DNA of 64,000 nt from assembly GCA_000004985.1 (NCBI GenBank), contig GG738881.1. One strand, given 5' to 3'. A program made the translations under genes and the position numbers. Under the pieces are notes generated by a model. It was not told where the DNA came from and ran no database searches. It saw only the letters and a list, made by a program, of their open reading frames with translations. This document shows positions 1-64,000 of this stretch, piece after piece; positions within the stretch are counted from its first letter, which is position 1, and each line of letters starts with the position of its first letter. Source of the stretch: Naegleria gruberi (lineage: Eukaryota).

Positions 1-282
1 TTGTTTTGATTTTGTTTTTTTGAGTGTGAATTGATTTTGAATGAGGATGTTCAGGTTGAGTATTTAAATGTTTTTGGAAAGATTGTGTTTGGATGATAAT
101 AGCTTGTTTTCTAAATGTAAATTAGTCAAAATAGGAATGTCCGTTATGTTGAATGGGTTTTGTAAGAGAAAATAGAAAGTTGACTAAATTGTAACGTTAC
201 AATTTTGGTTTCGAATAATTTCCTAAACTGTGCAGTTGACCATGTTGTTCAATTAAAAAGAATAAAGCATATATTGAAAGAA

Positions 283-2811
283 TCATTTCAAATAGCAAGC
301 ATCAAGATAGGTTGTACAAATTCGTTTCTGAAACAATTCTTCACTGAATTCACAGCAAAATCCACTTTTCATGGCAATTTCTTCTTTCATTTCAACTAGT
401 GGCGAAAGTAATTGTTTTAGAAGGGCACATATTCCACATTCGTTTCGTTTCAGTGCTTCCAGAACCATTTCCAGATCCATAGTGATGCTAGCTTGATGAG
501 TGATAAAGAATGAACATGAGAGTCCATTTCGTATAGCTTCTAAAATACAGAGATTGTCCTGGATTAGGTCATTTGAGGCGAAATAAATCGAATCTGCCTT
601 ATTTCTAATGGCTGCAAGAACGACATCCCTATCATTTCGCATTTCAACTGATAGAAACTTTAACAAGTCACCTCTCAAACTAACAACTATCAAGGCAATT
701 TCTTTACAATTTCTCACCCTTTCGGATGCTAATTCAATGACAGTTGGATCGGTCATGACAGCCAATTTCATTATTTCCAAATCATCTTTCAATATGGAGC
801 ATGTATGCTTCAAAGGAATGATAGATTGCTTAACAGCTTCCAAAATAAATTCCCTGTCATTCTTGAATTTGCGTTTCAAATCGTCTGGAATGGAGAAGAA
901 ATTGGTTTTCAAACCCGCCAATATAATTTCCTTGTCTGATCTTAAATTTTCATTAAGGAAATGGAATGACAACACTTCTGGATCGTTTTTGACTGATTCT
1001 AATACAATTTGTCTGTCTTGTTGTAATTTTGGAGAGGCAAATTCAAGGGAGCATCCACGATTTCTGACAGCTGTCAAGACTATTTCTCTATCTTGAACCA
1101 AATCTTCACACACAAATTCCAGTGCATCTCCCTCACTTTCCACAGCTTTCAAAACAACCTCTCTATCATTCCAAAAATCAGGGAAATATTCCAAATAATA
1201 TCCATTATACGAAACTGTTTCCAATGCAAAATCTCTATCCTCAATCAACATGGTTTCAATTTCACTGAAAATCTCAATCGGACATTCCTTAATTGCTTCC
1301 AACATGAACGATCGACTATTCCTCAAAAATAATGAAGCATCTTCCAGACATTGAGGATACAACCTTAATATTTTTAACATGAAAATTCTGTCATTCTTTT
1401 GTTTCATTGTAATGAGATGAAAGAATTGATAATTCGATTCGACTATCTGATATACGAAATCATTGTCTGTTTCCCAGGATTTGTTCCAAATTCTGGAAAT
1501 GAGTTGTTTGGAATTGAATGGTGAACTGTCAATTAGACAACTGATAATTTTGAAAATTTGTAAAACTAAATCTTGGTGTTGTTTCACATTGGTTTCGTCT
1601 AATAAATTATTGATGCATGAAAATAAAGTTGCTGAAAGCCCAGAGTTTGCTAATTTCGCTCCTTCTGCATGGGAAACAACCTTCAAAGTATGTGAAATTA
1701 TTTCTGTGAGGATTGACTTGTCATTTTTCAAATCTTTCGAAAGCCATTCCAAAATTTCGAATAACTTATTAAGCAATGATATTGCCGATTGTTCATTTGT
1801 AATTCTATTACATTCCAATCCGTTTTGTCTAATAGATTCAATAACAATCTCAATATCATTCACACATTCGTCCAATCTAAGAACAATCGAATAAGCTCCT
1901 CGTTTCACACATGTCAATGCCATCTTTCTCCATGAATAATTTTCATTACAATTATTGGCTATCTGCTTCATAGCTAACAAGATAATTTCTCTATCCTTAC
2001 TAAATTGAGAATCAATTACATATTCCATTACTCTTCCATTTTCTCTCACTGCATCCATTACAAAATTTCTATCACGACATAATTTCTCCTTTACCAATTT
2101 AAAAACTGTTGCATTATTCGAAAGGGCTTGAAGGGCAACTTGTCGATCGTATTGATAGTGATTTGAGAGAAGAGGTAAAATCAGTCCATTGTTTCGAACA
2201 CATTCGAATATAAACTCTCTATTCTTCATCAATTCCTTATTTACAAAACTAATAGCCTTTTCATTATTCTTGATAGATTCCAAAACAACATTTCGATCAT
2301 CATTGAAATTCTTCAACTCCTTCAATGCTAATCCATCCTTTCGTACAATTTGCAAGACGAAACTCTTCTTATGAATTTGATAAAGATTTCTCAAGGTTGC
2401 AACTGTTTGCCACGAATCAGGTTTACAAATTCTGAAAACTTTCTCCACAATTTCAAAATCATTTTCCAATAATTGTGGATGAATATTCTCCCACAATCGA
2501 TCTGCATCATTATTCGAATGTTTGTTCCGATCATGGAAATCATCAAGGAATTGCATGATATATTGTTTGTCCTTCGAGTATTCGATCGGAATGAAGTTTA
2601 GAATAGTAAATCGATTGATCAACCATTTGTATTTTCCCTTGCTTTGATTTTCGAATCGTTTCTTCAAATTCGAATACAAATAATGATCATTGTGATGATG
2701 CTGACTGAGAAAATCATAAAGGATGAGAACTACCAAATCATGATTGCATTGGTGCATTGTATTTGAACTTGGGAGTGATGCAAATACACTTTCTAATATT
2801 TTATTCGACAT
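283..2811 (-). CDS. DUF4116 tandem-repeat protein, 842 aa
   Basis: Single 842-aa ORF with real ATG at 2811. About 12 tandem copies of a ~30-aa repeat (DREIVLxAVxxNGxxLEFAS / NDREFILEAVKQ...), which is the DUF4116 signature. Confidence 0.65.
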   Translation of the reverse strand: MSNKILESVFASLPSSNTMHQCNHDLVVLILYDFLSQHHHNDHYLYSNLKKRFENQSKGKYKWLINRFTILNFIPIEYSKDKQYIMQFLDDFHDRNKHSNNDADRLWENIHPQLLENDFEIVEKVFRICKPDSWQTVATLRNLYQIHKKSFVLQIVRKDGLALKELKNFNDDRNVVLESIKNNEKAISFVNKELMKNREFIFECVRNNGLILPLLSNHYQYDRQVALQALSNNATVFKLVKEKLCRDRNFVMDAVRENGRVMEYVIDSQFSKDREIILLAMKQIANNCNENYSWRKMALTCVKRGAYSIVLRLDECVNDIEIVIESIRQNGLECNRITNEQSAISLLNKLFEILEWLSKDLKNDKSILTEIISHTLKVVSHAEGAKLANSGLSATLFSCINNLLDETNVKQHQDLVLQIFKIISCLIDSSPFNSKQLISRIWNKSWETDNDFVYQIVESNYQFFHLITMKQKNDRIFMLKILRLYPQCLEDASLFLRNSRSFMLEAIKECPIEIFSEIETMLIEDRDFALETVSYNGYYLEYFPDFWNDREVVLKAVESEGDALEFVCEDLVQDREIVLTAVRNRGCSLEFASPKLQQDRQIVLESVKNDPEVLSFHFLNENLRSDKEIILAGLKTNFFSIPDDLKRKFKNDREFILEAVKQSIIPLKHTCSILKDDLEIMKLAVMTDPTVIELASERVRNCKEIALIVVSLRGDLLKFLSVEMRNDRDVVLAAIRNKADSIYFASNDLIQDNLCILEAIRNGLSCSFFITHQASITMDLEMVLEALKRNECGICALLKQLLSPLVEMKEEIAMKSGFCCEFSEELFQKRICTTYLDACYLK

Positions 2812-2881
2812 AGTTAACCAATTATTTCGACCACCAAGAAAGGGGAACTAACAAGACTTCTATTCAGAAATATCAGAAACT

Positions 2882-5800
2882 TTATTCCAAAATCTTGAAT
2901 TGGAAACTATAATCCACAGGACTAAACTTGATATGGACATTGGCATAGGCCATTGTGAGTGATAAATCTTTTCTAATTTCTGCATCCCTTGGCAGCAAGT
3001 TAATCACCCAATTCATAACAGTTTCCTTATTATCTCCAAATAATCCTAAATGAGTTGCGAATATTGAAGGCAAAACAAGAACCTTAGTTTGTGGATTGAA
3101 ATTTGAATCATGAAGGAGAACGCCAGTTGCTTGTTGCCTCAATTGAGTTTTAACAAGCTCTGCATTATTGGGATAATAAATTCGAATAGGTGGTGAGGAG
3201 AATGAGCAATTACTGATAGCCAAACAATTCAATGGATCCTTTTGATAGACATCCAAAAGTAGTTTGTGTTTCTCTGTATTGGAAATGTTTCTTGAACTTG
3301 TCAATAGACATTGAATATCATCCAAAGAGAGTGGAATATTTCCAACACAATAAATTGGTTCCTTCATAAATCTTCTACGACTTGAAGTGTTGAGCATTGG
3401 ATAGAATCCTCCACGAATAAAACCATGCAACAACATGACGTGGTACAAGTTGATTAAAAAGACGGTAATCAAGTGTTTTTTGGTTTTCAAATGATCTAAA
3501 TCAATAGATTCCAACTTGTAGGTCAATTGGGTAAATTGTTCAAGTTTTTCCTCTTGATCTGCTAAAATAATAAATTCCTTTCCGAGTTTCAATTGTTTTC
3601 CCCATCCCATTCGTTCTTGACCATCTCCAGTTGTTTGTGTAATCCAATCAGAGGCTCTATAAATTTCCACAATCTTTTCCAATAACAGAACAGTCAATTC
3701 TACTGCTTGTTGAGCAGATAGAGTAGAAAGTGAGAGAATGTTGGAGTGAGTTTCAGAGAGGACTGATGTTGTTGATGGTGATTGTTCAACAACAGCAAAT
3801 ACATCATCTTCAAATAATTTGTCAGGTGTTTGTGGAATGCTAGTGGAAGCTGAAAGTGAATTGTCTGACGTGTCAACTGGTGAAGTAACAACTGGTAGAT
3901 CGATGGCTGTTTGTGGTGGACTTCCTGATGAGGTACTGGCAGCATCTTCATCATCTTCCTCAATTGGAATGGCCTCAACTCTGGTTGAATTGAAAACAGA
4001 CATGGAACGATAGTGAGCCGATTTCCCTTCAAACATGTTTGCTCCCTCATCTTGTTCAACTTCTTCAATGTACTGAGTTTCAACTCCCTCGACAACTGAA
4101 TCTAGTGGTTTGTTGAGCATGACACTCAATCCTCTTGTCTTTCTGAATTGAATTTCAGAATCACGTCTCTTTCTGAATTCTTCTTGTTGTTTCTTCAACT
4201 CCAATTGCACCTTGAACATTTGATCTAATTGTTCCCAATTCAATGTTTGCATATAATCGACAGCAATTTGAAGAGTGACCAGAGAATAACCCATAGGTCC
4301 CATCATGAGAGATTCGTGAACGAAATCTTCTAAAATCTTCAAATGACAATACAAATCTGGAATGGCTGCCTTGATCATGACAAAGATGAAAATTGGCATC
4401 AATGCATCAGCAGAAACTTCCTTTGGTTTTCCATAGTAATTTTTCACACAATCCACAATGGCCTTTGAGGTATTCATCAAAATTTTCATTTTACCATCAA
4501 TTAAACTATTGCTAGTTGAAATTTGAGAAAGAGTCTGAATGGCAAGGGCGTAATTTTCATCAGCTGTCTTGCCATTTCCTTCCAAACAATATTCATCTGC
4601 AATTTCCAAGTGTCTTGGTGTACAATCCTTCAATTCCGCATACTTTTGATTGACGAATGATGATTTCTCTGCTAGCTCTCTCCTGTACAATTCAAAAACG
4701 ATTGGGAAAATCTTATCGAAAAAGACATAGTCTACACATTGAGCAAAGAGTGGCTCCATCTCGTTCGGAACCACCTTCAAATTAACGTTATAATTCACAG
4801 CAGGTGTGATAATAATCTTTTGAACTTGTCTTGACATGACTTTGTACATTTCATCAAAGAATGTTGCAATCAGTGATTTGGCTCTTGAAGTAGCCACAAT
4901 CTTCTCCTCAGATGTTAACTTGTCAAAATATTCCAAAGAATAAGCTTGTAAGAACATGTCTGACTGTTGTGTAAGAACTCTATTAAAGAGACTGCCAGGA
5001 TTCTGACATTTGCTGAACAAGTGTCTGAAAATAATTTGTTCCTGTTCATCAACACTTTGACATTTGGCAATATCTGAATAAAAATCAGATTCAGAACCTT
5101 GCAACTCGATAATATCAGAAAACTTGATCAAAGAACTTTCCACAAATTCTTTCAAAGTTTTCAATTTTTTACCCATCACTGATTCAAATTCCAAAATATC
5201 AGATGAATAGTCGATGGCATCGCTGTCCTTTGCAAATGTTAAATAATAGACCATCTCCTTCTTGATAGCTCTATGCTCGAAAATTTCCTTGTGATCAGTG
5301 CACAGACATGGGAATGCCTTATTGATATCGATGGCAGCACAGGAAACAGGTTTCTTCAGAACTTCAGACAAGATTCGAGAAATTTCACGGAAACTAGCTT
5401 TTGTACCATGAGCTACAAAGTTCTTGATCATTTGTTCCGAGTCAACCTTGATTGTTTTCATCAGGTGAAGAATAAAATCAATGACATCATCTCCATCACA
5501 CCATTCCAATCTTTCATTCAGAGTGTCTATGGTAGAAGAGGTTGGAAGGGACATTGAGGAATAGGTTTGAAGTTCAGAGCCAGACAAGGTTGCTAGAGTT
5601 TGATACAACCAACCAAATTCTATAAATGTATAAGCTACAGGGCACTTTCTCGATAAATAAATGGAAACTTGGGTGAGGAAATCCTGACATATTCTCTTCG
5701 TTGCAGAATCGTACAACAAAAAGATGTGTTTCAGTTTGGTAGATCTGGCTGCATTGTCCATAATCTTCTTAAAAGCATCCAAATCAAACCACTTATTAAG

Positions 5801-7284
5801 CAGATATTTGGCCTTGATAAAGAAGATTAATTTCTCACTTTGCATGACTGCATCACTGGCATATTCGACGAATTTCTCATTCAGGATGTGTTTGGTTTTA
5901 CTCTCTACATAGTCCTCTCCCTCCAGATCCATCACAGATCCAGAACGAGAAGCTCTGAAAGGAACATTAATCATGCTGGAATTGGCAAGAATGTCTTCTG
6001 TTCTACGTCTTCTCTGATCTTCTGAAATTTGAGATCTCAAATTGACCTCAACTGTTTTCTTTTCCTTCTCATAGTCAAATATGATATATTGAGCCGTTTT
6101 GAATGGATAGTCTGGAATTTCCTTCTTTGAAAAGATGATATTCTTTGAAATGAAATTCATATCATGGAGGGCATGTAAGAGTTTCGATTGGATAAAGTGA
6201 ATAGAACCAATCATACAAATGCATGGATTGTGATCTTGGAATGTTTCCAATTCTCTCTCGATAAAGTTGTCAAAAATAGTGGCTGCAGAACCTTTCAGTT
6301 CAAGTAAATCTGAAAAGACAGTGGCTGCTAAACCTTCATCATAAATTGTCGAGTAGACACTGTGTAAGGCATCACATTCCCACTTTCCTAATCCCTTCAA
6401 GTTCATTAATCTATTCATGGAAACATCTCGATCAACTACCTTGTACTCCACTGGAACGTTGGTCTTTTTAGAGAACTTTTTAATGACATCTAAAATGGTT
6501 AAGGATTCGGGACCTGACATGACATAGGTGTGCATCTTTCTATCATTGGAATTTTTGGATTTGTCTTGTTTTTGAATATTAGAATTGACTTGGAAGAGAA
6601 TGTTCATAACGGTGGTACAAATGGCAAGACCAACATCACGAGCATCGACCCATGAAACTCTCTTCTTGATAGTATCCTCTTTTTCCTTCAAATCTCCAAA
6701 TGGGAAATAGAATGTTCTTGTTTTTTCATCATAGAACAAAAGAAAATCTTGCATAGTTCCATTATATCTGAATATCGTACATGAATTTCCGAAATATGAT
6801 TTAACAGTTTGTTCACATTGCAAATGATCATCAAACATTTGTGGAAGAATGACATCCTGTTCATCGAGTCCACCACTCACCACTGGAAAATATTTTGAAC
6901 ACAAAATGAATGAATCAATACTCAATTGGAGTGAGAAATTAATGGCTTGATTCATATCTTCTAGGATACGTTCGCCATCCATTGGCACGTGAACAATGGC
7001 TGCAATGTGATATTGACGTGTAGTGATTTGTTCCACCAATGAAATGGTTTCAAAATTACGAAATCCTCCCTCCAAACAAATGACTTGAGCTCCATAACTT
7101 TTCAATAAATTTTCCTTTAAATTTCCATTGTGAATGGCTGAATTCTTTCTTGATGATGATGAATTGTTTTGTTGTTGAGTTTTTAATGTTCTGGAAGGAT
7201 AATAAATAGCAATGACACGAATCTTTCTCAATAGAAGTGATTTTACAACTTCAATACCAACATTGGATGTTGCATTTGTCACAA
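2882..7284 (-). CDS. PH + VPS9 protein, exon 3: NmrA-like NAD(P)-binding region, VPS9 domain, DUF547; about 1706 aa in total
   Basis: Acceptor TTAAATACAG|TT restores the frame as ...AVAV-V-VTNATSNVGIEVVKSLL.... The ORF-finder 'M' at 7282 is a GTG, so this ORF has no ATG of its own. VPS9 motif ADALMPIFIFVMIKAAIPDLYCHLKILEDFV. The C-terminus is DUF547-like (LINLYHVMLLHGFI). Intron 2 is 7285-7411 (127 nt). Confidence 0.6.
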
Positions 7285-7411
7285 CTGTATTTAAATTTCA
7301 TTAATTTTCATCAAATTTAAATTCATATCCAATTTAAATCAATTTTAGTAAATTCACATTCAAATATATTAATAATAAAATTAACAAATTAAATAGAAAA
7401 ATAAAACTCAC

Positions 7412-7664
7412 CAACAGCAACACTCTTCTTCACTGCAGTAGATGATTTCATTTCCTGTTGTTGTTGTGTAGGTCCAAATGGTGAAGAACTTGTCATGGGA
7501 TTTTGACCACCTGCTCTGGTTCGTGTCCTCATTCTCGAACGAACGTGTTGAGTGGCAGCACGTTTCAATTTTTGTGCCCAATCCTCTCTCTCATCATCTG
7601 TATCTTCGGAACACAATTGGAATGTGTAGGATCTCTCGCTAAACACTTTATCCTTGCTATATGA
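7412..7664 (-). CDS. PH + VPS9 protein, exon 2: PH C-terminal helix and Q-rich linker
   Basis: Acceptor AAACAG|TCATAT continues the PH domain in frame (SYSKDKVFSERSYTFQLCSEDTDDEREDWAQKLKRA). Exon ends GTTG|GTGAGT, phase 1. Intron 1 is 7665-8011 (347 nt). Confidence 0.6.
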
Positions 7665-8011
7665 CTGTTTTTCATCATGATTTTTACATGATTTTCATCA
7701 ATTCATTAAATTCACATTGAAATAGTTGATGTGTGTGTGAATTTTTTGTGTTTGTTCAAATCAGAACAGTACAATACAGTAATCATAACATTATGGAGTA
7801 ATGCATACCATATTAAAATCCGTTCGAGTAAGGGGCGCACAAATTGTTGAATTTTGCAATTTTCAACAACATTCATCAAAATTGTTGCATTGCAAAACGG
7901 GCCATTCATCAATTCATTAACATCAACATCATCATATGAATATAATAGCATGAATAATAACAATAATAATTCAATTATTATTATTATAATTTAAATCAAA
8001 TAACAACAAAC

Positions 8012-8476
8012 CTTTTCACACTTGACATGAAACATTCTCCTATTCTTCTCATCCAAAACAATACTTCCATTCTGTAATTGCAACACGCCAATAACTTTGG
8101 ATTGTTCGGGTAGACCAGATGTTGAAGATGATGATGAATCCGAAGAAACTTTCTTGTATATTAAAATGTCATCAATTAGAACGAAGAGTCGTTTCTTCCA
8201 GGATTTCCATTTCATTCCCTGTTTCATCAGGTATCCACTCTTCACAATACAATGCTGATTCTGTGAAGAGGATGAGGAAGGAGATGAAGCACTTTGCGAG
8301 ATTGATGGCAAATCTCCATGTGAATTTAATCCATATTTGGCGAGGACGAATTGAAGTTCTGTTGTTGAGGAGGATGAAGATTTAGTTGTTGCTTTTCTTC
8401 TTGGAGTAATTCCACCATTGCCTCCTCCTGATGATGATGAACCTCCCAAGTGATGATGTTCTGGGAGGGATGTCAT
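8012..8476 (-). CDS. PH + VPS9 (Rab5-GEF-like) protein, exon 1: N-terminal Ser-rich region and start of PH domain
   Basis: First real ATG at 8476 (MTSLPEHHH); the ORF-finder start at 8494 is a TTG. PH-domain sequence IVKSGYLMKQGMKWKSWKKRLFVLIDDILIYKK...FHVKCEK. Exon ends AAG|GTTTGT, phase 0. Confidence 0.6.
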
Positions 8477-9100
8477 TTTTTTTTTGATTTTCAACGAAGG
8501 TTGACGTGTTGTGTGAGGATGTTAGATTTGTTGTGGAATGATTTTGGGTTGGACTGTTGAGGCGACAACCACGAATCAAATAAGTTTGTAACAGAATGTT
8601 TGAAAGATTAGATTTTTCTTGATTTATCAAAGGAGAGAAACAAACTTGAAAAATACACACTTTGTGTTAGAGGAATTTTTATTACTCATCAAGTGACTTG
8701 TATCCACAATATTAATAATATTACACACCTTTTCTACATTGATTGAAACACTGTCGACAACATTGAGAACATCTTGTTTGTATTTTCCTCAGAGAATAAA
8801 CAGGATGATTAGAAATATAACATGACTGGCCATTAAATTACTACTTTAATTTTATACTTTAGGAATTGATATTGTATCAGTCAATTTGTGTTGCAATCTG
8901 ATCTAATCAAAATTAGGACAATCACTTTCTGGTCTGTCTAGTAAATTGATCCATGTGCAACTCATAGCCAAGGTTAATTGCAAGACAGTGTTTGGTCCAT
9001 TGTGTAATTCCATCCGACTTTTTGTAATAAAACTTCCTAATGGTCCTGTGTGGCTATCTTTCTTACAATGTAAAAATTACGGAATTTAAAATTCAAAAAA

Positions 9101-9586
9101 ATGTCTCTTCTCAAATCCATTACCGAACCTCTCAGTAACGCTTTCGCTACTCTCTCTCCACTTCAACAGAAGGCATCATTGGGTGTATTATTGGGATCTG
9201 CTCTTTATTTAGGAAGAAAATATTTCAAGGGACCATATGTTTCTTCACAATTATTGCAAAGTGATTTGAGTGGACAAGTTGTATTGGTAACAGGTGCCTC
9301 AAAGGGTGGAATTGGTTATGAGACTGTCAAGAGTTTGTATCAATTGGGAGCAATTGTTGTGATGGCTGTGAGAAATGTTGAAAGAGGTGAAGTGGAAAAG
9401 AAGGAATTAGTGGAATTGTGTGGTGGAAAGAAGGTTGGAAAATTGATTGTAATGAAATTGGATTTGGAAGATTTGGAATCTGTTAGAGAGTTTTCACGTC
9501 AATTTTTGAAGGATTTCACTCGATTGGACATTCTTGTCAATAATGCAGGTCTTGCCCAAGGTCCAGGTGTTTCCAAACAACAAATT
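9101..9586 (+). CDS. Short-chain dehydrogenase/reductase, retinol-dehydrogenase-like, exon 1
   Basis: ATG at 9101. N-terminal membrane anchor, then Rossmann motif VVLVTGASKGGIG and NNAG. Donor ATT|GTAAGT. Confidence 0.7.
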
Positions 9587-9631
9587 GTAAGTAGTACCAT
9601 CATTTATTTTCGTGTTAATGAAACATGTCAG

Positions 9632-9947
9632 GAACTCCATTTTGCAGTGAATCATCTAGGCCACTTCTTATTGGTTCGCTTCTTGAAAGATCTCATCCAA
9701 GAGACTAGTGTCAAGTATTCTAAACAATGTAAGGTTATCAATGTTTCAAGTGAGGCTCATTATAGAGTCATAACAGAAAATGACATCCTCGATGCTGACA
9801 AATTGGTCAATCAAGATGGTTCTAATCTTCCAATGTTATTTGCTTATGGTCATTCCAAGTTTTGTAATGTTATCTTTACCAAATCATTGGCTAGATATTT
9901 TAAACAAGATCCAAAGGCAAATGTTGGTTGTTACTCTCTCCATCCTG
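9632..9947 (+). CDS. SDR, exon 2
   Basis: Acceptor CATGTCAG|GAACTC gives ELHFAVNHLGHFLL, the SDR substrate-binding segment. The 45-nt intron 9587-9631 keeps the frame and has no stop, so the ORF-finder read through it. Donor CCTG|GTATGT, phase 1. Confidence 0.6.
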
Positions 9948-10002
9948 GTATGTTTTTTAATACTTTTAAATTGTTTACAAACATATTTGAATATTACAAA
10001 AG

Positions 10003-10271
10003 GTGTTGTCTCTACCAATGTATTCAGACATTCCCCAACAATTGTTCGTGGTATCTTGTCAATGCTTAGTTTGTACTTTTTGAAAACTCCAGAATCTGGA
10101 GCTCAAACTCAAATCTTCTTAGCACTTGAGAAGAATGAAAAACTCTCCAATGGAGGTTACTACAAGGATTGTTCCGCACGTGAGGTAAGACCAGTGGCCA
10201 ACAGTGAAAATGTTCAAGACAGATTGTGGACTTTGAGTGAGAATTTGTGTAAAGATTTTGCCTCTCTCTAA
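10003..10271 (+). CDS. SDR, exon 3
   Basis: Acceptor ACAAAAG|GTGTTG gives HPG-VVSTNVFRHSP, the typical RDH motif HPGvVxTnl.Rh. Stop TAA at 10269-10271. Confidence 0.65.
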
Positions 10272-10352
10272 TTGATCTAATTGATATTAAAAATTATTAA
10301 GGTTAATATTCTGAATGCCATGACATTACACTTTTGAATATCAACAGTGTAA

Positions 10353-10439
10353 CCGATGATAGCTCAGCTGGTAGAGCATGGGACTGTAGCAAGAAAAACT
10401 GTCATCCTGTGGTCGGCGGTTCGATTCCGTCTCATCGGA
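10353..10439 (+). tRNA. tRNA-Tyr(GTA): tRNA-Tyr (anticodon GTA) with a 14-nt intron at 10390-10403
   Basis: Cloverleaf folds by hand. Acceptor CCGATGA/TCATCGG, D-arm GCTCAGCTGGTAGAGC, anticodon loop CU-GUA-G with the intron after position 37 (the canonical eukaryotic site). T-arm GGCGGTTCGATTCCGTC. Close to the human tRNA-Tyr sequence. A T5 run follows at 10442-10446, a Pol III terminator. Confidence 0.85.
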
Positions 10440-11588
10440 TCTTTTTATCTCTTTTACATTATTATTCTTTCAATTGCCAAATAAGCAAATGCTACTATTG
10501 AGACATTAATTGATATTTTACAGTGGATTTACTACCTTCTTTTCTGCGCATTCATGTAAAACAAAGGAGAAGGAATGGATCAAATAATGAAATTTACGAT
10601 GTAAACACTAAGAGTAACACTCTAAAACACCACCAAAACATGTTCTCCTTATTATCTTGAGTGAAAAAGAAATCAAGAACGAATCCTCTTCCATCAGGAG
10701 AGCGAAAAAGCCAAGCTTCCAATCCAGAAGTATTTCTCCATAAAAATCAACCTTTGCAACCAATTCTATACTGGAGAGTTTCCAGCGCTAAATATTAACA
10801 AGAAGAAAATACAAGAAGAAATATATATATTGGATCATTAGAACAATGAAAAACTTCTTCTCCTCGCGATCTATTGATTCCAAAAGGCTATTCTCTGAAG
10901 ATTTGGATGATGATGCAACATCACAAAGTAGTAGCAATTTAGCAACGAGTCCAATGCCAACTACACCAATTAAATCTTCATCACAACCATCAAATAATAA
11001 TAATAACCAGCGACATCCTCATCATAAGATGCAAGCCATCAATCCGGAAGATATCTTTGAATTGAGAGTGCAACAACAACACAGCAACAACAAATTGTTC
11101 CATCATTACATTCCGAGACTACCAACACAACAGTGGTAAGAGAAAGAAAGGTAAGTTTTACATTTCATCTTGAAAGCTAAAATTATTTAAAATTAAAATT
11201 ATTTTAAATCTAAATTTAATATTATTATTTTCAACTTCACCTTCACACATGAATGCAATCTAACTATTAATACCCTAAATATGTTCTGATATTTGAATAT
11301 TCATCAATTATGAATCTTTACAAAACACTGGAATCGCGAATTATTTCCTCGCTATTGGATTTTTAAAAAAAACAACAATTTTAATTAACCAACCACGGAA
11401 ACAATACTTCGGTTGATACAACCACAACAACAACAACATATTAATATCATCACCATCATCAAATTAAATATATTAATAACAACAATATATTTCTGGTGAT
11501 CAAAAAATTGTAAATACTTTAAATCATCTGGACAAAATAGTCATTAAGAGACCTTATAGAAGAAGAACATTCACGAATACAAACACAA

Positions 11589-21733: not shown

Positions 21734-22864
21734 ATGCCATCATTCAATCAGGCCATAAATTTACCATCAGCAACTCGGACATCACTTCTCACGTTAACAA
21801 AACGAACACTTATTGGAATTGACATCCTAGTACTTGTTGTTCCTTCAATAGTTTTTGCAATTTGGTCCTCAATTTTATTATACGATACTATCAAGATTGA
21901 TAATTCTCTATTGATTAAAAATTCAAAGAATTATTCGGATCCATTTTCAGTTATTATTGATGAAAATAATAATTCATCAAGTATTTTTAATTCTACAGCT
22001 GTTTTTGCTAATCAAGACACTGGCAGTTATGTTCCATTGATTTTTCAATGTTTGACATTTTCGATTTTGTTTGGATTGACTATAGCTGATTGGTTGAATG
22101 TTTTGATTGTGAGTTTTGGAGGTGAAATTTGTGAAAGATTTGCATTGTGGAGATGGAAACAGAAAAAGATAAAGGAAAATCCATCACTAGTATTTTCAGA
22201 AGAGACAAATGAGAGGGCAGAGATGGAGGATGCTGCAACAGATGCCAACATTCCACCAATTAATGAACATTGGATTGATGAGGATGATACCTGTGAAATG
22301 GCTCAAACTACTTGTTTGGCTCATGGTGGTTTCATTATTGTGAAATGGATCATTATGGGAGGTATCATTTTGGGTCTCTTTTCTTGGTTTACCTATGAAT
22401 TATTGACGACCAATAATAGATTGAAAGGTGGCAAGAGTATTCTCTCTGGACATGATAACAATACCATAATTGGAAACCCTGCAGTTGGTTCACTTGATTC
22501 AACCTCTGCCTATTGGATCAATTCTCAATTGGCAACACCACTCAACACCACCACCAACACAACCATGGATGCTTGTGCTACCTTATTTTTCACACCAGTT
22601 GGAACCAAAAGTGGCTCTTCCTTTCTAATGCAACGTTCCAAAATCTCTTCCTTTGGAGATTCTGTTTTCATTTACATGTTGGTGAGATGGTTAATCTTTG
22701 GTTTGTCTCTCCTCATTTCAATTTCTGTTAGTATCCTTGTTGCTTGCTTTGGGTGTTGCACCTGTTTCTCTGAGAAGAATAACAAGAAACGAAAATCAAA
22801 TAGAATTGGAGAAAATGTAATCTATCGACCTCTTTCCACTCTATCCGATGAAGAAGACGATTAA
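21734..22864 (+). CDS. Hypothetical polytopic membrane protein, about 376 aa
   Basis: First ATG at 21734 (MPSFNQ); the ORF-finder start is a TTG. About 4 predicted TM helices and an N-glycosylation-rich loop. No recognisable domain. Confidence 0.45.
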   Translation: MPSFNQAINLPSATRTSLLTLTKRTLIGIDILVLVVPSIVFAIWSSILLYDTIKIDNSLLIKNSKNYSDPFSVIIDENNNSSSIFNSTAVFANQDTGSYVPLIFQCLTFSILFGLTIADWLNVLIVSFGGEICERFALWRWKQKKIKENPSLVFSEETNERAEMEDAATDANIPPINEHWIDEDDTCEMAQTTCLAHGGFIIVKWIIMGGIILGLFSWFTYELLTTNNRLKGGKSILSGHDNNTIIGNPAVGSLDSTSAYWINSQLATPLNTTTNTTMDACATLFFTPVGTKSGSSFLMQRSKISSFGDSVFIYMLVRWLIFGLSLLISISVSILVACFGCCTCFSEKNNKKRKSNRIGENVIYRPLSTLSDEEDD

Positions 22865-23234
22865 AAAATGTAATAATTTCAATTTCACACTCTTGCAATT
22901 TGTCCAAGATTCTTGCAAGCAGAAATGTGGCCAGTAAATGGTCAATTCGTCACACCACCGGAAAATTTCAAGCTCTTTCTTTACATGCCCAAATAAATCA
23001 CTGAGTGATGTAGTGTGGGTCCATTCATTCACATTATCTGAGAGAGCACCCACAATACAAACAAAATGGAATTATGTTTAAGGAGTTTATCAAAAAAAAT
23101 TGGTCGATTGGTGCTAGCCTTTATCAAAATTAAACAGCCCCACACAAACCAAGTAAGATTGGATAAGCAACAATAAGAGTTTGAGGACGTGCTTTTTTTG
23201 AAGAGGAGTAATAAGTAAAACAGAGAGAGAAAGG

Positions 23235-23740
23235 ATGCCTCTTAAGAATTGTTTGATAGATTTTGCAGCCTATTTATTTTGTCCTAATGGTTGGTCGTCA
23301 TCAGCCAAATCGGAATCAAAGAGAAGAGTTTCAAGATGGAAGAACTTCTTCACCGATAAGGATTCTAGAAGAAATCATATTGCATCAGAATGGAGAAAAT
23401 ACCTGGTGGTTATCCTGTATGTGTTGATCAATATAGGATTATTCATTGAGGCTGCGTGGAGATGGCACGACATAATCGAACCTGTTGCAAACAGTCTAAC
23501 AGCCTTCCCAAAGGAAGATCGACTTAGGATTACTTGGTATGTTACCTTTGCTAGAGGTTTTGGGCAATTGCTGAATTTCAACTCGGCTCTCTTGATTGTT
23601 CCAACAATGAGAACCCTCTCCAATACATTGAGAACATTGAAATTAGGAAACATTATTACACTCGATAAGAATACCGTCTTCCACAGGTATATTGCCTATT
23701 GGATTGTTGTTTGCACTGTTGGGCACGGATTCTTCCACTA
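23235..23740 (+). CDS. NADPH oxidase (NOX/ferric-reductase family), exon 1: TM helices 1-3
   Basis: ARGFGQLLNFNSALLIVPTMRTLSNTLR and FHRYIAYWIVVCTVGH align with NOX2 helices bearing the haem-binding His. Donor CACTA|GTAAGT, phase 2. Confidence 0.75.
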
Positions 23741-23791
23741 GTAAGTTATTCATTTCTTAACATTTACCAAAAATACTGTTTTTCTTAATAG

Positions 23792-24252
23792 TTTGAATTA
23801 TGCTAGCTATTACTTTGCCTATACTAATACACAAACCAAGGTTGAAAATTCCTTCATGGCCTGTTGGATTCAAAAGTATGGTATTACTGGTAACTTATTG
23901 TGTTTGGTCATGTACTTGATGTATGCCACAAGTCATGCAAATTATAGAAGAACCAAGAATTATACTGTTTTTTGGTATACTCACCACTTGTTTATTGTGT
24001 TCTATGTTCTTTTGCTTGTTCACGGAAAAGTGTTTTGGATTTGGTTTTTGGGACCTTGTGTCTTGTACTTGTTTGAAAGAATTTTGAGAAATGTTAGAGG
24101 TTCTGAGGAAACCATTGTAAAGAAAGTCAATTGTTTACCGAGTAGAGTATTGGAATTAGTATTGGAAAAACCAAGATTTGATTATCGTGCTGGTCAATAT
24201 TGTTTCATTAATTGTCCACTTATCAGTAGATTTGAGTGGCATGCTATGACTA
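23792..24252 (+). CDS. NADPH oxidase, exon 2: TM4-6 and start of FAD-binding domain
   Basis: Acceptor TTCTTAATAG|T. HHLFIVFYVLLLVHG (second haem-His pair), then ...RAGQYCFINCPLISRFEWHAMT. Donor ACTA|GTAAGT, phase 1. Confidence 0.7.
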
Positions 24253-24296
24253 GTAAGTTTTTAAAATAGTTTTCATTTTCTAGAAAAAGAAAATAG

Positions 24297-24480
24297 TTTC
24301 TTCTGCTCCTGAAGATGAATATTTACATTTCCACATCAAGTGTGCTGGAGATTGGACTAATGCTGTAATGGACTTGTTCAATCCTAAACAACATCAAACC
24401 GTTGTAATTGATAAACCAATGACACCTGACAATAAGGATTATTTGATAAAAATTGATGGTCCTTTCGGTACTGCAGCAGA
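24297..24480 (+). CDS. NADPH oxidase, exon 3: FAD-binding subdomain
   Basis: ISSAPEDEYLHFHIKCAGDWTNAV...IDGPFGTAAE. The acceptor is ambiguous: AAAATAG|TT at 24297, or TTCTAG|AA at 24284, which also stays in frame. Donor GCAGA|GTAAGT, phase 2. Confidence 0.55.
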
Positions 24481-24524
24481 GTAAGTTGTTAAACGAATCA
24501 ATGGCTTATTTGAAAATGTAATAG

Positions 24525-25266
24525 TGAGGTATTTGACTATGAAACAGTTGTTTTAATTGCAGCTGGTATTGGTGCTACACCATATGCATCTTTGTTGAAA
24601 CATTTTAATTATACGTTGGATCTTGAAAAGAGAGGAGGAAAGCCATTGAAGATTAAGAAATGTTTCTTCTACTTTATTAATAGAGATCACGGAAGTTGGG
24701 AATGGTTTTCTAACTTGTTGAATGAAATGGAAGACCATCACCCTGAATTTTTCGAGCTCAATACATACATGACTGGTAAATTGAAGGCAGAAGAAATTAA
24801 AAAGCTCTATTTCGGAAGTTCTGAATATCAACAAGCTACTGGTCACAAACAAACTGCTGATGTTCTTTTGAGAGCCATGTATGACTATACACCTGTTAGT
24901 TCTGATGAGTTGGAACTCCATGCCAATGATATCATTTCTTTGAAGGAACAAGACGAATCTGGATGGTGGGAAGGAACCAATCTCACTACCAATGAATCTG
25001 GTTTATTCCCAAGCAATTACGTTATTCACATTGATGCACTCACCAAGTTGAGAGAAAATAAGAATCGTCACTATGGTAGACCAGATTGGGAAAGAGATTT
25101 GGCTTCTGTTAGAAATTATGCAGAAAAGGCTCATACTCGTAAGGGAAGAGCTAAGGTTGGTGTCTTTGTTTGTGGTCCTCCAGCATTGTCAAAGGATGTC
25201 TATTCGTACTCTTTATCTATGAGTAGTCCTACTGTTCAATTCGTTTATCACAAGGAAAACTTTTAA
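24525..25266 (+). CDS. NADPH oxidase, exon 4: NADPH-binding domain with an embedded SH3 domain
   Basis: Acceptor AATGTAATAG|T gives D-EVFDYETVVLIAAGIGATPYASLLKHF, matching NOX2 [27 protein letters not shown]. An in-frame SH3 domain follows (ALYDYTP...GWWEG...GLFPSNYV). Then the NOX C-terminus HYGRPDWER...GVFVCGPPALSK...FVYHKENF. Confidence 0.7.
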
Positions 25267-25396
25267 TTACAATATTTAATATTCAATCAAGTGTTAAAAA
25301 CACCTTAATAAAGTTCATTTCCAACTTGATATTAAATAATTGAAATAAAAATAGAATTCATGTTCAATTAAAATAATAAAATTATTAATAAAAAAT

Positions 25397-25754
25397 ATGC
25401 CACACATTGCAGTAGAAGGATGTTGTCATGGTGATCTCGACAAGATCTATGCAACACTAGAGCATGCCATTGAACAAAAACAATTAAAGGATCAACAAGA
25501 ATTAGCCTTGAAATCTGTCGAATCGGATGATGATTTTTTAAATGCTCTCGAAGAATACAAAAAACCAAGCATTGATCTCTTACTTGTTTGTGGAGATTTT
25601 GAATGTATTAGACATGCAGATGATTTAAATAGTATGAGTGTACCTGATAAATATAAGGAATGGAAGGATTTTCACAAATATTTCCCTCAAAGTCAACTCC
25701 GAAAGGAAGGAGAAGAAACTAAAGTAGCACCAATGCCAACATTATTCATTGGAG
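25397..25754 (+). CDS. DBR1: Lariat debranching enzyme DBR1, exon 1
   Basis: MPHIAVEGCCHGDLDKIYATLE, the metallophosphoesterase motif I-II region of DBR1. Donor GGAG|GTTTGT, phase 1. Confidence 0.8.
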
Positions 25755-25859
25755 GTTTGTTTTTTTAATTTCAACACATAATTCTAATTTACATTGGATT
25801 AATTTTCATCTAATCTGGTAAAATATGATGATGATGAATTTTAATAATTAATATTTTAG

Positions 25860-27034
25860 GAAATCATGAAGCTAGTCTCTACTTGATGAGTTTACCATTT
25901 GGTGGATTTGTGACTGATAAAATTTATTTTATGGGAAATTGTGGATTTGTTCAATTCAAGAAGAAGTTTTCAAATGGTAGAATGACCAGTATGAGAATTG
26001 GAGGTTGGAGTGGAATTTATAAGGATAATGATTTTTGGAAGGATAGTGCAAGATTTTTACTTCCAAAACAAGAAAAGGGACTCGCTCAGGAAGAAGATAC
26101 AAACCTAGGAACTACTCTGTTCGATGAACAACATGTACCATTCTCTGAGAATGCAAAGAGAAGTGTTTATCATGTGAGATTTTTCGAATTTTGGAAAATA
26201 ATGAATATGAAACTATGTTTGAAAGCTAAAGAAGAAAGTCAACCTCTTGATATTTTCCTTTCGCATGATTGGCCAACTGGAGTGACTAGACATGGTGATT
26301 TGACAAATATTAGACGTTTTAAGGATCATGTAATGAAGGAAATTGAGGAATCAGATCACAAACTTGGAAATCCTTGGGGAGAGAAATTATTGACCGAATT
26401 AGAGCCAAAGTTTTGGTTTGCTGCCCACATGCATTGTAAATTCTCCTCCGTTGTTACACATACAGAGACAGTTTCTCAATCTAGCACTTTGAAGAAGAAT
26501 ACCAAATTCCTTGCTCTGGATAAGTGTTTACCAAAGAGAGACTTTTTACAAATGGTTGATATGGATCACTATATTGAATACGCCAACCACGATGAACTAT
26601 TGGAAAATGAAAAGGAAGGAGAATACTATTTTGATTTGGATTGGCTTGCCATCACAAAATTGTTCCATGCCTACAGATATGAAATCTCCAAATTATTGAA
26701 ACAACCAAATATTCAAAAGATTCAAAGAAATGCCGATCAACTAGACAAGAATTTCAATTATTCTCAAATTGTAGAACACGTCAACTCTACGCCTCTCCCA
26801 TTCATAAAGAGTAGAATGTATCCTCTCTTCACTTTGGAAGAAATTGAGAAGGAAAAGAATTGGATTCTCGAGAGAAGTAAGACCTATGATGATGGAAAGT
26901 TTGCCAATTTGCGTATCCCAATACCAACAAGCTATTCTTTGGGTGCTTTGAATGGTAATGTAAATGAAAGATTGCCACTTCAAATGAATCCTCAAACTGT
27001 TGAACTATTGGACTTTCTTGGATTGAATGAATAA
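25860..27034 (+). CDS. DBR1: DBR1, exon 2
   Basis: Acceptor ATATTTTAG|G gives FIGG-NHEASLYLMSLPFGG (GNHE motif). DBR1-specific C-terminal domain. Intron 25755-25859 (105 nt). Confidence 0.8.
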
Positions 27035-27260
27035 ATTGTAAAATTACAGTGATTTACGATACGAATGATTATTCCAATGGCACAAACAATAATAATGTAA
27101 TTAATTAGGTTTAAAATATCAATTCCAATCTCCAAAACACGTTCCAGTACTGAACCCCATTATCATTATTCCCAATCAAAACAAGATTGAGATTTATTCG
27201 AATGTTGTGAATAAGTAAATTGTAAGGCATAAGAAACAGTTGCAATATTTTAATATTTAA

Positions 27261-28025
27261 TTACAGTCCAGGTCCGAGTGGAACTCTGTGAATTACTGAA
27301 AAACTAGTTTCCTTATCAGGTCTGTAAATAAGACAAACTTCATTCACTCTGACAGTGACAGGTTTCCATTTAGAATTTAGTTCCTTAACCTTCTTTTCCA
27401 CAAACTTTAAAGCTTGTTGTCCAACAGTCAAGTGAGGCACAAATTCACCCTTCTCATTCTTCTTCTCATCACAATATGGAAATAGTTCTGCAATCAATGC
27501 TTGCACTTGTTGCAATTTCTTTATACTTTCCTCATCCTGATCCAACCACATAACACTCGAATTCTTGGCAAAATAATTCACTCCACTAAATGTAATATCA
27601 AACGGCTCAACACGTGCCAATTTCTCCCTAATTAATTCCTGAGCTTGTTCAAAGTATTGCTCTGGAATGAACGGAAAGAGGAAATTAATGTGTGGAGGCC
27701 ATCTTTCATAAGCTTTATCCATCACTGATCTCATCTCTTGAATAGGTTCCCATATTTCTGTTGGTGCAATAAAACAACAAGCTGTATGGAAAGCCTTTGA
27801 TGAATTATTCTTTACATCTGAAGAGGATGATGAAAATATATTTCCAAATGTTGATTCAATTTCTGTGGTTCCGTACTCCATCAAGAGTGCTTCCTTTTCC
27901 TTCTTACCATTATTCTTCTTCTTTTGATTATTATTTAAATTATTGTTATTATTATTAGCTTGTGATGGTGATGAGGCAACATGTTGAGAGGAGAATGAAA
28001 ATTGTTTAGATGTGGATGACGACAT
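27261..28025 (-). CDS. 2H-phosphoesterase (LigT / cyclic-phosphodiesterase-like) protein, about 254 aa
   Basis: Start placed at the internal Met MSSSTSKQF at 28025. The ORF-finder's 91-aa N-terminal extension lacks coding character. LigT-like layout: FIAPTE...RWPPHINFLFPF (variant first motif, H-x-N-x) and HLTVGQ (canonical H-x-T-x). Confidence 0.5.
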   Translation of the reverse strand: MSSSTSKQFSFSSQHVASSPSQANNNNNNLNNNQKKKNNGKKEKEALLMEYGTTEIESTFGNIFSSSSSDVKNNSSKAFHTACCFIAPTEIWEPIQEMRSVMDKAYERWPPHINFLFPFIPEQYFEQAQELIREKLARVEPFDITFSGVNYFAKNSSVMWLDQDEESIKKLQQVQALIAELFPYCDEKKNEKGEFVPHLTVGQQALKFVEKKVKELNSKWKPVTVRVNEVCLIYRPDKETSFSVIHRVPLGPGL

Positions 28026-28308
28026 GATTAATAATGATTCTGCAGCTAGTACTTGTCTAATTAAATTATTCGTTATTGTCTTGTTTTTAAATAATATGAA
28101 ACTCTTTGATCGGAGCAAACGCGAGTTGTAACTTTTTAAAATAAATTTTTTCATGATATCAATTTTGGAAATGCACAGTTTGATAAGCTTGAAAGTTTGA
28201 TTATCAACTTGCACCTTCACATCATTGTATAAGTGGCGTGTAATATTAACACAATACATTACAAAGATTACAATACAGATATTTTGTAAAAGTTTCACTT
28301 GTTGATTG

Positions 28309-28423
28309 ATGAAAGGTTGTGCTGAGAAGAGTGTTCTAATGTTTAGAGTGGAATGTTAGGGACTTAAAAGCATAATTCAGTTCCTTGTGTAAGAAGTCGT
28401 GCTGAGAAGGGTTTCTAACATTC
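28309..28423. repeat. Pair of about 25-bp imperfect direct repeats (GTGCTGAGAAG-rGT-TTCTAA...) 90 bp apart in a 1-kb ORF-free region
   Basis: 28309-28334 gtgctgagaagagtgttctaatgttt versus 28399-28423 gtgctgagaagggtttctaacattcg. Confidence 0.5.
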
Positions 28424-29361
28424 GATTGAAAGTTAACGATTATGTGAAATAAATCATCTTTCTAAAAAAGGGAAAAAAGAGTTTTTGTGGTAGGTTTGTA
28501 GCGTGTTTTGGTTGAATCAAGCTCTTAGTGAAAAACAACGGCACTTTCAACAACTTTCCAATAGTCACCAACTTGTCATTGAAATGTTTTCATAATTAAA
28601 AAGAGAAGAACCACTAAACATTTCACCAATTATCATACTAATCAAAACATGCTTTACCAAATATTAATTCTTACAACAAGTTCTCTTTGTTTCTTTAGAG
28701 TGACAGTGTTGAAAACTGTTCGAAACTTGAATAAAAATCCTTCGAAAGAACATCCTGACCAAAAATGACACGTCTCATCACACAACAACACTAAACAAAT
28801 CGGATCGTTGACGCATAGTTCTCAAATAGTGATACTGATTTTGATGAATTTGCTCATTCGTATTTTCTGATACATTGCTTTTACTTTACCAAGAAGAAAA
28901 AAACCAATCGATTATTGTTTCACTATTCACTGCCATCAACACTCCATTCTCCAATCAAACTCATTTGGCATCAAGAAGTGTTGGACGAATCACAGAGAAA
29001 TTAGACGAAAGAAGAAGAAACTCATCTTGTTAAGCCTTTTTTCCAAAGAACAATTCACCACCTCTTCCAATACTGTTGGCAAACACCGGGTTATTGCTTT
29101 TCTGGTGTTGTTTCCAATCGACCTCCACCACACAAGAGCTCTTTTGAAATATTACATCACATCCAACAAAACAACAACAATATAACATTATCATCCTACA
29201 TTGGAAATTGATCCTCATTCTCATCATCATCATCTGCTTAGTCTCATACAACATTTTGTTGCGGCAGCATCACCATTCTGATATAATTTCCTTTATCATT
29301 ACTTTCCCAATACCACTACTGTACCATCATCATTACTAAACAAACAATACATTAATCAAAC

Positions 29362-30264
29362 ATGCCCAATAATCCTTCCCCTACTACTTCTCAGCAACAT
29401 GTTCTTTCCCTTCTCCAGCAACAACAACAGCAACAACAGCAATTTTTACAAATTATCAATTTGGCGGCAAACAACAATCCAAGTCCCAACCAGCTACAAA
29501 TGAATCCACAACAACATGTTTCCCTCCAAAATCTCAATCAATCCCCAACCACTCCAAACAGCAGTAGTACTAGTGGCAGTCAAACACCTCTGAGTACTGG
29601 TAATGGGAGTCCTGCTAATGGCTTGTCTCCTTCCCTAATTTTCAATACTTCTTCTTCGATAAGTAATAATAATAATACAAATGGTGCTGGTGGTGGATCT
29701 GGAAGTGGAAATAGCATGCAAACAACACCTTGGTTTTTGAATCAAAACAATAATATTAATAATAATAATAGTGGAAATAATAATGGAAATAATAATAATC
29801 AGCAAAGATCAAATTCATTGGGAAGTTCGAGTCATGTGAATGAATCATCATCTTTTGGAAATAAGAAATTAATAATGAATAATAATAATAATTTATTATT
29901 GAATCATGGTGGTCAATTGATACATCAAGGAAATTCATCACCTTCTACTCCTCTCAATAACAAGTCAATTCTGCAATCAATGATTACTCCACCAAGCACT
30001 TCATCCTCACCATCTACCAATAATAACACGACTCCACCATCAGCTAATTTCATTCCTCCTGGTTATGTTCCTCTGAATGCTGTTTCGAATCAACAAATTG
30101 TTGGTGCTCAACCACAACAACAACAACGAAACATTTCAATGCAAAATCAGCAAGTGGGAAATCCATTAGTTGAAAAATTGAGACAATTGTTACAATTAAT
30201 GAGGATTAGAGGAAGATCCAAATCATCCAATGTTCAAAACAGTTTCACACCAAATGATAACTAA
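29362..30264 (+). CDS. Q/N/S-rich low-complexity (prion-like) protein, 5' part
   Basis: ATG at 29362. PolyQ run, N runs, S/T runs. No enzymatic motif; probably a transcriptional regulator. Confidence 0.5.
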   Translation: MPNNPSPTTSQQHVLSLLQQQQQQQQQFLQIINLAANNNPSPNQLQMNPQQHVSLQNLNQSPTTPNSSSTSGSQTPLSTGNGSPANGLSPSLIFNTSSSISNNNNTNGAGGGSGSGNSMQTTPWFLNQNNNINNNNSGNNNGNNNNQQRSNSLGSSSHVNESSSFGNKKLIMNNNNNLLLNHGGQLIHQGNSSPSTPLNNKSILQSMITPPSTSSSPSTNNNTTPPSANFIPPGYVPLNAVSNQQIVGAQPQQQQRNISMQNQQVGNPLVEKLRQLLQLMRIRGRSKSSNVQNSFTPNDN

Positions 30265-30700
30265 TCAAATTATGCAAATTGTACAACAAATAGGAGGAGA
30301 TGGAAGTGCTTTTGGTGTTGACATGTTTCTGAATTCTCTAAAATCTCAACAACAACAAATTAATGTAAATAATAATAATAATAGAAATAATAGTGTGATG
30401 CAATCTGTTCATCCTCAAACAGTTGGCCACCTTTCACAGCAAGCCCAACAGATGCAACACAATATATACAAACAAACACAACAACAAGCATTGATATCCC
30501 AGCAATTTAGTCCAATGATTTCTACGACCACTTCGATATCTTCATCCTCAGTTGGATCGAATAATACTCAACAAGTGGACACTATGATGTTGGATAATGA
30601 TATGGATTTTGAAATATTCAAATCTACAATATTAGGAAATGACAATACAGTATTTCCATTGAAATTGGATTTTAGTGATCTAGTTGACTTTAAAAAGTAA
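30230..30700 (+). CDS. Q/N-rich protein, 3' part in the +1 frame, probably the same gene as 29362-30264
   Basis: Same composition continues in another frame with a 35-bp overlap. No usable GT...AG pair to join the frames, so this is either a frameshift (sequencing error) or two genes. Confidence 0.35.
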   Translation: MFKTVSHQMITNQIMQIVQQIGGDGSAFGVDMFLNSLKSQQQQINVNNNNNRNNSVMQSVHPQTVGHLSQQAQQMQHNIYKQTQQQALISQQFSPMISTTTSISSSSVGSNNTQQVDTMMLDNDMDFEIFKSTILGNDNTVFPLKLDFSDLVDFKK

Positions 30701-30837
30701 AATGTACCATATTAATTGTTCAACTTTTTTGATGGGATTCATTACCTTACACATTAATAATTGATTTGTTTCCATTCCTCATCTAAATTCAGTAGAAAGT
30801 TCATAAAACTTTGAACTTTTTTACAAATCAAAAAAAA

Positions 30838-31995
30838 ATGAAAAACGACAAATCCAAGGAAAATGTTGATAAAAGTTCTTCGGAGGAAATGGTAATACAA
30901 AATTCTAAAGATATGACTACATTGATCGATTCTTGTCGGAAAATTCAAGAACAAAAGCAATATCATTCCATTACACAAATTGAATTTATTAATCTTGCTA
31001 CTAACAAATTAATACATCCATTCAATAATTACAATTTAAAAGGATTTAATATGAGACAAATTAATTTAGCAGATTTTCTAGTGAGAGATACAATTATTTC
31101 AGATAGTGATTTTACTGAAAGTAAATTGGAAAATATTCAATTCATTCTTTGTAAATTTAATAATAGTAATTTTAATTATGAGAATTTTGAAAATGTTACA
31201 TTTACAGATTGTATTTATGATGATAATTGTTCATTTTCAGGTGAAAAACAATTAAAAGGAATAGCTCTAAATCAAAATAGTATTAAATTTGAAATTTTGG
31301 ATCAAAAAAATAATTGGATTATTAATTATTTAGATCTCAATAATAATGTTGGATATAAACTTGCTAAATTTATTGGTAAATTGAATAATTTAATAACACT
31401 AAATATCACTTCTTGTAATATTGGAGAAGAAGGTTCAAAGGAAATTGCTAAATTAAGTAATTTAACAGAACTTAAAATTGATAATAACAATATTGGATCT
31501 GAAGGTGTAAAATATATTGCTCAATTGAGTAATTTAACATCACTTAATGTATATAATAATAACATTGGAACAGAAGGTGCAAAAGAAATTGGTAAATTAC
31601 TAAATTTAAAAACTCTTAATATTGATAATAATTATATTGGAGATGAAGGAGCACAAGAAATTTCCAAATTAATCAATTTAACATCATTAAATATGTATAA
31701 AAATAGTATCGGATATGAGGGTGCAAAAGCAATTTCTAAATTGGGTAATTTAAGAGCTCTTACTATATATAATAATTATATTGGAGAAGAAGGTGCAAAA
31801 GAAATTAGTAAATTGACTAACTTAACCTCGCTCAATATCAGTAATAATAATATTGGAGATGAAGGCGCAAAAGAAATTACTAAATTAAGTAATTTAACAG
31901 GACTTAAAATTGATAATAATAATATTGGATATGAAGCTGCTAAAGAAATCAGGCAATTGTTGAAGAATTTAAAATATTTGGGAAACATCAATTAA
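30838..31995 (+). CDS. Leucine-rich-repeat protein, RNI/ribonuclease-inhibitor type, about 385 aa
   Basis: At least 11 tandem 24-aa repeats LxNLTxLNIxNNNIGDEGAKEIxK. First ATG at 30838. Confidence 0.75.
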   Translation: MKNDKSKENVDKSSSEEMVIQNSKDMTTLIDSCRKIQEQKQYHSITQIEFINLATNKLIHPFNNYNLKGFNMRQINLADFLVRDTIISDSDFTESKLENIQFILCKFNNSNFNYENFENVTFTDCIYDDNCSFSGEKQLKGIALNQNSIKFEILDQKNNWIINYLDLNNNVGYKLAKFIGKLNNLITLNITSCNIGEEGSKEIAKLSNLTELKIDNNNIGSEGVKYIAQLSNLTSLNVYNNNIGTEGAKEIGKLLNLKTLNIDNNYIGDEGAQEISKLINLTSLNMYKNSIGYEGAKAISKLGNLRALTIYNNYIGEEGAKEISKLTNLTSLNISNNNIGDEGAKEITKLSNLTGLKIDNNNIGYEAAKEIRQLLKNLKYLGNIN

Positions 31996-32116
31996 CTAGG
32001 TCTCAGTTCAGTAAAGCGAAGATTCATGCAAAGATTCCAATGAGTGTTATTTTTGCTGGTGGTAACAATCCTTTTCAATCAACTTATCAATGAAGAATAT
32101 GATATTTAATATACAT

Positions 32117-33094
32117 TTAGAATTTATCATCAACAAGTGGAGTAATATTCTTGTAAGGTTGATTCTTGAAAAATTCGAGAATGAAATCGTCTGTATATCT
32201 CAAACTGAAATGGGTCAAAATGAATCTAGTTTGTGGATGTTTCTCAATGTAAGGTTTGATGTGATTCCAGTGCATGTGATAAGCTCCCAAAGCTGTTTCT
32301 TCTTGTCCATTTTCTAAGAAGGTACATTCCACAACAATGACTGGAAATTCCAATAAGAATGGATTCATTTCAAAGACACGATAAGTAGTATCTCCCATAA
32401 TTGCAATTCTTGGTTCTAGAATGATATCAGAAATTTCATCACCTTTTTCTTTTCTCAATTTGGCAATTTCAGCTCCCTTGAGCTCTGAATATTCTTTTTT
32501 CAGTTTTTTCTTTCTTTCGTAAATGGCATACCCATTACAAGGCACACTATGATCACACTTTACAACTTTGGCCACATAATTATCCTTTCCACCAATTTTC
32601 TCAATCAAATCTCCAGGTTCCACACCAATGATATCAATTGGTTTTCTTTCCTGAACACTTTCTCTTGGCAATGTCTTTCCAGCATTCAATTCCTGACAAC
32701 TATGCAAAAAGTTCTCTACAAATTCCACCTTTCCCTTTGGTACATAAACTCTATTAGGATTTGATCTATTTACAAAAGCAGGTTGACAAGCAGCCAAATA
32801 AAACGTATGATCCGCATGTGTATGAGTAATCAGAAAAGTATTAGGATTTTGACTCATATACTTTTTATCAATAAATCCCATATCGATATTACATGAGAGT
32901 TGGGGAATTTGAAAGTAGGTAGCCTCCGCACTCTTTGAATGCCCAACGAAAGATAGGGCTGGATAGGAAGATGATTTTTTATGTTCCGATGATGATGATG
33001 ATGATTGTGGTGGTGGAGATGATGATGATGATTGATCGGAAGCATCTTCTGATGAACCTGTTGGTAATTCATAAATATTCGGAATGACTTTCAT
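32117..33094 (-). CDS. Metallo-beta-lactamase-fold ribonuclease, short-form tRNase Z (ELAC1-like), about 325 aa
   Basis: HxHxDH motif ITHTHADH, the C-terminal tRNase Z motif THFSLRY, and interior His/Asp ligands. ATG at 33094. Confidence 0.6.
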   Translation of the reverse strand: MKVIPNIYELPTGSSEDASDQSSSSSPPPQSSSSSSEHKKSSSYPALSFVGHSKSAEATYFQIPQLSCNIDMGFIDKKYMSQNPNTFLITHTHADHTFYLAACQPAFVNRSNPNRVYVPKGKVEFVENFLHSCQELNAGKTLPRESVQERKPIDIIGVEPGDLIEKIGGKDNYVAKVVKCDHSVPCNGYAIYERKKKLKKEYSELKGAEIAKLRKEKGDEISDIILEPRIAIMGDTTYRVFEMNPFLLEFPVIVVECTFLENGQEETALGAYHMHWNHIKPYIEKHPQTRFILTHFSLRYTDDFILEFFKNQPYKNITPLVDDKF

Positions 33095-33400
33095 GATGAA
33101 AAGTACTTTGTTTGATTTTTTTTGATTTTGAAAAATTAATTTAATATTTTTGAAATTGAAGAAAAGCAATTTTGAAATTGAGGTTGAAATTGAGGTTAAA
33201 GTTCAGATTTGAAAATTATAAATTAAATTTGTTTCATGTGAGTAAGATGATGAAATTTAAGGTTCATGAAATTAAAATACCAATATGGAAGGTTGACAGG
33301 ATGCATTGTAATAGTTTCGAATACAAATTGAAACGAAAAAGAAACCTTTCCAGCTCATTAGCTTCATATTTGGCAACAAACAAAATATCACTCCAAAAAA

Positions 33401-34093
33401 ATGTTTAAACATTCCCTCCTTGCAATCCTTGCATTACTTTGCTTTACACATGTCTTTTCAACTGTGGCCACCTTCAATTTTCTATTCGAAAGACATGAAT
33501 CCATGAAGAGATCAACACTTCAAACAACAACCACTACTACATGCTGCCAACCAAATGTCTTCTCCCTAAAAGGCATCTTAAATCAAGTTGCCATTGGTAA
33601 AAACGCAACTTTACAACCACTCACCGGAACCATTCAATTATTCGCAGATTACAATCTTGGAAGAATTAGACAAGATGCAACATTCTCTGCCAATGGAATG
33701 AACTCGTCCATTTCTAGTTATGCATTCAAACTTTCTGAAAATCTTGCTGTCAAGTATGATATTCGTGGCGAGGGCAATTGTGCATGTCATCAGATTTCGT
33801 CCACTCATGATTTTCAGCCAATGTGTGTCCTTTCGTCCAATCAAATAAGAAAGGCAAAAATTGGAAAATATAATGCAAAGAATGTTATCTATAATGTAAT
33901 GGGAATGAATGCTAATATTTGGGTTTTTTATGAGAATCCAGACGAAAGTGAAAAGTGTTGGATTTTGAGTTCGTATTTCCCAGATTCGTTTTCTCTTCAG
34001 GAAATTGTGTATTATGATCAAGTTGAGAAGGTTGACCAAAATGTTTTTAAGGTTCCTAGTTATTGTCCAAAGATTGAACAATGTTCTGATTGA
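33401..34093 (+). CDS. Secreted ependymin-related protein (EPDR family), 230 aa
   Basis: Signal peptide MFKHSLLAILALLCFTHVFS. Conserved Cys pattern and motifs versus ependymin: CCQP...G, QDAT, NCAC, and C-terminal VPSYCP (ependymin VPPAYC). Confidence 0.55.
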   Translation: MFKHSLLAILALLCFTHVFSTVATFNFLFERHESMKRSTLQTTTTTTCCQPNVFSLKGILNQVAIGKNATLQPLTGTIQLFADYNLGRIRQDATFSANGMNSSISSYAFKLSENLAVKYDIRGEGNCACHQISSTHDFQPMCVLSSNQIRKAKIGKYNAKNVIYNVMGMNANIWVFYENPDESEKCWILSSYFPDSFSLQEIVYYDQVEKVDQNVFKVPSYCPKIEQCSD

Positions 34094-34125
34094 GAATATT
34101 TCAGTTTCGAATAAAAATTTATTGC

Positions 34126-34603
34126 TCAATTGAAATTATCCCAAAATTCCATTGTTGATTTTTCCTTAAATACAAAAGGAATTTCCAAAAATCCTCTAAT
34201 CATTTTCAATAAATCAATTCCAACCAAAAGTCCGATCATTCCCGCTAATTCCCCAAGTAATCCCTCAATTGAGTTTGTGTAAACTTCCTCAATTTGAGTT
34301 GTACTGAGAGAGTTGTAAGTTACTGAAATAGTTAGTGAAGTTTCGTCTGCATTATACGTTCTGAGAACTGTCTTTTCAGAATTCCATTTTGTAGAATTGA
34401 GATTTGGATTATCAATTGTTGGTTTTAATCGAGTGGTGATGACTTTGGTCAACATGAAAAAGTTATCTAATGAGGGAAGGGCATAATTAGTTTCGGATAA
34501 TAAATCAGGAGTGGTTCCTTGCTCATGGAATGAAACAATGAATCCCATTTTGACTTTTTTAGAACTGATTTCAGTTGGAGTTGGAGCATTCAATCCGAAA
34601 AAA
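34126..34603 (-). CDS. DEG/ENaC-like paralog 1, exon 3: extracellular domain and TM2
   Basis: Acceptor GAAACAG|T (69-nt intron 34604-34672); an alternative acceptor would make an 18-nt intron. Pre-TM2/TM2 GLLGELAGMIGLLVGIDLLKMIRGFLEIP. Stop at 34126-34128. Confidence 0.5.
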
Positions 34604-34672
34604 CTGTTTCGAATAATAGACAAGAAATCAAAAGAAATTGACATGAAATTCAAACTATTGTATATTACTTAC

Positions 34673-34903
34673 AATGTTCTAATTCCATTATATCCAATCA
34701 ATGACGATTTCATTAAATTAGCACTCGAACTATCCGAAATATTATTAAAAACATAACAATGATACTTGTTTCCTCCCTGTTCAATTTCCTTATAATAAAC
34801 CTGGTCAGAATTGTAATTATTCGAAGATTGAAAATCAACAGCTCCATCAAATCGAAGGGCACAAGCATTACAATCAGAAGGACCTGCATTCCAATTACAA
34901 ACT
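34673..34903 (-). CDS. DEG/ENaC-like paralog 1, exon 2: Cys-rich extracellular region
   Basis: Acceptor CGAATAG|AG reconstitutes PAVTVCNWN, the post-TM1 signature of ENaC/ASIC channels (FPAVTICxLN). Intron 34904-34954 (51 nt). Donor ACATT|GTAAGT. Confidence 0.6.
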
Positions 34904-34954
34904 CTATTCGAATCAGTTTCCAATAATTGTAAGAAAACAAATGAGCCAACTTAC

Positions 34955-35280
34955 GTAACTGCTGGCAGGGTAAGGGAAGTTGCTGGAATCCAACTCATGG
35001 TTGTGGTTGGCTTGGACATGGCCTCAACATAACTCATCGATTGTCTAATGGTGTAATAGACCATGAAACTCAACATGATGAACCAGCCAATCATGGTCAG
35101 GATGTGATACCATTTGAAGGGGAATTTCCAGCCACATAGCTCAACATGTTGGATTGGCTCATCTGGGTTGTCTTTGATTGGACTGACATCTTGTTTGTTG
35201 ATGGTGGCTCGTTCCTTATTTTCGGTTGATGTTGGGTTGGTTTCTTGCATTTCAATGGGAGTCACCGAATTGGTGGCCAT
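34955..35280 (-). CDS. DEG/ENaC-like channel paralog 1, exon 1: N-terminus and TM1
   Basis: ATG at 35280. WKFPFKWYHILTMIGWFIMLSFMVYYTIRQ (TM1), then LPAVT. Donor GTTAC|GTAAGT, phase 2. Confidence 0.6.
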
Positions 35281-35449
35281 TTTTTTATGATCTTTAGTAT
35301 AACAGTTTGGCGGTAATTTACTACAATTTTTGATTCTTTCTTACTTGAGCTAGTACATCATTCGGGATGGCTTTTTATTAACGAAAGTCTTCAAACTGAT
35401 ACAGTTACTTCAAAACACAAAATATCAAGGCATATGTAAATTCAAAGAA

Positions 35450-36662
35450 TTAATTGAAATTATCCCACAACTCCATAGTTGACTTTTCTCTAAATATCAA
35501 AGGTATCTCAAGCAAACCTCTTATAGTCTTTAAAATATCTATTCCCATAAGCAATCCCAGCATGCCTATTTGAAAAAAGTGAGATGCTCATAATACAATG
35601 TTTGAGAAGTAACATACCTGCAAGTTCTCCCAATAATCCTTCAATTGAAACTGTCAATACTTCTTCAATATGATTAACATTTAGGGTGCCATAAGTAACA
35701 GCGACTGTTAGGGATGTATTACTACTAACTGTTGACATTAGAACAGTGTTTTTGGAAGCCCATTCAGTAGTTTCCAGATTTTGATGTTCAACTGAAGGAT
35801 TTAACCTTTTAGTAACTTGTTTTGTTAGGATATAAAAGTTATCCAATCCAGGTTGGGCATAGTTGGTTTCAGAAAGAATGTTTGGAGTTGTTCCAGGCTC
35901 ATGGAATGATACTGTAAAACCCATTCTTTTGATATTGGCCTTGATTTCCTTTTCGTTTGGTTCTCTCAGGGAAAAATCGCTAACATATGAGCTTCTACTA
36001 ACAGAATAATCGTCAATTACTTACAACCTTCGCATTCCAGAATAACCAGTAAGCCATGATTTGAATACTTTGGTGCTATCTGTGATATTATTAAACACAT
36101 AGCAGTGATAATTTCTTCCACCTTGAACTATTTCTTTGTAATAATATTGATCATCAGTATACGGGGTGATCGATTCTTGACCGTCTTCCCTAGTCATGGT
36201 AAATTGAATTTTACTATCTTTATGACCTACCTTTGAAAATCCAAACACCCACTATAATAGATCCAACATGCATCACAATCAGAGGGACCTGCATTCCAAT
36301 TGCATACTCTAATTTTGAATTCCTATATTCAATTTCAATTGGAATTTAACTTACGTGATGGCTGGTAAGGCTAGTTTTAAAGTTGATTCCCAAGACATCG
36401 AAGTGGTTGGCTTTCCCAATGCCTCACTATAACTCATCGCCTGCCTAATAATATAATAAATCATAAATCCAATCATGATAACCCATCCAATCATGGTCAG
36501 TAGATGAAACCACTTGAACGGAAACTTCCATCCTCCAATTTTTACACTATTTCTTCTTTCCTCTTCGTCTTCGGCTGTTGTTGTTGGCTTCATAGAAGCT
36601 GCAGCAGAACCTCCTGCTTCCTTCTCTTGCATTTCAATTGGGCTAACGGAGGTTTTACTCAT
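35450..36662 (-). CDS. DEG/ENaC-like channel paralog 2, multi-exon (at least 4-5 exons); gene span given
   Basis: ATG at 36662. Exon 1 runs 36355-36662 (TM1 WKFPFKWFHLLTMIGWVIMIGFMIYYIIRQ, donor GTAAGT). Further exons fall around 36021-36300, with a candidate 41-nt intron GTAGGT..CTAG or a frameshift. Exon 35609-35924. Last exon 35450-35556 follows a 52-nt intron at 35557-35608 that splits GELAG|M in TM2. Paralog 1 lacks that intron. Confidence 0.5.
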
Positions 36663-36843
36663 TTTCACTTTTTTTTTAAGATTGAAGTGAACCTTAATAA
36701 CAGATCTTAAGCGTTATTTTTTTTGGCGCCAAAATACAAGTTCATCCAATTACGAAAAAAATATAACAACAAACTAACAAAACCATCATTTGATTTTGTG
36801 AGGAGAGAACTAAGTAGCAGATCGGAAGATAGTTGTTTGAAAA

Positions 36844-37803
36844 ATGATGGCAGCACCTGAAAAACAATTTAATTGGAGAATTATAAAACATGTACTAGTA
36901 CTCTTGTTTTGGTTCATCAATACTGGTGTTTTTGCATATTATATTTATTCACAGGCAGTTTCATTTATCAAGACTGAACAATCTCCTGTGACTTCAACTT
37001 CCTATTCATATGAAGATCCATTGAACTATCCGACTATAACAATTTGTGATTGGAGTAGAGAATCATCATTTGCGGCTACTTGTCCTGTTTGTACATTTGA
37101 ATACATTTCGTGTTATTGGTATAATTATGCAGATGACACAAATAATCCAGTGGCTTGCCCTCTAACATTTACCTTTTTTAAGGATGGTCAATCTTGCTTT
37201 GAGGCAAATGCAGATATAAGCAAATTGCTGACTGCCAAGAAAAAAGGATATCTAGGATCAATCAACATGTTATTTAGAATTCCTATCAATTATACTGATC
37301 CACTTCTTAGTGCTTACAGACTTGGAGCTTCTATCACTTTTAGAGAGCCAGGAACTCTACTGGGAAGCATATTTGCTGAAACTAATTATGCCATTCCAGG
37401 TCGATATAATTTATTTTCAATCAAAAAGGTGGTCTACGAGAAATTGCCTAAACCTCAGACCACCTCTATTGATGAGATTCCTTTACCAACAACAGATTCT
37501 TCAACAAAAACAATTTCATACGAGGCAACCTATTCAGCCCTCAAACGAGTGAAAACTGCAGACATGACAGACAATGATTATCTGGAGCAAATTGAGGTGG
37601 CATTCACATATGAAGAGTTAAAGACAACAACAATTACAGAAATTCAACAAAAAGATGGTTGGAGTTTGTTTGGAGAAGTTGCTGGAATGGCTGGGTTATT
37701 GCTTGGATTGGATATTTTGAAATCGTTTAGACTTTTCCTAATGTTTCCTCGTCTTTTCTTCAGACAAACCTCACTTGGAAAAATTTGGGAAGCTATGAAT
37801 TAA
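36844..37803 (+). CDS. DEG/ENaC-like channel paralog 3, intronless, 319 aa
   Basis: TM1 VLVLLFWFINTGVFAYYIY; post-TM1 YPTITICDW (ENaC FPAVTIC); Cys-rich ectodomain; TM2 FGEVAGMAGLLLGLDILKSF. Divergently oriented to paralog 2. Confidence 0.65.
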   Translation: MMAAPEKQFNWRIIKHVLVLLFWFINTGVFAYYIYSQAVSFIKTEQSPVTSTSYSYEDPLNYPTITICDWSRESSFAATCPVCTFEYISCYWYNYADDTNNPVACPLTFTFFKDGQSCFEANADISKLLTAKKKGYLGSINMLFRIPINYTDPLLSAYRLGASITFREPGTLLGSIFAETNYAIPGRYNLFSIKKVVYEKLPKPQTTSIDEIPLPTTDSSTKTISYEATYSALKRVKTADMTDNDYLEQIEVAFTYEELKTTTITEIQQKDGWSLFGEVAGMAGLLLGLDILKSFRLFLMFPRLFFRQTSLGKIWEAMN

Positions 37804-37905
37804 CAACAGACTAGGACAAATAATAATCGATTATGATATTTTTGTAAATATAAAGATTTTAAACATTGCAACCTAAAAATATTATCGTAATCATCCTGAA
37901 AAAAA

Positions 37906-39327
37906 ATGCCAACTGTCAAACTTGGAGTGACACTGTGCCTACTTGTTCTTCTTCAACTACTATTCATCACAACAACAAAGGCAGACATACCAGTACACTG
38001 CGTTCATGATGACATTGCCAACAATGAGTGGAAATTATTCATCACACCATCCATCTACTCCGTTCCAAATAGAAATTCTAAAATTGCCTTCAGAAAACAA
38101 TTTGTTCCATTAAATTGTACAAGATTTGACAAGGAAGATTTGACAATTTCTAGGGTATTACGTGTCTATCTTGAATATCCAAATATTGTCCGTGATAGTT
38201 TGGATAATTCTAGAATTGGAACTTGGACTATGGTTTATGATCAGGGATTTGAAATTACTTTAAAGGATGATTTTAGTGAGATTAGTTTATTTGCATTCAG
38301 TTCATTTGAAAGAATGAAGAATGATACTCAACTTATCAAGTCAAAGTGTCATGAAACTTTTGTAGGAAATTATCGTAAAACTTCGAGAGATGGAAAGAAT
38401 TCACTTGGATGTTATTATGCTGAAAAGACTAAACCATCTGCAAATGATGTTAAAATTTCATTACCTGTCAATACTCTATTGTACAAGTATTTTGATCCAA
38501 AGAATAATGGAAAAGGATTAAACGTTAATAAGAAGGATTCAGATGATGATTTTGAAAGTGAATCTGATTTGGATTTGAGAATTTTGAGAACTATCAAACC
38601 ATCAAATACCAAATTCAAGAACGACAAGACCTTAATTGATTGGATTAATACTCAATCTGATGATTTGGGTTGGTCTGCTCAAGCTTATCCACAATTTGAA
38701 GAAATGACAGAAGCTGATCTTATCAATCTCTCAGGTGGATGGAAATCACTCTTCTTGGGCCATTGGAACAAATGGAGACCAATTGGTTTGGATGATGCAG
38801 AATCATTTGAGAGCACTTCTGATAACTTTGCCATTGCCAATCAAGAATTATTGAACCAAGTTGAAAAATTACCAAAGAACTTTGACTGGAGTAATGTTGA
38901 TGGAGAAAATTACGTTCCAGATGTAAAAAATCAGATGGCGTGCGGATCTTGCTACGCTTTTGCTGCAGTCACAGCTATTGAATCTCGTATTAGAATTCAA
39001 AGCAGAAATAATGTCAGAGAACCACTTGCAGTTCAAGATATTGTCTCCTGTAGTCCATACGCTCAAAAGTGTCATGGTGGTATTCCATATGCTGTAGGTC
39101 GTCATTTACGTGATTTTAATCTCGTTCCAGAATCATGCTTCCCTTACAAGGGTTCAGAAAATGTTGCCTGTTCATCCAAGTGTAAGAATCCAGAATATAT
39201 TGTCAAGGTCACAAAGTATAGATATGTCTCTGATTATTATGGAGGTTCAAATTATGCCAACATGATGAAGGAAATTTATGAACATGGTCCAATTTCTGCC
39301 AGTTATTTGATTTATCCAGACTTTAAG
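37906..39327 (+). CDS. Cathepsin C (dipeptidyl peptidase I), exon 1: signal peptide, exclusion domain, propeptide, catalytic Cys
   Basis: Signal peptide. Exclusion-domain start DIPVHCVHDD (human DTPANCTYLD). Catalytic QMACGSCYAFAAVTAIESRIRIQ (cathepsin C: [22 protein letters not shown]). Donor AAG|GTAGGT. Confidence 0.8.
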
Positions 39328-39375
39328 GTAGGTTATTTGAATATTATTTAAAGGTTTCATTAATTTTTTATCTAG

Positions 39376-39543
39376 TACTACTCGAAAGGTATTTACAAGC
39401 ATTCTGGTAAGGGTTATCCAATGAAAACAGATAGAATCAATCGTGAAATGAATGGATGGGAACCAACTACTCACTCAGTTGTTATTACTGGTTGGGGAGA
39501 AGATCCAAAAACTGGTGAAAAGTATTGGAATGTTTTGAACTCT
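39376..39543 (+). CDS. Cathepsin C, exon 2
   Basis: Acceptor TTATCTAG|T gives YYSKGIYKHSG...HSVVITGWG (the His-containing segment). Donor TCT|GTAAGT. Confidence 0.75.
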
Positions 39544-39601
39544 GTAAGTAGTTGATTCAATAATTTTCATTCTCATTCAATTAATTCTAAAAAACCAAAA
39601 G

Positions 39602-39721
39602 TGGTCTGAAAGCTGGGGTGAGAATGGTAGATTCCGTATCAAACGTGGAAATGATGAATGTGCTATTGAAGCTGAAGGAGTTGCCTTCTATCCAGAAGTA
39701 ATCTTTATGAATAAATATTAA
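39602..39721 (+). CDS. Cathepsin C, exon 3
   Basis: Acceptor CCAAAAG|T gives [23 protein letters not shown] (the Asn-containing segment). Stop at 39719-39721. Confidence 0.75.
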
Positions 39722-39736
39722 CAACTCTGGAGAGAT

Positions 39737-40036
39737 TTACTTCTTTTGAGATTTGGCTTGTTGATCTACCAGTTGTCTGCTTCGTAAATCAGCTTGTCTG
39801 ATTGGTTCTGGAATTTTATGGATACAAGTCATGGTCACAACTTTGATGGCAGTATCGAGACATACTTTGTGGCCAATACTAACGTACAATGGTCTGATGG
39901 ATTTATCAGTTGGTTGCAGAACTACTCCTAATACTTGACCACTAGTTTCTCCAATTAGATCTGCATAATCTCCCTTTTTCTTTAATTTTTCTGCCACTAG
40001 CTCTTTAACTCCTTCTCTTGTTAATCCATCAACGTA
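39737..40036 (-). CDS. Endonuclease V, exon 3
   Basis: Acceptor ACATAG|TAC gives YVDGLTREGVKELV...YVSIGHKVCLDTA. Stop at 39737-39739. Intron 40037-40086. Confidence 0.7.
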   Translation of the reverse strand, partial: YVDGLTREGVKELVAEKLKKKGDYADLIGETSGQVLGVVLQPTDKSIRPLYVSIGHKVCLDTAIKVVTMTCIHKIPEPIRQADLRSRQLVDQQAKSQKK

Positions 40037-40086
40037 CTATGTTATCATTGATTAATACTATTAATGTAATTTTACAAAATACATAC

Positions 40087-40273
40087 TAGTAATTTTTTGG
40101 CAACTCCAATTGTTGGAATATTCGCTTCAACACCCAAATGAGCTGCTAATCCAAATCCTCTCTGATGCAAAATTCCATTTCCATCCACTAGAATGATTTG
40201 TGGTTTAGGTTGTGTTGAATTTAACATTTCCTCAATCATGATTTTCAAATGTGGAACTTCTCTAAATGCAAGA
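40087..40273 (-). CDS. Endonuclease V, exon 2
   Basis: Acceptor AAATTAG|T gives PG-F-LAFREVPHL and ILVDGNGILHQRGFGLAAHLGVEANIPTIGVAKKLL (EndoV Mg-binding and PYIPG/HPRG motifs). Donor CTA|GTATGT. Intron 40274-40315. Confidence 0.7.
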
Positions 40274-40315
40274 CTAATTTCCATGTAAATAATTTCAATA
40301 CAACAGTAAACCTAC

Positions 40316-40731
40316 AATCCTGGAATGTATGGATGAGCCATTCTCACCTTTTCATACTTTTCATATACAACTTTCAAATCAGGAAATGACAAGACAATCA
40401 AACTTGCAATAGCATCCCTCGGATCAGTCTTATCAAAACTTATATCCACTCCTCCAACAAACTTTAATGTAGAATCCAAATCATTCGGATCAAAATCAAT
40501 CTCATCACGAATACTCAATTTTTCCTTCAATTCATCCTGTTGAATAATCCACTCTGATTTAATTCTCTCCAATTCTTCCTCAGAAATTCCTGAATTAATA
40601 TTCATTGCCATTTCATCGACTATTACTGGTTCACCACTATCTAATGATGTTGTTGCTACTGATGCGGAGGAATCAACAGCATAGGAAGAAGAATCCTGAT
40701 GCGTAGTATCTGTAGAGTTGCTTTGCGACAT
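40316..40731 (-). CDS. Endonuclease V (deoxyinosine 3' endonuclease), exon 1
   Basis: ATG at 40731. GGVDISF (catalytic Asp region) ...HPYIPG. Donor GGATT|GTAGGT, phase 2. Confidence 0.7.
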
Positions 40732-40974
40732 TTTTTTTGTATTGTGTTTTTTGTAAACAATTTAGAAATTGCACTCTGATGAAGATATTGAAGAAAATGG
40801 AAAGAGTTTTTAATTAGAAATGAAGAGTAGATATTGGGTGAGAGGCGATTGAGTGTTTTCCAATCAAATTTTGCAATTTGATTCAGTAAAATACCCTCAA
40901 TGAAAGAATTCTTTGATCTGAACAAAAGTTCAATTCAGAATTGAGTAGCATTACAAACAAATTACACAAAAAAA

Positions 40975-41550
40975 ATGTCTCAAATTGAGGAGATGATTAC
41001 ACCTGAAATTCTCACTCATCACATTTTCACCTTCCTTGATGGTGTCGATTTATTCGTCGGATGCGTCCTTGTATGTCGGAAGTGGTACGAGTTGGTTTGG
41101 GTTTCTCCCAAAAAACTAGTGAAAATTCATAATTGTAATGCCAAGTTGAGTCTGCTGATGGGATTGGGAAGATTTAATAACGTGAAAGGCTTTGTGTTGT
41201 ATAATTTTGATCATTCTACGTTGGGATCATTGTTATCTTCCAAGCAAATTTGTAAATCTGTAGAAAAATTAATTATTGATGGGCAAGATGAGAATTCAAT
41301 TGGAAAGGAAGGAGCAATGCTGATTACAAGACGTAAACTTCCCAATTTGAAATATTTATCCCTTAAGGAATTGTGTAAATCTGCAATTTCAATCATATTG
41401 AGAGCGGATAATTTGAGGAGCATTGAGGAATTGTGGATTTCAAATAGTGAGGATGTGAGTGAAGACCAAGTTAAGCAAAAGATTGTGTTTGCTAATTTTC
41501 CAAATTTGCAAATCTTGAATGGAATTAATTTATATGAAACAGTTCGCTGA
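40975..41550 (+). CDS. F-box protein with a short LRR-like C-terminus, 191 aa
   Basis: F-box-like EILTHHIFTFLDGVDLFVGCVLVCRKWYELV. Confidence 0.55.
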   Translation: MSQIEEMITPEILTHHIFTFLDGVDLFVGCVLVCRKWYELVWVSPKKLVKIHNCNAKLSLLMGLGRFNNVKGFVLYNFDHSTLGSLLSSKQICKSVEKLIIDGQDENSIGKEGAMLITRRKLPNLKYLSLKELCKSAISIILRADNLRSIEELWISNSEDVSEDQVKQKIVFANFPNLQILNGINLYETVR

Positions 41551-41879
41551 GCTGAGGATTTTGAATTTTTATTGCTTTCAAGAATTAAATTTGTTTACAG
41601 GACTCATTATCATTTTCCAATAGCTCTGATCTTACTTCCTCTTATGTCTGCAATTTCTCTACCCAACTTTTAAACATCTTCACAAATGGACGATATTCTT
41701 CTTTAATGTGCCACAGCTCAATAGAACTATTAATTTGCTTTTTGTAATTGTTTACATAAATGGAAATCATGCGTTGCGCCCCGCCATATCAAAATGGTTC
41801 AATGCACGATATCAATTTAAATGAAAAACAGTTAAAATTTTAATTTCCAACAACAATTTTAAAAAAAATTAACAACAAC

Positions 41880-42947
41880 ATGACATCGGAATCATCATCT
41901 CTATCGACAACAATTCTTGAACAAGTTGATATGCTTAAGGATTGGATTGACCACCATTTAAAACTAATCATTTCGGAAGAGAATAAGGAGGAATTTTTAT
42001 CACTTGTTAGGGAGAAGAAGTGGTTATTGATTGCAACTCCTCCTCTTTTAATGTTCCTCTCATCAATGATCAAATTATATGGAAATTATAGAAAGGTAAA
42101 GCAAATTCCGGGGGGCTTGGCCTTATTCTTTTCACCATTCAAAATTCCATTCCTTGCACCAGTGTTTTATATGGGAAATTGGAATGGAATGATTGAATAT
42201 GCCAATGAAAAGGGTGATGGTGAAGGAAATGTTAGAGTTTCATTTGTTGGATTTAATTATTTCCTTGTCACTAGAGAAAGAGCTCTCATGAAGGAAATAT
42301 TGTTGAATAAGCAAGCCTTTTTGGATAAGCCAAGTATTGTTTATGATATGTTTAATGTTTTTGGAGAGAATATTGTGAGTGCATTGACCATTGATTCATG
42401 GAAAAGACATCATAGAGTATGTAATGCTGCATTCTCAGTGGAGAATTTAAAGTACATGTGTGGACAAGCTTCTAAAGTTACAGATTTGTTGACTGACTTG
42501 TGGGAAGAAAGATTGAAGAATGGAAATGGCGAGTTTATGTTTGATTGTGATGATTTCTCAATGGTTACATTGGAAGTTCTAGGTTTGGCTGGATTTAATA
42601 TGTCATTTGGAGTTTTTGATAAGAATGATGAAAGTGGAGGTAAATTTAAGGATGCTGTGGAGAAGATTTTCACTGTTGGAATGTTGATGAGGAGATTTTT
42701 AGGTGGCACTCCAATACTTTATCCTCTAGCTCAAAGAATATTTGGAGTTTCTCATGCTTTGGAAATTATCAATAAGAAATTGGATGCTGCCATTGAGGAC
42801 AGAAGAAAGGAAATGGAAGAAAATATTGACACTTTTTCAAAGAGTGATATCTTGAGCTTGTTGGTAAAGGCAAACTCTAAGGAAAACCTCCTAACAGATC
42901 AAGAATTGAAGAGCAATACATTAATATTCGTGTTGGCCGGTGAAGAG
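41880..42947 (+). CDS. Cytochrome P450, exon 1
   Basis: N-terminal membrane anchor; helix I motif VLAGEE at the exon end. Donor GAG|GTACGT. Confidence 0.75.
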
Positions 42948-43005
42948 GTACGTTGGACAATTTACAAATTTGTGTGCTTACTCTTTTATTTGAAATTATC
43001 TTTAG

Positions 43006-43026
43006 ACCACGTCAACCACTTTACAG
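43006..43026 (+). CDS. Cytochrome P450, 21-nt micro-exon encoding TTSTTLQ
   Basis: TTTAG|ACCACGTCAACCACTTTACAG|GTGAGT completes the P450 helix-I consensus (A/G)GxETT(S/A). Frame-preserving between exons 1 and 3. Confidence 0.6.
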
Positions 43027-43067
43027 GTGAGTAGAAATTGATTATGTGGAATTTCTAATAATGAAAG

Positions 43068-43454
43068 TGGGTCATTTATGAGCTTGCTAAGAATCCTCAA
43101 TACCAAGAGAAGGCAAGGGAGGAAATTGAAAGAGTTCTCTCTGAAAGAATACCATCCTATGATGATTATGATAATTTGGATTTACTTAATTGCATCTTTT
43201 TGGAAACTTTGAGATTACATCCTGCTGCAGCTGGAATTCTCAAACAAGCCAACAAGACCATCACTATTGGAAAGTATACTATTCCAAAGGATACCATTGT
43301 TGATTGCTCCATTGTTGGAGTTCAAACAAGTGAAAGTGTTTGGCCAGAAGCCTCAGTCTTTAAACCAGAACGTTGGCTGGATAGAGAGTTTAGATCTAAA
43401 GCTCAACATGATTATTCATTCCTTAGTTTCTCCACTGGTTTGAGAAAGTGCATT
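43068..43454 (+). CDS. Cytochrome P450, exon 3
   Basis: WVIYELAKNPQYQEKAREEI...ETLRLHP (ExxR) ... FSTGLRKCI (haem-binding FxxGxRxC). Donor ATT|GTAAGT. Confidence 0.75.
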
Positions 43455-43503
43455 GTAAGTTTTTCTTCTCCGTAACAATTTTACTAAATTGAAATAATTT
43501 AAG

Positions 43504-43668
43504 GGATTCAATTTTTCAAAAATGGAAGCTTGCATGATTTTGGCAAGAGTATTGAAAAAGTACAAGTTTGAATTGCTTAACAATGAAGCACAAGGAGATA
43601 TTGTCGTTGGTTCTAAAGGAGTAACTACAAGACCAGAAAATCTCAAAGTCAAAGTTACTAAACTTTAA
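43504..43668 (+). CDS. Cytochrome P450, exon 4
   Basis: Acceptor AATTTAAG|G completes C-I-G of the haem loop, then the L-helix; stop at 43666-43668. Confidence 0.7.
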   Translation, partial: GFNFSKMEACMILARVLKKYKFELLNNEAQGDIVVGSKGVTTRPENLKVKVTKL

Positions 43669-43925
43669 TCATAGTAGTGAGCAGTAAAATCAATTTGTAC
43701 AATTGTAAAGTGGACTATTTAGCAAGAGGGTGCACAATCTACTCATATTACAACAGTGTTGAATGTATGCGGCTTGTTGTTGGATTTTCAATCTGAAAGT
43801 TCTTTCATATCTGATTTTCCATGGCGGATACTTCTTAACAGTTATTACACCCGCATGGATTTGTGGAAATTGGTATTTAAATCTTCCACCAAACACAATT
43901 GTATCATCAAAACAAAATCAAAAAA

Positions 43926-44891
43926 ATGTCTCTTCTCCAAAATCTTAAACGTATTGAATTCTACACTGCTTTCATTTGTCCATATGCACACAGATCATTG
44001 ATTGCTATCATTGAAAGTCAACTGCAAGGAAAATTGCCAAAGTTTGCCTCAGTTTTGAACTCTGAAGAAACCAAACCAATTTATTACAATGAAATTGACT
44101 TGCTCCTTGATGAGCAAACAAAGGAGCATTACAAACGTATCAATCCACAAGGAAAGGTACCAGCTCTCAAACTTGTATTGAACGATGATACTTCTCTGGT
44201 TGTTAACGAATCACTTGTCATTGGCGAATTCATTCAAGAAACTTTCAACCCAAATCTATTGCCACAATCAGAAAATCCAATTGAGACTGCATTTGCCAAA
44301 GCTCAGTACAAGATTTGGACTTCTTACTTTGACAGTAATTTTACCTCACTTTTCTTTAAGATTTCCTTTGAAAAACTTACAGTCGATGCTGTTATCACTG
44401 AGCAGCTCCCTATCACTCATGAGAAAATCTCATTCCTTGTTCAAAATGGTTTCAAACCAAATCAAAAGGGTAGAGGTGATTTCTTCTTTGGCGATCAATT
44501 CAGCTTATTGGATGGAGCTCTCATTCCATTCATTATTAGATTTGATTCGAATTTGAGAAATCAGTATGGTGTTGATTTGTTTAAACCTCTCCCTACTGAC
44601 AATGAAACTGTTGTAGAATCATTGGCTATTTTCAAGAAGTGGTATCAAGCTGTAAGAGCTAGACCAAGTGTCAAGAAATCTGCATATGAGCCAGACTTTG
44701 TTCCACTCTCAACTACTTCAAATGCTACCAGAAAAGTACTCGTTTCAGGTTATGAAGCAACTCTTGAGGAAGAGCAATCTGGAAAGAAGAAGGAAATTGT
44801 ATCTGCTACTGAACTCCAAGTTGATTGGTTTGATTATGAAAGGTATTTAACAAGAGGTTATGAATTGCGCCTTGCCAAGTTACAAAAATAA
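43926..44891 (+). CDS. Glutathione S-transferase, Omega/Xi class (glutathionyl-hydroquinone reductase-like), about 321 aa
   Basis: Thioredoxin-fold N-terminus with active-site CPYAHR (Omega CPFAxR / Xi CPWAHR), cis-Pro region KVPAL, alpha-helical C-terminal domain. First ATG at 43926. Confidence 0.6.
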   Translation: MSLLQNLKRIEFYTAFICPYAHRSLIAIIESQLQGKLPKFASVLNSEETKPIYYNEIDLLLDEQTKEHYKRINPQGKVPALKLVLNDDTSLVVNESLVIGEFIQETFNPNLLPQSENPIETAFAKAQYKIWTSYFDSNFTSLFFKISFEKLTVDAVITEQLPITHEKISFLVQNGFKPNQKGRGDFFFGDQFSLLDGALIPFIIRFDSNLRNQYGVDLFKPLPTDNETVVESLAIFKKWYQAVRARPSVKKSAYEPDFVPLSTTSNATRKVLVSGYEATLEEEQSGKKKEIVSATELQVDWFDYERYLTRGYELRLAKLQK

Positions 44892-44908
44892 ACCCTTACT
44901 CGTTGTGT

Positions 44909-45475
44909 TTAATTAATCTTACTGAAACAAGTTGATGTAGACACACAATTAACATAATCAACAGAAGAAACTTCCTCCAATTTGTTTCCATGTAAACTGC
45001 TATTCCTTGCCAAACATTCCAATACTTCCTTTTTACATAATGCAGTACCAACCAAGAGTCCAAATACTTGTTTCTCTACAATACATTCCTTTTCCAAGTC
45101 TTTGGCCTTAGCTGTACATTCAATCATTGCTTCATATTCTTTTGTTGCAATTTGATCTTTGATGTGAAGCAGTTTTTCTTCAATTGATTGCTCATTATCA
45201 CTCTCATTGGCATAATAATTCGAAATAATATTTGTTGGCTCTTCACTGCTTGGTTTGAATTTGAGAGATTTCAAAACTGACATGATTTTAGGTCTTACTT
45301 GAATCAATGTTTCAGGTTCTGACCATCTCATCCTTCTACTTTCAAAAACTGCAAAATCATCTTGTACATAATTTGCTTCAACACAATATGTAATATCTCT
45401 ATACATTTCCTTAGCTTCCTTTTCTGTCAATTGTCTTGCAGGTATTGGAAATAATCCATCAACACATCTATTAAA
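44909..45475 (-). CDS. Hypothetical N-myristoylated protein, exon 2
   Basis: Acceptor TTTCTAG|TTT joins in frame to FNRCVDGLFPIPARQLTEKEAKEMY.... Intron 45476-45549 (74 nt). No recognised domain. Confidence 0.5.
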   Translation of the reverse strand, partial: FNRCVDGLFPIPARQLTEKEAKEMYRDITYCVEANYVQDDFAVFESRRMRWSEPETLIQVRPKIMSVLKSLKFKPSSEEPTNIISNYYANESDNEQSIEEKLLHIKDQIATKEYEAMIECTAKAKDLEKECIVEKQVFGLLVGTALCKKEVLECLARNSSLHGNKLEEVSSVDYVNCVSTSTCFSKIN

Positions 45476-45549
45476 CTAGAAATTGAACACCATTTCACAC
45501 AATATTATTAGAAATAATCCAACACCACATCCACAACCAATAAACAAAC

Positions 45550-45900
45550 CTTTCCAGTCCTAAACTTTGTATAATCATTCATTGGACAAATTTCAATAAA
45601 ACCTTGACTATATTCAGCAGGCACCTTTAAATCATGAAAATATGTTTCCACATCCAAATTACACCTCGTAAAACTATCCAATAGAGCATCAAAATGGGCT
45701 TGTTGTTCTTTAAATCCCGGATACTTTTTCTCCATATATTGATCATCATAATTTATATAATCTACGAGATCGAGCGAGAAATCTCTCGTTACAACTACTA
45801 CTTGATCATCGGTACTACCACCAAATAAATCAAAATTAATCACATTTTCTCCATTCGTGTTGGTTGTCGAGGTTCCGTCTTGAGAAGTTGAATTGCCCAT
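45550..45900 (-). CDS. Hypothetical N-myristoylated protein, exon 1
   Basis: Starts MGNSTSQ, a consensus N-myristoylation signal. Donor AAG|GTTTGT. Confidence 0.5.
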
Positions 45901-46154
45901 TTTTTTAATAATATTAATTTGTTATTTATTAATTATTTAAATAGTTTTTTGCAACCAATTCCATCATTCCGATCATCAAAACAACAAATTTAATATTGAA
46001 AATAAATCCTGGTGATGATGGAACATTTCAAATTTCTACCATTCCAAAGAATATTTTATTCCATAAGGCTTGTTCCTCTTCTGGTCTGCTTGAACATCAC
46101 AACAAGGCTAAAAAAAATTCGGAATCGAAACTCTTCATCAGCAAGAAGAAAAAA

Positions 46155-47183
46155 ATGTTGAGTGATGACCAATTTAGAAAGTTGTTGGGAGTTGGCTTGA
46201 TCAAAAAGTCTTCTCCAGCAACCAACAAGACAATGGAAACACAAAAGACTACACAAACCTCTCAATCCGATAATTTTCTCACTTCCTTGTTGAATTCGGA
46301 TACACCTAGTATGGAGGATGATTCGTTTGGAACGAGTCAACATTCACAATATGTTGATAAACCATCTGTAGTAGTACAACAAAAACAACCAGTAGAATCA
46401 CTTGGAAAGCCTTCTTCACAAAATGTAACAATACCTCCTCTCACTCATAATATGGAAACATCATCATCGTCTCCTTCAATAGTAGCAAAAACATCTATGG
46501 AAGAACAAATTGATAAAGCCTTTGATGAATTGACTCAAATGGATGATGTTGATTTGATTTCAACCCCCAAAAAGAATACTCAAACAAATAATGTAAATAA
46601 TGTAAATAATAAGGACGATCAAGTAAGAGTTGAATTAATTGATGAAATGGAATATTTGGAAACAAGTTCACCAAAACCATCTTCTCCTTTAATTGAAGAA
46701 CCAGAGAAGGAAGAAGAAAAAGAAATTGAAGAGGAAAAAGAAATTAGAGAAGAATCAGAATCAGAGAAAAATATTTGGGAAGAATCTGACGACAATTCTC
46801 AAACACGTCCAAGAACATCAAGGAGAAAGAGAACGCCTAAGAAATCACCCAAGAAGAAAGTAGAAACACCAAAGAAATCTCCAAAAAAGCAAACCACTCC
46901 AAAGAAACAAACTACCCCAAAGAAATCGCCCAAGAAGAAAATTGATACCGAATCTGAAGACTCTGAGGAAGAGAAGAGTAAGAAGAGAAAATCTCCAGCA
47001 AAATCAAAGAAATCTCCTGCCAAAAAGTCTAAGAAACAAGACGATGACGAATGGGATGAGAAATATAATGAGGAAATCAAAAGACTGAAGGACCAATTTG
47101 CATTGGTGGACAAGACGAAACTGGTCAAGCACACAGTTGGCAATTTAAATACTACTCACTTTAGTGATATCTATAATGAATAA
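46155..47183 (+). CDS. Lys-rich SPKK-repeat protein (linker-histone-H1-like / chromatin protein), about 342 aa
   Basis: C-terminal repeats TPKKSPKKKVETPKKSPKKQTTPKKQTTPKKSPKKK and an acidic EEKE stretch. First ATG at 46155. Confidence 0.5.
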   Translation: MLSDDQFRKLLGVGLIKKSSPATNKTMETQKTTQTSQSDNFLTSLLNSDTPSMEDDSFGTSQHSQYVDKPSVVVQQKQPVESLGKPSSQNVTIPPLTHNMETSSSSPSIVAKTSMEEQIDKAFDELTQMDDVDLISTPKKNTQTNNVNNVNNKDDQVRVELIDEMEYLETSSPKPSSPLIEEPEKEEEKEIEEEKEIREESESEKNIWEESDDNSQTRPRTSRRKRTPKKSPKKKVETPKKSPKKQTTPKKQTTPKKSPKKKIDTESEDSEEEKSKKRKSPAKSKKSPAKKSKKQDDDEWDEKYNEEIKRLKDQFALVDKTKLVKHTVGNLNTTHFSDIYNE

Positions 47184-47217
47184 ATTTTGTTCACTTATCT
47201 TTTTTGACTTGAACGTT

Positions 47218-48270
47218 TTATTGGTTATTATTATCAAAAGCCTGTCTCACTAATCGAGCTAATCGTTTTTGATGGCCCAGTTTCGTCACTCCCAATGCTT
47301 TAAAGTCATTTTGGTCAACCAAATGTTTAATGTCGGCAAGTATCAACAATTTCTTCTTCTTGAACAACTTTTCATATTCAGATAAATCATTAATTTCCAA
47401 AAATTGTGGAATGGACATATTTTCAATCTTTTCCTTTTTTCCTTCCTCATCTCGTGAGCTGGCCCAATCTAGTGCCTTACTTAATAGCCAAATTCTAAAC
47501 TCTTCTGATTTCTTTATAGAGGGATAGGTTTCAGTATTAATTTGTACAATTACATCCATCAAAATAGAATCAATCCAATGTAGATAATCCTCTTTAGGCG
47601 TCAAGGCATTGTTTAAATCTCTCTCGAACTTTCTAATAAATCTATTAGAAACATTTAATTGACACTCACTGCCATCCCTCAAAAATCTATCACAAATATT
47701 TAAGCATATTCCTCGTAAGCTTTCCTCGGTGACTCTATCTGAGTCAGATGTCATATTATTAGCAATGTTATCAATGAGTTGAATGAAGCTAACCTGTTCA
47801 TCCTTTTGTTGTTGCCTCAGTGATTGAATCAACATTTTCTTTCCCTCCATACAAAAGCAAAACGATTCCAATTTCTTGTAATGTTGAATCACTTGCATTA
47901 CAGAACTAAACTCAGGCGTTTCTGCTTTTGTAAAATTTGAAATACCTTCCTTTGGTATTTCAATACATAGAGACCCACTCTCAATGGATTCAAAAGAAGT
48001 ATCGAGTCTGCCACTCATATCGGCCGAAGCTGAGTTTCTCTTCCCACAAGAAAAGGCCGAACTCAATCTAATTTTCAATCCTGCATTCGAAGAGGTAGGA
48101 GAAGTAGGAGGCGAGCTCAAATACGAAACATCAGAAGAGGTAGGGGAGCTACACGTTGATTCTTCGTCTTTAGTCATATTGAATCGATGGGAGAGGTCAC
48201 TCAATCGAACTGAAATTGATTTACTTCCCATCAGATCACTCCACGATTTCTTGAGAAAGTTTGGTGGCAT
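47218..48270 (-). CDS. SAM-domain protein, 350 aa
   Basis: C-terminal SAM domain ...YEKLFKKKKLLILADIKHLVDQNDFKALGVTKLGHQKRLARLV. The N-terminal region is Ser-rich and unassigned. Confidence 0.55.
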   Translation of the reverse strand: MPPNFLKKSWSDLMGSKSISVRLSDLSHRFNMTKDEESTCSSPTSSDVSYLSSPPTSPTSSNAGLKIRLSSAFSCGKRNSASADMSGRLDTSFESIESGSLCIEIPKEGISNFTKAETPEFSSVMQVIQHYKKLESFCFCMEGKKMLIQSLRQQQKDEQVSFIQLIDNIANNMTSDSDRVTEESLRGICLNICDRFLRDGSECQLNVSNRFIRKFERDLNNALTPKEDYLHWIDSILMDVIVQINTETYPSIKKSEEFRIWLLSKALDWASSRDEEGKKEKIENMSIPQFLEINDLSEYEKLFKKKKLLILADIKHLVDQNDFKALGVTKLGHQKRLARLVRQAFDNNNQ

Positions 48271-48920
48271 TTTGTTTTACTGTTTCAGTTCACAAACAAG
48301 ATGTCGAGGCCATTGGAGATATTTCACCTTCTACTGGTGTTGATAGGATTCAAATAAATAGCAACCTGTGTTATGTTTTCCTAAAGCAAGTCAAAATTTA
48401 GTAAAATTGGGTACTCCATTTTGTTTATCTCTTATCAAGGAGTACCAACTTTGCAGAGAATCACCATTTCCAATTCAATTTAAATATATTAATAATTATG
48501 CAATTAATTCAAAGGCTGTTCATCTCCATCATATAAATGTTATTTGTTTTGTTGTGGTAATATTTTTCCTCTCTACGTTTCCGAAGATATGTATGCTGCC
48601 ATTCATACTACTCCCACATTTGTTGTTTAAGGAGCAAAATAAAGTTGAATATGAAGGTAGCAAGAACAAGAAGAACTTGTTGACGAATTTTTATTTATCA
48701 ATAATTTTTCCCTCCACTTTTTAAAATTTAAACGTTAAACGGTATTTGGCGCCCAAATTCAATCCACAAAATTAAAAAAAAATAAAACAACAAGAGGCAT
48801 CATCATCTTTGCCGGTTATAAATTTATTTATTTACAACATCAAGACATCAACGAGTGTGCACTCACAGCAAAAAAGAAGGAGTAATATAGTACACTTTTG
48901 AGCCATATTTTGTAATCATC

Positions 48921-49368
48921 ATGTCTAACATGAATATTTCCCAAGACGATGATCGAGAGGATGAATTTTTAAGCTCCATGAGAACGTGGAATACAGACTC
49001 CACCAATACAGGACAGCTAGTTGATGATCCTTTTCTCTCAATGCAAGGAAGCGATAGTAATATTATGGTTTCAGTAAGATTGAGACCAGAAAGCGCTAAA
49101 GAAAAAATTGAGAGAAAAACTAGTACAACTGTTCGTGTTCTAGATAAGAATGTACTTGTTTTTGACCCTGTAGATACATCACAGGACCTTCACCAACGAA
49201 GAGCTCTAGGTTTGAGACGTGGAAAAGAATTAAGGTTTGCATTCGATAGAGTTTTCGATGATACATCAACACAATTAGAAGTTTATCAAAGTACAGCAAA
49301 GGCACTTTTGGAAAGTGTCTTGGAAGGATATAATGCCACCGTGTTTGCATACGGAGCTACTGGTGCTG
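48921..49368 (+). CDS. Kinesin-8 family motor protein, exon 1
   Basis: MVSVRLRP...FAFDRVF...[15 protein letters not shown] with the P-loop split by the intron. Donor GCTG|GTAAGT, phase 1. Confidence 0.8.
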
Positions 49369-49409
49369 GTAAGTTGAAAGATATTATTTTATAATTTACC
49401 TTATTACAG

Positions 49410-52108
49410 GTAAGACATTCACCATGTTTGGCTCGGAAATTAGTGGACCTGGTGTTCTACCTCTTACAATAATTGATATCTTTAGAATGATGGAACAAAA
49501 ACATGACAAGACTTACCGAGTGGCAATATCCTTCTTGGAGGTTTACAATGAAAATATTCACGATTTACTAGTACCACATACTGGAAAGGCAATTAATCAC
49601 GAAATTAGAGAAGACAAAGTGAAAGGAATAATAGTTTCTGGACTTTCTGAACACGTTTGCGAAAATGCTGATCAAGCTTTGGAACTAATTCAACTAGGTA
49701 TTGCTAACAGAACTCAATATGGAACAGCTGCTAATGCTCAATCTTCTAGGTCTCATGCTGTTTTTCAAATCAATGTTCAACAAACTGATAGAACAGCTAA
49801 TATTCAAGCAGATGTAGGAATTGGAAAATTATCATTAATTGACTTGGCAGGCTCAGAAAGAGCTTCGGTCACTAAGAATAGAGGTGCCAGACTTGTGGAA
49901 GGTGCAAATATTAACAAATCTCTGCTTGCCCTCTCGAACTGTATTAATGCACTTGGAAAAAACAAGGGAAAAGGTTATGTTCCATATCGTAACTCTAAGC
50001 TTACAAGACTTTTGAAAGACTCGTTGGGTGGTAATTGCAAAACAGTAATGATTGCAAATTTGAGTCCAAGTTACAGTTGTTATGACGATACATTCAATAC
50101 ACTCAAATATGCCAACAGAGCCAAGAGTATTAAGACAGTAGTCAAGAAGAATATCCACAATGTAAATTTCCATATTTCTAAATATCTGAAAATCATTGAT
50201 GAATTGAGGACAGAAATTAAAGAACTCAAGACACAAGCTCAAATCAAAGAACAAGAGGCTTCCTACATAGACTGTAAGAAGAATGAACAATACGAGAAGG
50301 AAAGGGATTCCACTGAGAAATTGAGAAGTCGTCTCTCTGAAGTTTTCCAAGAACAAATGCAAAATAGAAGAAAACTTCTTGAATTGGAAGAACAAGATAG
50401 ACAAAACTCTCTTCAAATAATGTCAATCAAGAATGATATTGAGCGATGGTCAAGAGAACATCCAAATGAAGAGAAACCATTACGTATTCATACTAGACAA
50501 AAGGATGCTGATACGCTCATAATTGCAAAGAGGGAATATGTTTCCAATAAGGAAGAAATTGAAAAGCGTCTTCAAGATAACATTTCATACACCAAGTCCT
50601 TACAAGATAATATTCCAAAAATGGTTTCCAATAATGAGTTGCGTCAATTAGTGGATCTTCAAGTTAAGGTACATGACCAAGAGATACTCAATCTTGATTT
50701 AGAGAGAATGATCGAACACCACAAATCCAAAGTACAGAGAATGTCACTTATCTTGGAAGATAATCAATATTGCTCTGTAAAGGTATTGGAATATGTACAG
50801 GATATGTATGATCGTCTTAGAGAGACTAACAGTTTAAATCCAGATATTGAAAAATCCTACTCTATGTGTACCACTCTCCTGGACGCTATTGAAAAACAAT
50901 CAACTCTTGATCATGTAAATAATGCCCAATCCCAACAAAATTCACAATCACAGCCACCACCAAACATTGAGACTGACTATGATTCAATGGTTGAAGAAGC
51001 TCTCAAAACTCCAAAATATTTACACAATGGTATCAAGAAAAAGAGAAGAAGCTCTCTTCAATTCTCATCACTCTTCCAACTCTCCTTCCCAAATAATCCA
51101 GAAGAAAGAACTGTTATCAAGCCATCAGAATTTGCTGCAAACAACTCGAAGCCAACCTCAAAAGGTATTAGAGCCAAACGTCCTAAAGACTCACGCCCTC
51201 CAAAGTCTCAATCTTCAGTCAAGTACAATAACTTTTTCTCTGAACCTATTGAAGGTGCCTCTTCTCAACAACAACCACAAATCGATTCCAACTCTGACAA
51301 GACTATTTCTCCTCAGCTATCTCCTCAAATGAGTAATCTTTCCCTCACTGATGCCATAGACAGTGGAGAAATGAATCCAAGCCTTACACCAGATGATGAT
51401 TTAATGATGGACGATGGACAGGAAGTTTTATTCCTCAAAAGACATACAGAGCCAAGAGATGAAGAAACCTATCAATCTCCAACCAAGAAAGGCATAGATA
51501 GCCTTGCACAACGCCACTTTTCTCCACTCAAAAAGGCTTCAGCAGAAGGTATTAATGCTCTCAAGGAAAAGTTTGAAAAATTCAGAACTGACTATATGGA
51601 AGCAAAGAGTGGTGAGGTTAAAACTAGGGTTCGTGTAAAGAAGATTAATCTTTCGCCAACCAGAGAAACTCAACCTCCTCTCTCACCAAATCAACTGAAA
51701 GGTGCTAGAGCTAGAAAATATGATGACTCTAATCCTGAAAAACCTCAAAAGCCAAAGAGTAAGAAGGTTAAATTTGAAGCAACAATAGGTGATTCTCCTT
51801 CTTCCCCTAAACCAGTTCCTGGATATATGGCCTATACTCAATCAGCCCAGCATCGTATTGGAGCAACGACAGCTTCTAAGAAGAAACCACTAGTTCCACC
51901 AGTGTCTTTCAACTCGGATAATGATTGGATACTCAATTTGAGATCTAATAAGGAAAATAACAATGGACAATCCCATTCCTCTTCTACTTCATCCCTTCTC
52001 TTACACCCTCAACCTAATCCAAACATTCATCACCTCACTGCCAAACCTAGAAAGTCTATTTCCCTCATGCATCCTCAACAACAACCAAACTCACCTAGAA
52101 CGAAATAA
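49410..52108 (+). CDS. Kinesin-8 family motor protein, exon 2 (about 1048 aa in total)
   Basis: Acceptor TTATTACAG|GT gives G-KTFTM; SSRSHAVFQI, LIDLAGSER, GANINKSLLALSNCINAL...VPYRNSKLTRLLKDSLGGNCKTVMIANLSPS. Very close to KIF18/Kip3 motors. Coiled-coil stalk and S/P-rich tail. Confidence 0.8.
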
Positions 52109-52393
52109 ACCTTATTTATCATTTGAGATGTATTTGGGCGGGTCTAAGATATTCTTTGTAAAGACAGCTTGTAATTCTATCAACAATACTTTATTCATTA
52201 ATCATTTCAATGATTATTCAATTTAACATAAGTTTTTACCATCTGATGAAATCAAAGGCATACATCCACTACAAACGTAAACGTAGTCTGCAACCCAATT
52301 ATCAATTGCTTGATATTTCAAGTTAATTTTTAAGCATTCATTAGAGGCAAGACGAGCTGCATGTTTTGGATAATTTCTAACTTTTGGAGTTAT

Positions 52394-53239
52394 TTATTGA
52401 GCAGTATTTGGAGTAGAAGGAGAGGTTGCTGTTTTTAAAGCATCCCTTTGTTGTTTAAACTCAGCCATTTCCTTTGTGTATTGTTCCTTATATTTGAGTT
52501 TTGTGCCTTCGTCCAATTCTTTCCATCTCTTGGATGCAAGCTTGGCCATATCATGGGCACTGCACTTTTGATTCATTGCCTGAATTTCAGCCTTAATATC
52601 TGGGCAAACTTCCTTATAAAATCTCATAAATCCTGTTGTTGGAGCACCAGAAAGGGCATTCATTTTCTTCTTGGCTTGTTTGTAGACTTCCATTTGTTTA
52701 GTATATCTTTCCTTCTCTTCTTGAATATAGCTGTAATAGATATTCTTCTCATTTTCGGAAAGCTTGGAAAATCTATCATACAATTCCTTATTAACTTCTA
52801 CAAAAGCTTGATCAGTAATCATCTTCTTTTCAAGCATTTCCTTCTTTACTTCGTTAAAATGTGTGGCGGTATAGATAAGGAATGCTGATGGAACTCTCTT
52901 TGGCCTTAAATCTTCAACAGCTTTGATTTCCTCTTCCCTGGCCTTCCTTCTTTCTTCTTTCAATGATTCCACGGCCTGCTTCTTTTGTACTTTCAATTGT
53001 TGGAGTGATTTTCTGAGTAGATTCACTTCTTCATTGATATCGCTGGAAGTTGTTGCTGGTGTGAAAGTTGTTGAGGTGGTGTTGAACCTCTTAGCCATCA
53101 CAGTGTGGAAACTTCTAAGTTGATGAGTGATACTAAGGATGTTCTTAGATGAGCCAAGAGTTCTGATCATGAGGAGCCTATTCTCCATTTTGCTATTCGT
53201 ATATATTGTTGTTTTTTTAAAGCAAGCCTTAATGCTCAT
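52394..53239 (-). CDS. Tandem HMG-box protein (two HMG boxes), possibly organellar TFAM/Abf2-like, 281 aa
   Basis: HMG box 1 PKRVPSAFLIYTATHFNEVKKEM. HMG box 2 PTTGFMRFYKEVCPDIKAEI...KRWKELDEGTKLKYKEQY. N-terminal Ser/Arg/Thr-rich 55 aa resembles a mitochondrial presequence. Confidence 0.6.
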   Translation of the reverse strand: MSIKACFKKTTIYTNSKMENRLLMIRTLGSSKNILSITHQLRSFHTVMAKRFNTTSTTFTPATTSSDINEEVNLLRKSLQQLKVQKKQAVESLKEERRKAREEEIKAVEDLRPKRVPSAFLIYTATHFNEVKKEMLEKKMITDQAFVEVNKELYDRFSKLSENEKNIYYSYIQEEKERYTKQMEVYKQAKKKMNALSGAPTTGFMRFYKEVCPDIKAEIQAMNQKCSAHDMAKLASKRWKELDEGTKLKYKEQYTKEMAEFKQQRDALKTATSPSTPNTAQ

Positions 53240-53385
53240 TATTTATACGAACCCCTTCCAACATCCGTAAATTTAATCAATTTCCAATCAATCAAAATCA
53301 AAATAATCATCTCTTCCAATCAACTTAAACTCTTCATCCTATTAACTTGAAATATTCGAATGTAAAATAAAGCAAAAGAGGAAAA

Positions 53386-54876
53386 CTAGTTAATATCACT
53401 AATTCTCTTGGGTATCATTTGTGTAATGTCCATATCTCCTACATTATATCTCGGCTTTTCCAATGTAATTTCTGCCAATTTTTCATTCTCTGCAAAGAAG
53501 GGAACAAAGCCAGTGCCTGATAGCTCAACTCCTGCAATGTGAAAAGATCGATCGAATGCCTTCAATAATCTGTAATCTTGCTTTCCTGCATCAAGTTCAA
53601 AATATCCCAATCCGTTAAGCCAATGACAAAAATCATTCACTTCACTTCTCTTATCAAATTCAATGAGTTCCATTGCAGAATACTTTGAAACTGGAGAGTG
53701 TGAAACAATATCTTTCAATTCCTTTGTGTAATGATAGACTCTTCCTTTTCCTTTCTTGATATCCTTCAAATAGCCTTGAATAGCTGCATTCTTTTCCATT
53801 CTCATTGAGATTGATTTTAAAATTCTCGAAACGAAATGTTGGCAATTACACAGCAAGGGATTATAATTTTTCGTTCCATTGAACAAGCAACAGATCGAAG
53901 CTATCGATTTGAATGCCTCCATTATATCTCTACTATCATTCAGCATGCCCAAATCAATCACTGCAATGGCATTTGTTGTAATAAACTTATTCCTAACAGA
54001 AACAAGTGAATCATTGTACCAATCCAATTGCCACTGTCCAATTATCAAACCAACATGGAATATTCCAAAAGTAGCAGGTATCAGTGTCCCAGCAATACCA
54101 ATCTTCTTATTAATTTGATTTCCAATCTCTGAAATGACCAACTTTACAGACATTCCAGCAGGAGTTTCCAAAGATCTTCTCTCTGGAGTGTGTCTAATTG
54201 GGAGGTAGAAATTTTCATACAAGAATCGATCTTCACAAACCCAATTCTGTACTTCAGCCACAATTTTAGCTTCCTCCAATTTTTTAGCACAAAATTCAAC
54301 TGCTTTCTTTTCCTTTTTAGTTAACATTTCATCTGAGAATAATTGTAAATGATCTTGAGAGAGGGATTCCCAGTCAACTTGTTTTGCAATAATGGAATGG
54401 CTTGGGTTGAGGGAAGTTTCTAATTTGGAATATGGTGTTTCTTTCAAATTCTTGGAACGTTCATAATCTCTATTGATCTTGGCAATTATTACTCTATCAA
54501 AGAATATATTTAATTCATCATCGGAAACTTGAACTTCTTCGTATTCTTTTAATAATTTACGACATTGCTTGATGATTCTCTTTCTTTCACACGAAACTTC
54601 TGTCTGATCATTTCTATGTATCGATTGATGCAAAGATTTAAATTTTAAACCACCAAATATCAAATTCGTAGAGTTTAGTATGGTTTCGAACCTTTCGAAT
54701 AAATCCTGTGGAACCTCCAAATATTTCATTAGAATTATAAAATCACCATGAGTATATTGATAGATGGGAGTTTCAACTATTCGCAATACTTCTGCCTGTT
54801 GTTTATTGCTAGAGTTGGGCGTTGATGATTTACTGTTGGTTGTTACCTTGGATGCTTTTGACTTGCCTGCTCCCAT
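53386..54876 (-). CDS. N-myristoylated PPPDE/NlpC-P60-superfamily (permuted papain-fold) putative peptidase, paralog A, about 496 aa
   Basis: Start at MGAGKSKAS, a Src-like myristoylation signal; the ORF-finder start lies upstream in a non-coding-looking region. Putative catalytic His FGIFHVGLIIGQW and Cys YNPLLCNCQHFVSRIL (PPPDE NCNHF / LRAT NCEHF). Conserved C-terminal CHWLNGLGYFE...DYRLLKAFDRSFH. Confidence 0.55.
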   Translation of the reverse strand: MGAGKSKASKVTTNSKSSTPNSSNKQQAEVLRIVETPIYQYTHGDFIILMKYLEVPQDLFERFETILNSTNLIFGGLKFKSLHQSIHRNDQTEVSCERKRIIKQCRKLLKEYEEVQVSDDELNIFFDRVIIAKINRDYERSKNLKETPYSKLETSLNPSHSIIAKQVDWESLSQDHLQLFSDEMLTKKEKKAVEFCAKKLEEAKIVAEVQNWVCEDRFLYENFYLPIRHTPERRSLETPAGMSVKLVISEIGNQINKKIGIAGTLIPATFGIFHVGLIIGQWQLDWYNDSLVSVRNKFITTNAIAVIDLGMLNDSRDIMEAFKSIASICCLFNGTKNYNPLLCNCQHFVSRILKSISMRMEKNAAIQGYLKDIKKGKGRVYHYTKELKDIVSHSPVSKYSAMELIEFDKRSEVNDFCHWLNGLGYFELDAGKQDYRLLKAFDRSFHIAGVELSGTGFVPFFAENEKLAEITLEKPRYNVGDMDITQMIPKRISDIN

Positions 54877-55452
54877 GGTTTCGAATACTGCTTTATTTTT
54901 TACCGTTTCGCATAATGTTAATCTTGTGAAAAGAGACAAGTGCCAGCAAATAACATTATGAAATTTACAATAAAGGAAGAAAACATGAAGACAGAACCTC
55001 TTCAGTATCATCACTGATGAAGTAGCCGAAAGTCTCTAATTTCTAATATTGGAATTTTCATTAATATTCCTCTAGTGCAATAAATATTTCCAAATCCAAA
55101 TCTATTTGATGAGAAATTTGCGAAGAAACTCTTTCCGTCTCCATCATGCTTTGTGAAGAAACCAATTCATCATCACTTCTTTCCATCATGATGTATTTAT
55201 TATTATTAAACAATAATAAAAAACATTCGGGTGATGTTGATGAACGAAAAATATATTTCCCTCTCTCGCATTCTTTAACCCTAACACCACATATGAACCA
55301 TATTATAGAATGATAATATTCAAACAATCATACGCTCAGGGTGAATAATTTTCCTTCCCAAATCTTCCTCAGTTAGTATTGTATTTTTATTTTTTTTTAA
55401 AATTGAAAATCGTAACGGCTATTTGATGAACTTCAAACCAAATTAAAAAGAA

Positions 55453-56927
55453 ATGCCTCGAATTCTTAGCTTCCGTGAGGTGATCAGGAATGATATCGAT
55501 TATGCCTACCATTCCAGCACGACCTTCATCGATACAACCTACAGAAAATCGAATAAATTCATCTCCGATGGCGTTAAACAATTGAAAAACAATTGGAAGA
55601 TGAGAAAGCAAAATAGAGCAGAGAAGGAAATTCATCAGAAAACAAAGGCTTTCGAAAGCGAAAAGTATGCTGAAAAGTTGAGAAAGACAATGCCTAGTTA
55701 TGAAGGTTATGATCCGTATGCTAACTTGGGAGCTGGAGAAAGAATTCCTCATGATGCCTTAGTTTTTGTGCAGAAATCAATTATTGAGTTTTATAGGAAG
55801 GAGTTTGAAAAGTCACTTGATGATTTAAAGATTGCAAAGGTTTTGGATTTTAAATTGGATAATGTTTATTTGTATCATTACTTGGTTGGATATATGAGAT
55901 TTTTGAATGGAAAGTTTGCTAAGTCAATTGAGAGTTATAAGAGAGCTATTGAGTTGATGGATAATGTAGCGTTGGATGATTCAGAGTTGATTGGTTCTGT
56001 AGAAAAAGCAATTGTTGAAATAGAAGACAAGATGAAGCATACCTATGACAAGATCATGGACTATTTCAGTAAGGAGAAATCTACAAAGAAAGAATCGATT
56101 GTTAGCAGGGAAGAGCTTCACTATTGTATTGGTGTGTCATATTTTAGTGTTTCTTATTATAGGGATGCTATTAATCACCTCTCTGAGGCCATTTCTAGTA
56201 TGGAACTCTTGGAAAGAAATCAGGATCTTGATACTTTACTTCATCTTGCTTATTATTATAGAGGATATTCCAATTTTGGTAGTCATTCATTCACAACTGC
56301 TATCGAGGATTTTACAAAGAGTTTAGAGTTCAACAATCAAGACGAGAGAGCTAAACTAATGTTGAATAATTCAATGCAGAGAATGGGAGAAGAGCCAAAT
56401 CAAATTTGCCTTGCACCACCACCAACTGCGTTCCACTATAGATTGTTGAATGAGGAAATAATGGGTCATATCTTTAGCTATTTGAGAATTCACAGCCTTA
56501 GGACTCTCTCAATGACCTGTAAATATTGGAAAATTTTATCCATGAAGAGTTTACTTGATAGAGATTTGTGCATTTTACAATATGAGGAGTTTGTTAAGGA
56601 TCCTGACAATACTTTGAAATATGCAAATGAAAGTTCACTTACGGAAAAGCTCTTCATGCCAAAAAAATACCAATGTGAAATCTACACATTAATATATTAT
56701 GTATTGGAATCACCATTTTTCAAACACTACAAGAAGAAACAACGTGATATACATGTCATGTTTCCAAATTTTATTTGTGCTGTTGGTGGTGCTAATAGTT
56801 ATGTTTCGTACTTTTTTGGAAATTGTAAGAAATTGTACCTTTCCTGCATTACGTTTACTTCTATTTCCTACTATTATAATTCTTTTACTGAAAAGAAATA
56901 TCCAGTTGAGGAATTATTCATCATCAA
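55453..56927 (+). CDS. TPR-like plus F-box-like protein, exon 1
   Basis: ATG at 55453. TPR-like helical repeats (AYYYRGYSNFGSHSFTTAIEDFTKSLEFN). F-box-like IMGHIFSYLRIHSLRTLSMTCKYWKIL. Donor ATCAA|GTAAGT at the end of the ORF. Confidence 0.55.
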
Positions 56928-56969
56928 GTAAGTTATCTCACCACACAATTCATACCCAATTTATTCAAG

Positions 56970-57261
56970 TCATACTAACTTCCAATTTGAGGAGAAGCAA
57001 TTTGCTTTTTTTAATACTTATCCAAATTTGAAACACGTTGCATTTGATATCAGGTCTCAAGATATTAAGCGAGATTTGTATAATCCATATTCTGTTAAGC
57101 TCTCACAAACAATAGATACATTCGAATACAGTGAATCATGTGAAGATTATATGAGAACTTTTGTTATTCCATTTAACTCACACATAACTTTCATAGCCTT
57201 TGAGAAAGGTAGAAAGGTTCCTCTTCCTTCGCCTTTTCTTGAAGAGTACCAAAGTTATTGA
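56970..57261 (+). CDS. TPR/F-box protein, putative exon 2
   Basis: The only AG acceptor that restores the frame is TTATTCAAG|T (42-nt intron 56928-56969), joining ...ELFII-N-HTNFQFEEKQFAFFNTYPNLKHVAFD.... ORF 57028-57261 may instead be an unrelated small ORF. Confidence 0.35.
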
Positions 57262-57722
57262 ATACTCAAACGAAAATGTGTACGTTGTAATTGGTAAAAA
57301 GTAAAAAGGAAGTGGGAGCAATCAAGCACTTTCAGCACTTGATTAGACAGCAACCACCCTTATTCCACTTCCCCGAAAAGATCCGGTTATTGCAGCATGG
57401 TTACTCATGTATCGTTAGCATATTCTGGCGAGTTGAAGAGAAACGTGATTGGAAATAAGAAACTTGTGGTTTTAAAAATAAAATTTTAGAAATATCCATT
57501 CTGGAATGGACTTGTGTTGAATGGACACGCACAGAATGAGGCAACACAATGTTATTCATGTTTAAACTCTGTTAGTCCATAGGTTTTGGACTATTATCAA
57601 ACCGAAATTGAGTGGAAAAGATTGAAAGAGCTATTGATGAGAATGATTATATAAACGGTTCACGATTAGAGCAATATCTTTGAAATTGTAATAAATTCTC
57701 TGGTAATTTACAGTACCATTAT

Positions 57723-59309
57723 TTACAAATCACTCAAGGTATCATTTTCTGAAATTGTACTCGTTCCATCGGTTGCACTACCTGTTCCAGTATTGAGAAA
57801 ACATCTCTCTGGAACCAATTGAGCCAATTCCAAATTCTTCACATTGTAAGTTGGCTTATCGAGTGTAATTTCTGAAATCTTATCCTTGGCAAAGAATGAA
57901 ACATATTTGATTCCATTTTCTTCGTATTCATCGGCTACCCACATTCCCAAAGTGTCATCTCTGTTCATGTGAAAAGATCTATCAAATGCTTTCAAAAGTC
58001 TGTAATCTTCCATTCCAGAAACTGAATCAAAATAATTTAAACCATTCAACCAGTGACAAAACTGATCGAGTTGAATTCTTGTTTCGAATTTGATTTTTGA
58101 AAGTGAGGCATACTTTTCATGATGCACATTATTCACTTTGATCAGTTGTTTCAACTCAGATGTATAATGATAAATTCTTCCTTCCTTTCCCTTCTTGATA
58201 TCTTTCAGATATCTAACAATTGATTTGTTTTTTGGTAAACCAACTTGTATGACCTTCAGTAAAAGGGAAACAAAATGTTGGCAATTACACTTGAATTTGT
58301 CATAGATTTTCGAACCATTGAATTCGCAACAAATCTCAGAAATGTCTTCAAACGCAGCCATGATAGAATTTACGTTTGTCAATGGTTCCAAATCAATAAC
58401 AGCAATGCAACCTTTAGATTGAAATACCTTTTCAGTTGCTCTTCTCACTTTCACCACCGAATGAACATCCCAATCAAATTTCCACTCTCCAACAATCAAA
58501 GAAACATGAAAAATTCCAAACGGAAACAAATTACCCAATTGACCCATTTTTCTATTCGGTCTTTCCTCAATTTCTGTAATCACCAACTTGACAGGCATGT
58601 AAGCATCAGATTGAGGATTCACTCTACTCGTATTATATCTAATAGGAAGATAGAAGGTCTCATATAAAAACCTATCTTTACACACCATGTTCTGAATCAT
58701 TTTTCTAAATTCATTCAAAACAGCTTGATGCATTCCTTCACTTTCATTCTTTAATTCTCTTTCTGGTTCTTGTAATTTTTTACAACAATTATCAAAATAT
58801 TGACATTCTTCTTCTGTTAATCGATCCATTTCGAATAATTCCAAATGATCTTTTGACATTTCAAGTTCTTTAACTCTGCCAGCACTCAAAACTCTTGAAC
58901 CATTAATGTCATATTTCGAATATATTGTAGGATGTTTGTAATTTTTAGTTCTTTCAATGTCCATGTTAATTTTTTCAATTACCACATGATCAAGAAAATT
59001 TTCCAAATCTTGTTTCGTCAATTCAATTCCCATTTCTATTGTCTTTCGAATAATTTTATCTTTTTTACGTTGGATAGAGTATGAATTTCTTCGGAGGATG
59101 GCAACAAATAAACTTTCAAAGTAAGAACCATGTAATTCGTATTTAGAAAATGCTTGACTAAACATTTCTTCCTTTTCAAAATTTAAATATTTCATTAGTG
59201 TGATGAAATCCGAATGTTTGTAGAGGTGAATAGGTTTAGAATCCACGGCTAACTGTTGTGATGGAGTTTCGTCTTGTTTCTTGTTGCTGGCGGATAGTTT
59301 CAAGCCCAT
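57723..59309 (-). CDS. N-myristoylated PPPDE/NlpC-P60-superfamily putative peptidase, paralog B, about 528 aa
   Basis: Start at MGLKLSAS (myristoylation signal). Collinear with paralog A: PIHLYKHSDFITLMKYL, FGIFHVSLIVGEW (His), KFKCNCQHFVSLLLK (Cys), YLKDIKKGK, CHWLNGLNYFD...DYRLLKAFDRSFH. Confidence 0.55.
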   Translation of the reverse strand: MGLKLSASNKKQDETPSQQLAVDSKPIHLYKHSDFITLMKYLNFEKEEMFSQAFSKYELHGSYFESLFVAILRRNSYSIQRKKDKIIRKTIEMGIELTKQDLENFLDHVVIEKINMDIERTKNYKHPTIYSKYDINGSRVLSAGRVKELEMSKDHLELFEMDRLTEEECQYFDNCCKKLQEPERELKNESEGMHQAVLNEFRKMIQNMVCKDRFLYETFYLPIRYNTSRVNPQSDAYMPVKLVITEIEERPNRKMGQLGNLFPFGIFHVSLIVGEWKFDWDVHSVVKVRRATEKVFQSKGCIAVIDLEPLTNVNSIMAAFEDISEICCEFNGSKIYDKFKCNCQHFVSLLLKVIQVGLPKNKSIVRYLKDIKKGKEGRIYHYTSELKQLIKVNNVHHEKYASLSKIKFETRIQLDQFCHWLNGLNYFDSVSGMEDYRLLKAFDRSFHMNRDDTLGMWVADEYEENGIKYVSFFAKDKISEITLDKPTYNVKNLELAQLVPERCFLNTGTGSATDGTSTISENDTLSDL

Positions 59310-60358
59310 ATCTTGTGGTTTCGTTCTGATTTTTTTGTGAGTTTTGTGAAAGTTGACATTGGCTAAAAGTAAGAAAAGCATTAGGGCACATTATGCTATT
59401 TAAAATGGTGCCCTTGAATAAACTTGTATCACTGTACCACCTTCTAATAATTTCGAATTGGAAAGAAGACGAATGTTTCCAATTAACAAATTAAAAATTC
59501 AGTTCAGTTATTTCATATTGTAATGTACAACAATAAGAAACCAATTTACTTTTGTTAATCTCAATCTGCAAAGTTGTTAATTACTTCCACTTTTGTTTAC
59601 TTCCATTTATAACAATCTAATTCCCGCCAACAAAATTAAAAAATATATTAAATTAAAAAATGTTGACTTGATCGGAAAGATATGTATCACAAACATGTGT
59701 GATAAATTAAAAACGAAAAGTGTTCGGGATGGTCCATTAATATCGGATGTATTAGCGTGAACCATGTTCGAGCGATCATTTAAAACATGTTTGTTCAAAT
59801 CATTCAATTTGCAATAACGAGAGGATGATTGAAATGAACGTGGTGCACCCGAGGAAGAAGCGAGAGAATCCAACACACCATTACGGCCGTTATCTTGACA
59901 TTTTTATTATCGACAAACGTTACATGAACATTTGTCAATTTACCAACAAATAAGAACGCAACAAAATGTAAAGAGAAGGAGAGCCACTTTATGCTTTGTA
60001 AATATTATTTGTGCTATTTTTGTAGTGTCTGATAATTCTCAATGGTTAGAACAACCCTTAATAGTGTTCATCTCTGACCAAAACAAATTATCAATTGATT
60101 CATCAATTGTTTTTTCAGCGACAGTATAGACACCCTATTTTAGAGTCTTAGCAGATATGGTTATTAATTTGGTGAGGAGGAATTGGAGAGGAACTCTTGG
60201 AGATAGAGTTTGTTGTGTCAGTATCATATTATTCTATGAACTTTCAAGCAATCCGTCATCGATAGGTAAGGCAATCTTGAGAGACTTTTTGAGGGTATTT
60301 CCACTTGCTCACAACTTCATACACACAGAGACTAAAAAGACTCAAAATAACAAACAAA

Positions 60359-62198
60359 ATGAGCGAAATACATACAGAAACGACAGACTCTTCTGGTACC
60401 TCTAAGAGTACCTTCTCGAATAATATGAGGGAAAAGTTTGGAACGTGGATAATGTTGATGAGGAAGGGAAATCCCTCATTGAGCAAACTCTGGTTCATTA
60501 CCAATTTACTGGTAGAAATATACATGTTGTGGTGCGCCATGTTCATACCGACCCTTAAAGATTATAAGTGGGGTTTATATGGGAACTATGTATTTTGGGC
60601 AGCTAACTTTCCCATTGGCTTTCTATTGGACTGGCTTAGCTATTACGATTCAGTAGTAGTAACAATTATATTCTATCTTTTTCTAATAATGTGCTACGCG
60701 ATATTGGCAGTGGCTACATGGAGCAAAGCAAGAGGAAAAAAACATGGACACATCTTTTCGAAAATTCTCACAGTCCTCATGCTCATGTGTCGATTATTCT
60801 TCCCTGCTATTCTGTTTAATATTGTTGGATACTTTGACTGCTCAACAAGTTCTATGATTCCACTGACAGATTTATATTCCCTTAATAGATTTCCAACAGT
60901 GGCATGTGTGGACACACTTAATAGTATTCTGATTTTAATCTCGGTATTTTATTGTATTCTATTGTACATTTTCCTATTGTTATCTGAAATATTAACAATA
61001 GATCTTCATCCAAAGAGTAATAATTTATTCACACGTAATTCATATTGGACGAGTATTGCTATGAGAACAAGTTCATTTGTTGCTATTTTGGTAATGTTTA
61101 CGATTCCAAAAGAGTATGCATTCATCTCAGCAATTGTAAATATTATAACATCAACACTGGTAATGATTAAAACAGTGAGAGGTATACCATTCTATAGAAC
61201 CTATATCAATTCATTAATGTTTGGAGTATCATGTGGATGCATTACAAGCTCATGTGGAACTTTGTTGGCTTTCCTAGTCAATAATTCAGATATGGGAGGA
61301 GATGTATTCAACTACATTGGAATTGGGGTTTCGGGTTTAACGATATTATTGACCATGTTGAGTTTAATTGTTGGATTTGCAGGATTTGAGATTTATCTGC
61401 GGATGATTAGAAAGTGGCTCCTCAAAGAAATTATCAAGCAAATAGATGTCCACAAGAAATATCAAAAGCCAGAAGAAACTACAATAAGCGACAATTTCCT
61501 TCATGTAAATATTTCAGGATTGAAGAGGTCAACAGATGTTCAAGCAGCAGCAATGAGTGACGCAGGTTACAATCAATTTATTCAATATTTGAAAGACTCT
61601 CCTTTCAAGTACAAAAGACCAATACTCCTTCTCTTTCGATTGGATCTGATTAATGAGGAGGTTACTATTGAAAACGGAGAAGAAGAAATTAAACTTCACG
61701 ATATTGTTATGAGATTAGGGAAAGGTATCATTCAAAGAGGATATGAAGATCGCGAAATGTTAGAATCTGTTGCCATGATGTTTGCTTTTTGCCATCATGA
61801 ATCTCAATCATACCTGTCCATAGCCATTGAATTACTGGTTAAAAGTCACAGACATTCATCAATTTTCACACACGGCCTTAGCTCGATTAAAATTAAGGAA
61901 ATACAAAGTTTGGAAGAAGCAGCCAAATCTGATGGTATTGTATCACCTGGATATTTCAAAATCCAAACCATCAAGAAGAATCAAGAGATGATCACTGCTC
62001 TTCATAAGGATTTTTTCAAGGAATTATTAAATGATCCTATCAAGATTTCCAACCTCAAATCAATAATGAGGAAAACCAGTGAACTTTGTAGAACATGTGA
62101 AAATCTATTTAGAACATTGCTATTACATAGAAACAAGCGTATCCTTTATCTGTATGCTAGTTATGTGGAAATTGTGTACTTTGACAAGGAAACAGCCC
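60359..62198 (+). CDS. Large polytopic membrane protein, 5' segment: about 7 TM helices plus a cytosolic domain; interrupted by the assembly gap
   Basis: First ATG at 60359 (MSEIHTET). Seven hydrophobic segments between 60480 and 61440, then a soluble domain. The ORF runs straight into the N-run. Confidence 0.5.
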
Positions 62199-62248
62199 NN
62201 NNNNNNNNNNNNNNNNNNNNNNNNNNNNNNNNNNNNNNNNNNNNNNNN
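62199..62248. other. Assembly gap (50 N)
   Basis: Run of exactly 50 N characters. Confidence 0.95.
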
Positions 62249-62619
62249 ATGACGATTCGGATGATCCTCTATTTGATGACAGCGTAAGCGTTGGTGGAGG
62301 AGCAGGCGAACTGAAAAAGGACTATTTGTTTAGAAATGCTTTGAAATCATCCAAACCAAAAATTGGAGCCAAATCTTTGCTAATAATTTTTATAGTATTG
62401 GGATTAGTAATGATTGCAACTGCCATTGGCTTTTCAGCTTATCATGGAATTGCAATTAAGAGCAACATTTTCAATTCGAGCATTGTTTGCATTCCACAAA
62501 TTATTTCTGCATCAGTTATCAAAAATATCAGATCAATGCAAAACTGGATCAATATATTTGTATTGTCTGGTTATGAATGGCCAACTGAAAGAAATGGATA
62601 CGAGATGCCTTCACCAAGT
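62249..62619 (+). CDS. Large polytopic membrane protein, segment after the gap (frame relative to the 5' segment unknown)
   Basis: Open from the gap edge: DDSDDPLFDDSVSVGGGAGELKKDYLFRNALKSSKPKIGAKSLLIIFIVLGLVMIATAIGFSAY (TM)...MPSPS. Donor AGT|GTAAGT. Confidence 0.45.
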
Positions 62620-62667
62620 GTAAGTGATATTGTTAGTTGAACATACATATGTTAACATTGTTATCAG

Positions 62668-64000
62668 ATATATTTGAGAAATTTCACAGATAGTATTGAG
62701 ACTTCAATTTTCAATATCAGAGAGTTGATAGCATTGGGACAATCTCTTGTGTTTGATGTTTCAACATTAACTTCATACGGTAAATCTATGCATTCATTCA
62801 AAATTCCAAGCGTGAATGGAACTGACGGATTCAATACAAAACAATACATTGGAGAACCAGAAATCAGAAAAGTATCCGTTGTTGAAATTTCTAACTTATT
62901 GATTCAATACATGGACAAACACATGGCTCAATTCCCAGAAACTGACATCTTGAATTATTTCAATTCCACAAGTGAGGCAACAAAAGTAGAAATTCAACAA
63001 AATTTGAAGAATTCAACATTCATGAATCCAGTTAAAGATTATGATTTTATGTTATTATGGCTTAACACACCAATAGCTTCACAAGCATATAAGGATTTTT
63101 GTATTGATTTTGTTGAATTGAGCTCTGATAGTGTTGCCTCACTTCAATATCAATCTCAATATTTCTTCCTTTGTGTTTTAGTATCCTATATTACATTTGG
63201 ATTATGCACGGCTATATATATCATTGTAGAGTTGAGATATATTGATAGATTGATAAAATTATTTGAGAAGGAAATTGGAAAGGATGTTATTGGAAAGATT
63301 TATCAAAAGTTATCGTCAAAGAATGATACTGAAACTTCATTGAGCACTTCTATACTTACAAAATTTGCTAGATTCGATGCCTTTGTAGTCATTTCAATTC
63401 TTGTCATCTCAATGATAGTGCCACTGATTGTTGGTTTAATTTACTATGAAACAAGTTTTAACATTACAACTGCATTGGTAAACTATGTCGATGTTAAATC
63501 AAGTTTTGAATGTGCACAAACAATGATGTTATCATCATTCTACACTACTGAAATGAGCATCTACTTTGCAATTCCATCTTTGAGTTATTCCACCAAGAAC
63601 CTCAAATATTATGGTCATCCTTATTTCAATTCTCGCTCGTTCTCAGAATTAAGCCTAGAGATAAAACAACAAGCTGATACTGCAAGCGCTAACTGGAATG
63701 ATTTATTATATGGAGATGTTAACAAAACCAATGATCTTCCAGTTTTGGGATCATATCCAACTGTTGATAACCTGCTGTATGGTGAAAAAAACTGTAGCCT
63801 CTATTTACAACAAAGAAATATTCCATTTTCCTATGATTCCTTCATTGAATATTGTCATGGGCTAGAAAATGTAGTGACTGAATACTTGGCACTGACTTCT
63901 GAAGTGACTGAGAATACTAGAGATCATTATCTGACACAATCAAGAAATCCCAATATTATAATAGATCCATTGGATATTTATTTACAACACCATGATCTAT
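62668..64000 (+). CDS. Large polytopic membrane protein, 3' segment; open to the window end (3'-truncated)
   Basis: Acceptor TTATCAG|ATA (48-nt intron 62620-62667 with two in-frame stops). Uninterrupted reading frame of more than 440 codons to position 64000, with at least 2 further TM helices (FFLCVLVSYITFGLCTAIYIIVEL; FVVISILVISMIVPLIVGLIYY) and N-glycosylation-rich loops. Confidence 0.5.
   Translation, partial: MYLRNFTDSIETSIFNIRELIALGQSLVFDVSTLTSYGKSMHSFKIPSVNGTDGFNTKQYIGEPEIRKVSVVEISNLLIQYMDKHMAQFPETDILNYFNSTSEATKVEIQQNLKNSTFMNPVKDYDFMLLWLNTPIASQAYKDFCIDFVELSSDSVASLQYQSQYFFLCVLVSYITFGLCTAIYIIVELRYIDRLIKLFEKEIGKDVIGKIYQKLSSKNDTETSLSTSILTKFARFDAFVVISILVISMIVPLIVGLIYYETSFNITTALVNYVDVKSSFECAQTMMLSSFYTTEMSIYFAIPSLSYSTKNLKYYGHPYFNSRSFSELSLEIKQQADTASANWNDLLYGDVNKTNDLPVLGSYPTVDNLLYGEKNCSLYLQQRNIPFSYDSFIEYCHGLENVVTEYLALTSEVTENTRDHYLTQSRNPNIIIDPLDIYLQHHDL

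What the first reader, a model, noticed from the sequence alone, without database searches (positions are those of the whole stretch)
2882..8476. ORF-finder 'PH-domain gene' and 'VPS9 gene' are one spliced gene (PH + NmrA-like + VPS9 + DUF547, about 1706 aa)
Three observations fit a single transcript on the minus strand, with exons 8476-8012, 7664-7412 and 7284-2882 giving a PH-domain Rab-GEF:
1. The 1466-aa VPS9 ORF begins with GTG and has no ATG; its first in-frame ATG lies about 100 codons downstream. Its N-terminal residues NATSNVGIEVV are the middle of an NmrA-type GxxGxxG motif, so it is not a real protein start.
2. Upstream, the PH-domain ORF ends at a perfect donor GTT G|GTGAGT. 127 nt later the acceptor TTAAATACAG|TT restores the VPS9 frame exactly.
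3. A second intron of 347 nt splits the PH domain itself. HVKCEK|SYSKDKVFSERSYTFQLCSEDTDDEREDWAQKL regenerates a complete PH C-terminal helix.
Basis: seen in the sequence. Interest (0 to 1): 0.6.

Follow-up and report, generated by a model that had tools for sequence, protein, structure and literature searches.

The report
Known spliced Naegleria Rab-GEF gene
The two neighbouring reading frames are exons of one three-exon Naegleria gruberi gene for a 1706-residue PH / Rossmann-like / VPS9 / DUF547 protein, and this exact gene model and its domain layout are already public, so the finding is correct but ordinary.

Summary
On the minus strand, exons 8476-8012, 7664-7412 and 7284-2882 join through canonical GT..AG introns of 347 and 127 nt. 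The result is a 5121-nt reading frame of 1706 codons plus stop.

The joined protein is identical over all 1706 residues to XP_002674940.1 / D2VLS7, NAEGRDRAFT_80473, of Naegleria gruberi. Herman et al. 2018 (Traffic) already list it as "PH, Rossman fold, Vps9, DUF547".

Independent support comes from three other heterolobosean genomes. N. lovaniensis, an unnamed Naegleria contig and an environmental contig all have both introns at the same codon and phase. The residues across each junction are conserved, and the introns differ in length; the one pair compared (with N. lovaniensis) shows no sequence similarity above chance. Splicing completes the PH domain: Pfam coverage rises from 2-74 to 2-104 of 105.

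Small additions:
- The "NmrA" call is below the Pfam threshold. A model of it does have an atypical-SDR fold, but its Gly motif is degenerate (TNATSNVG).
- There appear to be two tandem copies of this module.
- The VPS9 domain keeps three of the four Rabex-5 residues remembered as key (from memory).
- The family was seen only in Heterolobosea and unnamed environmental contigs.

No transcript data could be reached. Function as a Rab5-family exchange factor is inferred, not shown.

The parts
8012..8476 (-). Exon 1 (codons 1-155). It holds the start ATG at 8476, a Ser/Gly-rich N-terminus and the N-terminal two thirds of the PH domain (from residue 78, nt 8245).
   Evidence: Pfam PH covers profile 2-74/105 for this exon alone. 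The N-terminus resembles the N. lovaniensis start, MSLQDNHHH.. against MTSLPEHHH...
7665..8011 (-). Intron 1: 347 nt, GTTTGT..AAACAG, phase 0, 26% GC.
   Evidence: The same position and phase occur in N. lovaniensis (303 nt), Naegleria sp. contig L004 (478 nt) and environmental contig L003 (66 nt). Its similarity to the N. lovaniensis intron is no better than shuffled sequence.
7412..7664 (-). Exon 2 (codons 156-239 plus the first base of codon 240). It holds the PH C-terminal strand and helix (to residue 192, nt 7554), an RMRTRTR basic stretch and a linker.
   Evidence: The joined PH match covers profile 2-104/105. Residues across the junction, HVKCEK|SYSKDK, are conserved in four sequences.
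7285..7411 (-). Intron 2: 127 nt, GTGAGT..ATACAG, phase 1, 14% GC.
   Evidence: The same position and phase occur in N. lovaniensis (201 nt), L004 (151 nt) and L003 (apparently 34 nt). Only one usable acceptor exists in the window.
2882..7284 (-). Exon 3 (last two bases of codon 240, codons 241-1706, stop at 2884-2882).
   Evidence: One uninterrupted frame of 1466 codons in DNA of 34% GC.
6233..7284 (-). Rossmann / NmrA-like module 1 (residues about 239-590), with the degenerate Gly loop TNATSNVG.
   Evidence: Pfam NmrA scores 24.1 bits, below the gathering score of 27. The AlphaFold model has pLDDT 71.9 and pTM 0.75. Foldseek top hits are triphenylmethane reductase, SimC7, QOR2, eugenol synthase, NDUFA9 and GalE, with E 5e-12 and TM 0.73.
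4973..6232 (-). Module 2 (residues about 591-1010), a probable second and more degenerate copy of the NmrA-like module.
   Evidence: hhalign matches residues 446-590 to residues 829-963 with probability 95% and E 1.7e-8. Two environmental relatives have weak, sub-threshold Pfam NmrA hits that by my coordinate mapping fall in this part. No confident structure model was obtained.
4220..4783 (-). Helical bundle plus VPS9 catalytic domain (residues 1074-1261; Pfam VPS9 is 1153-1254, nt 4241-4546).
   Evidence: Pfam VPS9 scores 75.5 bits. The alignment to Rabex-5 structures 1TXU, 2OT3, 4N3Z and 4Q9U covers the bundle and VPS9, with E 7e-5 for the single sequence and 1.4e-7 for the profile. D1199, P1203 and Y1239 align with Rabex-5 D313, P317 and Y354.
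3128..3466 (-). DUF547 domain (residues 1513-1625), after an acidic, Ser-rich linker.
   Evidence: Pfam DUF547 scores 55.8 bits. The VPS9 + DUF547 pairing is kept in Willaertia, Acrasis kona and several environmental relatives.

Best explanation
This is one nuclear protein-coding gene of Naegleria gruberi, NAEGRDRAFT_80473. It is transcribed from the minus strand and spliced from three exons through two canonical GT-AG introns.

The product has 1706 residues. In order, it carries:
- a PH domain;
- two tandem, degenerate NmrA-like (atypical short-chain dehydrogenase fold) modules;
- a helical bundle plus VPS9 domain;
- an acidic linker;
- a DUF547 domain.

What is shown: the exon structure, the domain content, and conservation within Heterolobosea.

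What is inferred: the PH domain brings the protein to a phosphoinositide-bearing endocytic membrane. There the VPS9 domain, using its conserved Asp finger (D1199), speeds GDP release from a Rab5-family GTPase (Rab5/21/22). The Rossmann-like modules have lost the first two glycines of the dinucleotide loop, so they more likely act as regulatory or scaffold parts than as an enzyme. The role of DUF547 is unknown.
For: Gene structure:
- Coordinates, splice sites and the open joined frame were read directly.
- The joined protein is identical to the public model XP_002674940.1 / D2VLS7.
- Both introns sit at the same codon and phase in N. lovaniensis, in Naegleria sp. contig L004 and in environmental contig L003.
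- Exon flanks are 73-78% identical to N. lovaniensis, against at most 65% for shuffles. The introns are at shuffle level.
- Orthologue proteins run through both junctions without gaps.
- The PH profile is completed only by splicing.
- Exon 3 has no ATG for 100 codons.

Domains:
- Pfam VPS9 75.5 bits, DUF547 55.8 bits, PH 35.3 bits.
- Alignment to Rabex-5 keeps D313, P317 and Y354.
- The Rossmann-like module has an SDR/NmrA-like fold.
- An internal repeat is detected.

Published listing: the same architecture is in PMC6032885 Table S1.

PH signature: K85 and K94-K95-R96 fit the K-Xn-(K/R)-X-R phosphoinositide signature. K85, K94 and R96 are invariant in four sequences. The signature itself is from my own knowledge.
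Against: - No RNA evidence was reachable. The only near-identical Logan contig (L002) covers exon 3 and the next gene, so it says nothing about splicing.
- The orthologue proteins are themselves gene predictions.
- The position matching Rabex-5 T357 is Val here.
- NmrA is below the Pfam threshold, and no NmrA relative was found by sequence in PDB.
- Only one of five AlphaFold models was confident.
- The Rab substrate, lipid binding and any nucleotide binding are untested.
Confidence: 0.9

Rival explanations
1. There are two separate genes: a small PH-domain protein (8476 to about 7389) and an independent VPS9/DUF547 protein that starts inside the 1466-codon frame.
For: An ORF finder reports them as separate frames. 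N. lovaniensis is annotated with this locus cut into two genes, although at a different place.
Against: - There is no ATG for the first 100 codons of the long frame, yet those codons are conserved.
- The sub-threshold NmrA match starts at residue 239, one residue before the exon 2/3 junction.
- Orthologues in Willaertia and N. lovaniensis carry the PH and the Rossmann-like/VPS9 parts in one protein.
- The 127-nt spacer is 14% GC with GTGAGT..CAG ends.
- The N. lovaniensis cut lies between VPS9 and DUF547. It coincides with an apparent frameshift, and the region is one frame in N. gruberi, Willaertia and L004.
Confidence: 0.02
2. It is one gene, but intron retention or alternative splice sites also produce shorter products. 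For example, a PH-only protein would end at the stop inside a retained intron 1 or 2.
For: Other frame-keeping GT..AG pairs exist, for example the acceptor at 7653. Intron retention is common in protists (own knowledge).
Against: Nothing in the sequence calls for it. The alternative pairs delete conserved residues. The public model uses the same sites as proposed.
Confidence: 0.08
3. The gene model is right, but the protein is not an active exchange factor. It would be a scaffold or Rab-binding pseudo-GEF whose main activity lies in the Rossmann-like or DUF547 parts.
For: The position of Rabex-5 T357 is Val. Herman et al. could not place the protein in any Vps9 subfamily and list its identity as 'Unknown'. 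About 1100 of the 1706 residues lie in parts with no known function.
Against: The Asp finger, Pro and Tyr of the catalytic surface are kept. The VPS9 score is strong at 75.5 bits. In the alignments read here the VPS9 region is conserved in N. lovaniensis, Willaertia and the environmental relative P0007, and the Acrasis kona protein also has a Pfam VPS9 match.
Confidence: 0.15

Closest known systems
NAEGRDRAFT_80473 (XP_002674940.1, EFC42196.1, UniProt D2VLS7), listed as NgV9DCPA in Herman et al. 2018, Traffic 19:546
   Same: It is identical over all 1706 residues. The published domain string is the same: 'PH, Rossman fold, Vps9, DUF547'.
   Different: Nothing differs. It is the same gene. The public name is only 'hypothetical / PH domain-containing protein'.
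Rabex-5 (RABGEF1) helical bundle + VPS9 tandem, PDB 1TXU / 2OT3
   Same: The helical bundle and VPS9 domain align (E 7e-5, or 1.4e-7 with the profile). The Asp finger D313, P317 and Y354 are kept.
   Different: - There is no ubiquitin-binding zinc finger and no Rabaptin-binding coiled coil.
- T357 is Val.
- A PH domain, two Rossmann-like modules and DUF547 are added.
- Herman et al. did not place it in the Rabex5+GAPVD1 clade; its preliminary label is 'Vps9 DCP' and its identity 'Unknown'.
NmrA-like / atypical short-chain dehydrogenases (triphenylmethane reductase 2JL1, E. coli QOR2 2ZCU, eugenol synthase, complex I subunit NDUFA9)
   Same: The fold of residues 241-600 matches, with Foldseek E 5e-12 and TM 0.71-0.73 normalised to the target. 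There is also a weak Pfam NmrA match.
   Different: - Sequence identity is only 12-15%.
- The Pfam score is below threshold.
- The Gly loop reads TNATSNVG instead of GxxGxxG.
- The module is fused inside a trafficking protein and duplicated.
Cytohesin / GRP1-type PH domains
   Same: These are the best PDB sequence matches for residues 79-194. The basic K..KxR signature in strands 1-2 is present.
   Different: Here the PH domain is joined to a Rab GEF (VPS9), not an Arf GEF (Sec7). Lipid specificity is untested.
Other DUF547 fusion proteins (plant class IV glutaredoxins with DEP + DUF547; Entamoeba PTEN with DUF547)
   Same: They share the DUF547 domain. Like this protein, they are multidomain signalling or membrane-linked proteins (PMC13621322; PMC9122207).
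   Different: The partner domains differ. None of these has a known DUF547 function.

Membership tests
Spliceosomal GT-AG intron (both introns) | GT at the 5' end and AG at the 3' end, and removal gives an open frame | tested here: met
   GTTTGT..CAG (347 nt) and GTGAGT..CAG (127 nt). The joined frame is open for 1706 codons.
Spliceosomal GT-AG intron (both introns) | Position and phase shared with orthologous genes, while the intron sequence is not conserved | tested here: met
   The same codon and phase are used in N. lovaniensis, L004 and L003. Intron lengths are 347/303/478/66 nt and 127/201/151/34 nt. Intron identity to N. lovaniensis is at shuffle level.
Spliceosomal GT-AG intron (both introns) | Spliced junctions seen in RNA | not testable with these tools
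   No transcript collection could be queried. Logan contig L002 is unspliced exon 3 plus the next gene.
VPS9-domain Rab5-family exchange factor | VPS9 domain above the Pfam gathering score | tested here: met
   PF02204 scores 75.5 bits against 27, over residues 1153-1254.
VPS9-domain Rab5-family exchange factor | Helical bundle directly before the VPS9 domain, as in Rabex-5 | tested here: met
   The alignment to 1TXU/2OT3 chain positions 73-254 covers query residues 1074-1260.
VPS9-domain Rab5-family exchange factor | Catalytic surface residues (Rabex-5 D313, P317, Y354, T357; residue list from my own knowledge) | tested here: inconclusive
   D1199, P1203 and Y1239 are kept. The T357 position is V1242, with Thr one residue later.
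VPS9-domain Rab5-family exchange factor | Nucleotide exchange on Rab5/21/22 | not testable with these tools
   This needs a biochemical assay.
PH domain | Full-length match above the Pfam gathering score | tested here: met
   PF00169 scores 35.3 bits against 25.1, covering profile 2-104/105, but only after intron 1 is removed.
PH domain | Phosphoinositide-binding signature K-Xn-(K/R)-X-R in strands 1-2 (own knowledge) | tested here: met
   K85 and K94-K95-R96 fit the signature. K85, K94 and R96 are invariant in four sequences. Lipid binding itself is untested.
NmrA-like / atypical SDR | Pfam NmrA at or above the gathering score | tested here: not met
   24.1 bits against 27. No NmrA-like chain was found by sequence or profile in PDB.
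NmrA-like / atypical SDR | Rossmann-type SDR fold with a C-terminal substrate sub-domain | tested here: met
   The model has pLDDT 71.9. Foldseek hits 2JL1, 5L3Z, 2ZCU and 3E48 at E about 5e-12 and TM 0.73. Caveat: one good model out of five, from an alignment of seven sequences.
NmrA-like / atypical SDR | Gly-rich dinucleotide loop GxxGxxG | tested here: not met
   The loop reads TNATSNVG. The same degenerate form is kept in orthologues: TNATSNIG, TNATTTLG, TNATSSIG, THATSNIG.
DUF547 | Pfam match above the gathering score | tested here: met
   PF04784 scores 55.8 bits against 27, over residues 1513-1625.
Vps9 DCP (VPS9D1) subfamily | Phylogenetic placement within the clade | not tested
   Herman et al. 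give 'Vps9 DCP' only as a preliminary label and list the actual identity as 'Unknown'. I built no tree.

The most novel reading that the evidence does not exclude
The two degenerate NmrA-like modules could work as a sensor. NmrA and HSCARG are NAD(P)-sensing regulators rather than enzymes (own knowledge). A sensor here would tie Rab5-family activation on endosomes to the redox or nutrient state of the amoeba, with DUF547 as a constant partner of VPS9. That would be a Rab-GEF control mode seen so far only in Heterolobosea. My evidence does not exclude this, but the loss of two loop glycines argues against ordinary dinucleotide binding.
Probability: 0.08. Interest if true: 0.45.

Novelty: already known. 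Interest (0 to 1): 0.1.

Why it matters
It matters little beyond housekeeping. It shows that the first-stage reader can rebuild a correct eukaryotic gene model from raw sequence. It also shows that prokaryote-style ORF lists split this gene.

The by-products are modest:
- The N. lovaniensis annotation (C9374_007249 and C9374_007248) probably cuts the orthologue in two at an apparent frameshift.
- The single 'Rossman fold' listed in the literature looks like two tandem degenerate NmrA-like modules.
- The PH / Rossmann-like / VPS9 / DUF547 layout was seen only in Heterolobosea among 1.84 billion representative proteins.

The protein remains uncharacterised. Anyone studying endocytosis in Naegleria, including the pathogen N. 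fowleri, could treat it as a lineage-restricted candidate Rab5 regulator.

Tried and rejected
The Willaertia protein was not on record. The only near-identical Logan contig (L002, ERR1078381) is colinear with the genome across the 3' end and the next gene, so it says nothing about splicing.

2. Word-indexed protein searches. They returned very few hits and missed known orthologues. I therefore draw no conclusion from absences there. The exhaustive search is the basis for the narrow distribution, and it covers residues 241-1140 only.

3. AlphaFold of residues 241-1140 with three sequences failed (pLDDT 42). I did not use it for fold search, so the fold of module 2 rests on hhalign alone.

4. 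Chance test. Counting frame-keeping GT..AG pairs showed they are common, 21 and 8. I rejected 'frame restoration' as evidence in itself.

5. Literature search by accession found no main-text mention. The only record is the supplementary table of PMC6032885.

6. I looked for N. gruberi intron statistics in open papers and found none usable.

7. I considered whether the downstream DUF4116 gene (283-2811) could belong to the same product. I rejected this because a stop codon and a 70-nt spacer lie between them.

Full report
**Check of the observation**

I read 6900-9300 on the minus strand and rebuilt the proposed coding sequence by script. Every coordinate holds.
- The ATG is at 8476.
- Exon 1 ends at 8012 with AAG|GTTTGT (phase 0).
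- Intron 1 is 8011-7665, 347 nt, 26% GC, ending AAACAG.
- Exon 2 is 7664-7412. It begins TCA TAT AGC AAG (SYSK) and ends GTT G|GTGAGT (phase 1).
- Intron 2 is 7411-7285, 127 nt, 14% GC, ending ATACAG.
- Exon 3 begins at 7284 with TT GTG ACA AAT and runs to the stop at 2884-2882.

The joined sequence is 5121 nt, which is 1706 codons plus a stop, with no internal stop. The 1466-codon frame listed by the ORF finder starts at GTG. Its first ATG is codon 101, and the frame is closed by stops just upstream of 7284.

**Is it more than chance?**

A GT..AG pair that keeps the frame open is not rare here. An enumeration gives 21 such pairs for the first junction and 8 for the second. Frame restoration alone therefore proves little.

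The evidence that counts is comparative. The joined protein finds orthologues in Naegleria lovaniensis (P0001, 61% identity) and Willaertia magna (P0002, 46% identity over 97% of the query). Both run through the two junctions without any insertion or deletion:
- HVKCEK|SYSKDKVFSERSYTFQ against HVKCEKSFSKDKIYSERSYTFQ and YVKCEKSYSSDNVYNERVYIFQ;
- SVAV|V|VTNATSNVG against IVAIVVTNATSNIG and LAAVVVTNATTTLG.

These proteins are predictions too, so I went to the DNA.
- **N. lovaniensis locus L001.** Intron 1 is 303 nt (GTTTGT..CAG) after the same AAG codon. Intron 2 is 201 nt (G|GTAGGT..CAG|TT) in the same split codon.
- **Logan contig L004** (12.4 kb, run SRR29240419), from an unnamed Naegleria. 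The two introns are 478 and 151 nt, at the same sites and phases.
- **Environmental JGI contig L003.** Intron 1 is 66 nt, in frame and free of stops. A prokaryotic gene caller read through it, and it shows up as a 22-residue insert exactly at the junction. Intron 2 appears to be 34 nt, with the same phase.

Exon flanks are 73-78% identical between N. gruberi and N. lovaniensis, while shuffled controls reach at most 65%. The introns are no better than shuffles.

Finally, Pfam PH covers profile positions 2-74 of 105 (28.6 bits) in exon 1 alone, and 2-104 (35.3 bits) after splicing.

**Identity of the gene**

An exact-sequence look-up shows that the joined 1706-residue protein is already in the public record. 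It is EFC42196.1 / XP_002674940.1 / UniProt D2VLS7, 'hypothetical protein NAEGRDRAFT_80473', Naegleria gruberi.

The domain layout is also published. Table S1 of Herman, Ali, Field and Dacks (Traffic 2018, PMC6032885) lists 'N. gruberi 80473, NgV9DCPA'. It gives the domain structure 'PH, Rossman fold, Vps9, DUF547', the preliminary annotation 'Vps9 DCP' and the actual identity 'Unknown'. No open paper mentions the accession in its main text.

**Anatomy of the protein**

Pfam gives four matches:

| Domain | Residues | Score (bits) | Gathering score (bits) |
|---|---|---|---|
| PH | 78-192 | 35.3 | 25.1 |
| NmrA | 239-529 | 24.1 | 27 |
| VPS9 | 1153-1254 | 75.5 | 27 |
| DUF547 | 1513-1625 | 55.8 | 27 |

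*PH domain.* It is most like the cytohesin/GRP1 PH domains in PDB. It carries K85 and K94-K95-R96; K85, K94 and R96 are invariant in four sequences. This fits the K-Xn-(K/R)-X-R phosphoinositide signature (own knowledge).

*VPS9 region.* It aligns with the Rabex-5 helical bundle plus VPS9 structures 1TXU, 2OT3, 4N3Z and 4Q9U over residues 1074-1260. The E-value is 7e-5 for the single sequence and 1.4e-7 with a three-sequence profile. In that alignment SADALMP matches SADDFLP, and GYSLV matches GYYFT. D1199, P1203 and Y1239 therefore stand at Rabex-5 D313, P317 and Y354, while the T357 position is V1242. The residue list is from my own knowledge of the Rabex-5 work.

*Rossmann-like part.* The sequence evidence is weak. 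Pfam is below threshold, and no NmrA-like chain was found in PDB by sequence or profile. A first AlphaFold run on residues 241-1140 with three sequences failed (pLDDT 42). A second run on residues 241-600 with seven sequences gave one usable model (pLDDT 71.9, pTM 0.75; the other four were about 50).

Foldseek against PDB put atypical and extended short-chain dehydrogenases on top. These were triphenylmethane reductase 2JL1, SimC7, E. coli QOR2, SAV0421, eugenol synthase, complex I NDUFA9 and UDP-galactose epimerases. E-values were down to 5e-12, TM 0.71-0.73 normalised to the target, and identity 12-15%.

So the fold label is reasonable, but family membership by sequence is not established. 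The Gly loop reads TNATSNVG. The same degenerate form is kept in all relatives: TNATSNIG, TNATTTLG, TNATSSIG and THATSNIG. This argues for a conserved role that is not ordinary dinucleotide binding.

A profile-profile comparison shows that residues 446-590 match residues 829-963 (probability 95%, E 1.7e-8). Two environmental relatives also give weak, sub-threshold NmrA matches that by my coordinate mapping fall in that second region. The 770 residues between the PH domain and the helical bundle are therefore probably two tandem copies of this module.

**Distribution**

I ran an exhaustive HMMER search of residues 241-1140 against 1.84 billion representative proteins. It found only nine proteins at E <= 0.001:
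- N. lovaniensis;
- Willaertia;
- Acrasis kona KAL0486117.1;
- six unnamed proteins from environmental or run-assembly contigs.

Of these nine, Willaertia (P0002), the Acrasis protein (P0009) and three of the unnamed proteins (P0007, P0010, P0012) carry both VPS9 and DUF547. P0015, found by the word-indexed search, does too. As far as these data go, the architecture is confined to Heterolobosea. I did not test exhaustively whether VPS9 + DUF547 occurs elsewhere.

**How it most likely works**

Shown: one gene, three exons, four kinds of domain, conserved across Heterolobosea.

Inferred from what is established for VPS9 proteins (Rabex-5, yeast Vps9, plant VPS9a): the helical bundle plus VPS9 tandem inserts its Asp finger into the nucleotide pocket of a Rab5-family GTPase and speeds GDP release.

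Inferred from the PH signature: a phosphoinositide-bearing membrane recruits or activates the protein.

The Rossmann-like pair and DUF547 have no assigned role. I lean to a regulatory or scaffold role for the former because of the degenerate loop. I put about 0.95 on the gene structure and about 0.7 on exchange-factor activity.

**Rivals**

- *Two separate genes.* This is very unlikely. The first 100 codons of the long frame have no ATG yet are conserved. The sub-threshold NmrA match starts one residue before the junction, and the orthologues are fused.
- *Alternative isoforms through intron retention.* This cannot be excluded without RNA.
- *A catalytically dead VPS9 domain.* This is possible (T357 is Val, and the subfamily is unknown), but it is not favoured.

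**Verdict**

However, the gene model and its domain layout are already in GenBank, UniProt and the literature. Interest is low.

Noticed in passing
window 9101-10271 (+): The divergent neighbour is a short-chain dehydrogenase (Pfam adh_short, 78 bits). It also looks spliced. ORFs 9101-10069 and 9780-10271 overlap in different frames. A 45-nt in-frame stretch, 9587-9631 (GTAAGT..GTCAG), and a 55-nt stretch, 9948-10002 (G|GTATGT..AAAAG|GT, phase 1), look like introns. Removing the second restores an 'HPG VVSTNV' motif.
   Followed up: partly
L001:10850-10880 (N. lovaniensis PYSW02000002.1): The N. lovaniensis orthologue is annotated as two genes 72 nt apart: C9374_007249 (PH+NmrA+VPS9, 1405 aa) and C9374_007248 (DUF547, 435 aa). 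The reading frame shifts from frame 1 to frame 3 inside conserved sequence. The same region is one open frame in N. gruberi, Willaertia and contig L004. This is probably an assembly indel or an annotation artefact.
   Followed up: partly
L004:6537-6766 (Logan SRR29240419 contig): An unnamed Naegleria has an extra 230-nt GTAAGT..ACAG intron (phase 2) after 'SFPCL', at about residue 901 of the N. gruberi protein. It is absent in N. gruberi and N. lovaniensis, so an intron was gained or lost within the genus.
   Followed up: partly
L003:2399-2464 and 2691-2724 (JGI metagenome 3300002220): An environmental relative has very short introns at the two conserved sites. One is 66 nt, in frame and stop-free, and was read through by the prokaryotic gene caller to give a 22-residue insert in P0005. 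The other is apparently only 34 nt.
   Followed up: partly
window 283-2811 (-) and spacer 2812-2881: The downstream gene encodes an 842-aa protein made of 17 DUF4116 repeats (356 bits). Its ATG lies only 70 nt after the stop codon of the VPS9 gene, so the 3' end of one gene and the promoter and 5' end of the next share a very short spacer.
   Followed up: no
window 13850-14794, 21695-22864, 24592-25266, 25883-27034, 27261-28298, 30811-31995, 32117-33169, 43899-44891, 45996-47183, 53386-55014, 60305-62287: Eleven further ORFs of 200 aa or more start at TTG or GTG rather than ATG. The VPS9 exon 3 showed the same signature, so several are probably internal or last exons of other spliced genes.
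   Followed up: no
window 13536-13607 (+): A tRNA-Met gene (anticodon CAT) is the only tRNA found in the window.
   Followed up: no
L002 (Logan ERR1078381 contig, 1616 nt): A contig from an independent sequencing run matches the 3' end of the gene and the start of the next gene. It has one amino-acid difference (S to P in 'DNSLSAS'), suggesting a second N. gruberi-like strain or a sequencing difference.
   Followed up: no

What the first reader, a model, noticed from the sequence alone, without database searches (positions are those of the whole stretch)
24775..25067. NADPH oxidase with an SH3 domain inserted in-frame inside its NADPH-binding dehydrogenase domain
Exon 4 of the NOX gene is one continuous reading frame with no intron.

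Between the conserved ...NTYMTG and HYGRPDWER...GVFVCGP segments it carries an insertion of about 95 aa relative to NOX2.

The core of the insertion, about 24856-25038, is a textbook SH3 domain: ALYDYTP...SFKKGD-like LRAMYDYTPVSSDELELHANDIISL...GWWEG...GLFPSNYV.

In animals NOX2 is regulated in trans by the SH3-containing organisers p47phox, p67phox and p40phox. Here an SH3 module is part of the catalytic subunit itself. This suggests cis-recruitment of a proline-rich partner, or an autoinhibitory intramolecular contact. I do not know of a described NOX with this architecture.
Basis: seen in the sequence. Interest (0 to 1): 0.75.

Follow-up and report, generated by a model that had tools for sequence, protein, structure and literature searches.

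The report
Naegleria NADPH oxidase with built-in SH3
The window holds the Naegleria gruberi NADPH oxidase gene, whose NADPH-binding domain really does carry a complete SH3 protein-docking module in a known regulatory loop; this layout is conserved across a whole protist lineage but was already reported in 2013 and has never been tested functionally.

Summary
A 4-exon gene (23235-25266, +) encodes a 630-aa NOX identical to the annotated N. gruberi protein XP_002674855.1 / D2VLT6. Pfam calls the ferric-reductase, FAD and NAD domains, plus an SH3 at aa 500-547 (E 9e-15) nested inside the NAD domain.

The SH3 sits in the middle of the NOX-specific insertion sequence (NIS, NOX2 ~484-504), a flexible regulatory loop. 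The net insertion is about 68-70 aa, not about 95.

All 23 SH3-bearing homologues found carry the SH3 at the same point. Named members are Naegleria, Willaertia, Acrasis, Pharyngomonas and Percolomonas (Heterolobosea) and the jakobid Andalucia. None of 31 other NOX has it. On columns outside the insert, the 21 full-length members form one clade (100/100 bootstraps). The peptide-binding residues are conserved.

The novelty claim fails. Zhang et al. [quoted passage not shown]

Most likely the SH3 is a cis-encoded docking site for a proline-rich regulator at the NIS. That function is inferred, not shown.

Additions here:
- the exact NIS location;
- the breadth across Discoba and the single origin;
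- a co-occurring basic loop at aa 586-594.

Interest is modest.

The parts
23235..25266 (+). N. gruberi NoxA-type NADPH oxidase gene (NAEGRDRAFT_69894), 630 aa. Exons 23235-23740, 23792-24252, 24297-24480 and 24525-25266. Introns 23741-23791, 24253-24296 and 24481-24524.
   Evidence: Splice model and translation. 100% identity to XP_002674855.1 / D2VLT6. tblastn of the product back onto the window.
23628..24014 (+). Ferric-reductase transmembrane domain, aa 132-243, spanning intron 1. Heme-ligating His150/His164 and His233/His246. Arg107 and His168 align with NOX2 Arg54 and His119.
   Evidence: Pfam PF01794, E 1.2e-13. Invariant columns in alignment A1. Residue-by-residue alignment to NOX2.
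24117..24475 (+). FAD-binding domain, aa 278-382, spanning intron 2. It includes the variant 'HAMT' motif (24240-24251) in place of HPFT, and a KPMTP loop (24413-24427).
   Evidence: Pfam PF08022, E 1e-19. Alignments. PxxP scan.
24538..25212 (+). NADPH-binding domain, aa 389-613, interrupted by the SH3. Contains GIGATP (398-403), CGP (600-602) and the C-terminal KENF (627-630, just beyond the Pfam envelope).
   Evidence: Pfam PF08030, E 2.1e-42, covering model positions 1-155 of 156 across the insertion. Motif positions.
24778..24825 (+). Left half of the NIS loop, aa 469-484 (KLKAEEIKKLYFGSSE). Homologous to the NIS of NOX that lack an SH3; predicted helical.
   Evidence: Alignments. AF2 helices at 472-481 and 483-489.
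24826..24861 (+). Variable linker, aa 485-496 (YQQATGHKQTAD); the start of the clade-specific insertion.
   Evidence: Mean pairwise identity of only 0.13 for aa 485-498 among 22 orthologues. pLDDT about 78-83.
24862..25032 (+). SH3 domain, aa 497-553. Contains AMYDY, the SDEL acidic residues of the RT loop, GWWEG and LFPSNYV.
   Evidence: Pfam SH3_1, SH3_9 and SH3_2. Fyn and CD2AP SH3 hits in the PDB. Five predicted strands with pLDDT 93-96. Binding-surface residues conserved across 23 orthologues.
25033..25071 (+). Right half of the NIS loop, aa 554-566 (DALTKLRENKNRH), leading into YGRPDW. Asp554 and Thr557 are invariant across the 17 NOX of alignment A1 and at least 90% conserved across the 54 of A2.
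   Evidence: Alignments.
25129..25155 (+). Second clade-specific insertion: a basic loop, aa 586-594 (AHTRKGRAK), immediately before the strand VGVFVCGP.
   Evidence: Present in 23 of 23 SH3-bearing NOX, usually as '+RP+VG'. Among 31 other NOX only 1 has an insertion here, and it is unrelated. pLDDT 94-96.

Best explanation
What it is: the Naegleria gruberi NoxA-type NADPH oxidase (no EF-hands). A complete, canonical SH3 domain has been inserted into the NOX-specific insertion sequence (NIS) of its dehydrogenase domain. The NIS is the flexible loop between the strand ending ...YMTG and the YGRPxW motif. The insertion is ancient, happened once, and is kept under selection in Heterolobosea and jakobids.

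How it most likely works: the SH3 is a docking site built into the catalytic subunit. It binds a proline-rich or basic motif of a regulatory partner in trans. Candidates are an activator or organiser, the tail of a p22phox-like subunit, or a cytoskeletal adaptor. Binding happens right at the loop which, in animal NOX, modulates hydride transfer from NADPH and the assembly of cytosolic factors. Partner binding would therefore be coupled directly to positioning or activation of the dehydrogenase domain. That would do in cis part of the job that the SH3 domains of p47phox/NOXO1 do in trans.

Shown here: the gene, the domain, the insertion point, its conservation, its single origin, and the intact binding-surface residues.

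Inferred: ligand binding, the identity of the partner, any effect on catalysis, and superoxide production itself.
For: - Gene and domains.
- Insertion point: it lies in the middle of the NIS, with both NIS halves still alignable to Dictyostelium, fungal and animal NOX.
- NIS as a regulatory element: the NIS is described as a flexible regulatory element affecting the first electron-transfer step and the assembly of cytosolic factors (PMC10571032). It is also a site of inhibitory phosphorylation at Ser486 (PMC8228183).
- Distribution: 23 of 23 clade members carry the SH3 at the same position, against 0 of 31 other NOX.
- Single origin: the 21 full-length members are monophyletic in 100 of 100 bootstraps on 453 columns that exclude the insert, with the jakobid group as sister to the heteroloboseans.
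- Binding surface conserved among the 23: Tyr505 in 21, Asp511 and Glu512 in 21 each, Trp531 and Trp532 in all 23, Pro546 in 22, Tyr549 in 15 plus 6 Phe.
- Selection: the SH3 is as conserved as the C-terminal part of the NAD domain (0.49 against 0.50 mean pairwise identity), while the adjacent linker is free to vary (0.13).
- No universally conserved internal PxxP: KPxxP occurs in only 13 of 23 members and is absent from Acrasis and jakobids. This favours a trans ligand.
- Established knowledge (mine, not tested here): the N- and C-termini of an SH3 lie together on the face opposite the peptide groove, so a loop-inserted SH3 presents its groove outward.
- Prior literature: Zhang et al. 2013 reached the same partner hypothesis.
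- Independent case: a second SH3-NOX fusion exists, P0063, with two N-terminal SH3 domains.
Against: - No partner has been identified. Kawahara and Lambeth 2007 found no phox-type regulatory subunit genes in the N. gruberi genome version then available. I could not search Naegleria proteomes for p22phox or NoxR homologues.
- The AF2 model gives fairly high confidence to the linkers (78-86) and to the co-occurring basic loop (94-96). That is compatible with the SH3 being packed on the dehydrogenase domain, i.e. a structural or autoinhibitory role. Coordinates and PAE were not available, so the orientation is unknown.
- In one close orthologue, Willaertia P0003, several groove residues are degenerate (VLEDY, FRSEHL).
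- Enzyme activity is not demonstrated, and the FAD motif HPFT is HAMT here.
Confidence: 0.55

Rival explanations
1. Intramolecular gate. The SH3 binds a motif of the same polypeptide, or simply docks over the NADPH cleft. Candidate motifs are the clade-specific basic loop at aa 586-594 and the KPxxP loop of the FAD domain. This would hold the dehydrogenase domain inactive until a competing ligand or a phosphorylation event releases it.
For: - The basic loop co-occurs strictly with the SH3: 23 of 23 clade members against 1 of 31 other NOX.
- The RT and n-Src loops of the SH3 are acidic (D511, E512, E525, D527, E528).
- KPxxP is present in 13 of 23 clade members and in none of the 14 nearest non-SH3 NOX shown, P0024-P0038.
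- Linker and loop pLDDT values are high, and pTM is 0.86.
- The NIS was historically modelled as a lid on the NADPH site and is a regulatory phosphorylation site.
Against: - No internal PxxP is conserved across the clade.
- Naegleria's own basic loop has no proline.
- The basic loop fits no known non-canonical SH3 consensus consistently; I checked PxxxRxxKP by eye on the alignment.
- The geometry could not be examined.
Confidence: 0.22
2. Targeting only. The SH3 does not regulate catalysis. It anchors the oxidase to proline-rich actin regulators (WASP/SCAR, formins, myosin-I partners) at phagocytic cups, pseudopods or the contractile vacuole.
For: - The nearest solved SH3 domains come from cytoskeletal or adaptor proteins (CD2AP, sorbin/vinexin, myosin 1E, PACSIN3) as well as from Fyn.
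- The named hosts include phagotrophic amoebae and amoeboflagellates.
- The groove residues are conserved.
Against: - The insertion point is exactly the regulatory NIS rather than a terminus, where a pure targeting module could sit more easily.
- The strictly co-occurring second loop suggests integration with the dehydrogenase domain.
- Jakobids, which also have the SH3, are not amoeboid.
Confidence: 0.15
3. Artefact: a gene-model or assembly chimera, or a retained intron that happens to be open.
For: None beyond the fact that no N. gruberi transcript was examined here.
Against: - The same architecture occurs in 23 proteins from independent genomes and transcriptomes.
- Relatives carry it in single uninterrupted ORFs.
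- The insert's composition matches the rest of the gene, and exon 4 has no donor-like site.
- SH3 E-value is 9e-15.
Confidence: 0.02
4. The protein is a ferric or cupric reductase rather than a ROS-producing NOX, so the SH3 regulates metal reduction.
For: The Pfam domain set is shared by FRE and NOX enzymes. The FAD motif is atypical, HAMT.
Against: - The best sequence and fold matches are NOX2, NOX5 and DUOX.
- His spacing is x13 and x12. Arg107 and His168 align with NOX2 Arg54 and His119, which are O2-site residues by my knowledge of the NOX5 and NOX2 structures.
- The NIS and the C-terminal KENF are present.
- Both evolutionary studies place it in the NOX family with Dictyostelium NoxA/B.
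Confidence: 0.05

Closest known systems
Architecture 'M17' of Zhang et al. 2013 (PLoS One 8:e58126): N. gruberi NOX with an SH3 inside the NADPH-binding domain
   Same: It is the same protein family and the same organism. The architecture and the 'unknown proline-rich partner' hypothesis are both stated there.
   Different: The paper gives a domain-level note only. Not found in the passages retrieved from it (the paper was not read in full):
- placement of the insert in the NIS;
- distribution beyond N. gruberi (other Heterolobosea, jakobids);
- single origin;
- conservation of the groove residues;
- the co-occurring basic loop.
Human NOX2 (gp91phox, cytochrome b-245 heavy chain)
   Same: - Same six-TM bis-heme domain with FAD and NADPH domains (E 1e-66).
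- The AF2 model superposes best on activated-state NOX2, 8wej_B, with TM 0.76 normalised to the target.
- Both lack EF-hands.
- Both have an NIS loop at the same place.
   Different: - The NOX2 NIS is about 20 aa with no domain in it.
- NOX2 relies on SH3 domains carried by separate proteins (p47phox, p67phox, p40phox) and on the proline-rich tail of p22phox.
- Here one SH3 is part of the catalytic chain.
- HPFT is HAMT.
Dictyostelium NoxA/NoxB and fungal NoxA/NoxB (subunit-regulated protist and fungal NOX)
   Same: These are the closest non-SH3 relatives (about 38-40% identity). They have the same length class, the NIS flanks align residue by residue, and both evolutionary studies group them together.
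   Different: They lack the 68-aa SH3 insert and the basic loop. Their known regulators (p22phox/NoxD, p67phox/NoxR) have not been identified for Naegleria.
p47phox / NOXO1 organiser SH3 domains
   Same: These are SH3 modules that assemble an active oxidase by binding a proline-rich region. They are the functional analogy for the proposed mechanism.
   Different: They are separate cytosolic proteins with a tandem SH3, a PX domain and an autoinhibitory region. No orthology with the SH3 found here is implied or was tested.
NOX5 / DUOX / plant RBOH (regulatory module fused to the catalytic chain)
   Same: The logic is the same: a regulatory domain in cis acts on the dehydrogenase domain.
   Different: Their module is an N-terminal Ca2+-binding EF-hand region, not a protein-docking domain nested inside the NADPH domain.

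Membership tests
NADPH oxidase (NOX), EF-hand-less NoxA / NOX1-4 type | Ferric-reductase transmembrane domain with two His pairs for two hemes (spacing x13 in TM3, x12 in TM5) | tested here: met
   PF01794, E 1.2e-13. His150/164 and His233/246 are invariant in A1 and align with NOX2 His101/115 and His209/222. The His positions in NOX2 are as given in PMC3591440.
NADPH oxidase (NOX), EF-hand-less NoxA / NOX1-4 type | FAD-binding domain with the HPFT motif | tested here: inconclusive
   The PF08022 domain is present, E 1e-19. However, the motif reads HAMT (aa 319-322) in Naegleria and in Willaertia P0003, whereas Pro and Phe are at least 90% conserved across the 54 NOX aligned.
NADPH oxidase (NOX), EF-hand-less NoxA / NOX1-4 type | NADPH-binding domain with GxGxxP, CGP and a C-terminal aromatic residue (…KENF) | tested here: met
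   PF08030, E 2e-42. GIGATP at 398, CGP at 600, KENF at 627-630.
NADPH oxidase (NOX), EF-hand-less NoxA / NOX1-4 type | NOX-specific insertion sequence (NIS) in the dehydrogenase domain, absent from FNR-type reductases | tested here: met
   Both NIS halves align with NOX2, NOX1, Dictyostelium and fungal NOX. The definition of the NIS is taken from PMC10571032.
NADPH oxidase (NOX), EF-hand-less NoxA / NOX1-4 type | No N-terminal EF-hand or peroxidase domains | tested here: met
   Pfam scan at E<=0.01 finds none.
NADPH oxidase (NOX), EF-hand-less NoxA / NOX1-4 type | NADPH-dependent superoxide or H2O2 production | not testable with these tools
   Needs an enzyme assay. No functional paper on Naegleria NOX was found.
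SH3 domain (PF00018) | Profile score above Pfam's gathering threshold | tested here: met
   SH3_1 scores 54.5 bits against a cut-off of 22.9. SH3_9 scores 52.8 against 30. SH3_2 scores 36.7 against 21.8.
SH3 domain (PF00018) | Small five-stranded beta-barrel fold | tested here: met
   AF2 strands at 497-501, 520-526, 531-536, 541-546 and 550-553, with pLDDT 93-96. No separate fold search of the isolated domain was run.
SH3 domain (PF00018) | Peptide-groove residues: the ALYDY tyrosines, acidic residues of the RT loop, the first Trp of WW, and the Pro and Tyr of PxNY | tested here: met
   Y503, Y505, D511, E512, W531, P546, N548 and Y549 are present and conserved in 15-23 of 23 orthologues.
SH3 domain (PF00018) | Binding of a PxxP or related ligand | not testable with these tools
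   Needs binding assays or complex prediction with coordinates.
phox-type multi-subunit oxidase (p22phox plus organiser and activator) | Presence of p22phox, p47phox or p67phox/NoxR homologues in the same organism | not tested
   The tools offer no search of a Naegleria proteome by family. Kawahara and Lambeth 2007 reported that none was found in the genome version then available.

The most novel reading that the evidence does not exclude
The SH3 in the NIS, together with its strictly co-occurring basic loop, is a self-contained organiser module that dates back to the common ancestor of Heterolobosea and jakobids. It would let the catalytic subunit itself capture a proline-rich activator or the tail of a p22phox-like partner, giving a subunit-regulated NOX that needs no p47phox-type organiser. 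This would be a third, mechanistically distinct way of switching NOX on, beside Ca2+/EF-hand control and phox-subunit control. It would also be a natural handle on what the NIS loop does.
Probability: 0.3. Interest if true: 0.55.

Novelty: already known. Interest (0 to 1): 0.3.

Why it matters
How the dehydrogenase domain of a NOX is switched on, and what the NIS loop contributes, is still only partly understood, even with the NOX2 cryo-EM structures. A lineage that has placed a protein-docking domain in exactly that loop, and kept it since the common ancestor of Heterolobosea and jakobids, offers a natural experiment. Identifying the SH3 ligand would show whether regulation through the NIS is ancient. 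It would also show whether SH3/proline-rich assembly of oxidases predates animals.

The relevance is also practical, because the same protein exists in the pathogen Naegleria fowleri (77% identical). As a discovery, however, the architecture itself is not new. It was published in 2013 and is visible in automatic Pfam annotation.

Tried and rejected
- Gene-model artefact or retained intron: rejected.
- Conserved internal PxxP ligand: a scan of all 23 clade members found only KPxxP in the FAD-domain loop, in 13 of 23, and nothing universal.
- Basic loop as a non-canonical SH3 ligand: I compared it by eye with the PxxxRxxKP and RxxK consensus motifs and found no consistent fit, so it is left as a hypothesis.
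- Position of the SH3 relative to the NADPH cleft: structure prediction returns only pLDDT and secondary structure, and no coordinates were written to /data.
- Second NOX copy in the window: none found. Zhang et al. mention two N. gruberi orthologues; only one appeared among the 120 hits listed.
- Newer literature: the 2022 NOX family phylogeny does not mention SH3 or Naegleria, and no functional study of Naegleria NOX turned up.
- Extra transmembrane segment of P0063 as a fused p22phox: I tested it against human p22phox recalled from memory. BLASTP gave a weak collinear match (E 0.004 for that single comparison, 18% identity). There was no Pfam hit and no PDB sequence hit. Unresolved.
- Phylogeny: a first Biopython bootstrap run timed out and was redone with numpy distances.
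- Search for p22phox or NoxR in Naegleria: not attempted. The word-indexed protein search would list only close relatives of any query I could supply.

Full report
**What is in the sequence**

Around 23.2-25.3 kb the + strand carries a four-exon gene: 23235-23740, 23792-24252, 24297-24480 and 24525-25266. Its three short AT-rich introns (51, 44 and 44 nt) all have the form GTAAGT...TAG. The spliced frame gives a 630-aa protein that is 100% identical over its whole length to the annotated Naegleria gruberi protein XP_002674855.1 / EFC42111.1 / UniProt D2VLT6 (NAEGRDRAFT_69894). The window is therefore N. gruberi nuclear DNA, and my model equals the public one.

Pfam calls Ferric_reduct (aa 132-243), FAD_binding_8 (278-382) and NAD_binding_6 (389-613, E 2e-42, covering model positions 1-155 of 156). 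Nested inside the last one it calls SH3_1 at 500-547 (E 8.7e-15, 54.5 bits against a gathering score of 22.9), together with SH3_9 and SH3_2. Against PDB sequences the protein matches NOX2 at E 1e-66. The alignment stops at residue 469 and resumes at 553, and the intervening part matches the SH3 domains of Fyn, CD2AP, sorbin, myosin-1E and Grb2/Sem-5 at E down to 2e-11.

**Where exactly the SH3 sits**

Alignments with 16 and then 53 other NOX show that both flanks of the insert are homologous to the loop that every NOX has between the strand ...Y(L/M)TG and the motif (Y/F)GRPxW:

- The left flank, KLKAEEIKKLYFGSSE (469-484), aligns with ALSAQEIRDVMYGDEE in Dictyostelium NoxA.
- The right flank, DALTKLRENKNRH (554-566), aligns with DLITGFTTPTQ in Dictyostelium NoxA and with DVITGLKQKTL in NOX2.

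This loop is the NADPH-oxidase insertion sequence (NIS, NOX2 about 484-504). The literature describes it as a NOX-specific, flexible element that is not resolved in structures. Its alteration affects the first electron-transfer step and the assembly of cytosolic factors (PMC10571032), and it contains the inhibitory phosphosite Ser486 (PMC8228183).

The clade-specific insertion is aa 485-552. It consists of a variable 12-aa linker followed by the SH3. In window coordinates the SH3 is 24862-25032.

**It is not an artefact**

- Exon 4 has no donor-like site, and the insert has the same GC and GC3 as the rest of the gene.
- The same architecture is found in 23 database proteins.
- These include transcript-derived sequences from Pharyngomonas kirbyi and Percolomonas sp..
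- They also include genes that are single uninterrupted ORFs on genomic contigs (P0021, P0006).

**It is a working NOX by every sequence criterion I could test**

- The four heme histidines are present (150/164 and 233/246, spacing x13 and x12).
- Arg107 and His168 align with NOX2 Arg54 and His119.
- GIGATP, CGP and the C-terminal KENF are all present.
- An AlphaFold2 model built on a 54-sequence alignment is confident (mean pLDDT 91, pTM 0.86).
- That model superposes best on the activated-state NOX2 structure 8wej_B, followed by resting NOX2, DUOX1 and NOX5.
- One oddity: the FAD-site motif HPFT reads HAMT in Naegleria and in one Willaertia paralogue.

**Conservation and origin**

All 23 SH3-bearing proteins carry the domain at the same alignment position. 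None of the 31 other NOX in the alignment does. The named members are N. gruberi, N. fowleri, N. lovaniensis, Willaertia magna (two paralogues), Acrasis kona, Pharyngomonas and Percolomonas (all Heterolobosea), plus Andalucia godoyi (Jakobida).

I built a neighbour-joining tree on 453 columns that exclude the NIS/SH3 region and the basic loop described below. The 21 full-length SH3-bearing NOX form one clade in 100 of 100 bootstraps. The Andalucia group is sister to the rest, roughly as in the organismal tree. The simplest reading is a single insertion before Heterolobosea and jakobids diverged, followed by vertical inheritance.

Within the clade the SH3 is as conserved as the C-terminal part of the NAD domain (mean pairwise identity 0.49 against 0.50). 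The linker in front of it is essentially free to vary (0.13).

The residues that form the peptide groove of canonical SH3 domains are retained among the 23:

| Residue | Conserved in |
|---|---|
| Tyr503 | 16 |
| Tyr505 | 21 |
| Asp511 and Glu512 (RT loop) | 21 each |
| Trp531, Trp532, Gly534 | 23 each |
| Pro546 | 22 |
| Asn548 | 18 |
| Tyr549 | 15, plus 6 Phe |

That pattern points to selection for ligand binding, not merely for a folded spacer.

**A second clade-specific feature**

All 23 SH3-bearing NOX also have a 7-14-residue basic insertion just before the strand VGVFxCGP. In N. gruberi it is 586-AHTRKGRAK-594; in most others it reads ...K(K/S)RP(K/R)VG. Only one of the 31 other NOX has any insertion there, and that one is unrelated. 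The loop is modelled with high confidence.

In addition, a KPxxP motif in a loop of the FAD domain (KPMTP, 362-366) occurs in 13 of 23 members, but not in Acrasis or the jakobids. Either element could be a docking surface or an intramolecular ligand for the SH3. I could not test this, because the structure tool returns neither coordinates nor PAE.

**Mechanism**

I commit to the following as most likely, at roughly 55% including its targeting variant's overlap. The SH3 is a cis-encoded docking site that captures a proline-rich or basic motif of a partner in trans. It does so at the very loop that modulates dehydrogenase-domain activity, so that partner binding is coupled to activation or positioning of the domain.

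Support for this reading:
- the groove is conserved;
- no universally conserved internal PxxP exists;
- the insertion is at a regulatory loop rather than at a terminus;
- in SH3 domains the two termini lie together on the face opposite the groove, so a loop-inserted SH3 points its groove outward (general structural knowledge, mine, not tested here).

The main rival, at about 22%, is an intramolecular gate that uses the co-occurring basic loop. A pure localisation role stands at about 15%. A ferric-reductase identity and an artefact are both unlikely. No step beyond the anatomy is experimentally shown.

**Comparison with what is known, and novelty**

The closest non-SH3 relatives are Dictyostelium NoxA/B-type and fungal NoxA/B enzymes. 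Kawahara and Lambeth (2007) named the gene N. gruberi NoxA and found no phox-type regulatory subunit genes in the genome version then available.

The finding as stated is already known.

I found no functional follow-up. A 2022 family-wide phylogeny does not mention the SH3.

This analysis adds four incremental points:
- the insert lies in the NIS;
- the architecture spans Heterolobosea and jakobids;
- it has a single origin;
- a basic loop co-occurs with it.

I rate interest at 0.3. The feature is a real, neat and untested piece of biology, but it is neither new nor, by itself, decisive for an open question.

**Side observation bearing on the theme**

A 951-aa protist protein (P0063, TSA GILJ01008301, organism not identified here) is a NOX with two SH3 domains at its N-terminus. 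An additional four-helix membrane segment lies between them and the NOX core. That segment aligns collinearly but weakly with human p22phox as I recalled its sequence (BLASTP E 0.004 for the single comparison, 18% identity). It is followed by a Pro/Lys-rich stretch, but has no Pfam or PDB sequence support. It shows that SH3-NOX fusions arose more than once. Whether it is a p22phox fusion remains open.

Noticed in passing
window 25129-25155 (aa 586-594): A short basic loop (AHTRKGRAK; '+RP+VG' in most relatives) is inserted before the VGVFxCGP strand in all 23 SH3-bearing NOX, and in only 1 of 31 others, where the insertion is unrelated. It co-occurs strictly with the SH3. Its role is unknown; it may be a docking surface or an intramolecular ligand.
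   Followed up: partly
window 24240-24251 (aa 319-322): The FAD-site motif HPFT, whose Pro and Phe are at least 90% conserved across the 54 NOX aligned, reads HAMT in N. gruberi, N. fowleri and Willaertia P0003. To my knowledge, substitutions at the His and Pro of this motif cause chronic granulomatous disease in human NOX2, so the variant is unexpected in an active enzyme.
   Followed up: no
window 24413-24427 (aa 362-366): A KPMTP (KPxxP) motif sits in a loop of the FAD-binding domain. It is present in 13 of 23 SH3-bearing NOX and absent from the nearest non-SH3 NOX, but it is not universal in the clade.
   Followed up: partly
P0063 (EukProt, TSA GILJ01008301.1; not in the window): A 951-aa NOX from an unidentified protist has two N-terminal SH3 domains and an extra ~4-TM segment (aa ~240-370) followed by a Pro/Lys-rich stretch. 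The segment aligns weakly and collinearly with human p22phox (BLASTP E 0.004 for a single comparison) but has no Pfam or PDB support. It is possibly an SH3-SH3/p22-like/NOX single-chain fusion.
   Followed up: partly
Willaertia magna P0003 (orthologue, not in the window): In this closest non-Naegleria orthologue the SH3 groove residues are partly degenerate (VLEDY for ALYDY; FRSEHL for FPSNYV). This suggests relaxed or altered ligand specificity in one paralogue.
   Followed up: no
window 25397-27034 (+): The gene starting only about 130 bp downstream of the NOX stop codon is the lariat debranching enzyme DBR1 (Pfam DBR1 C-terminal domain, E 2e-20). It has at least one short intron, near 25750-25860 (boundaries read by eye). 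The genome is very compact here.
   Followed up: partly
window 27261-28295 (-): This ORF has a 2'-5' RNA ligase / LigT-like phosphoesterase domain (PF13563, E 3e-38), next to DBR1. Two RNA 2'-5'-bond enzymes are adjacent; this is probably coincidence.
   Followed up: no
window 21695-22864 (+) and 18937-21507 (-): Two long ORFs upstream of the NOX gene have no Pfam match at E<=0.001. One is 389 aa and looks by eye like a membrane protein with Asn/Thr-rich stretches. The other is 856 aa.
   Followed up: no

Follow-up and report, generated by a model that had tools for sequence, protein, structure and literature searches.

DEG/ENaC channels are usually described as metazoan, whereas the DNA considered here, a stretch of 64,000 nucleotides of contig GG738881.1 (hereafter the window), belongs to the non-metazoan Naegleria gruberi and carries, at positions 34126–37803, three adjoining genes that resemble them. 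This raises the question of whether the encoded proteins are genuine members of the superfamily and, if so, what form such channels take in this host. The locus is very likely a three-gene cluster of N. gruberi encoding subunits of a minimal branch of DEG/ENaC (Pfam ASC), and the evidence for this reading is set out below together with the alternatives.

Spliced gene models of the locus yield three intact two-TM genes in which all reading frames are closed, and they agree with the arrangement given in the initial annotation, i.e., two genes in tandem on the minus strand and a third diverging on the plus strand (Table 1). A tblastn search of the window returns just copies 1, 2, and 3 and no further copies. 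The annotation had raised a non-metazoan source as a possibility, and the source is indeed N. gruberi: copies 1 and 3 and the neighboring cathepsin C ORF (474/474 identity to XP_002674861.1) are identical to its proteins. Copy 1 matches the RefSeq protein XP_002674946.1 (D2VLU3, NAEGRDRAFT_69901) residue for residue, and copy 3 is XP_002674860.1 (D2VLU5, NAEGRDRAFT_69903), for which the RefSeq start is the second Met (36847), giving 318 aa. The cluster is thus not new, as copies 1 and 3 are already RefSeq/UniProt entries, while the exact model of copy 2 is absent from the protein collection searched and any public model of it differs. Both RefSeq entries are named "predicted protein", and the public entry for copy 3 already bears a precomputed PF00858 match. 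A word-indexed homology search with copy 1 as the query gave one match, because a 109-aa ORF fragment stands for the whole 90% cluster to which the RefSeq protein belongs; such a result is therefore no proof of absence from databases.

Table 1. Features of the cluster in window coordinates; a caret marks the place of an intron in the protein sequence.
Feature	Position	Strand	Description
Copy 1 gene	34126..35280	-	exons 35280-34955, 34903-34673, 34603-34126; 2 introns; 344 aa
Copy 1 intron 1	34904..34954	-	51 nt, GTAAGT..TAG, phase 2, within Thr codon of PAVT^VC
Copy 1 intron 2	34604..34672	-	69 nt, GTAAGT..CAG, phase 2, ..GIRT^FFFG..
Spacer between copies 2 and 1 (tandem)	35281..35449		169 bp; putative promoter or 3' end role
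Copy 2 gene	35450..36662	-	exons 36662-36355, 36308-36231, 36189-36025, 35979-35618, 35565-35450; 4 introns; 342 aa
Copy 2 intron 1	36309..36354	-	46 nt, phase 2, PAIT^VC; position as copy 1 intron 1
Copy 2 intron 2	36190..36230	-	41 nt, GTAGGT..TAG, phase 2; confined to copy 2
Copy 2 intron 3	35980..36024	-	45 nt, phase 2, ..GMRR^FDFS..; position as copy 1 intron 2
Copy 2 intron 4	35566..35617	-	52 nt, GTATGT..TAG, phase 1, GELAG^M right before TM2; confined to copy 2
Spacer between copies 2 and 3 (head-to-head)	36663..36843		181 bp; presumed bidirectional promoter
Copy 3 gene	36844..37803	+	single ORF, intronless, 319 aa

The gene models confirm the striking difference in intron content that had been proposed, with none in copy 3, two in copy 1, and four in copy 2, and all of the introns are bounded by GT and AG. 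As annotated, copy 2 has both introns of copy 1 at common positions, including the one that falls inside the PAVT^VC signature, and its 52-nt intron splits GELAG^M, where the spliced junction gives the copy 1 sequence GELAGM(L/I)GLL. The 41-nt element had been left as either an intron or a frameshift; the former holds and the latter does not, since the element is bounded as GTAGGT...AG and, once it is removed, the frame continues into sequence with homology to copy 1. Left unspliced, it leads to an immediate in-frame TAG. An introner or repeat origin was also considered; when the six introns were compared with the window by blastn-short, only the introns themselves and chance 11–20-mers were recovered.

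Copies 1 and 3 were compared with a second, 98%-identical strain that carries the same locus. Both genes are under purifying selection: the codon differences between the strains comprise 9 synonymous and 2 non-synonymous changes in copy 1, and 16 and 2, respectively, in copy 3. Intron 1 of copy 1 has accumulated 3 substitutions in 51 nt as against ~1% in exons, and intron 2 in the other strain, 81 nt long, has a 12-nt insertion and 5 substitutions with its GT..AG boundaries kept. Between these two strains, the copy 1 introns thus diverge ~6 times faster than the exons and carry a 12-nt indel, and the comparison thereby supports these introns.

Membership in the DEG/ENaC family, as originally suggested, is upheld by profile searches and by a structure model. 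At a cut-off of 23.6 bits, the Pfam ASC profile (PF00858) scores 50.9 bits for copy 1 (E 1.6e-13), 53.5 for copy 2 (2.7e-14), and 32.2 for copy 3 (7.7e-8), where the match begins at profile position 22; judged by these values, the matches of all three copies are far beyond chance. Furthermore, PF00858 lies above its cut-off in 10/10 aligned relatives, and every other family matches at most one of these ten (E <= 10). A profile of 53 sequences reaches ASIC1 at E 3.9e-21, ASIC5 at 1.4e-20, FaNaC at 8.8e-20, and ENaC gamma at 1.2e-16, and a profile of 10 sequences aligns with ASIC1 in three colinear stretches: one covers TM1 and beta1, another runs from the GKCYTFN region into the palm, and the third comprises the final strands of the palm together with TM2. 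The AlphaFold model of copy 3 based on the 53 sequences (pLDDT 88.2, pTM 0.80) matches ASIC1 by Foldseek with an E of 2e-14 and a TM-score of 0.60. It displays helices at residues 11–46 and 272–306 around a beta-rich domain, with a membrane orientation that is predicted, and reproduces the palm, beta-ball core, and TM helices of the ASIC/ENaC-type fold. Exactly two hydrophobic segments are found in each protein, consistent with the two-TM claim, and they flank the ectodomain.

The proteins are as unusually small as had been noted, with 319–344 aa (~320–345 aa in rounded terms) against 450–700 in known DEG/ENaC. The motifs quoted in the initial annotation are all present, i.e., PAVT^VCNWN (also PAIT^VCNWN), YPTITICDW, and GELAG^M(I/L)GLL(V/M)GID(L/I)LK. 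The strand following TM1 reads (F/L/Y)P(A/S)(V/I)T(I/V)CN(W), and the FPAVTxCN and CYxFN motifs, which align to FPAVTFCNLN and GKCYTFN of ASIC1, are widely conserved among the 53 relatives (P63 in 52, T66 in 42, C68 in 53, N69 in 44, C118 in 53, and N122 in 52). The description of the ectodomain as Cys-rich has to be abandoned, as only 4, 5, and 6 cysteines occur in its ~225 residues; ASIC1 has 14 conserved ectodomain cysteines. This domain is nearly all beta and matches just the core formed by palm and beta-ball. Finger and thumb, which known DEG/ENaC possess along with conserved disulfide-rich regions, are missing: residues ~98–190 of ASIC1 shrink to ~43 profile positions and ~296–350 are without a counterpart. 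The model of copy 3 contains only three short ectodomain helices of 4–6 residues, and from its short loops the knuckle looks reduced as well. The HG motif, likewise a feature of known DEG/ENaC, does not occur within 45 residues before TM1 in 52 of the 53 relatives, and the lone case lies in a low-complexity run.

The segment before and within TM2 forms a glycine ladder, G-x3-G-x2-G-x3-G-[ILVM]-D-x2-K, in which Gly is found at positions 0, -4, and -7 in 46–51 of the 53 relatives and at -11 in 42. At the filter, known DEG/ENaC have G-A-S or (G/S)-x-S (the "GAS belt"), whereas the Naegleria proteins have G-[ILVM]-D followed by x-x-K, specifically G-I-D in copies 1 and 2 and G-L-D in copy 3. Asp occupies the filter position in 39 of the 53 relatives and Ser in only 2, and Lys stands at its place in the motif in 39. 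The glycine at the ENaC amiloride-site position, four residues ahead of the filter, is kept in 46. The C-terminal tail is short and ends in ..W/F-x-x-F/M-N.

The channel function and ion selectivity of the three proteins are predicted from these sequence features. Each subunit would begin with a cytosolic N-terminus, continue through TM1, the ectodomain, and TM2, and end in the short C-terminal tail. The subunits may assemble as trimers, as do those of ASIC, ENaC, and PAC, with TM2 presumably lining the ion pore. The conserved Asp would take the place that Ser holds in the G-x-S filter, and the Lys would lie one helical turn below; because of these two residues the pore is unlikely to have the canonical, Na+-selective kind of filter known from ENaC. 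With no finger, thumb, or acidic pocket, such a channel could not be gated through the proton sensor of ASIC or the peptide site of FaNaC, and gating would have to depend on the palm and wrist or on stimuli from the membrane.

Two alternatives concern the integrity and the age of the genes. Copy 2 could be a decaying duplicate that yields no functional protein, in which case the 41-nt element would be an insertion that shifts the frame and the 52-nt element would disrupt TM2; both elements are peculiar to this copy, an intron of 41 nt would be very short, the model is absent from the public protein collection, and neither second-strain nor RNA support was found for this copy, look-ups of its exon ORFs in other assemblies included. 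However, both elements have good GT(A/R)(G/T)GT...YAG boundaries, their removal restores the frame exactly into the conserved YYKEIxQGG..HCYVFNN and GELAG^MLGLLMGIDILK, all five exons are open despite 40% protein divergence from copy 1, and the ASC score is the best of the three. Introns of comparable length are present in the adjoining annotated cathepsin C gene, which has one of 48 nt with the same GTAGGT donor as copy 2 intron 2 and another of 58 nt. Decay appears unlikely. The initial annotation had further proposed recent intron turnover or retroposition of copy 3, and an intronless gene adjoining intron-bearing paralogs does invite that view. The sequences do not support it: copies 1 and 2 share 59% identity (bootstrap 100), but copy 3 is only 31–33% identical to them and falls outside the copy-1/2 group (bootstrap 79%), and this low identity points to an ancient split. 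Copy 3 also has neither a poly(A) tract nor a flanking repeat and stands head-to-head with copy 2 across their common 181-bp spacer, and the introns are not copies of other window sequence. In a related organism, a copy-1/2-type gene stands head-to-head with a copy-3-like gene, 75 bp apart, and both are intronless. Other copy-1/2-type genes are single ORFs as well, namely P0036 (on L003) and NAEGRDRAFT_64420 in its ENA version, and the intron-bearing state is thus the one needing explanation. A recent retrogene, or very recent intron gain or loss, is accordingly very improbable. The only comparatively young duplication, judged by identity, is that of copies 1 and 2, which differ by the two extra introns of copy 2. 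The head-to-head layout shared with the related organism suggests a kinship for copy 3; orthology with the copy-3-like genes P0051 and P0054 received a neighbor-joining bootstrap of only 33%.

Two further alternatives concern the identity and the source of the genes. PAC/TMEM206 (ASOR) proteins, at ~350 aa with two TM helices, are compact subunits with a small beta-rich ectodomain, as are the Naegleria proteins (221/259 PAC residues align); on target-normalized TM-scores the model is nearer PAC (0.62–0.66) than ASIC (0.43–0.48), as it is by size. The anion selectivity of PAC depends on a TM2 lysine, and a Lys is conserved in TM2 of the Naegleria-type proteins, which could thus be small, trimeric, possibly anion-selective kin of PAC rather than DEG/ENaC. 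PAC was also the top match of a first, low-confidence AlphaFold model from 9 sequences (pLDDT 54.8), a ranking superseded by the 53-sequence model. The 53-sequence profile does reach PAC at E 7.9e-11 to 1e-5, yet the ASIC and ENaC values are 5–10 orders of magnitude better, and the similarity is restricted to TM1 and the linker, stopping before PAVTxCN; with a profile of TM1–beta1 only it fades to ~1e-3, which leaves the sequence bridge to PAC as a lead. The Pfam matches of the ten members speak for ASC and not for PAC, and the motifs common to the Naegleria proteins and DEG/ENaC, i.e., PAVTxCN, CYxFN, and the Gly ladder, do not occur in PAC/TMEM206. Kinship with PAC in place of DEG/ENaC is therefore considered improbable. 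Still more remote, and hardly credible, is the view that the genes reached the genome from an animal through lateral transfer or are contamination of the assembly, a view that the customary description of the family as metazoan would favor; lateral transfer has been discussed as one reason for the patchy occurrence of DEG/ENaC in protists (Elkhatib et al. 2023, PMC10507113). Against this, the genes have the GC content of the surrounding scaffold (~34–35%) and short introns typical of the host, have N. gruberi genes on either side within a 380-kb scaffold, and recur in the second strain. Three more paralogs are found elsewhere in the N. gruberi genome, giving at least six deeply diverged ones in all. 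The nearest relatives are protist and environmental mini forms, and animal channels appear only from ~E 1e-14. Of the related clusters, 901 representatives are reached at E <= 1e-3 and 65 of them still at E <= 1e-30, and the best family matches are single-stretch proteins of ~280–400 aa.

An ENaC/Deg homologue was reportedly noted in N. gruberi by Studer et al. in 2011. Deg/ENaC homologues of other unicellular eukaryotes, which resemble the Naegleria genes in being non-metazoan members of the same superfamily, have been described in Cafeteria roenbergensis and Tunicaraptor unikontum (Elkhatib et al. 2023, PMC10507113) and, as cited there, in dinoflagellates (Pozdnyakov et al. 2021), while a BLASTp screen of Discoba with animal queries gave no candidates (PMC10507113). 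Our search of the literature on protist Deg/ENaC found no account of such a minimal build, of the G-x-D..K motif, or of the gene cluster, and no publication describing these Naegleria genes or their locus tags. The minimal form, the altered pore motif, the wider protist and environmental family, and the strain evidence are new here; the surprise is limited, as the genes are already public "predicted proteins".

DEG/ENaC are usually seen as an animal invention, and non-animal reports are few and recent; those for protists in the literature consulted concern heterokonts, a filasterean relative, and dinoflagellates. A bolder reading, which we offer tentatively and regard as rather doubtful, is that mini DEG/ENaC with the G-x-D-x-x-K motif make up a protist family that is widespread but undescribed and keeps the pre-metazoan ground state, that finger and thumb were later insertions, and that the mini form is the missing link in sequence between DEG/ENaC and the structurally similar PAC/TMEM206. 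The paralogs of this free-living heterolobosean and their environmental relatives, consisting of palm and beta-ball only, provide a concrete model of the ancestral channel, which would mark the finger, the thumb, the HG motif, and the G-x-S filter as animal additions. Given the Asp and Lys conserved at the filter, permeation is predicted to differ, and the mini proteins may offer a small and simple scaffold for studies of palm-driven gating.

The DEG/ENaC assignment of the three neighbouring two-transmembrane (TM) genes, originally proposed from sequence motifs, is supported at the level of both profile and structure. Copies 1, 2 and 3 scored 50.9, 53.5 and 32.2 bits, respectively, against Pfam ASC, for which the cut-off is 23.6 bits. 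The same family was matched by all ten aligned relatives, and no other Pfam family at E <= 10 was found to match more than one of these ten. A 10-sequence profile matched chicken ASIC1 (E 3.5e-12) over three colinear stretches. The first covers TM1 with FPAVTFCNLN, the second runs from GKCYTFN into the palm, and the third takes in the final palm strands with TM2. Furthermore, a 53-sequence profile matched ASIC1 (E 3.9e-21), ASIC5 (1.4e-20), FaNaC (8.8e-20) and ENaC gamma (1.2e-16). The AlphaFold model of copy 3 was poor when built from 9 sequences (pLDDT 54.8) and reached pLDDT 88.2 and pTM 0.80 with 53 sequences; in Foldseek, the copy 3 model was matched to ASIC1 at E 2e-14 (TMq 0.60) and to the proton-activated chloride channel PAC/TMEM206 at E about 1e-11 (TMt 0.62-0.66). 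The 53-sequence profile also matched PAC chains in the PDB (E 7.9e-11 to 1e-5), in TM1 and the linker that follows it. When the profile was cut down to TM1-beta1, the PAC match weakened to ~1e-3, equal to the level of ASIC1 for that stretch, and it stops ahead of the PAVTxCN motif. These matches point to a possible, weak sequence link between DEG/ENaC and PAC.

Gene models were assembled from minus-strand 34100-36720 and plus-strand 36844-37803 of the window, and they bear out the three-gene cluster of the initial annotation, with two, four and no introns in copies 1, 2 and 3. No fourth copy was found within the window by tblastn. The arrangement is compact: copies 2 and 1 lie in tandem, separated by 169 bp, and copies 2 and 3 diverge from a spacer of 181 bp. 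On the far side of copy 1, an uncharacterised ORF, whose hydrophobic N-terminal stretch may be a signal peptide, converges on it with the stop codons 32 bp apart. Next to copy 3, the ORF at 37906-39348 is identical at 474 of 474 positions to cathepsin C of N. gruberi, encoded on a scaffold of 379,849 bp.

Features of the three-gene cluster and its neighbours (window positions)
Feature	Position	Strand	Remarks
Copy 1	exons 35280-34955, 34903-34673, 34603-34126	minus	introns 51, 69 nt; 344 aa
Copy 2	exons 36662-36355, 36308-36231, 36189-36025, 35979-35618, 35565-35450	minus	introns 46, 41, 45, 52 nt; 342 aa
Copy 3	36844-37803	plus	intronless; 319 aa
C-terminal end, copy 1	34129-34146	minus	..EFWDNFN
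C-terminal end, copy 2	35453-35470	minus	..ELWDNFN
C-terminal end, copy 3	37783-37800	plus	..KIWEAMN
Cathepsin C (dipeptidyl peptidase 1, XP_002674861.1)	37906-39721	plus	102 bp downstream of copy 3
Cathepsin C introns demanded by annotated protein	39328-39375, 39544-39601	plus	48 nt (GTAGGT donor) and 58 nt
XP_002674859.1, uncharacterised	33401-34093	plus	230-aa ORF; hydrophobic N-terminal stretch, several cysteines
tRNA-Met (CAT)	13536-13607	plus	only tRNA found in window by ARAGORN

All six introns of copies 1 and 2 have GTAAGT, GTAGGT or GTATGT donors and (T/C)AG acceptors, and their GC content is 22-31%. Introns this short are normal in the genome, since the adjoining annotated cathepsin C gene has introns of 48 and 58 nt. 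Intron 1 occupies the identical position in both copies, interrupting the Thr codon of PA(V/I)T^VC in phase 2 (the caret marks the intron), and intron 2 of copy 1 corresponds in position to intron 3 of copy 2, at ..R(T/R)^F.. and likewise in phase 2. Only copy 2 has the introns of 41 and 52 nt. If the 41-nt segment is kept, the frame meets a TAG at once; if it is spliced out, the frame enters YYKEIVQGG..HCYVFNN, matching copy 1. Likewise, removal of the 52-nt segment rebuilds GELAG^MLGLLMGIDILK. A sequence search of the window found no copies of the introns elsewhere in it.

Comparison with a second, N. gruberi-like strain (ENA metagenome ERZ929261; two contigs, L001 and L002, against window 33808-35345 and about 36718-40400) gave 98.1% identity, with the differences concentrated in introns and synonymous sites. 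In the exons of copy 1, 11 of 1035 nt differ, giving nine synonymous and two non-synonymous codon changes. Its introns carry eight substitutions in 120 nt and a 12-nt insertion (intron 2), with GT..AG kept, and this pattern of divergence independently supports the intron calls. Copy 3 shows 16 synonymous and two non-synonymous differences. Judged from these substitutions, copies 1 and 3 are under purifying selection. Decay of copy 2 is argued against by its intact five-exon ORF and by its ASC score, the best among the three.

The differing intron content had been ascribed either to recent intron turnover within the locus or to retroposition of the intronless copy. Copies 1 and 2 share 59% identity; copy 3, however, is only 31-33% identical to either, and an intronless head-to-head pair exists elsewhere, so that a recent event is not borne out. 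This pair (L004:1739-3738, also on L005) belongs to a related organism and was found in JGI metagenome 3300002220, on a contig of 13 kb with 37.7% GC; its layout resembles the arrangement of copies 2 and 3. Its two genes, each a single ORF, are 75 bp apart: one is of the copy-1/2 type (338 aa) and shares 38% identity with copies 1 and 2, and the other (P0051, 302 aa) is copy-3-like. A single ORF is likewise found for P0036 (on L003), a further gene of the copy-1/2 type, and for the ENA version of NAEGRDRAFT_64420 (521 aa). A neighbour-joining tree recovers copies 1 and 2 as sisters (100% bootstrap) within a group that also holds NAEGRDRAFT_64420, NAEGRDRAFT_81362, the 338-aa gene and P0036 (79%). 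Copy 3 falls outside this group, and there is no support for placing it with the copy-3-like genes (33%). In our reading, the head-to-head pair is old, and the copy-1/2 gene already contained two acquired introns when it was tandemly duplicated in the N. gruberi lineage; the two further introns would then have been gained by copy 2 or lost by copy 1 after the duplication.

Compared with canonical DEG/ENaC proteins, the copies and their relatives represent a minimal (mini-ASC) form. In the profile alignment, the ASIC1 finger (roughly residues 98-190) is squeezed into ~43 positions and the thumb (roughly residues 296-350) has no counterpart. The modelled ectodomain of copy 3 (residues 47-271, AlphaFold) is built of some ten strands, with three short helices that are each 4-6 residues long, and only four to six ectodomain cysteines are present in copies 1-3. 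The canonical HG motif before TM1 is absent in 52 of the 53 relatives. At the selectivity filter, copies 1 and 2 read G-I-D, and copy 3 G-L-D, where the aligned ASIC1 sequence has G443-A444-S445. Among the 53 relatives, the pattern reads G (51), [LIVMF], D (39), x, x, K (39), with conserved glycines at -4, -7 and -11 ahead of the filter G. G-S-S or G-x-G is retained in a few distant members. Two of the distant proteins (P0119 and P0124, Logan assemblies), both Asn-rich and of low complexity, have the canonical G-S-S. A cluster of 23 members (P0084; TARA Oceans, ENA, JGI) has a G-V-G filter and is found in small size fractions of TARA Oceans. Additionally, the final residues, listed for copies 1-3 in the table, are conserved throughout the family, and ..FN(G) recurs at the extreme C-terminus of the relatives (..FNG in 11 of 53), which hints at a sorting or interaction signal.

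At E <= 1e-3, an exhaustive profile search recovered 901 cluster representatives, of which 146 passed E <= 1e-10 and 65 passed E <= 1e-30. Among them, roughly the top 120 matches are proteins of about 280-400 aa aligned over a single stretch; canonical-length proteins (450-560 aa, three stretches) first appear from about E 1e-14. Further N. gruberi members are NAEGRDRAFT_64420, 81362 and 66414, and other members come from TARA Oceans and from soil or tailings metagenomes. The RefSeq model of NAEGRDRAFT_81362 (XP_002672040.1, P0060), encoded outside the window, is 1563 aa long, with a complete mini-ASC unit at the C-terminus and a long N-terminal part without mini-ASC similarity; it looks like several adjacent genes fused by annotation.

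The cluster is already in public databases, in the form of predicted proteins that are uncharacterised. Spliced copy 1 exactly matches XP_002674946.1/EFC42202.1/D2VLU3 ("predicted protein", NAEGRDRAFT_69901), and copy 3 from its second Met exactly matches XP_002674860.1/D2VLU5 (NAEGRDRAFT_69903), whose public record already carries a precomputed PF00858 match. No exact entry for the copy 2 model was found in the protein collection searched; thus, the public model, if any, differs. The literature searched contained no description of these genes; an ENaC/Degenerin homologue has reportedly been noted in N. gruberi. In a BLASTp screen of Discoba with animal sequences as queries, Elkhatib et al. 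2023 (PMC10507113) listed no candidates outside holozoans, one alveolate and one stramenopile; such searches evidently miss these N. gruberi proteins.

Beyond the homology, fold and selection demonstrated for the locus, the subunits would be expected to form trimers with TM2 lining the pore, by analogy with every solved relative. A ring of Asp at the constriction with Lys one turn below would make a canonical Na+-selective G-x-S filter unlikely; the pore may instead be a divalent-permeable or divalent-blocked cation pore, or even behave like PAC. Since the finger, thumb and acidic pocket are absent, gating would have to come from the palm/wrist or the membrane. Speculatively, copies 2 and 3, which have the short divergent spacer in common, may be co-expressed and hetero-oligomeric. 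What is new here is the minimal build of the proteins, their G-x-D-x-x-K motif, the wide extent of the mini family and the possible, weak link to PAC.
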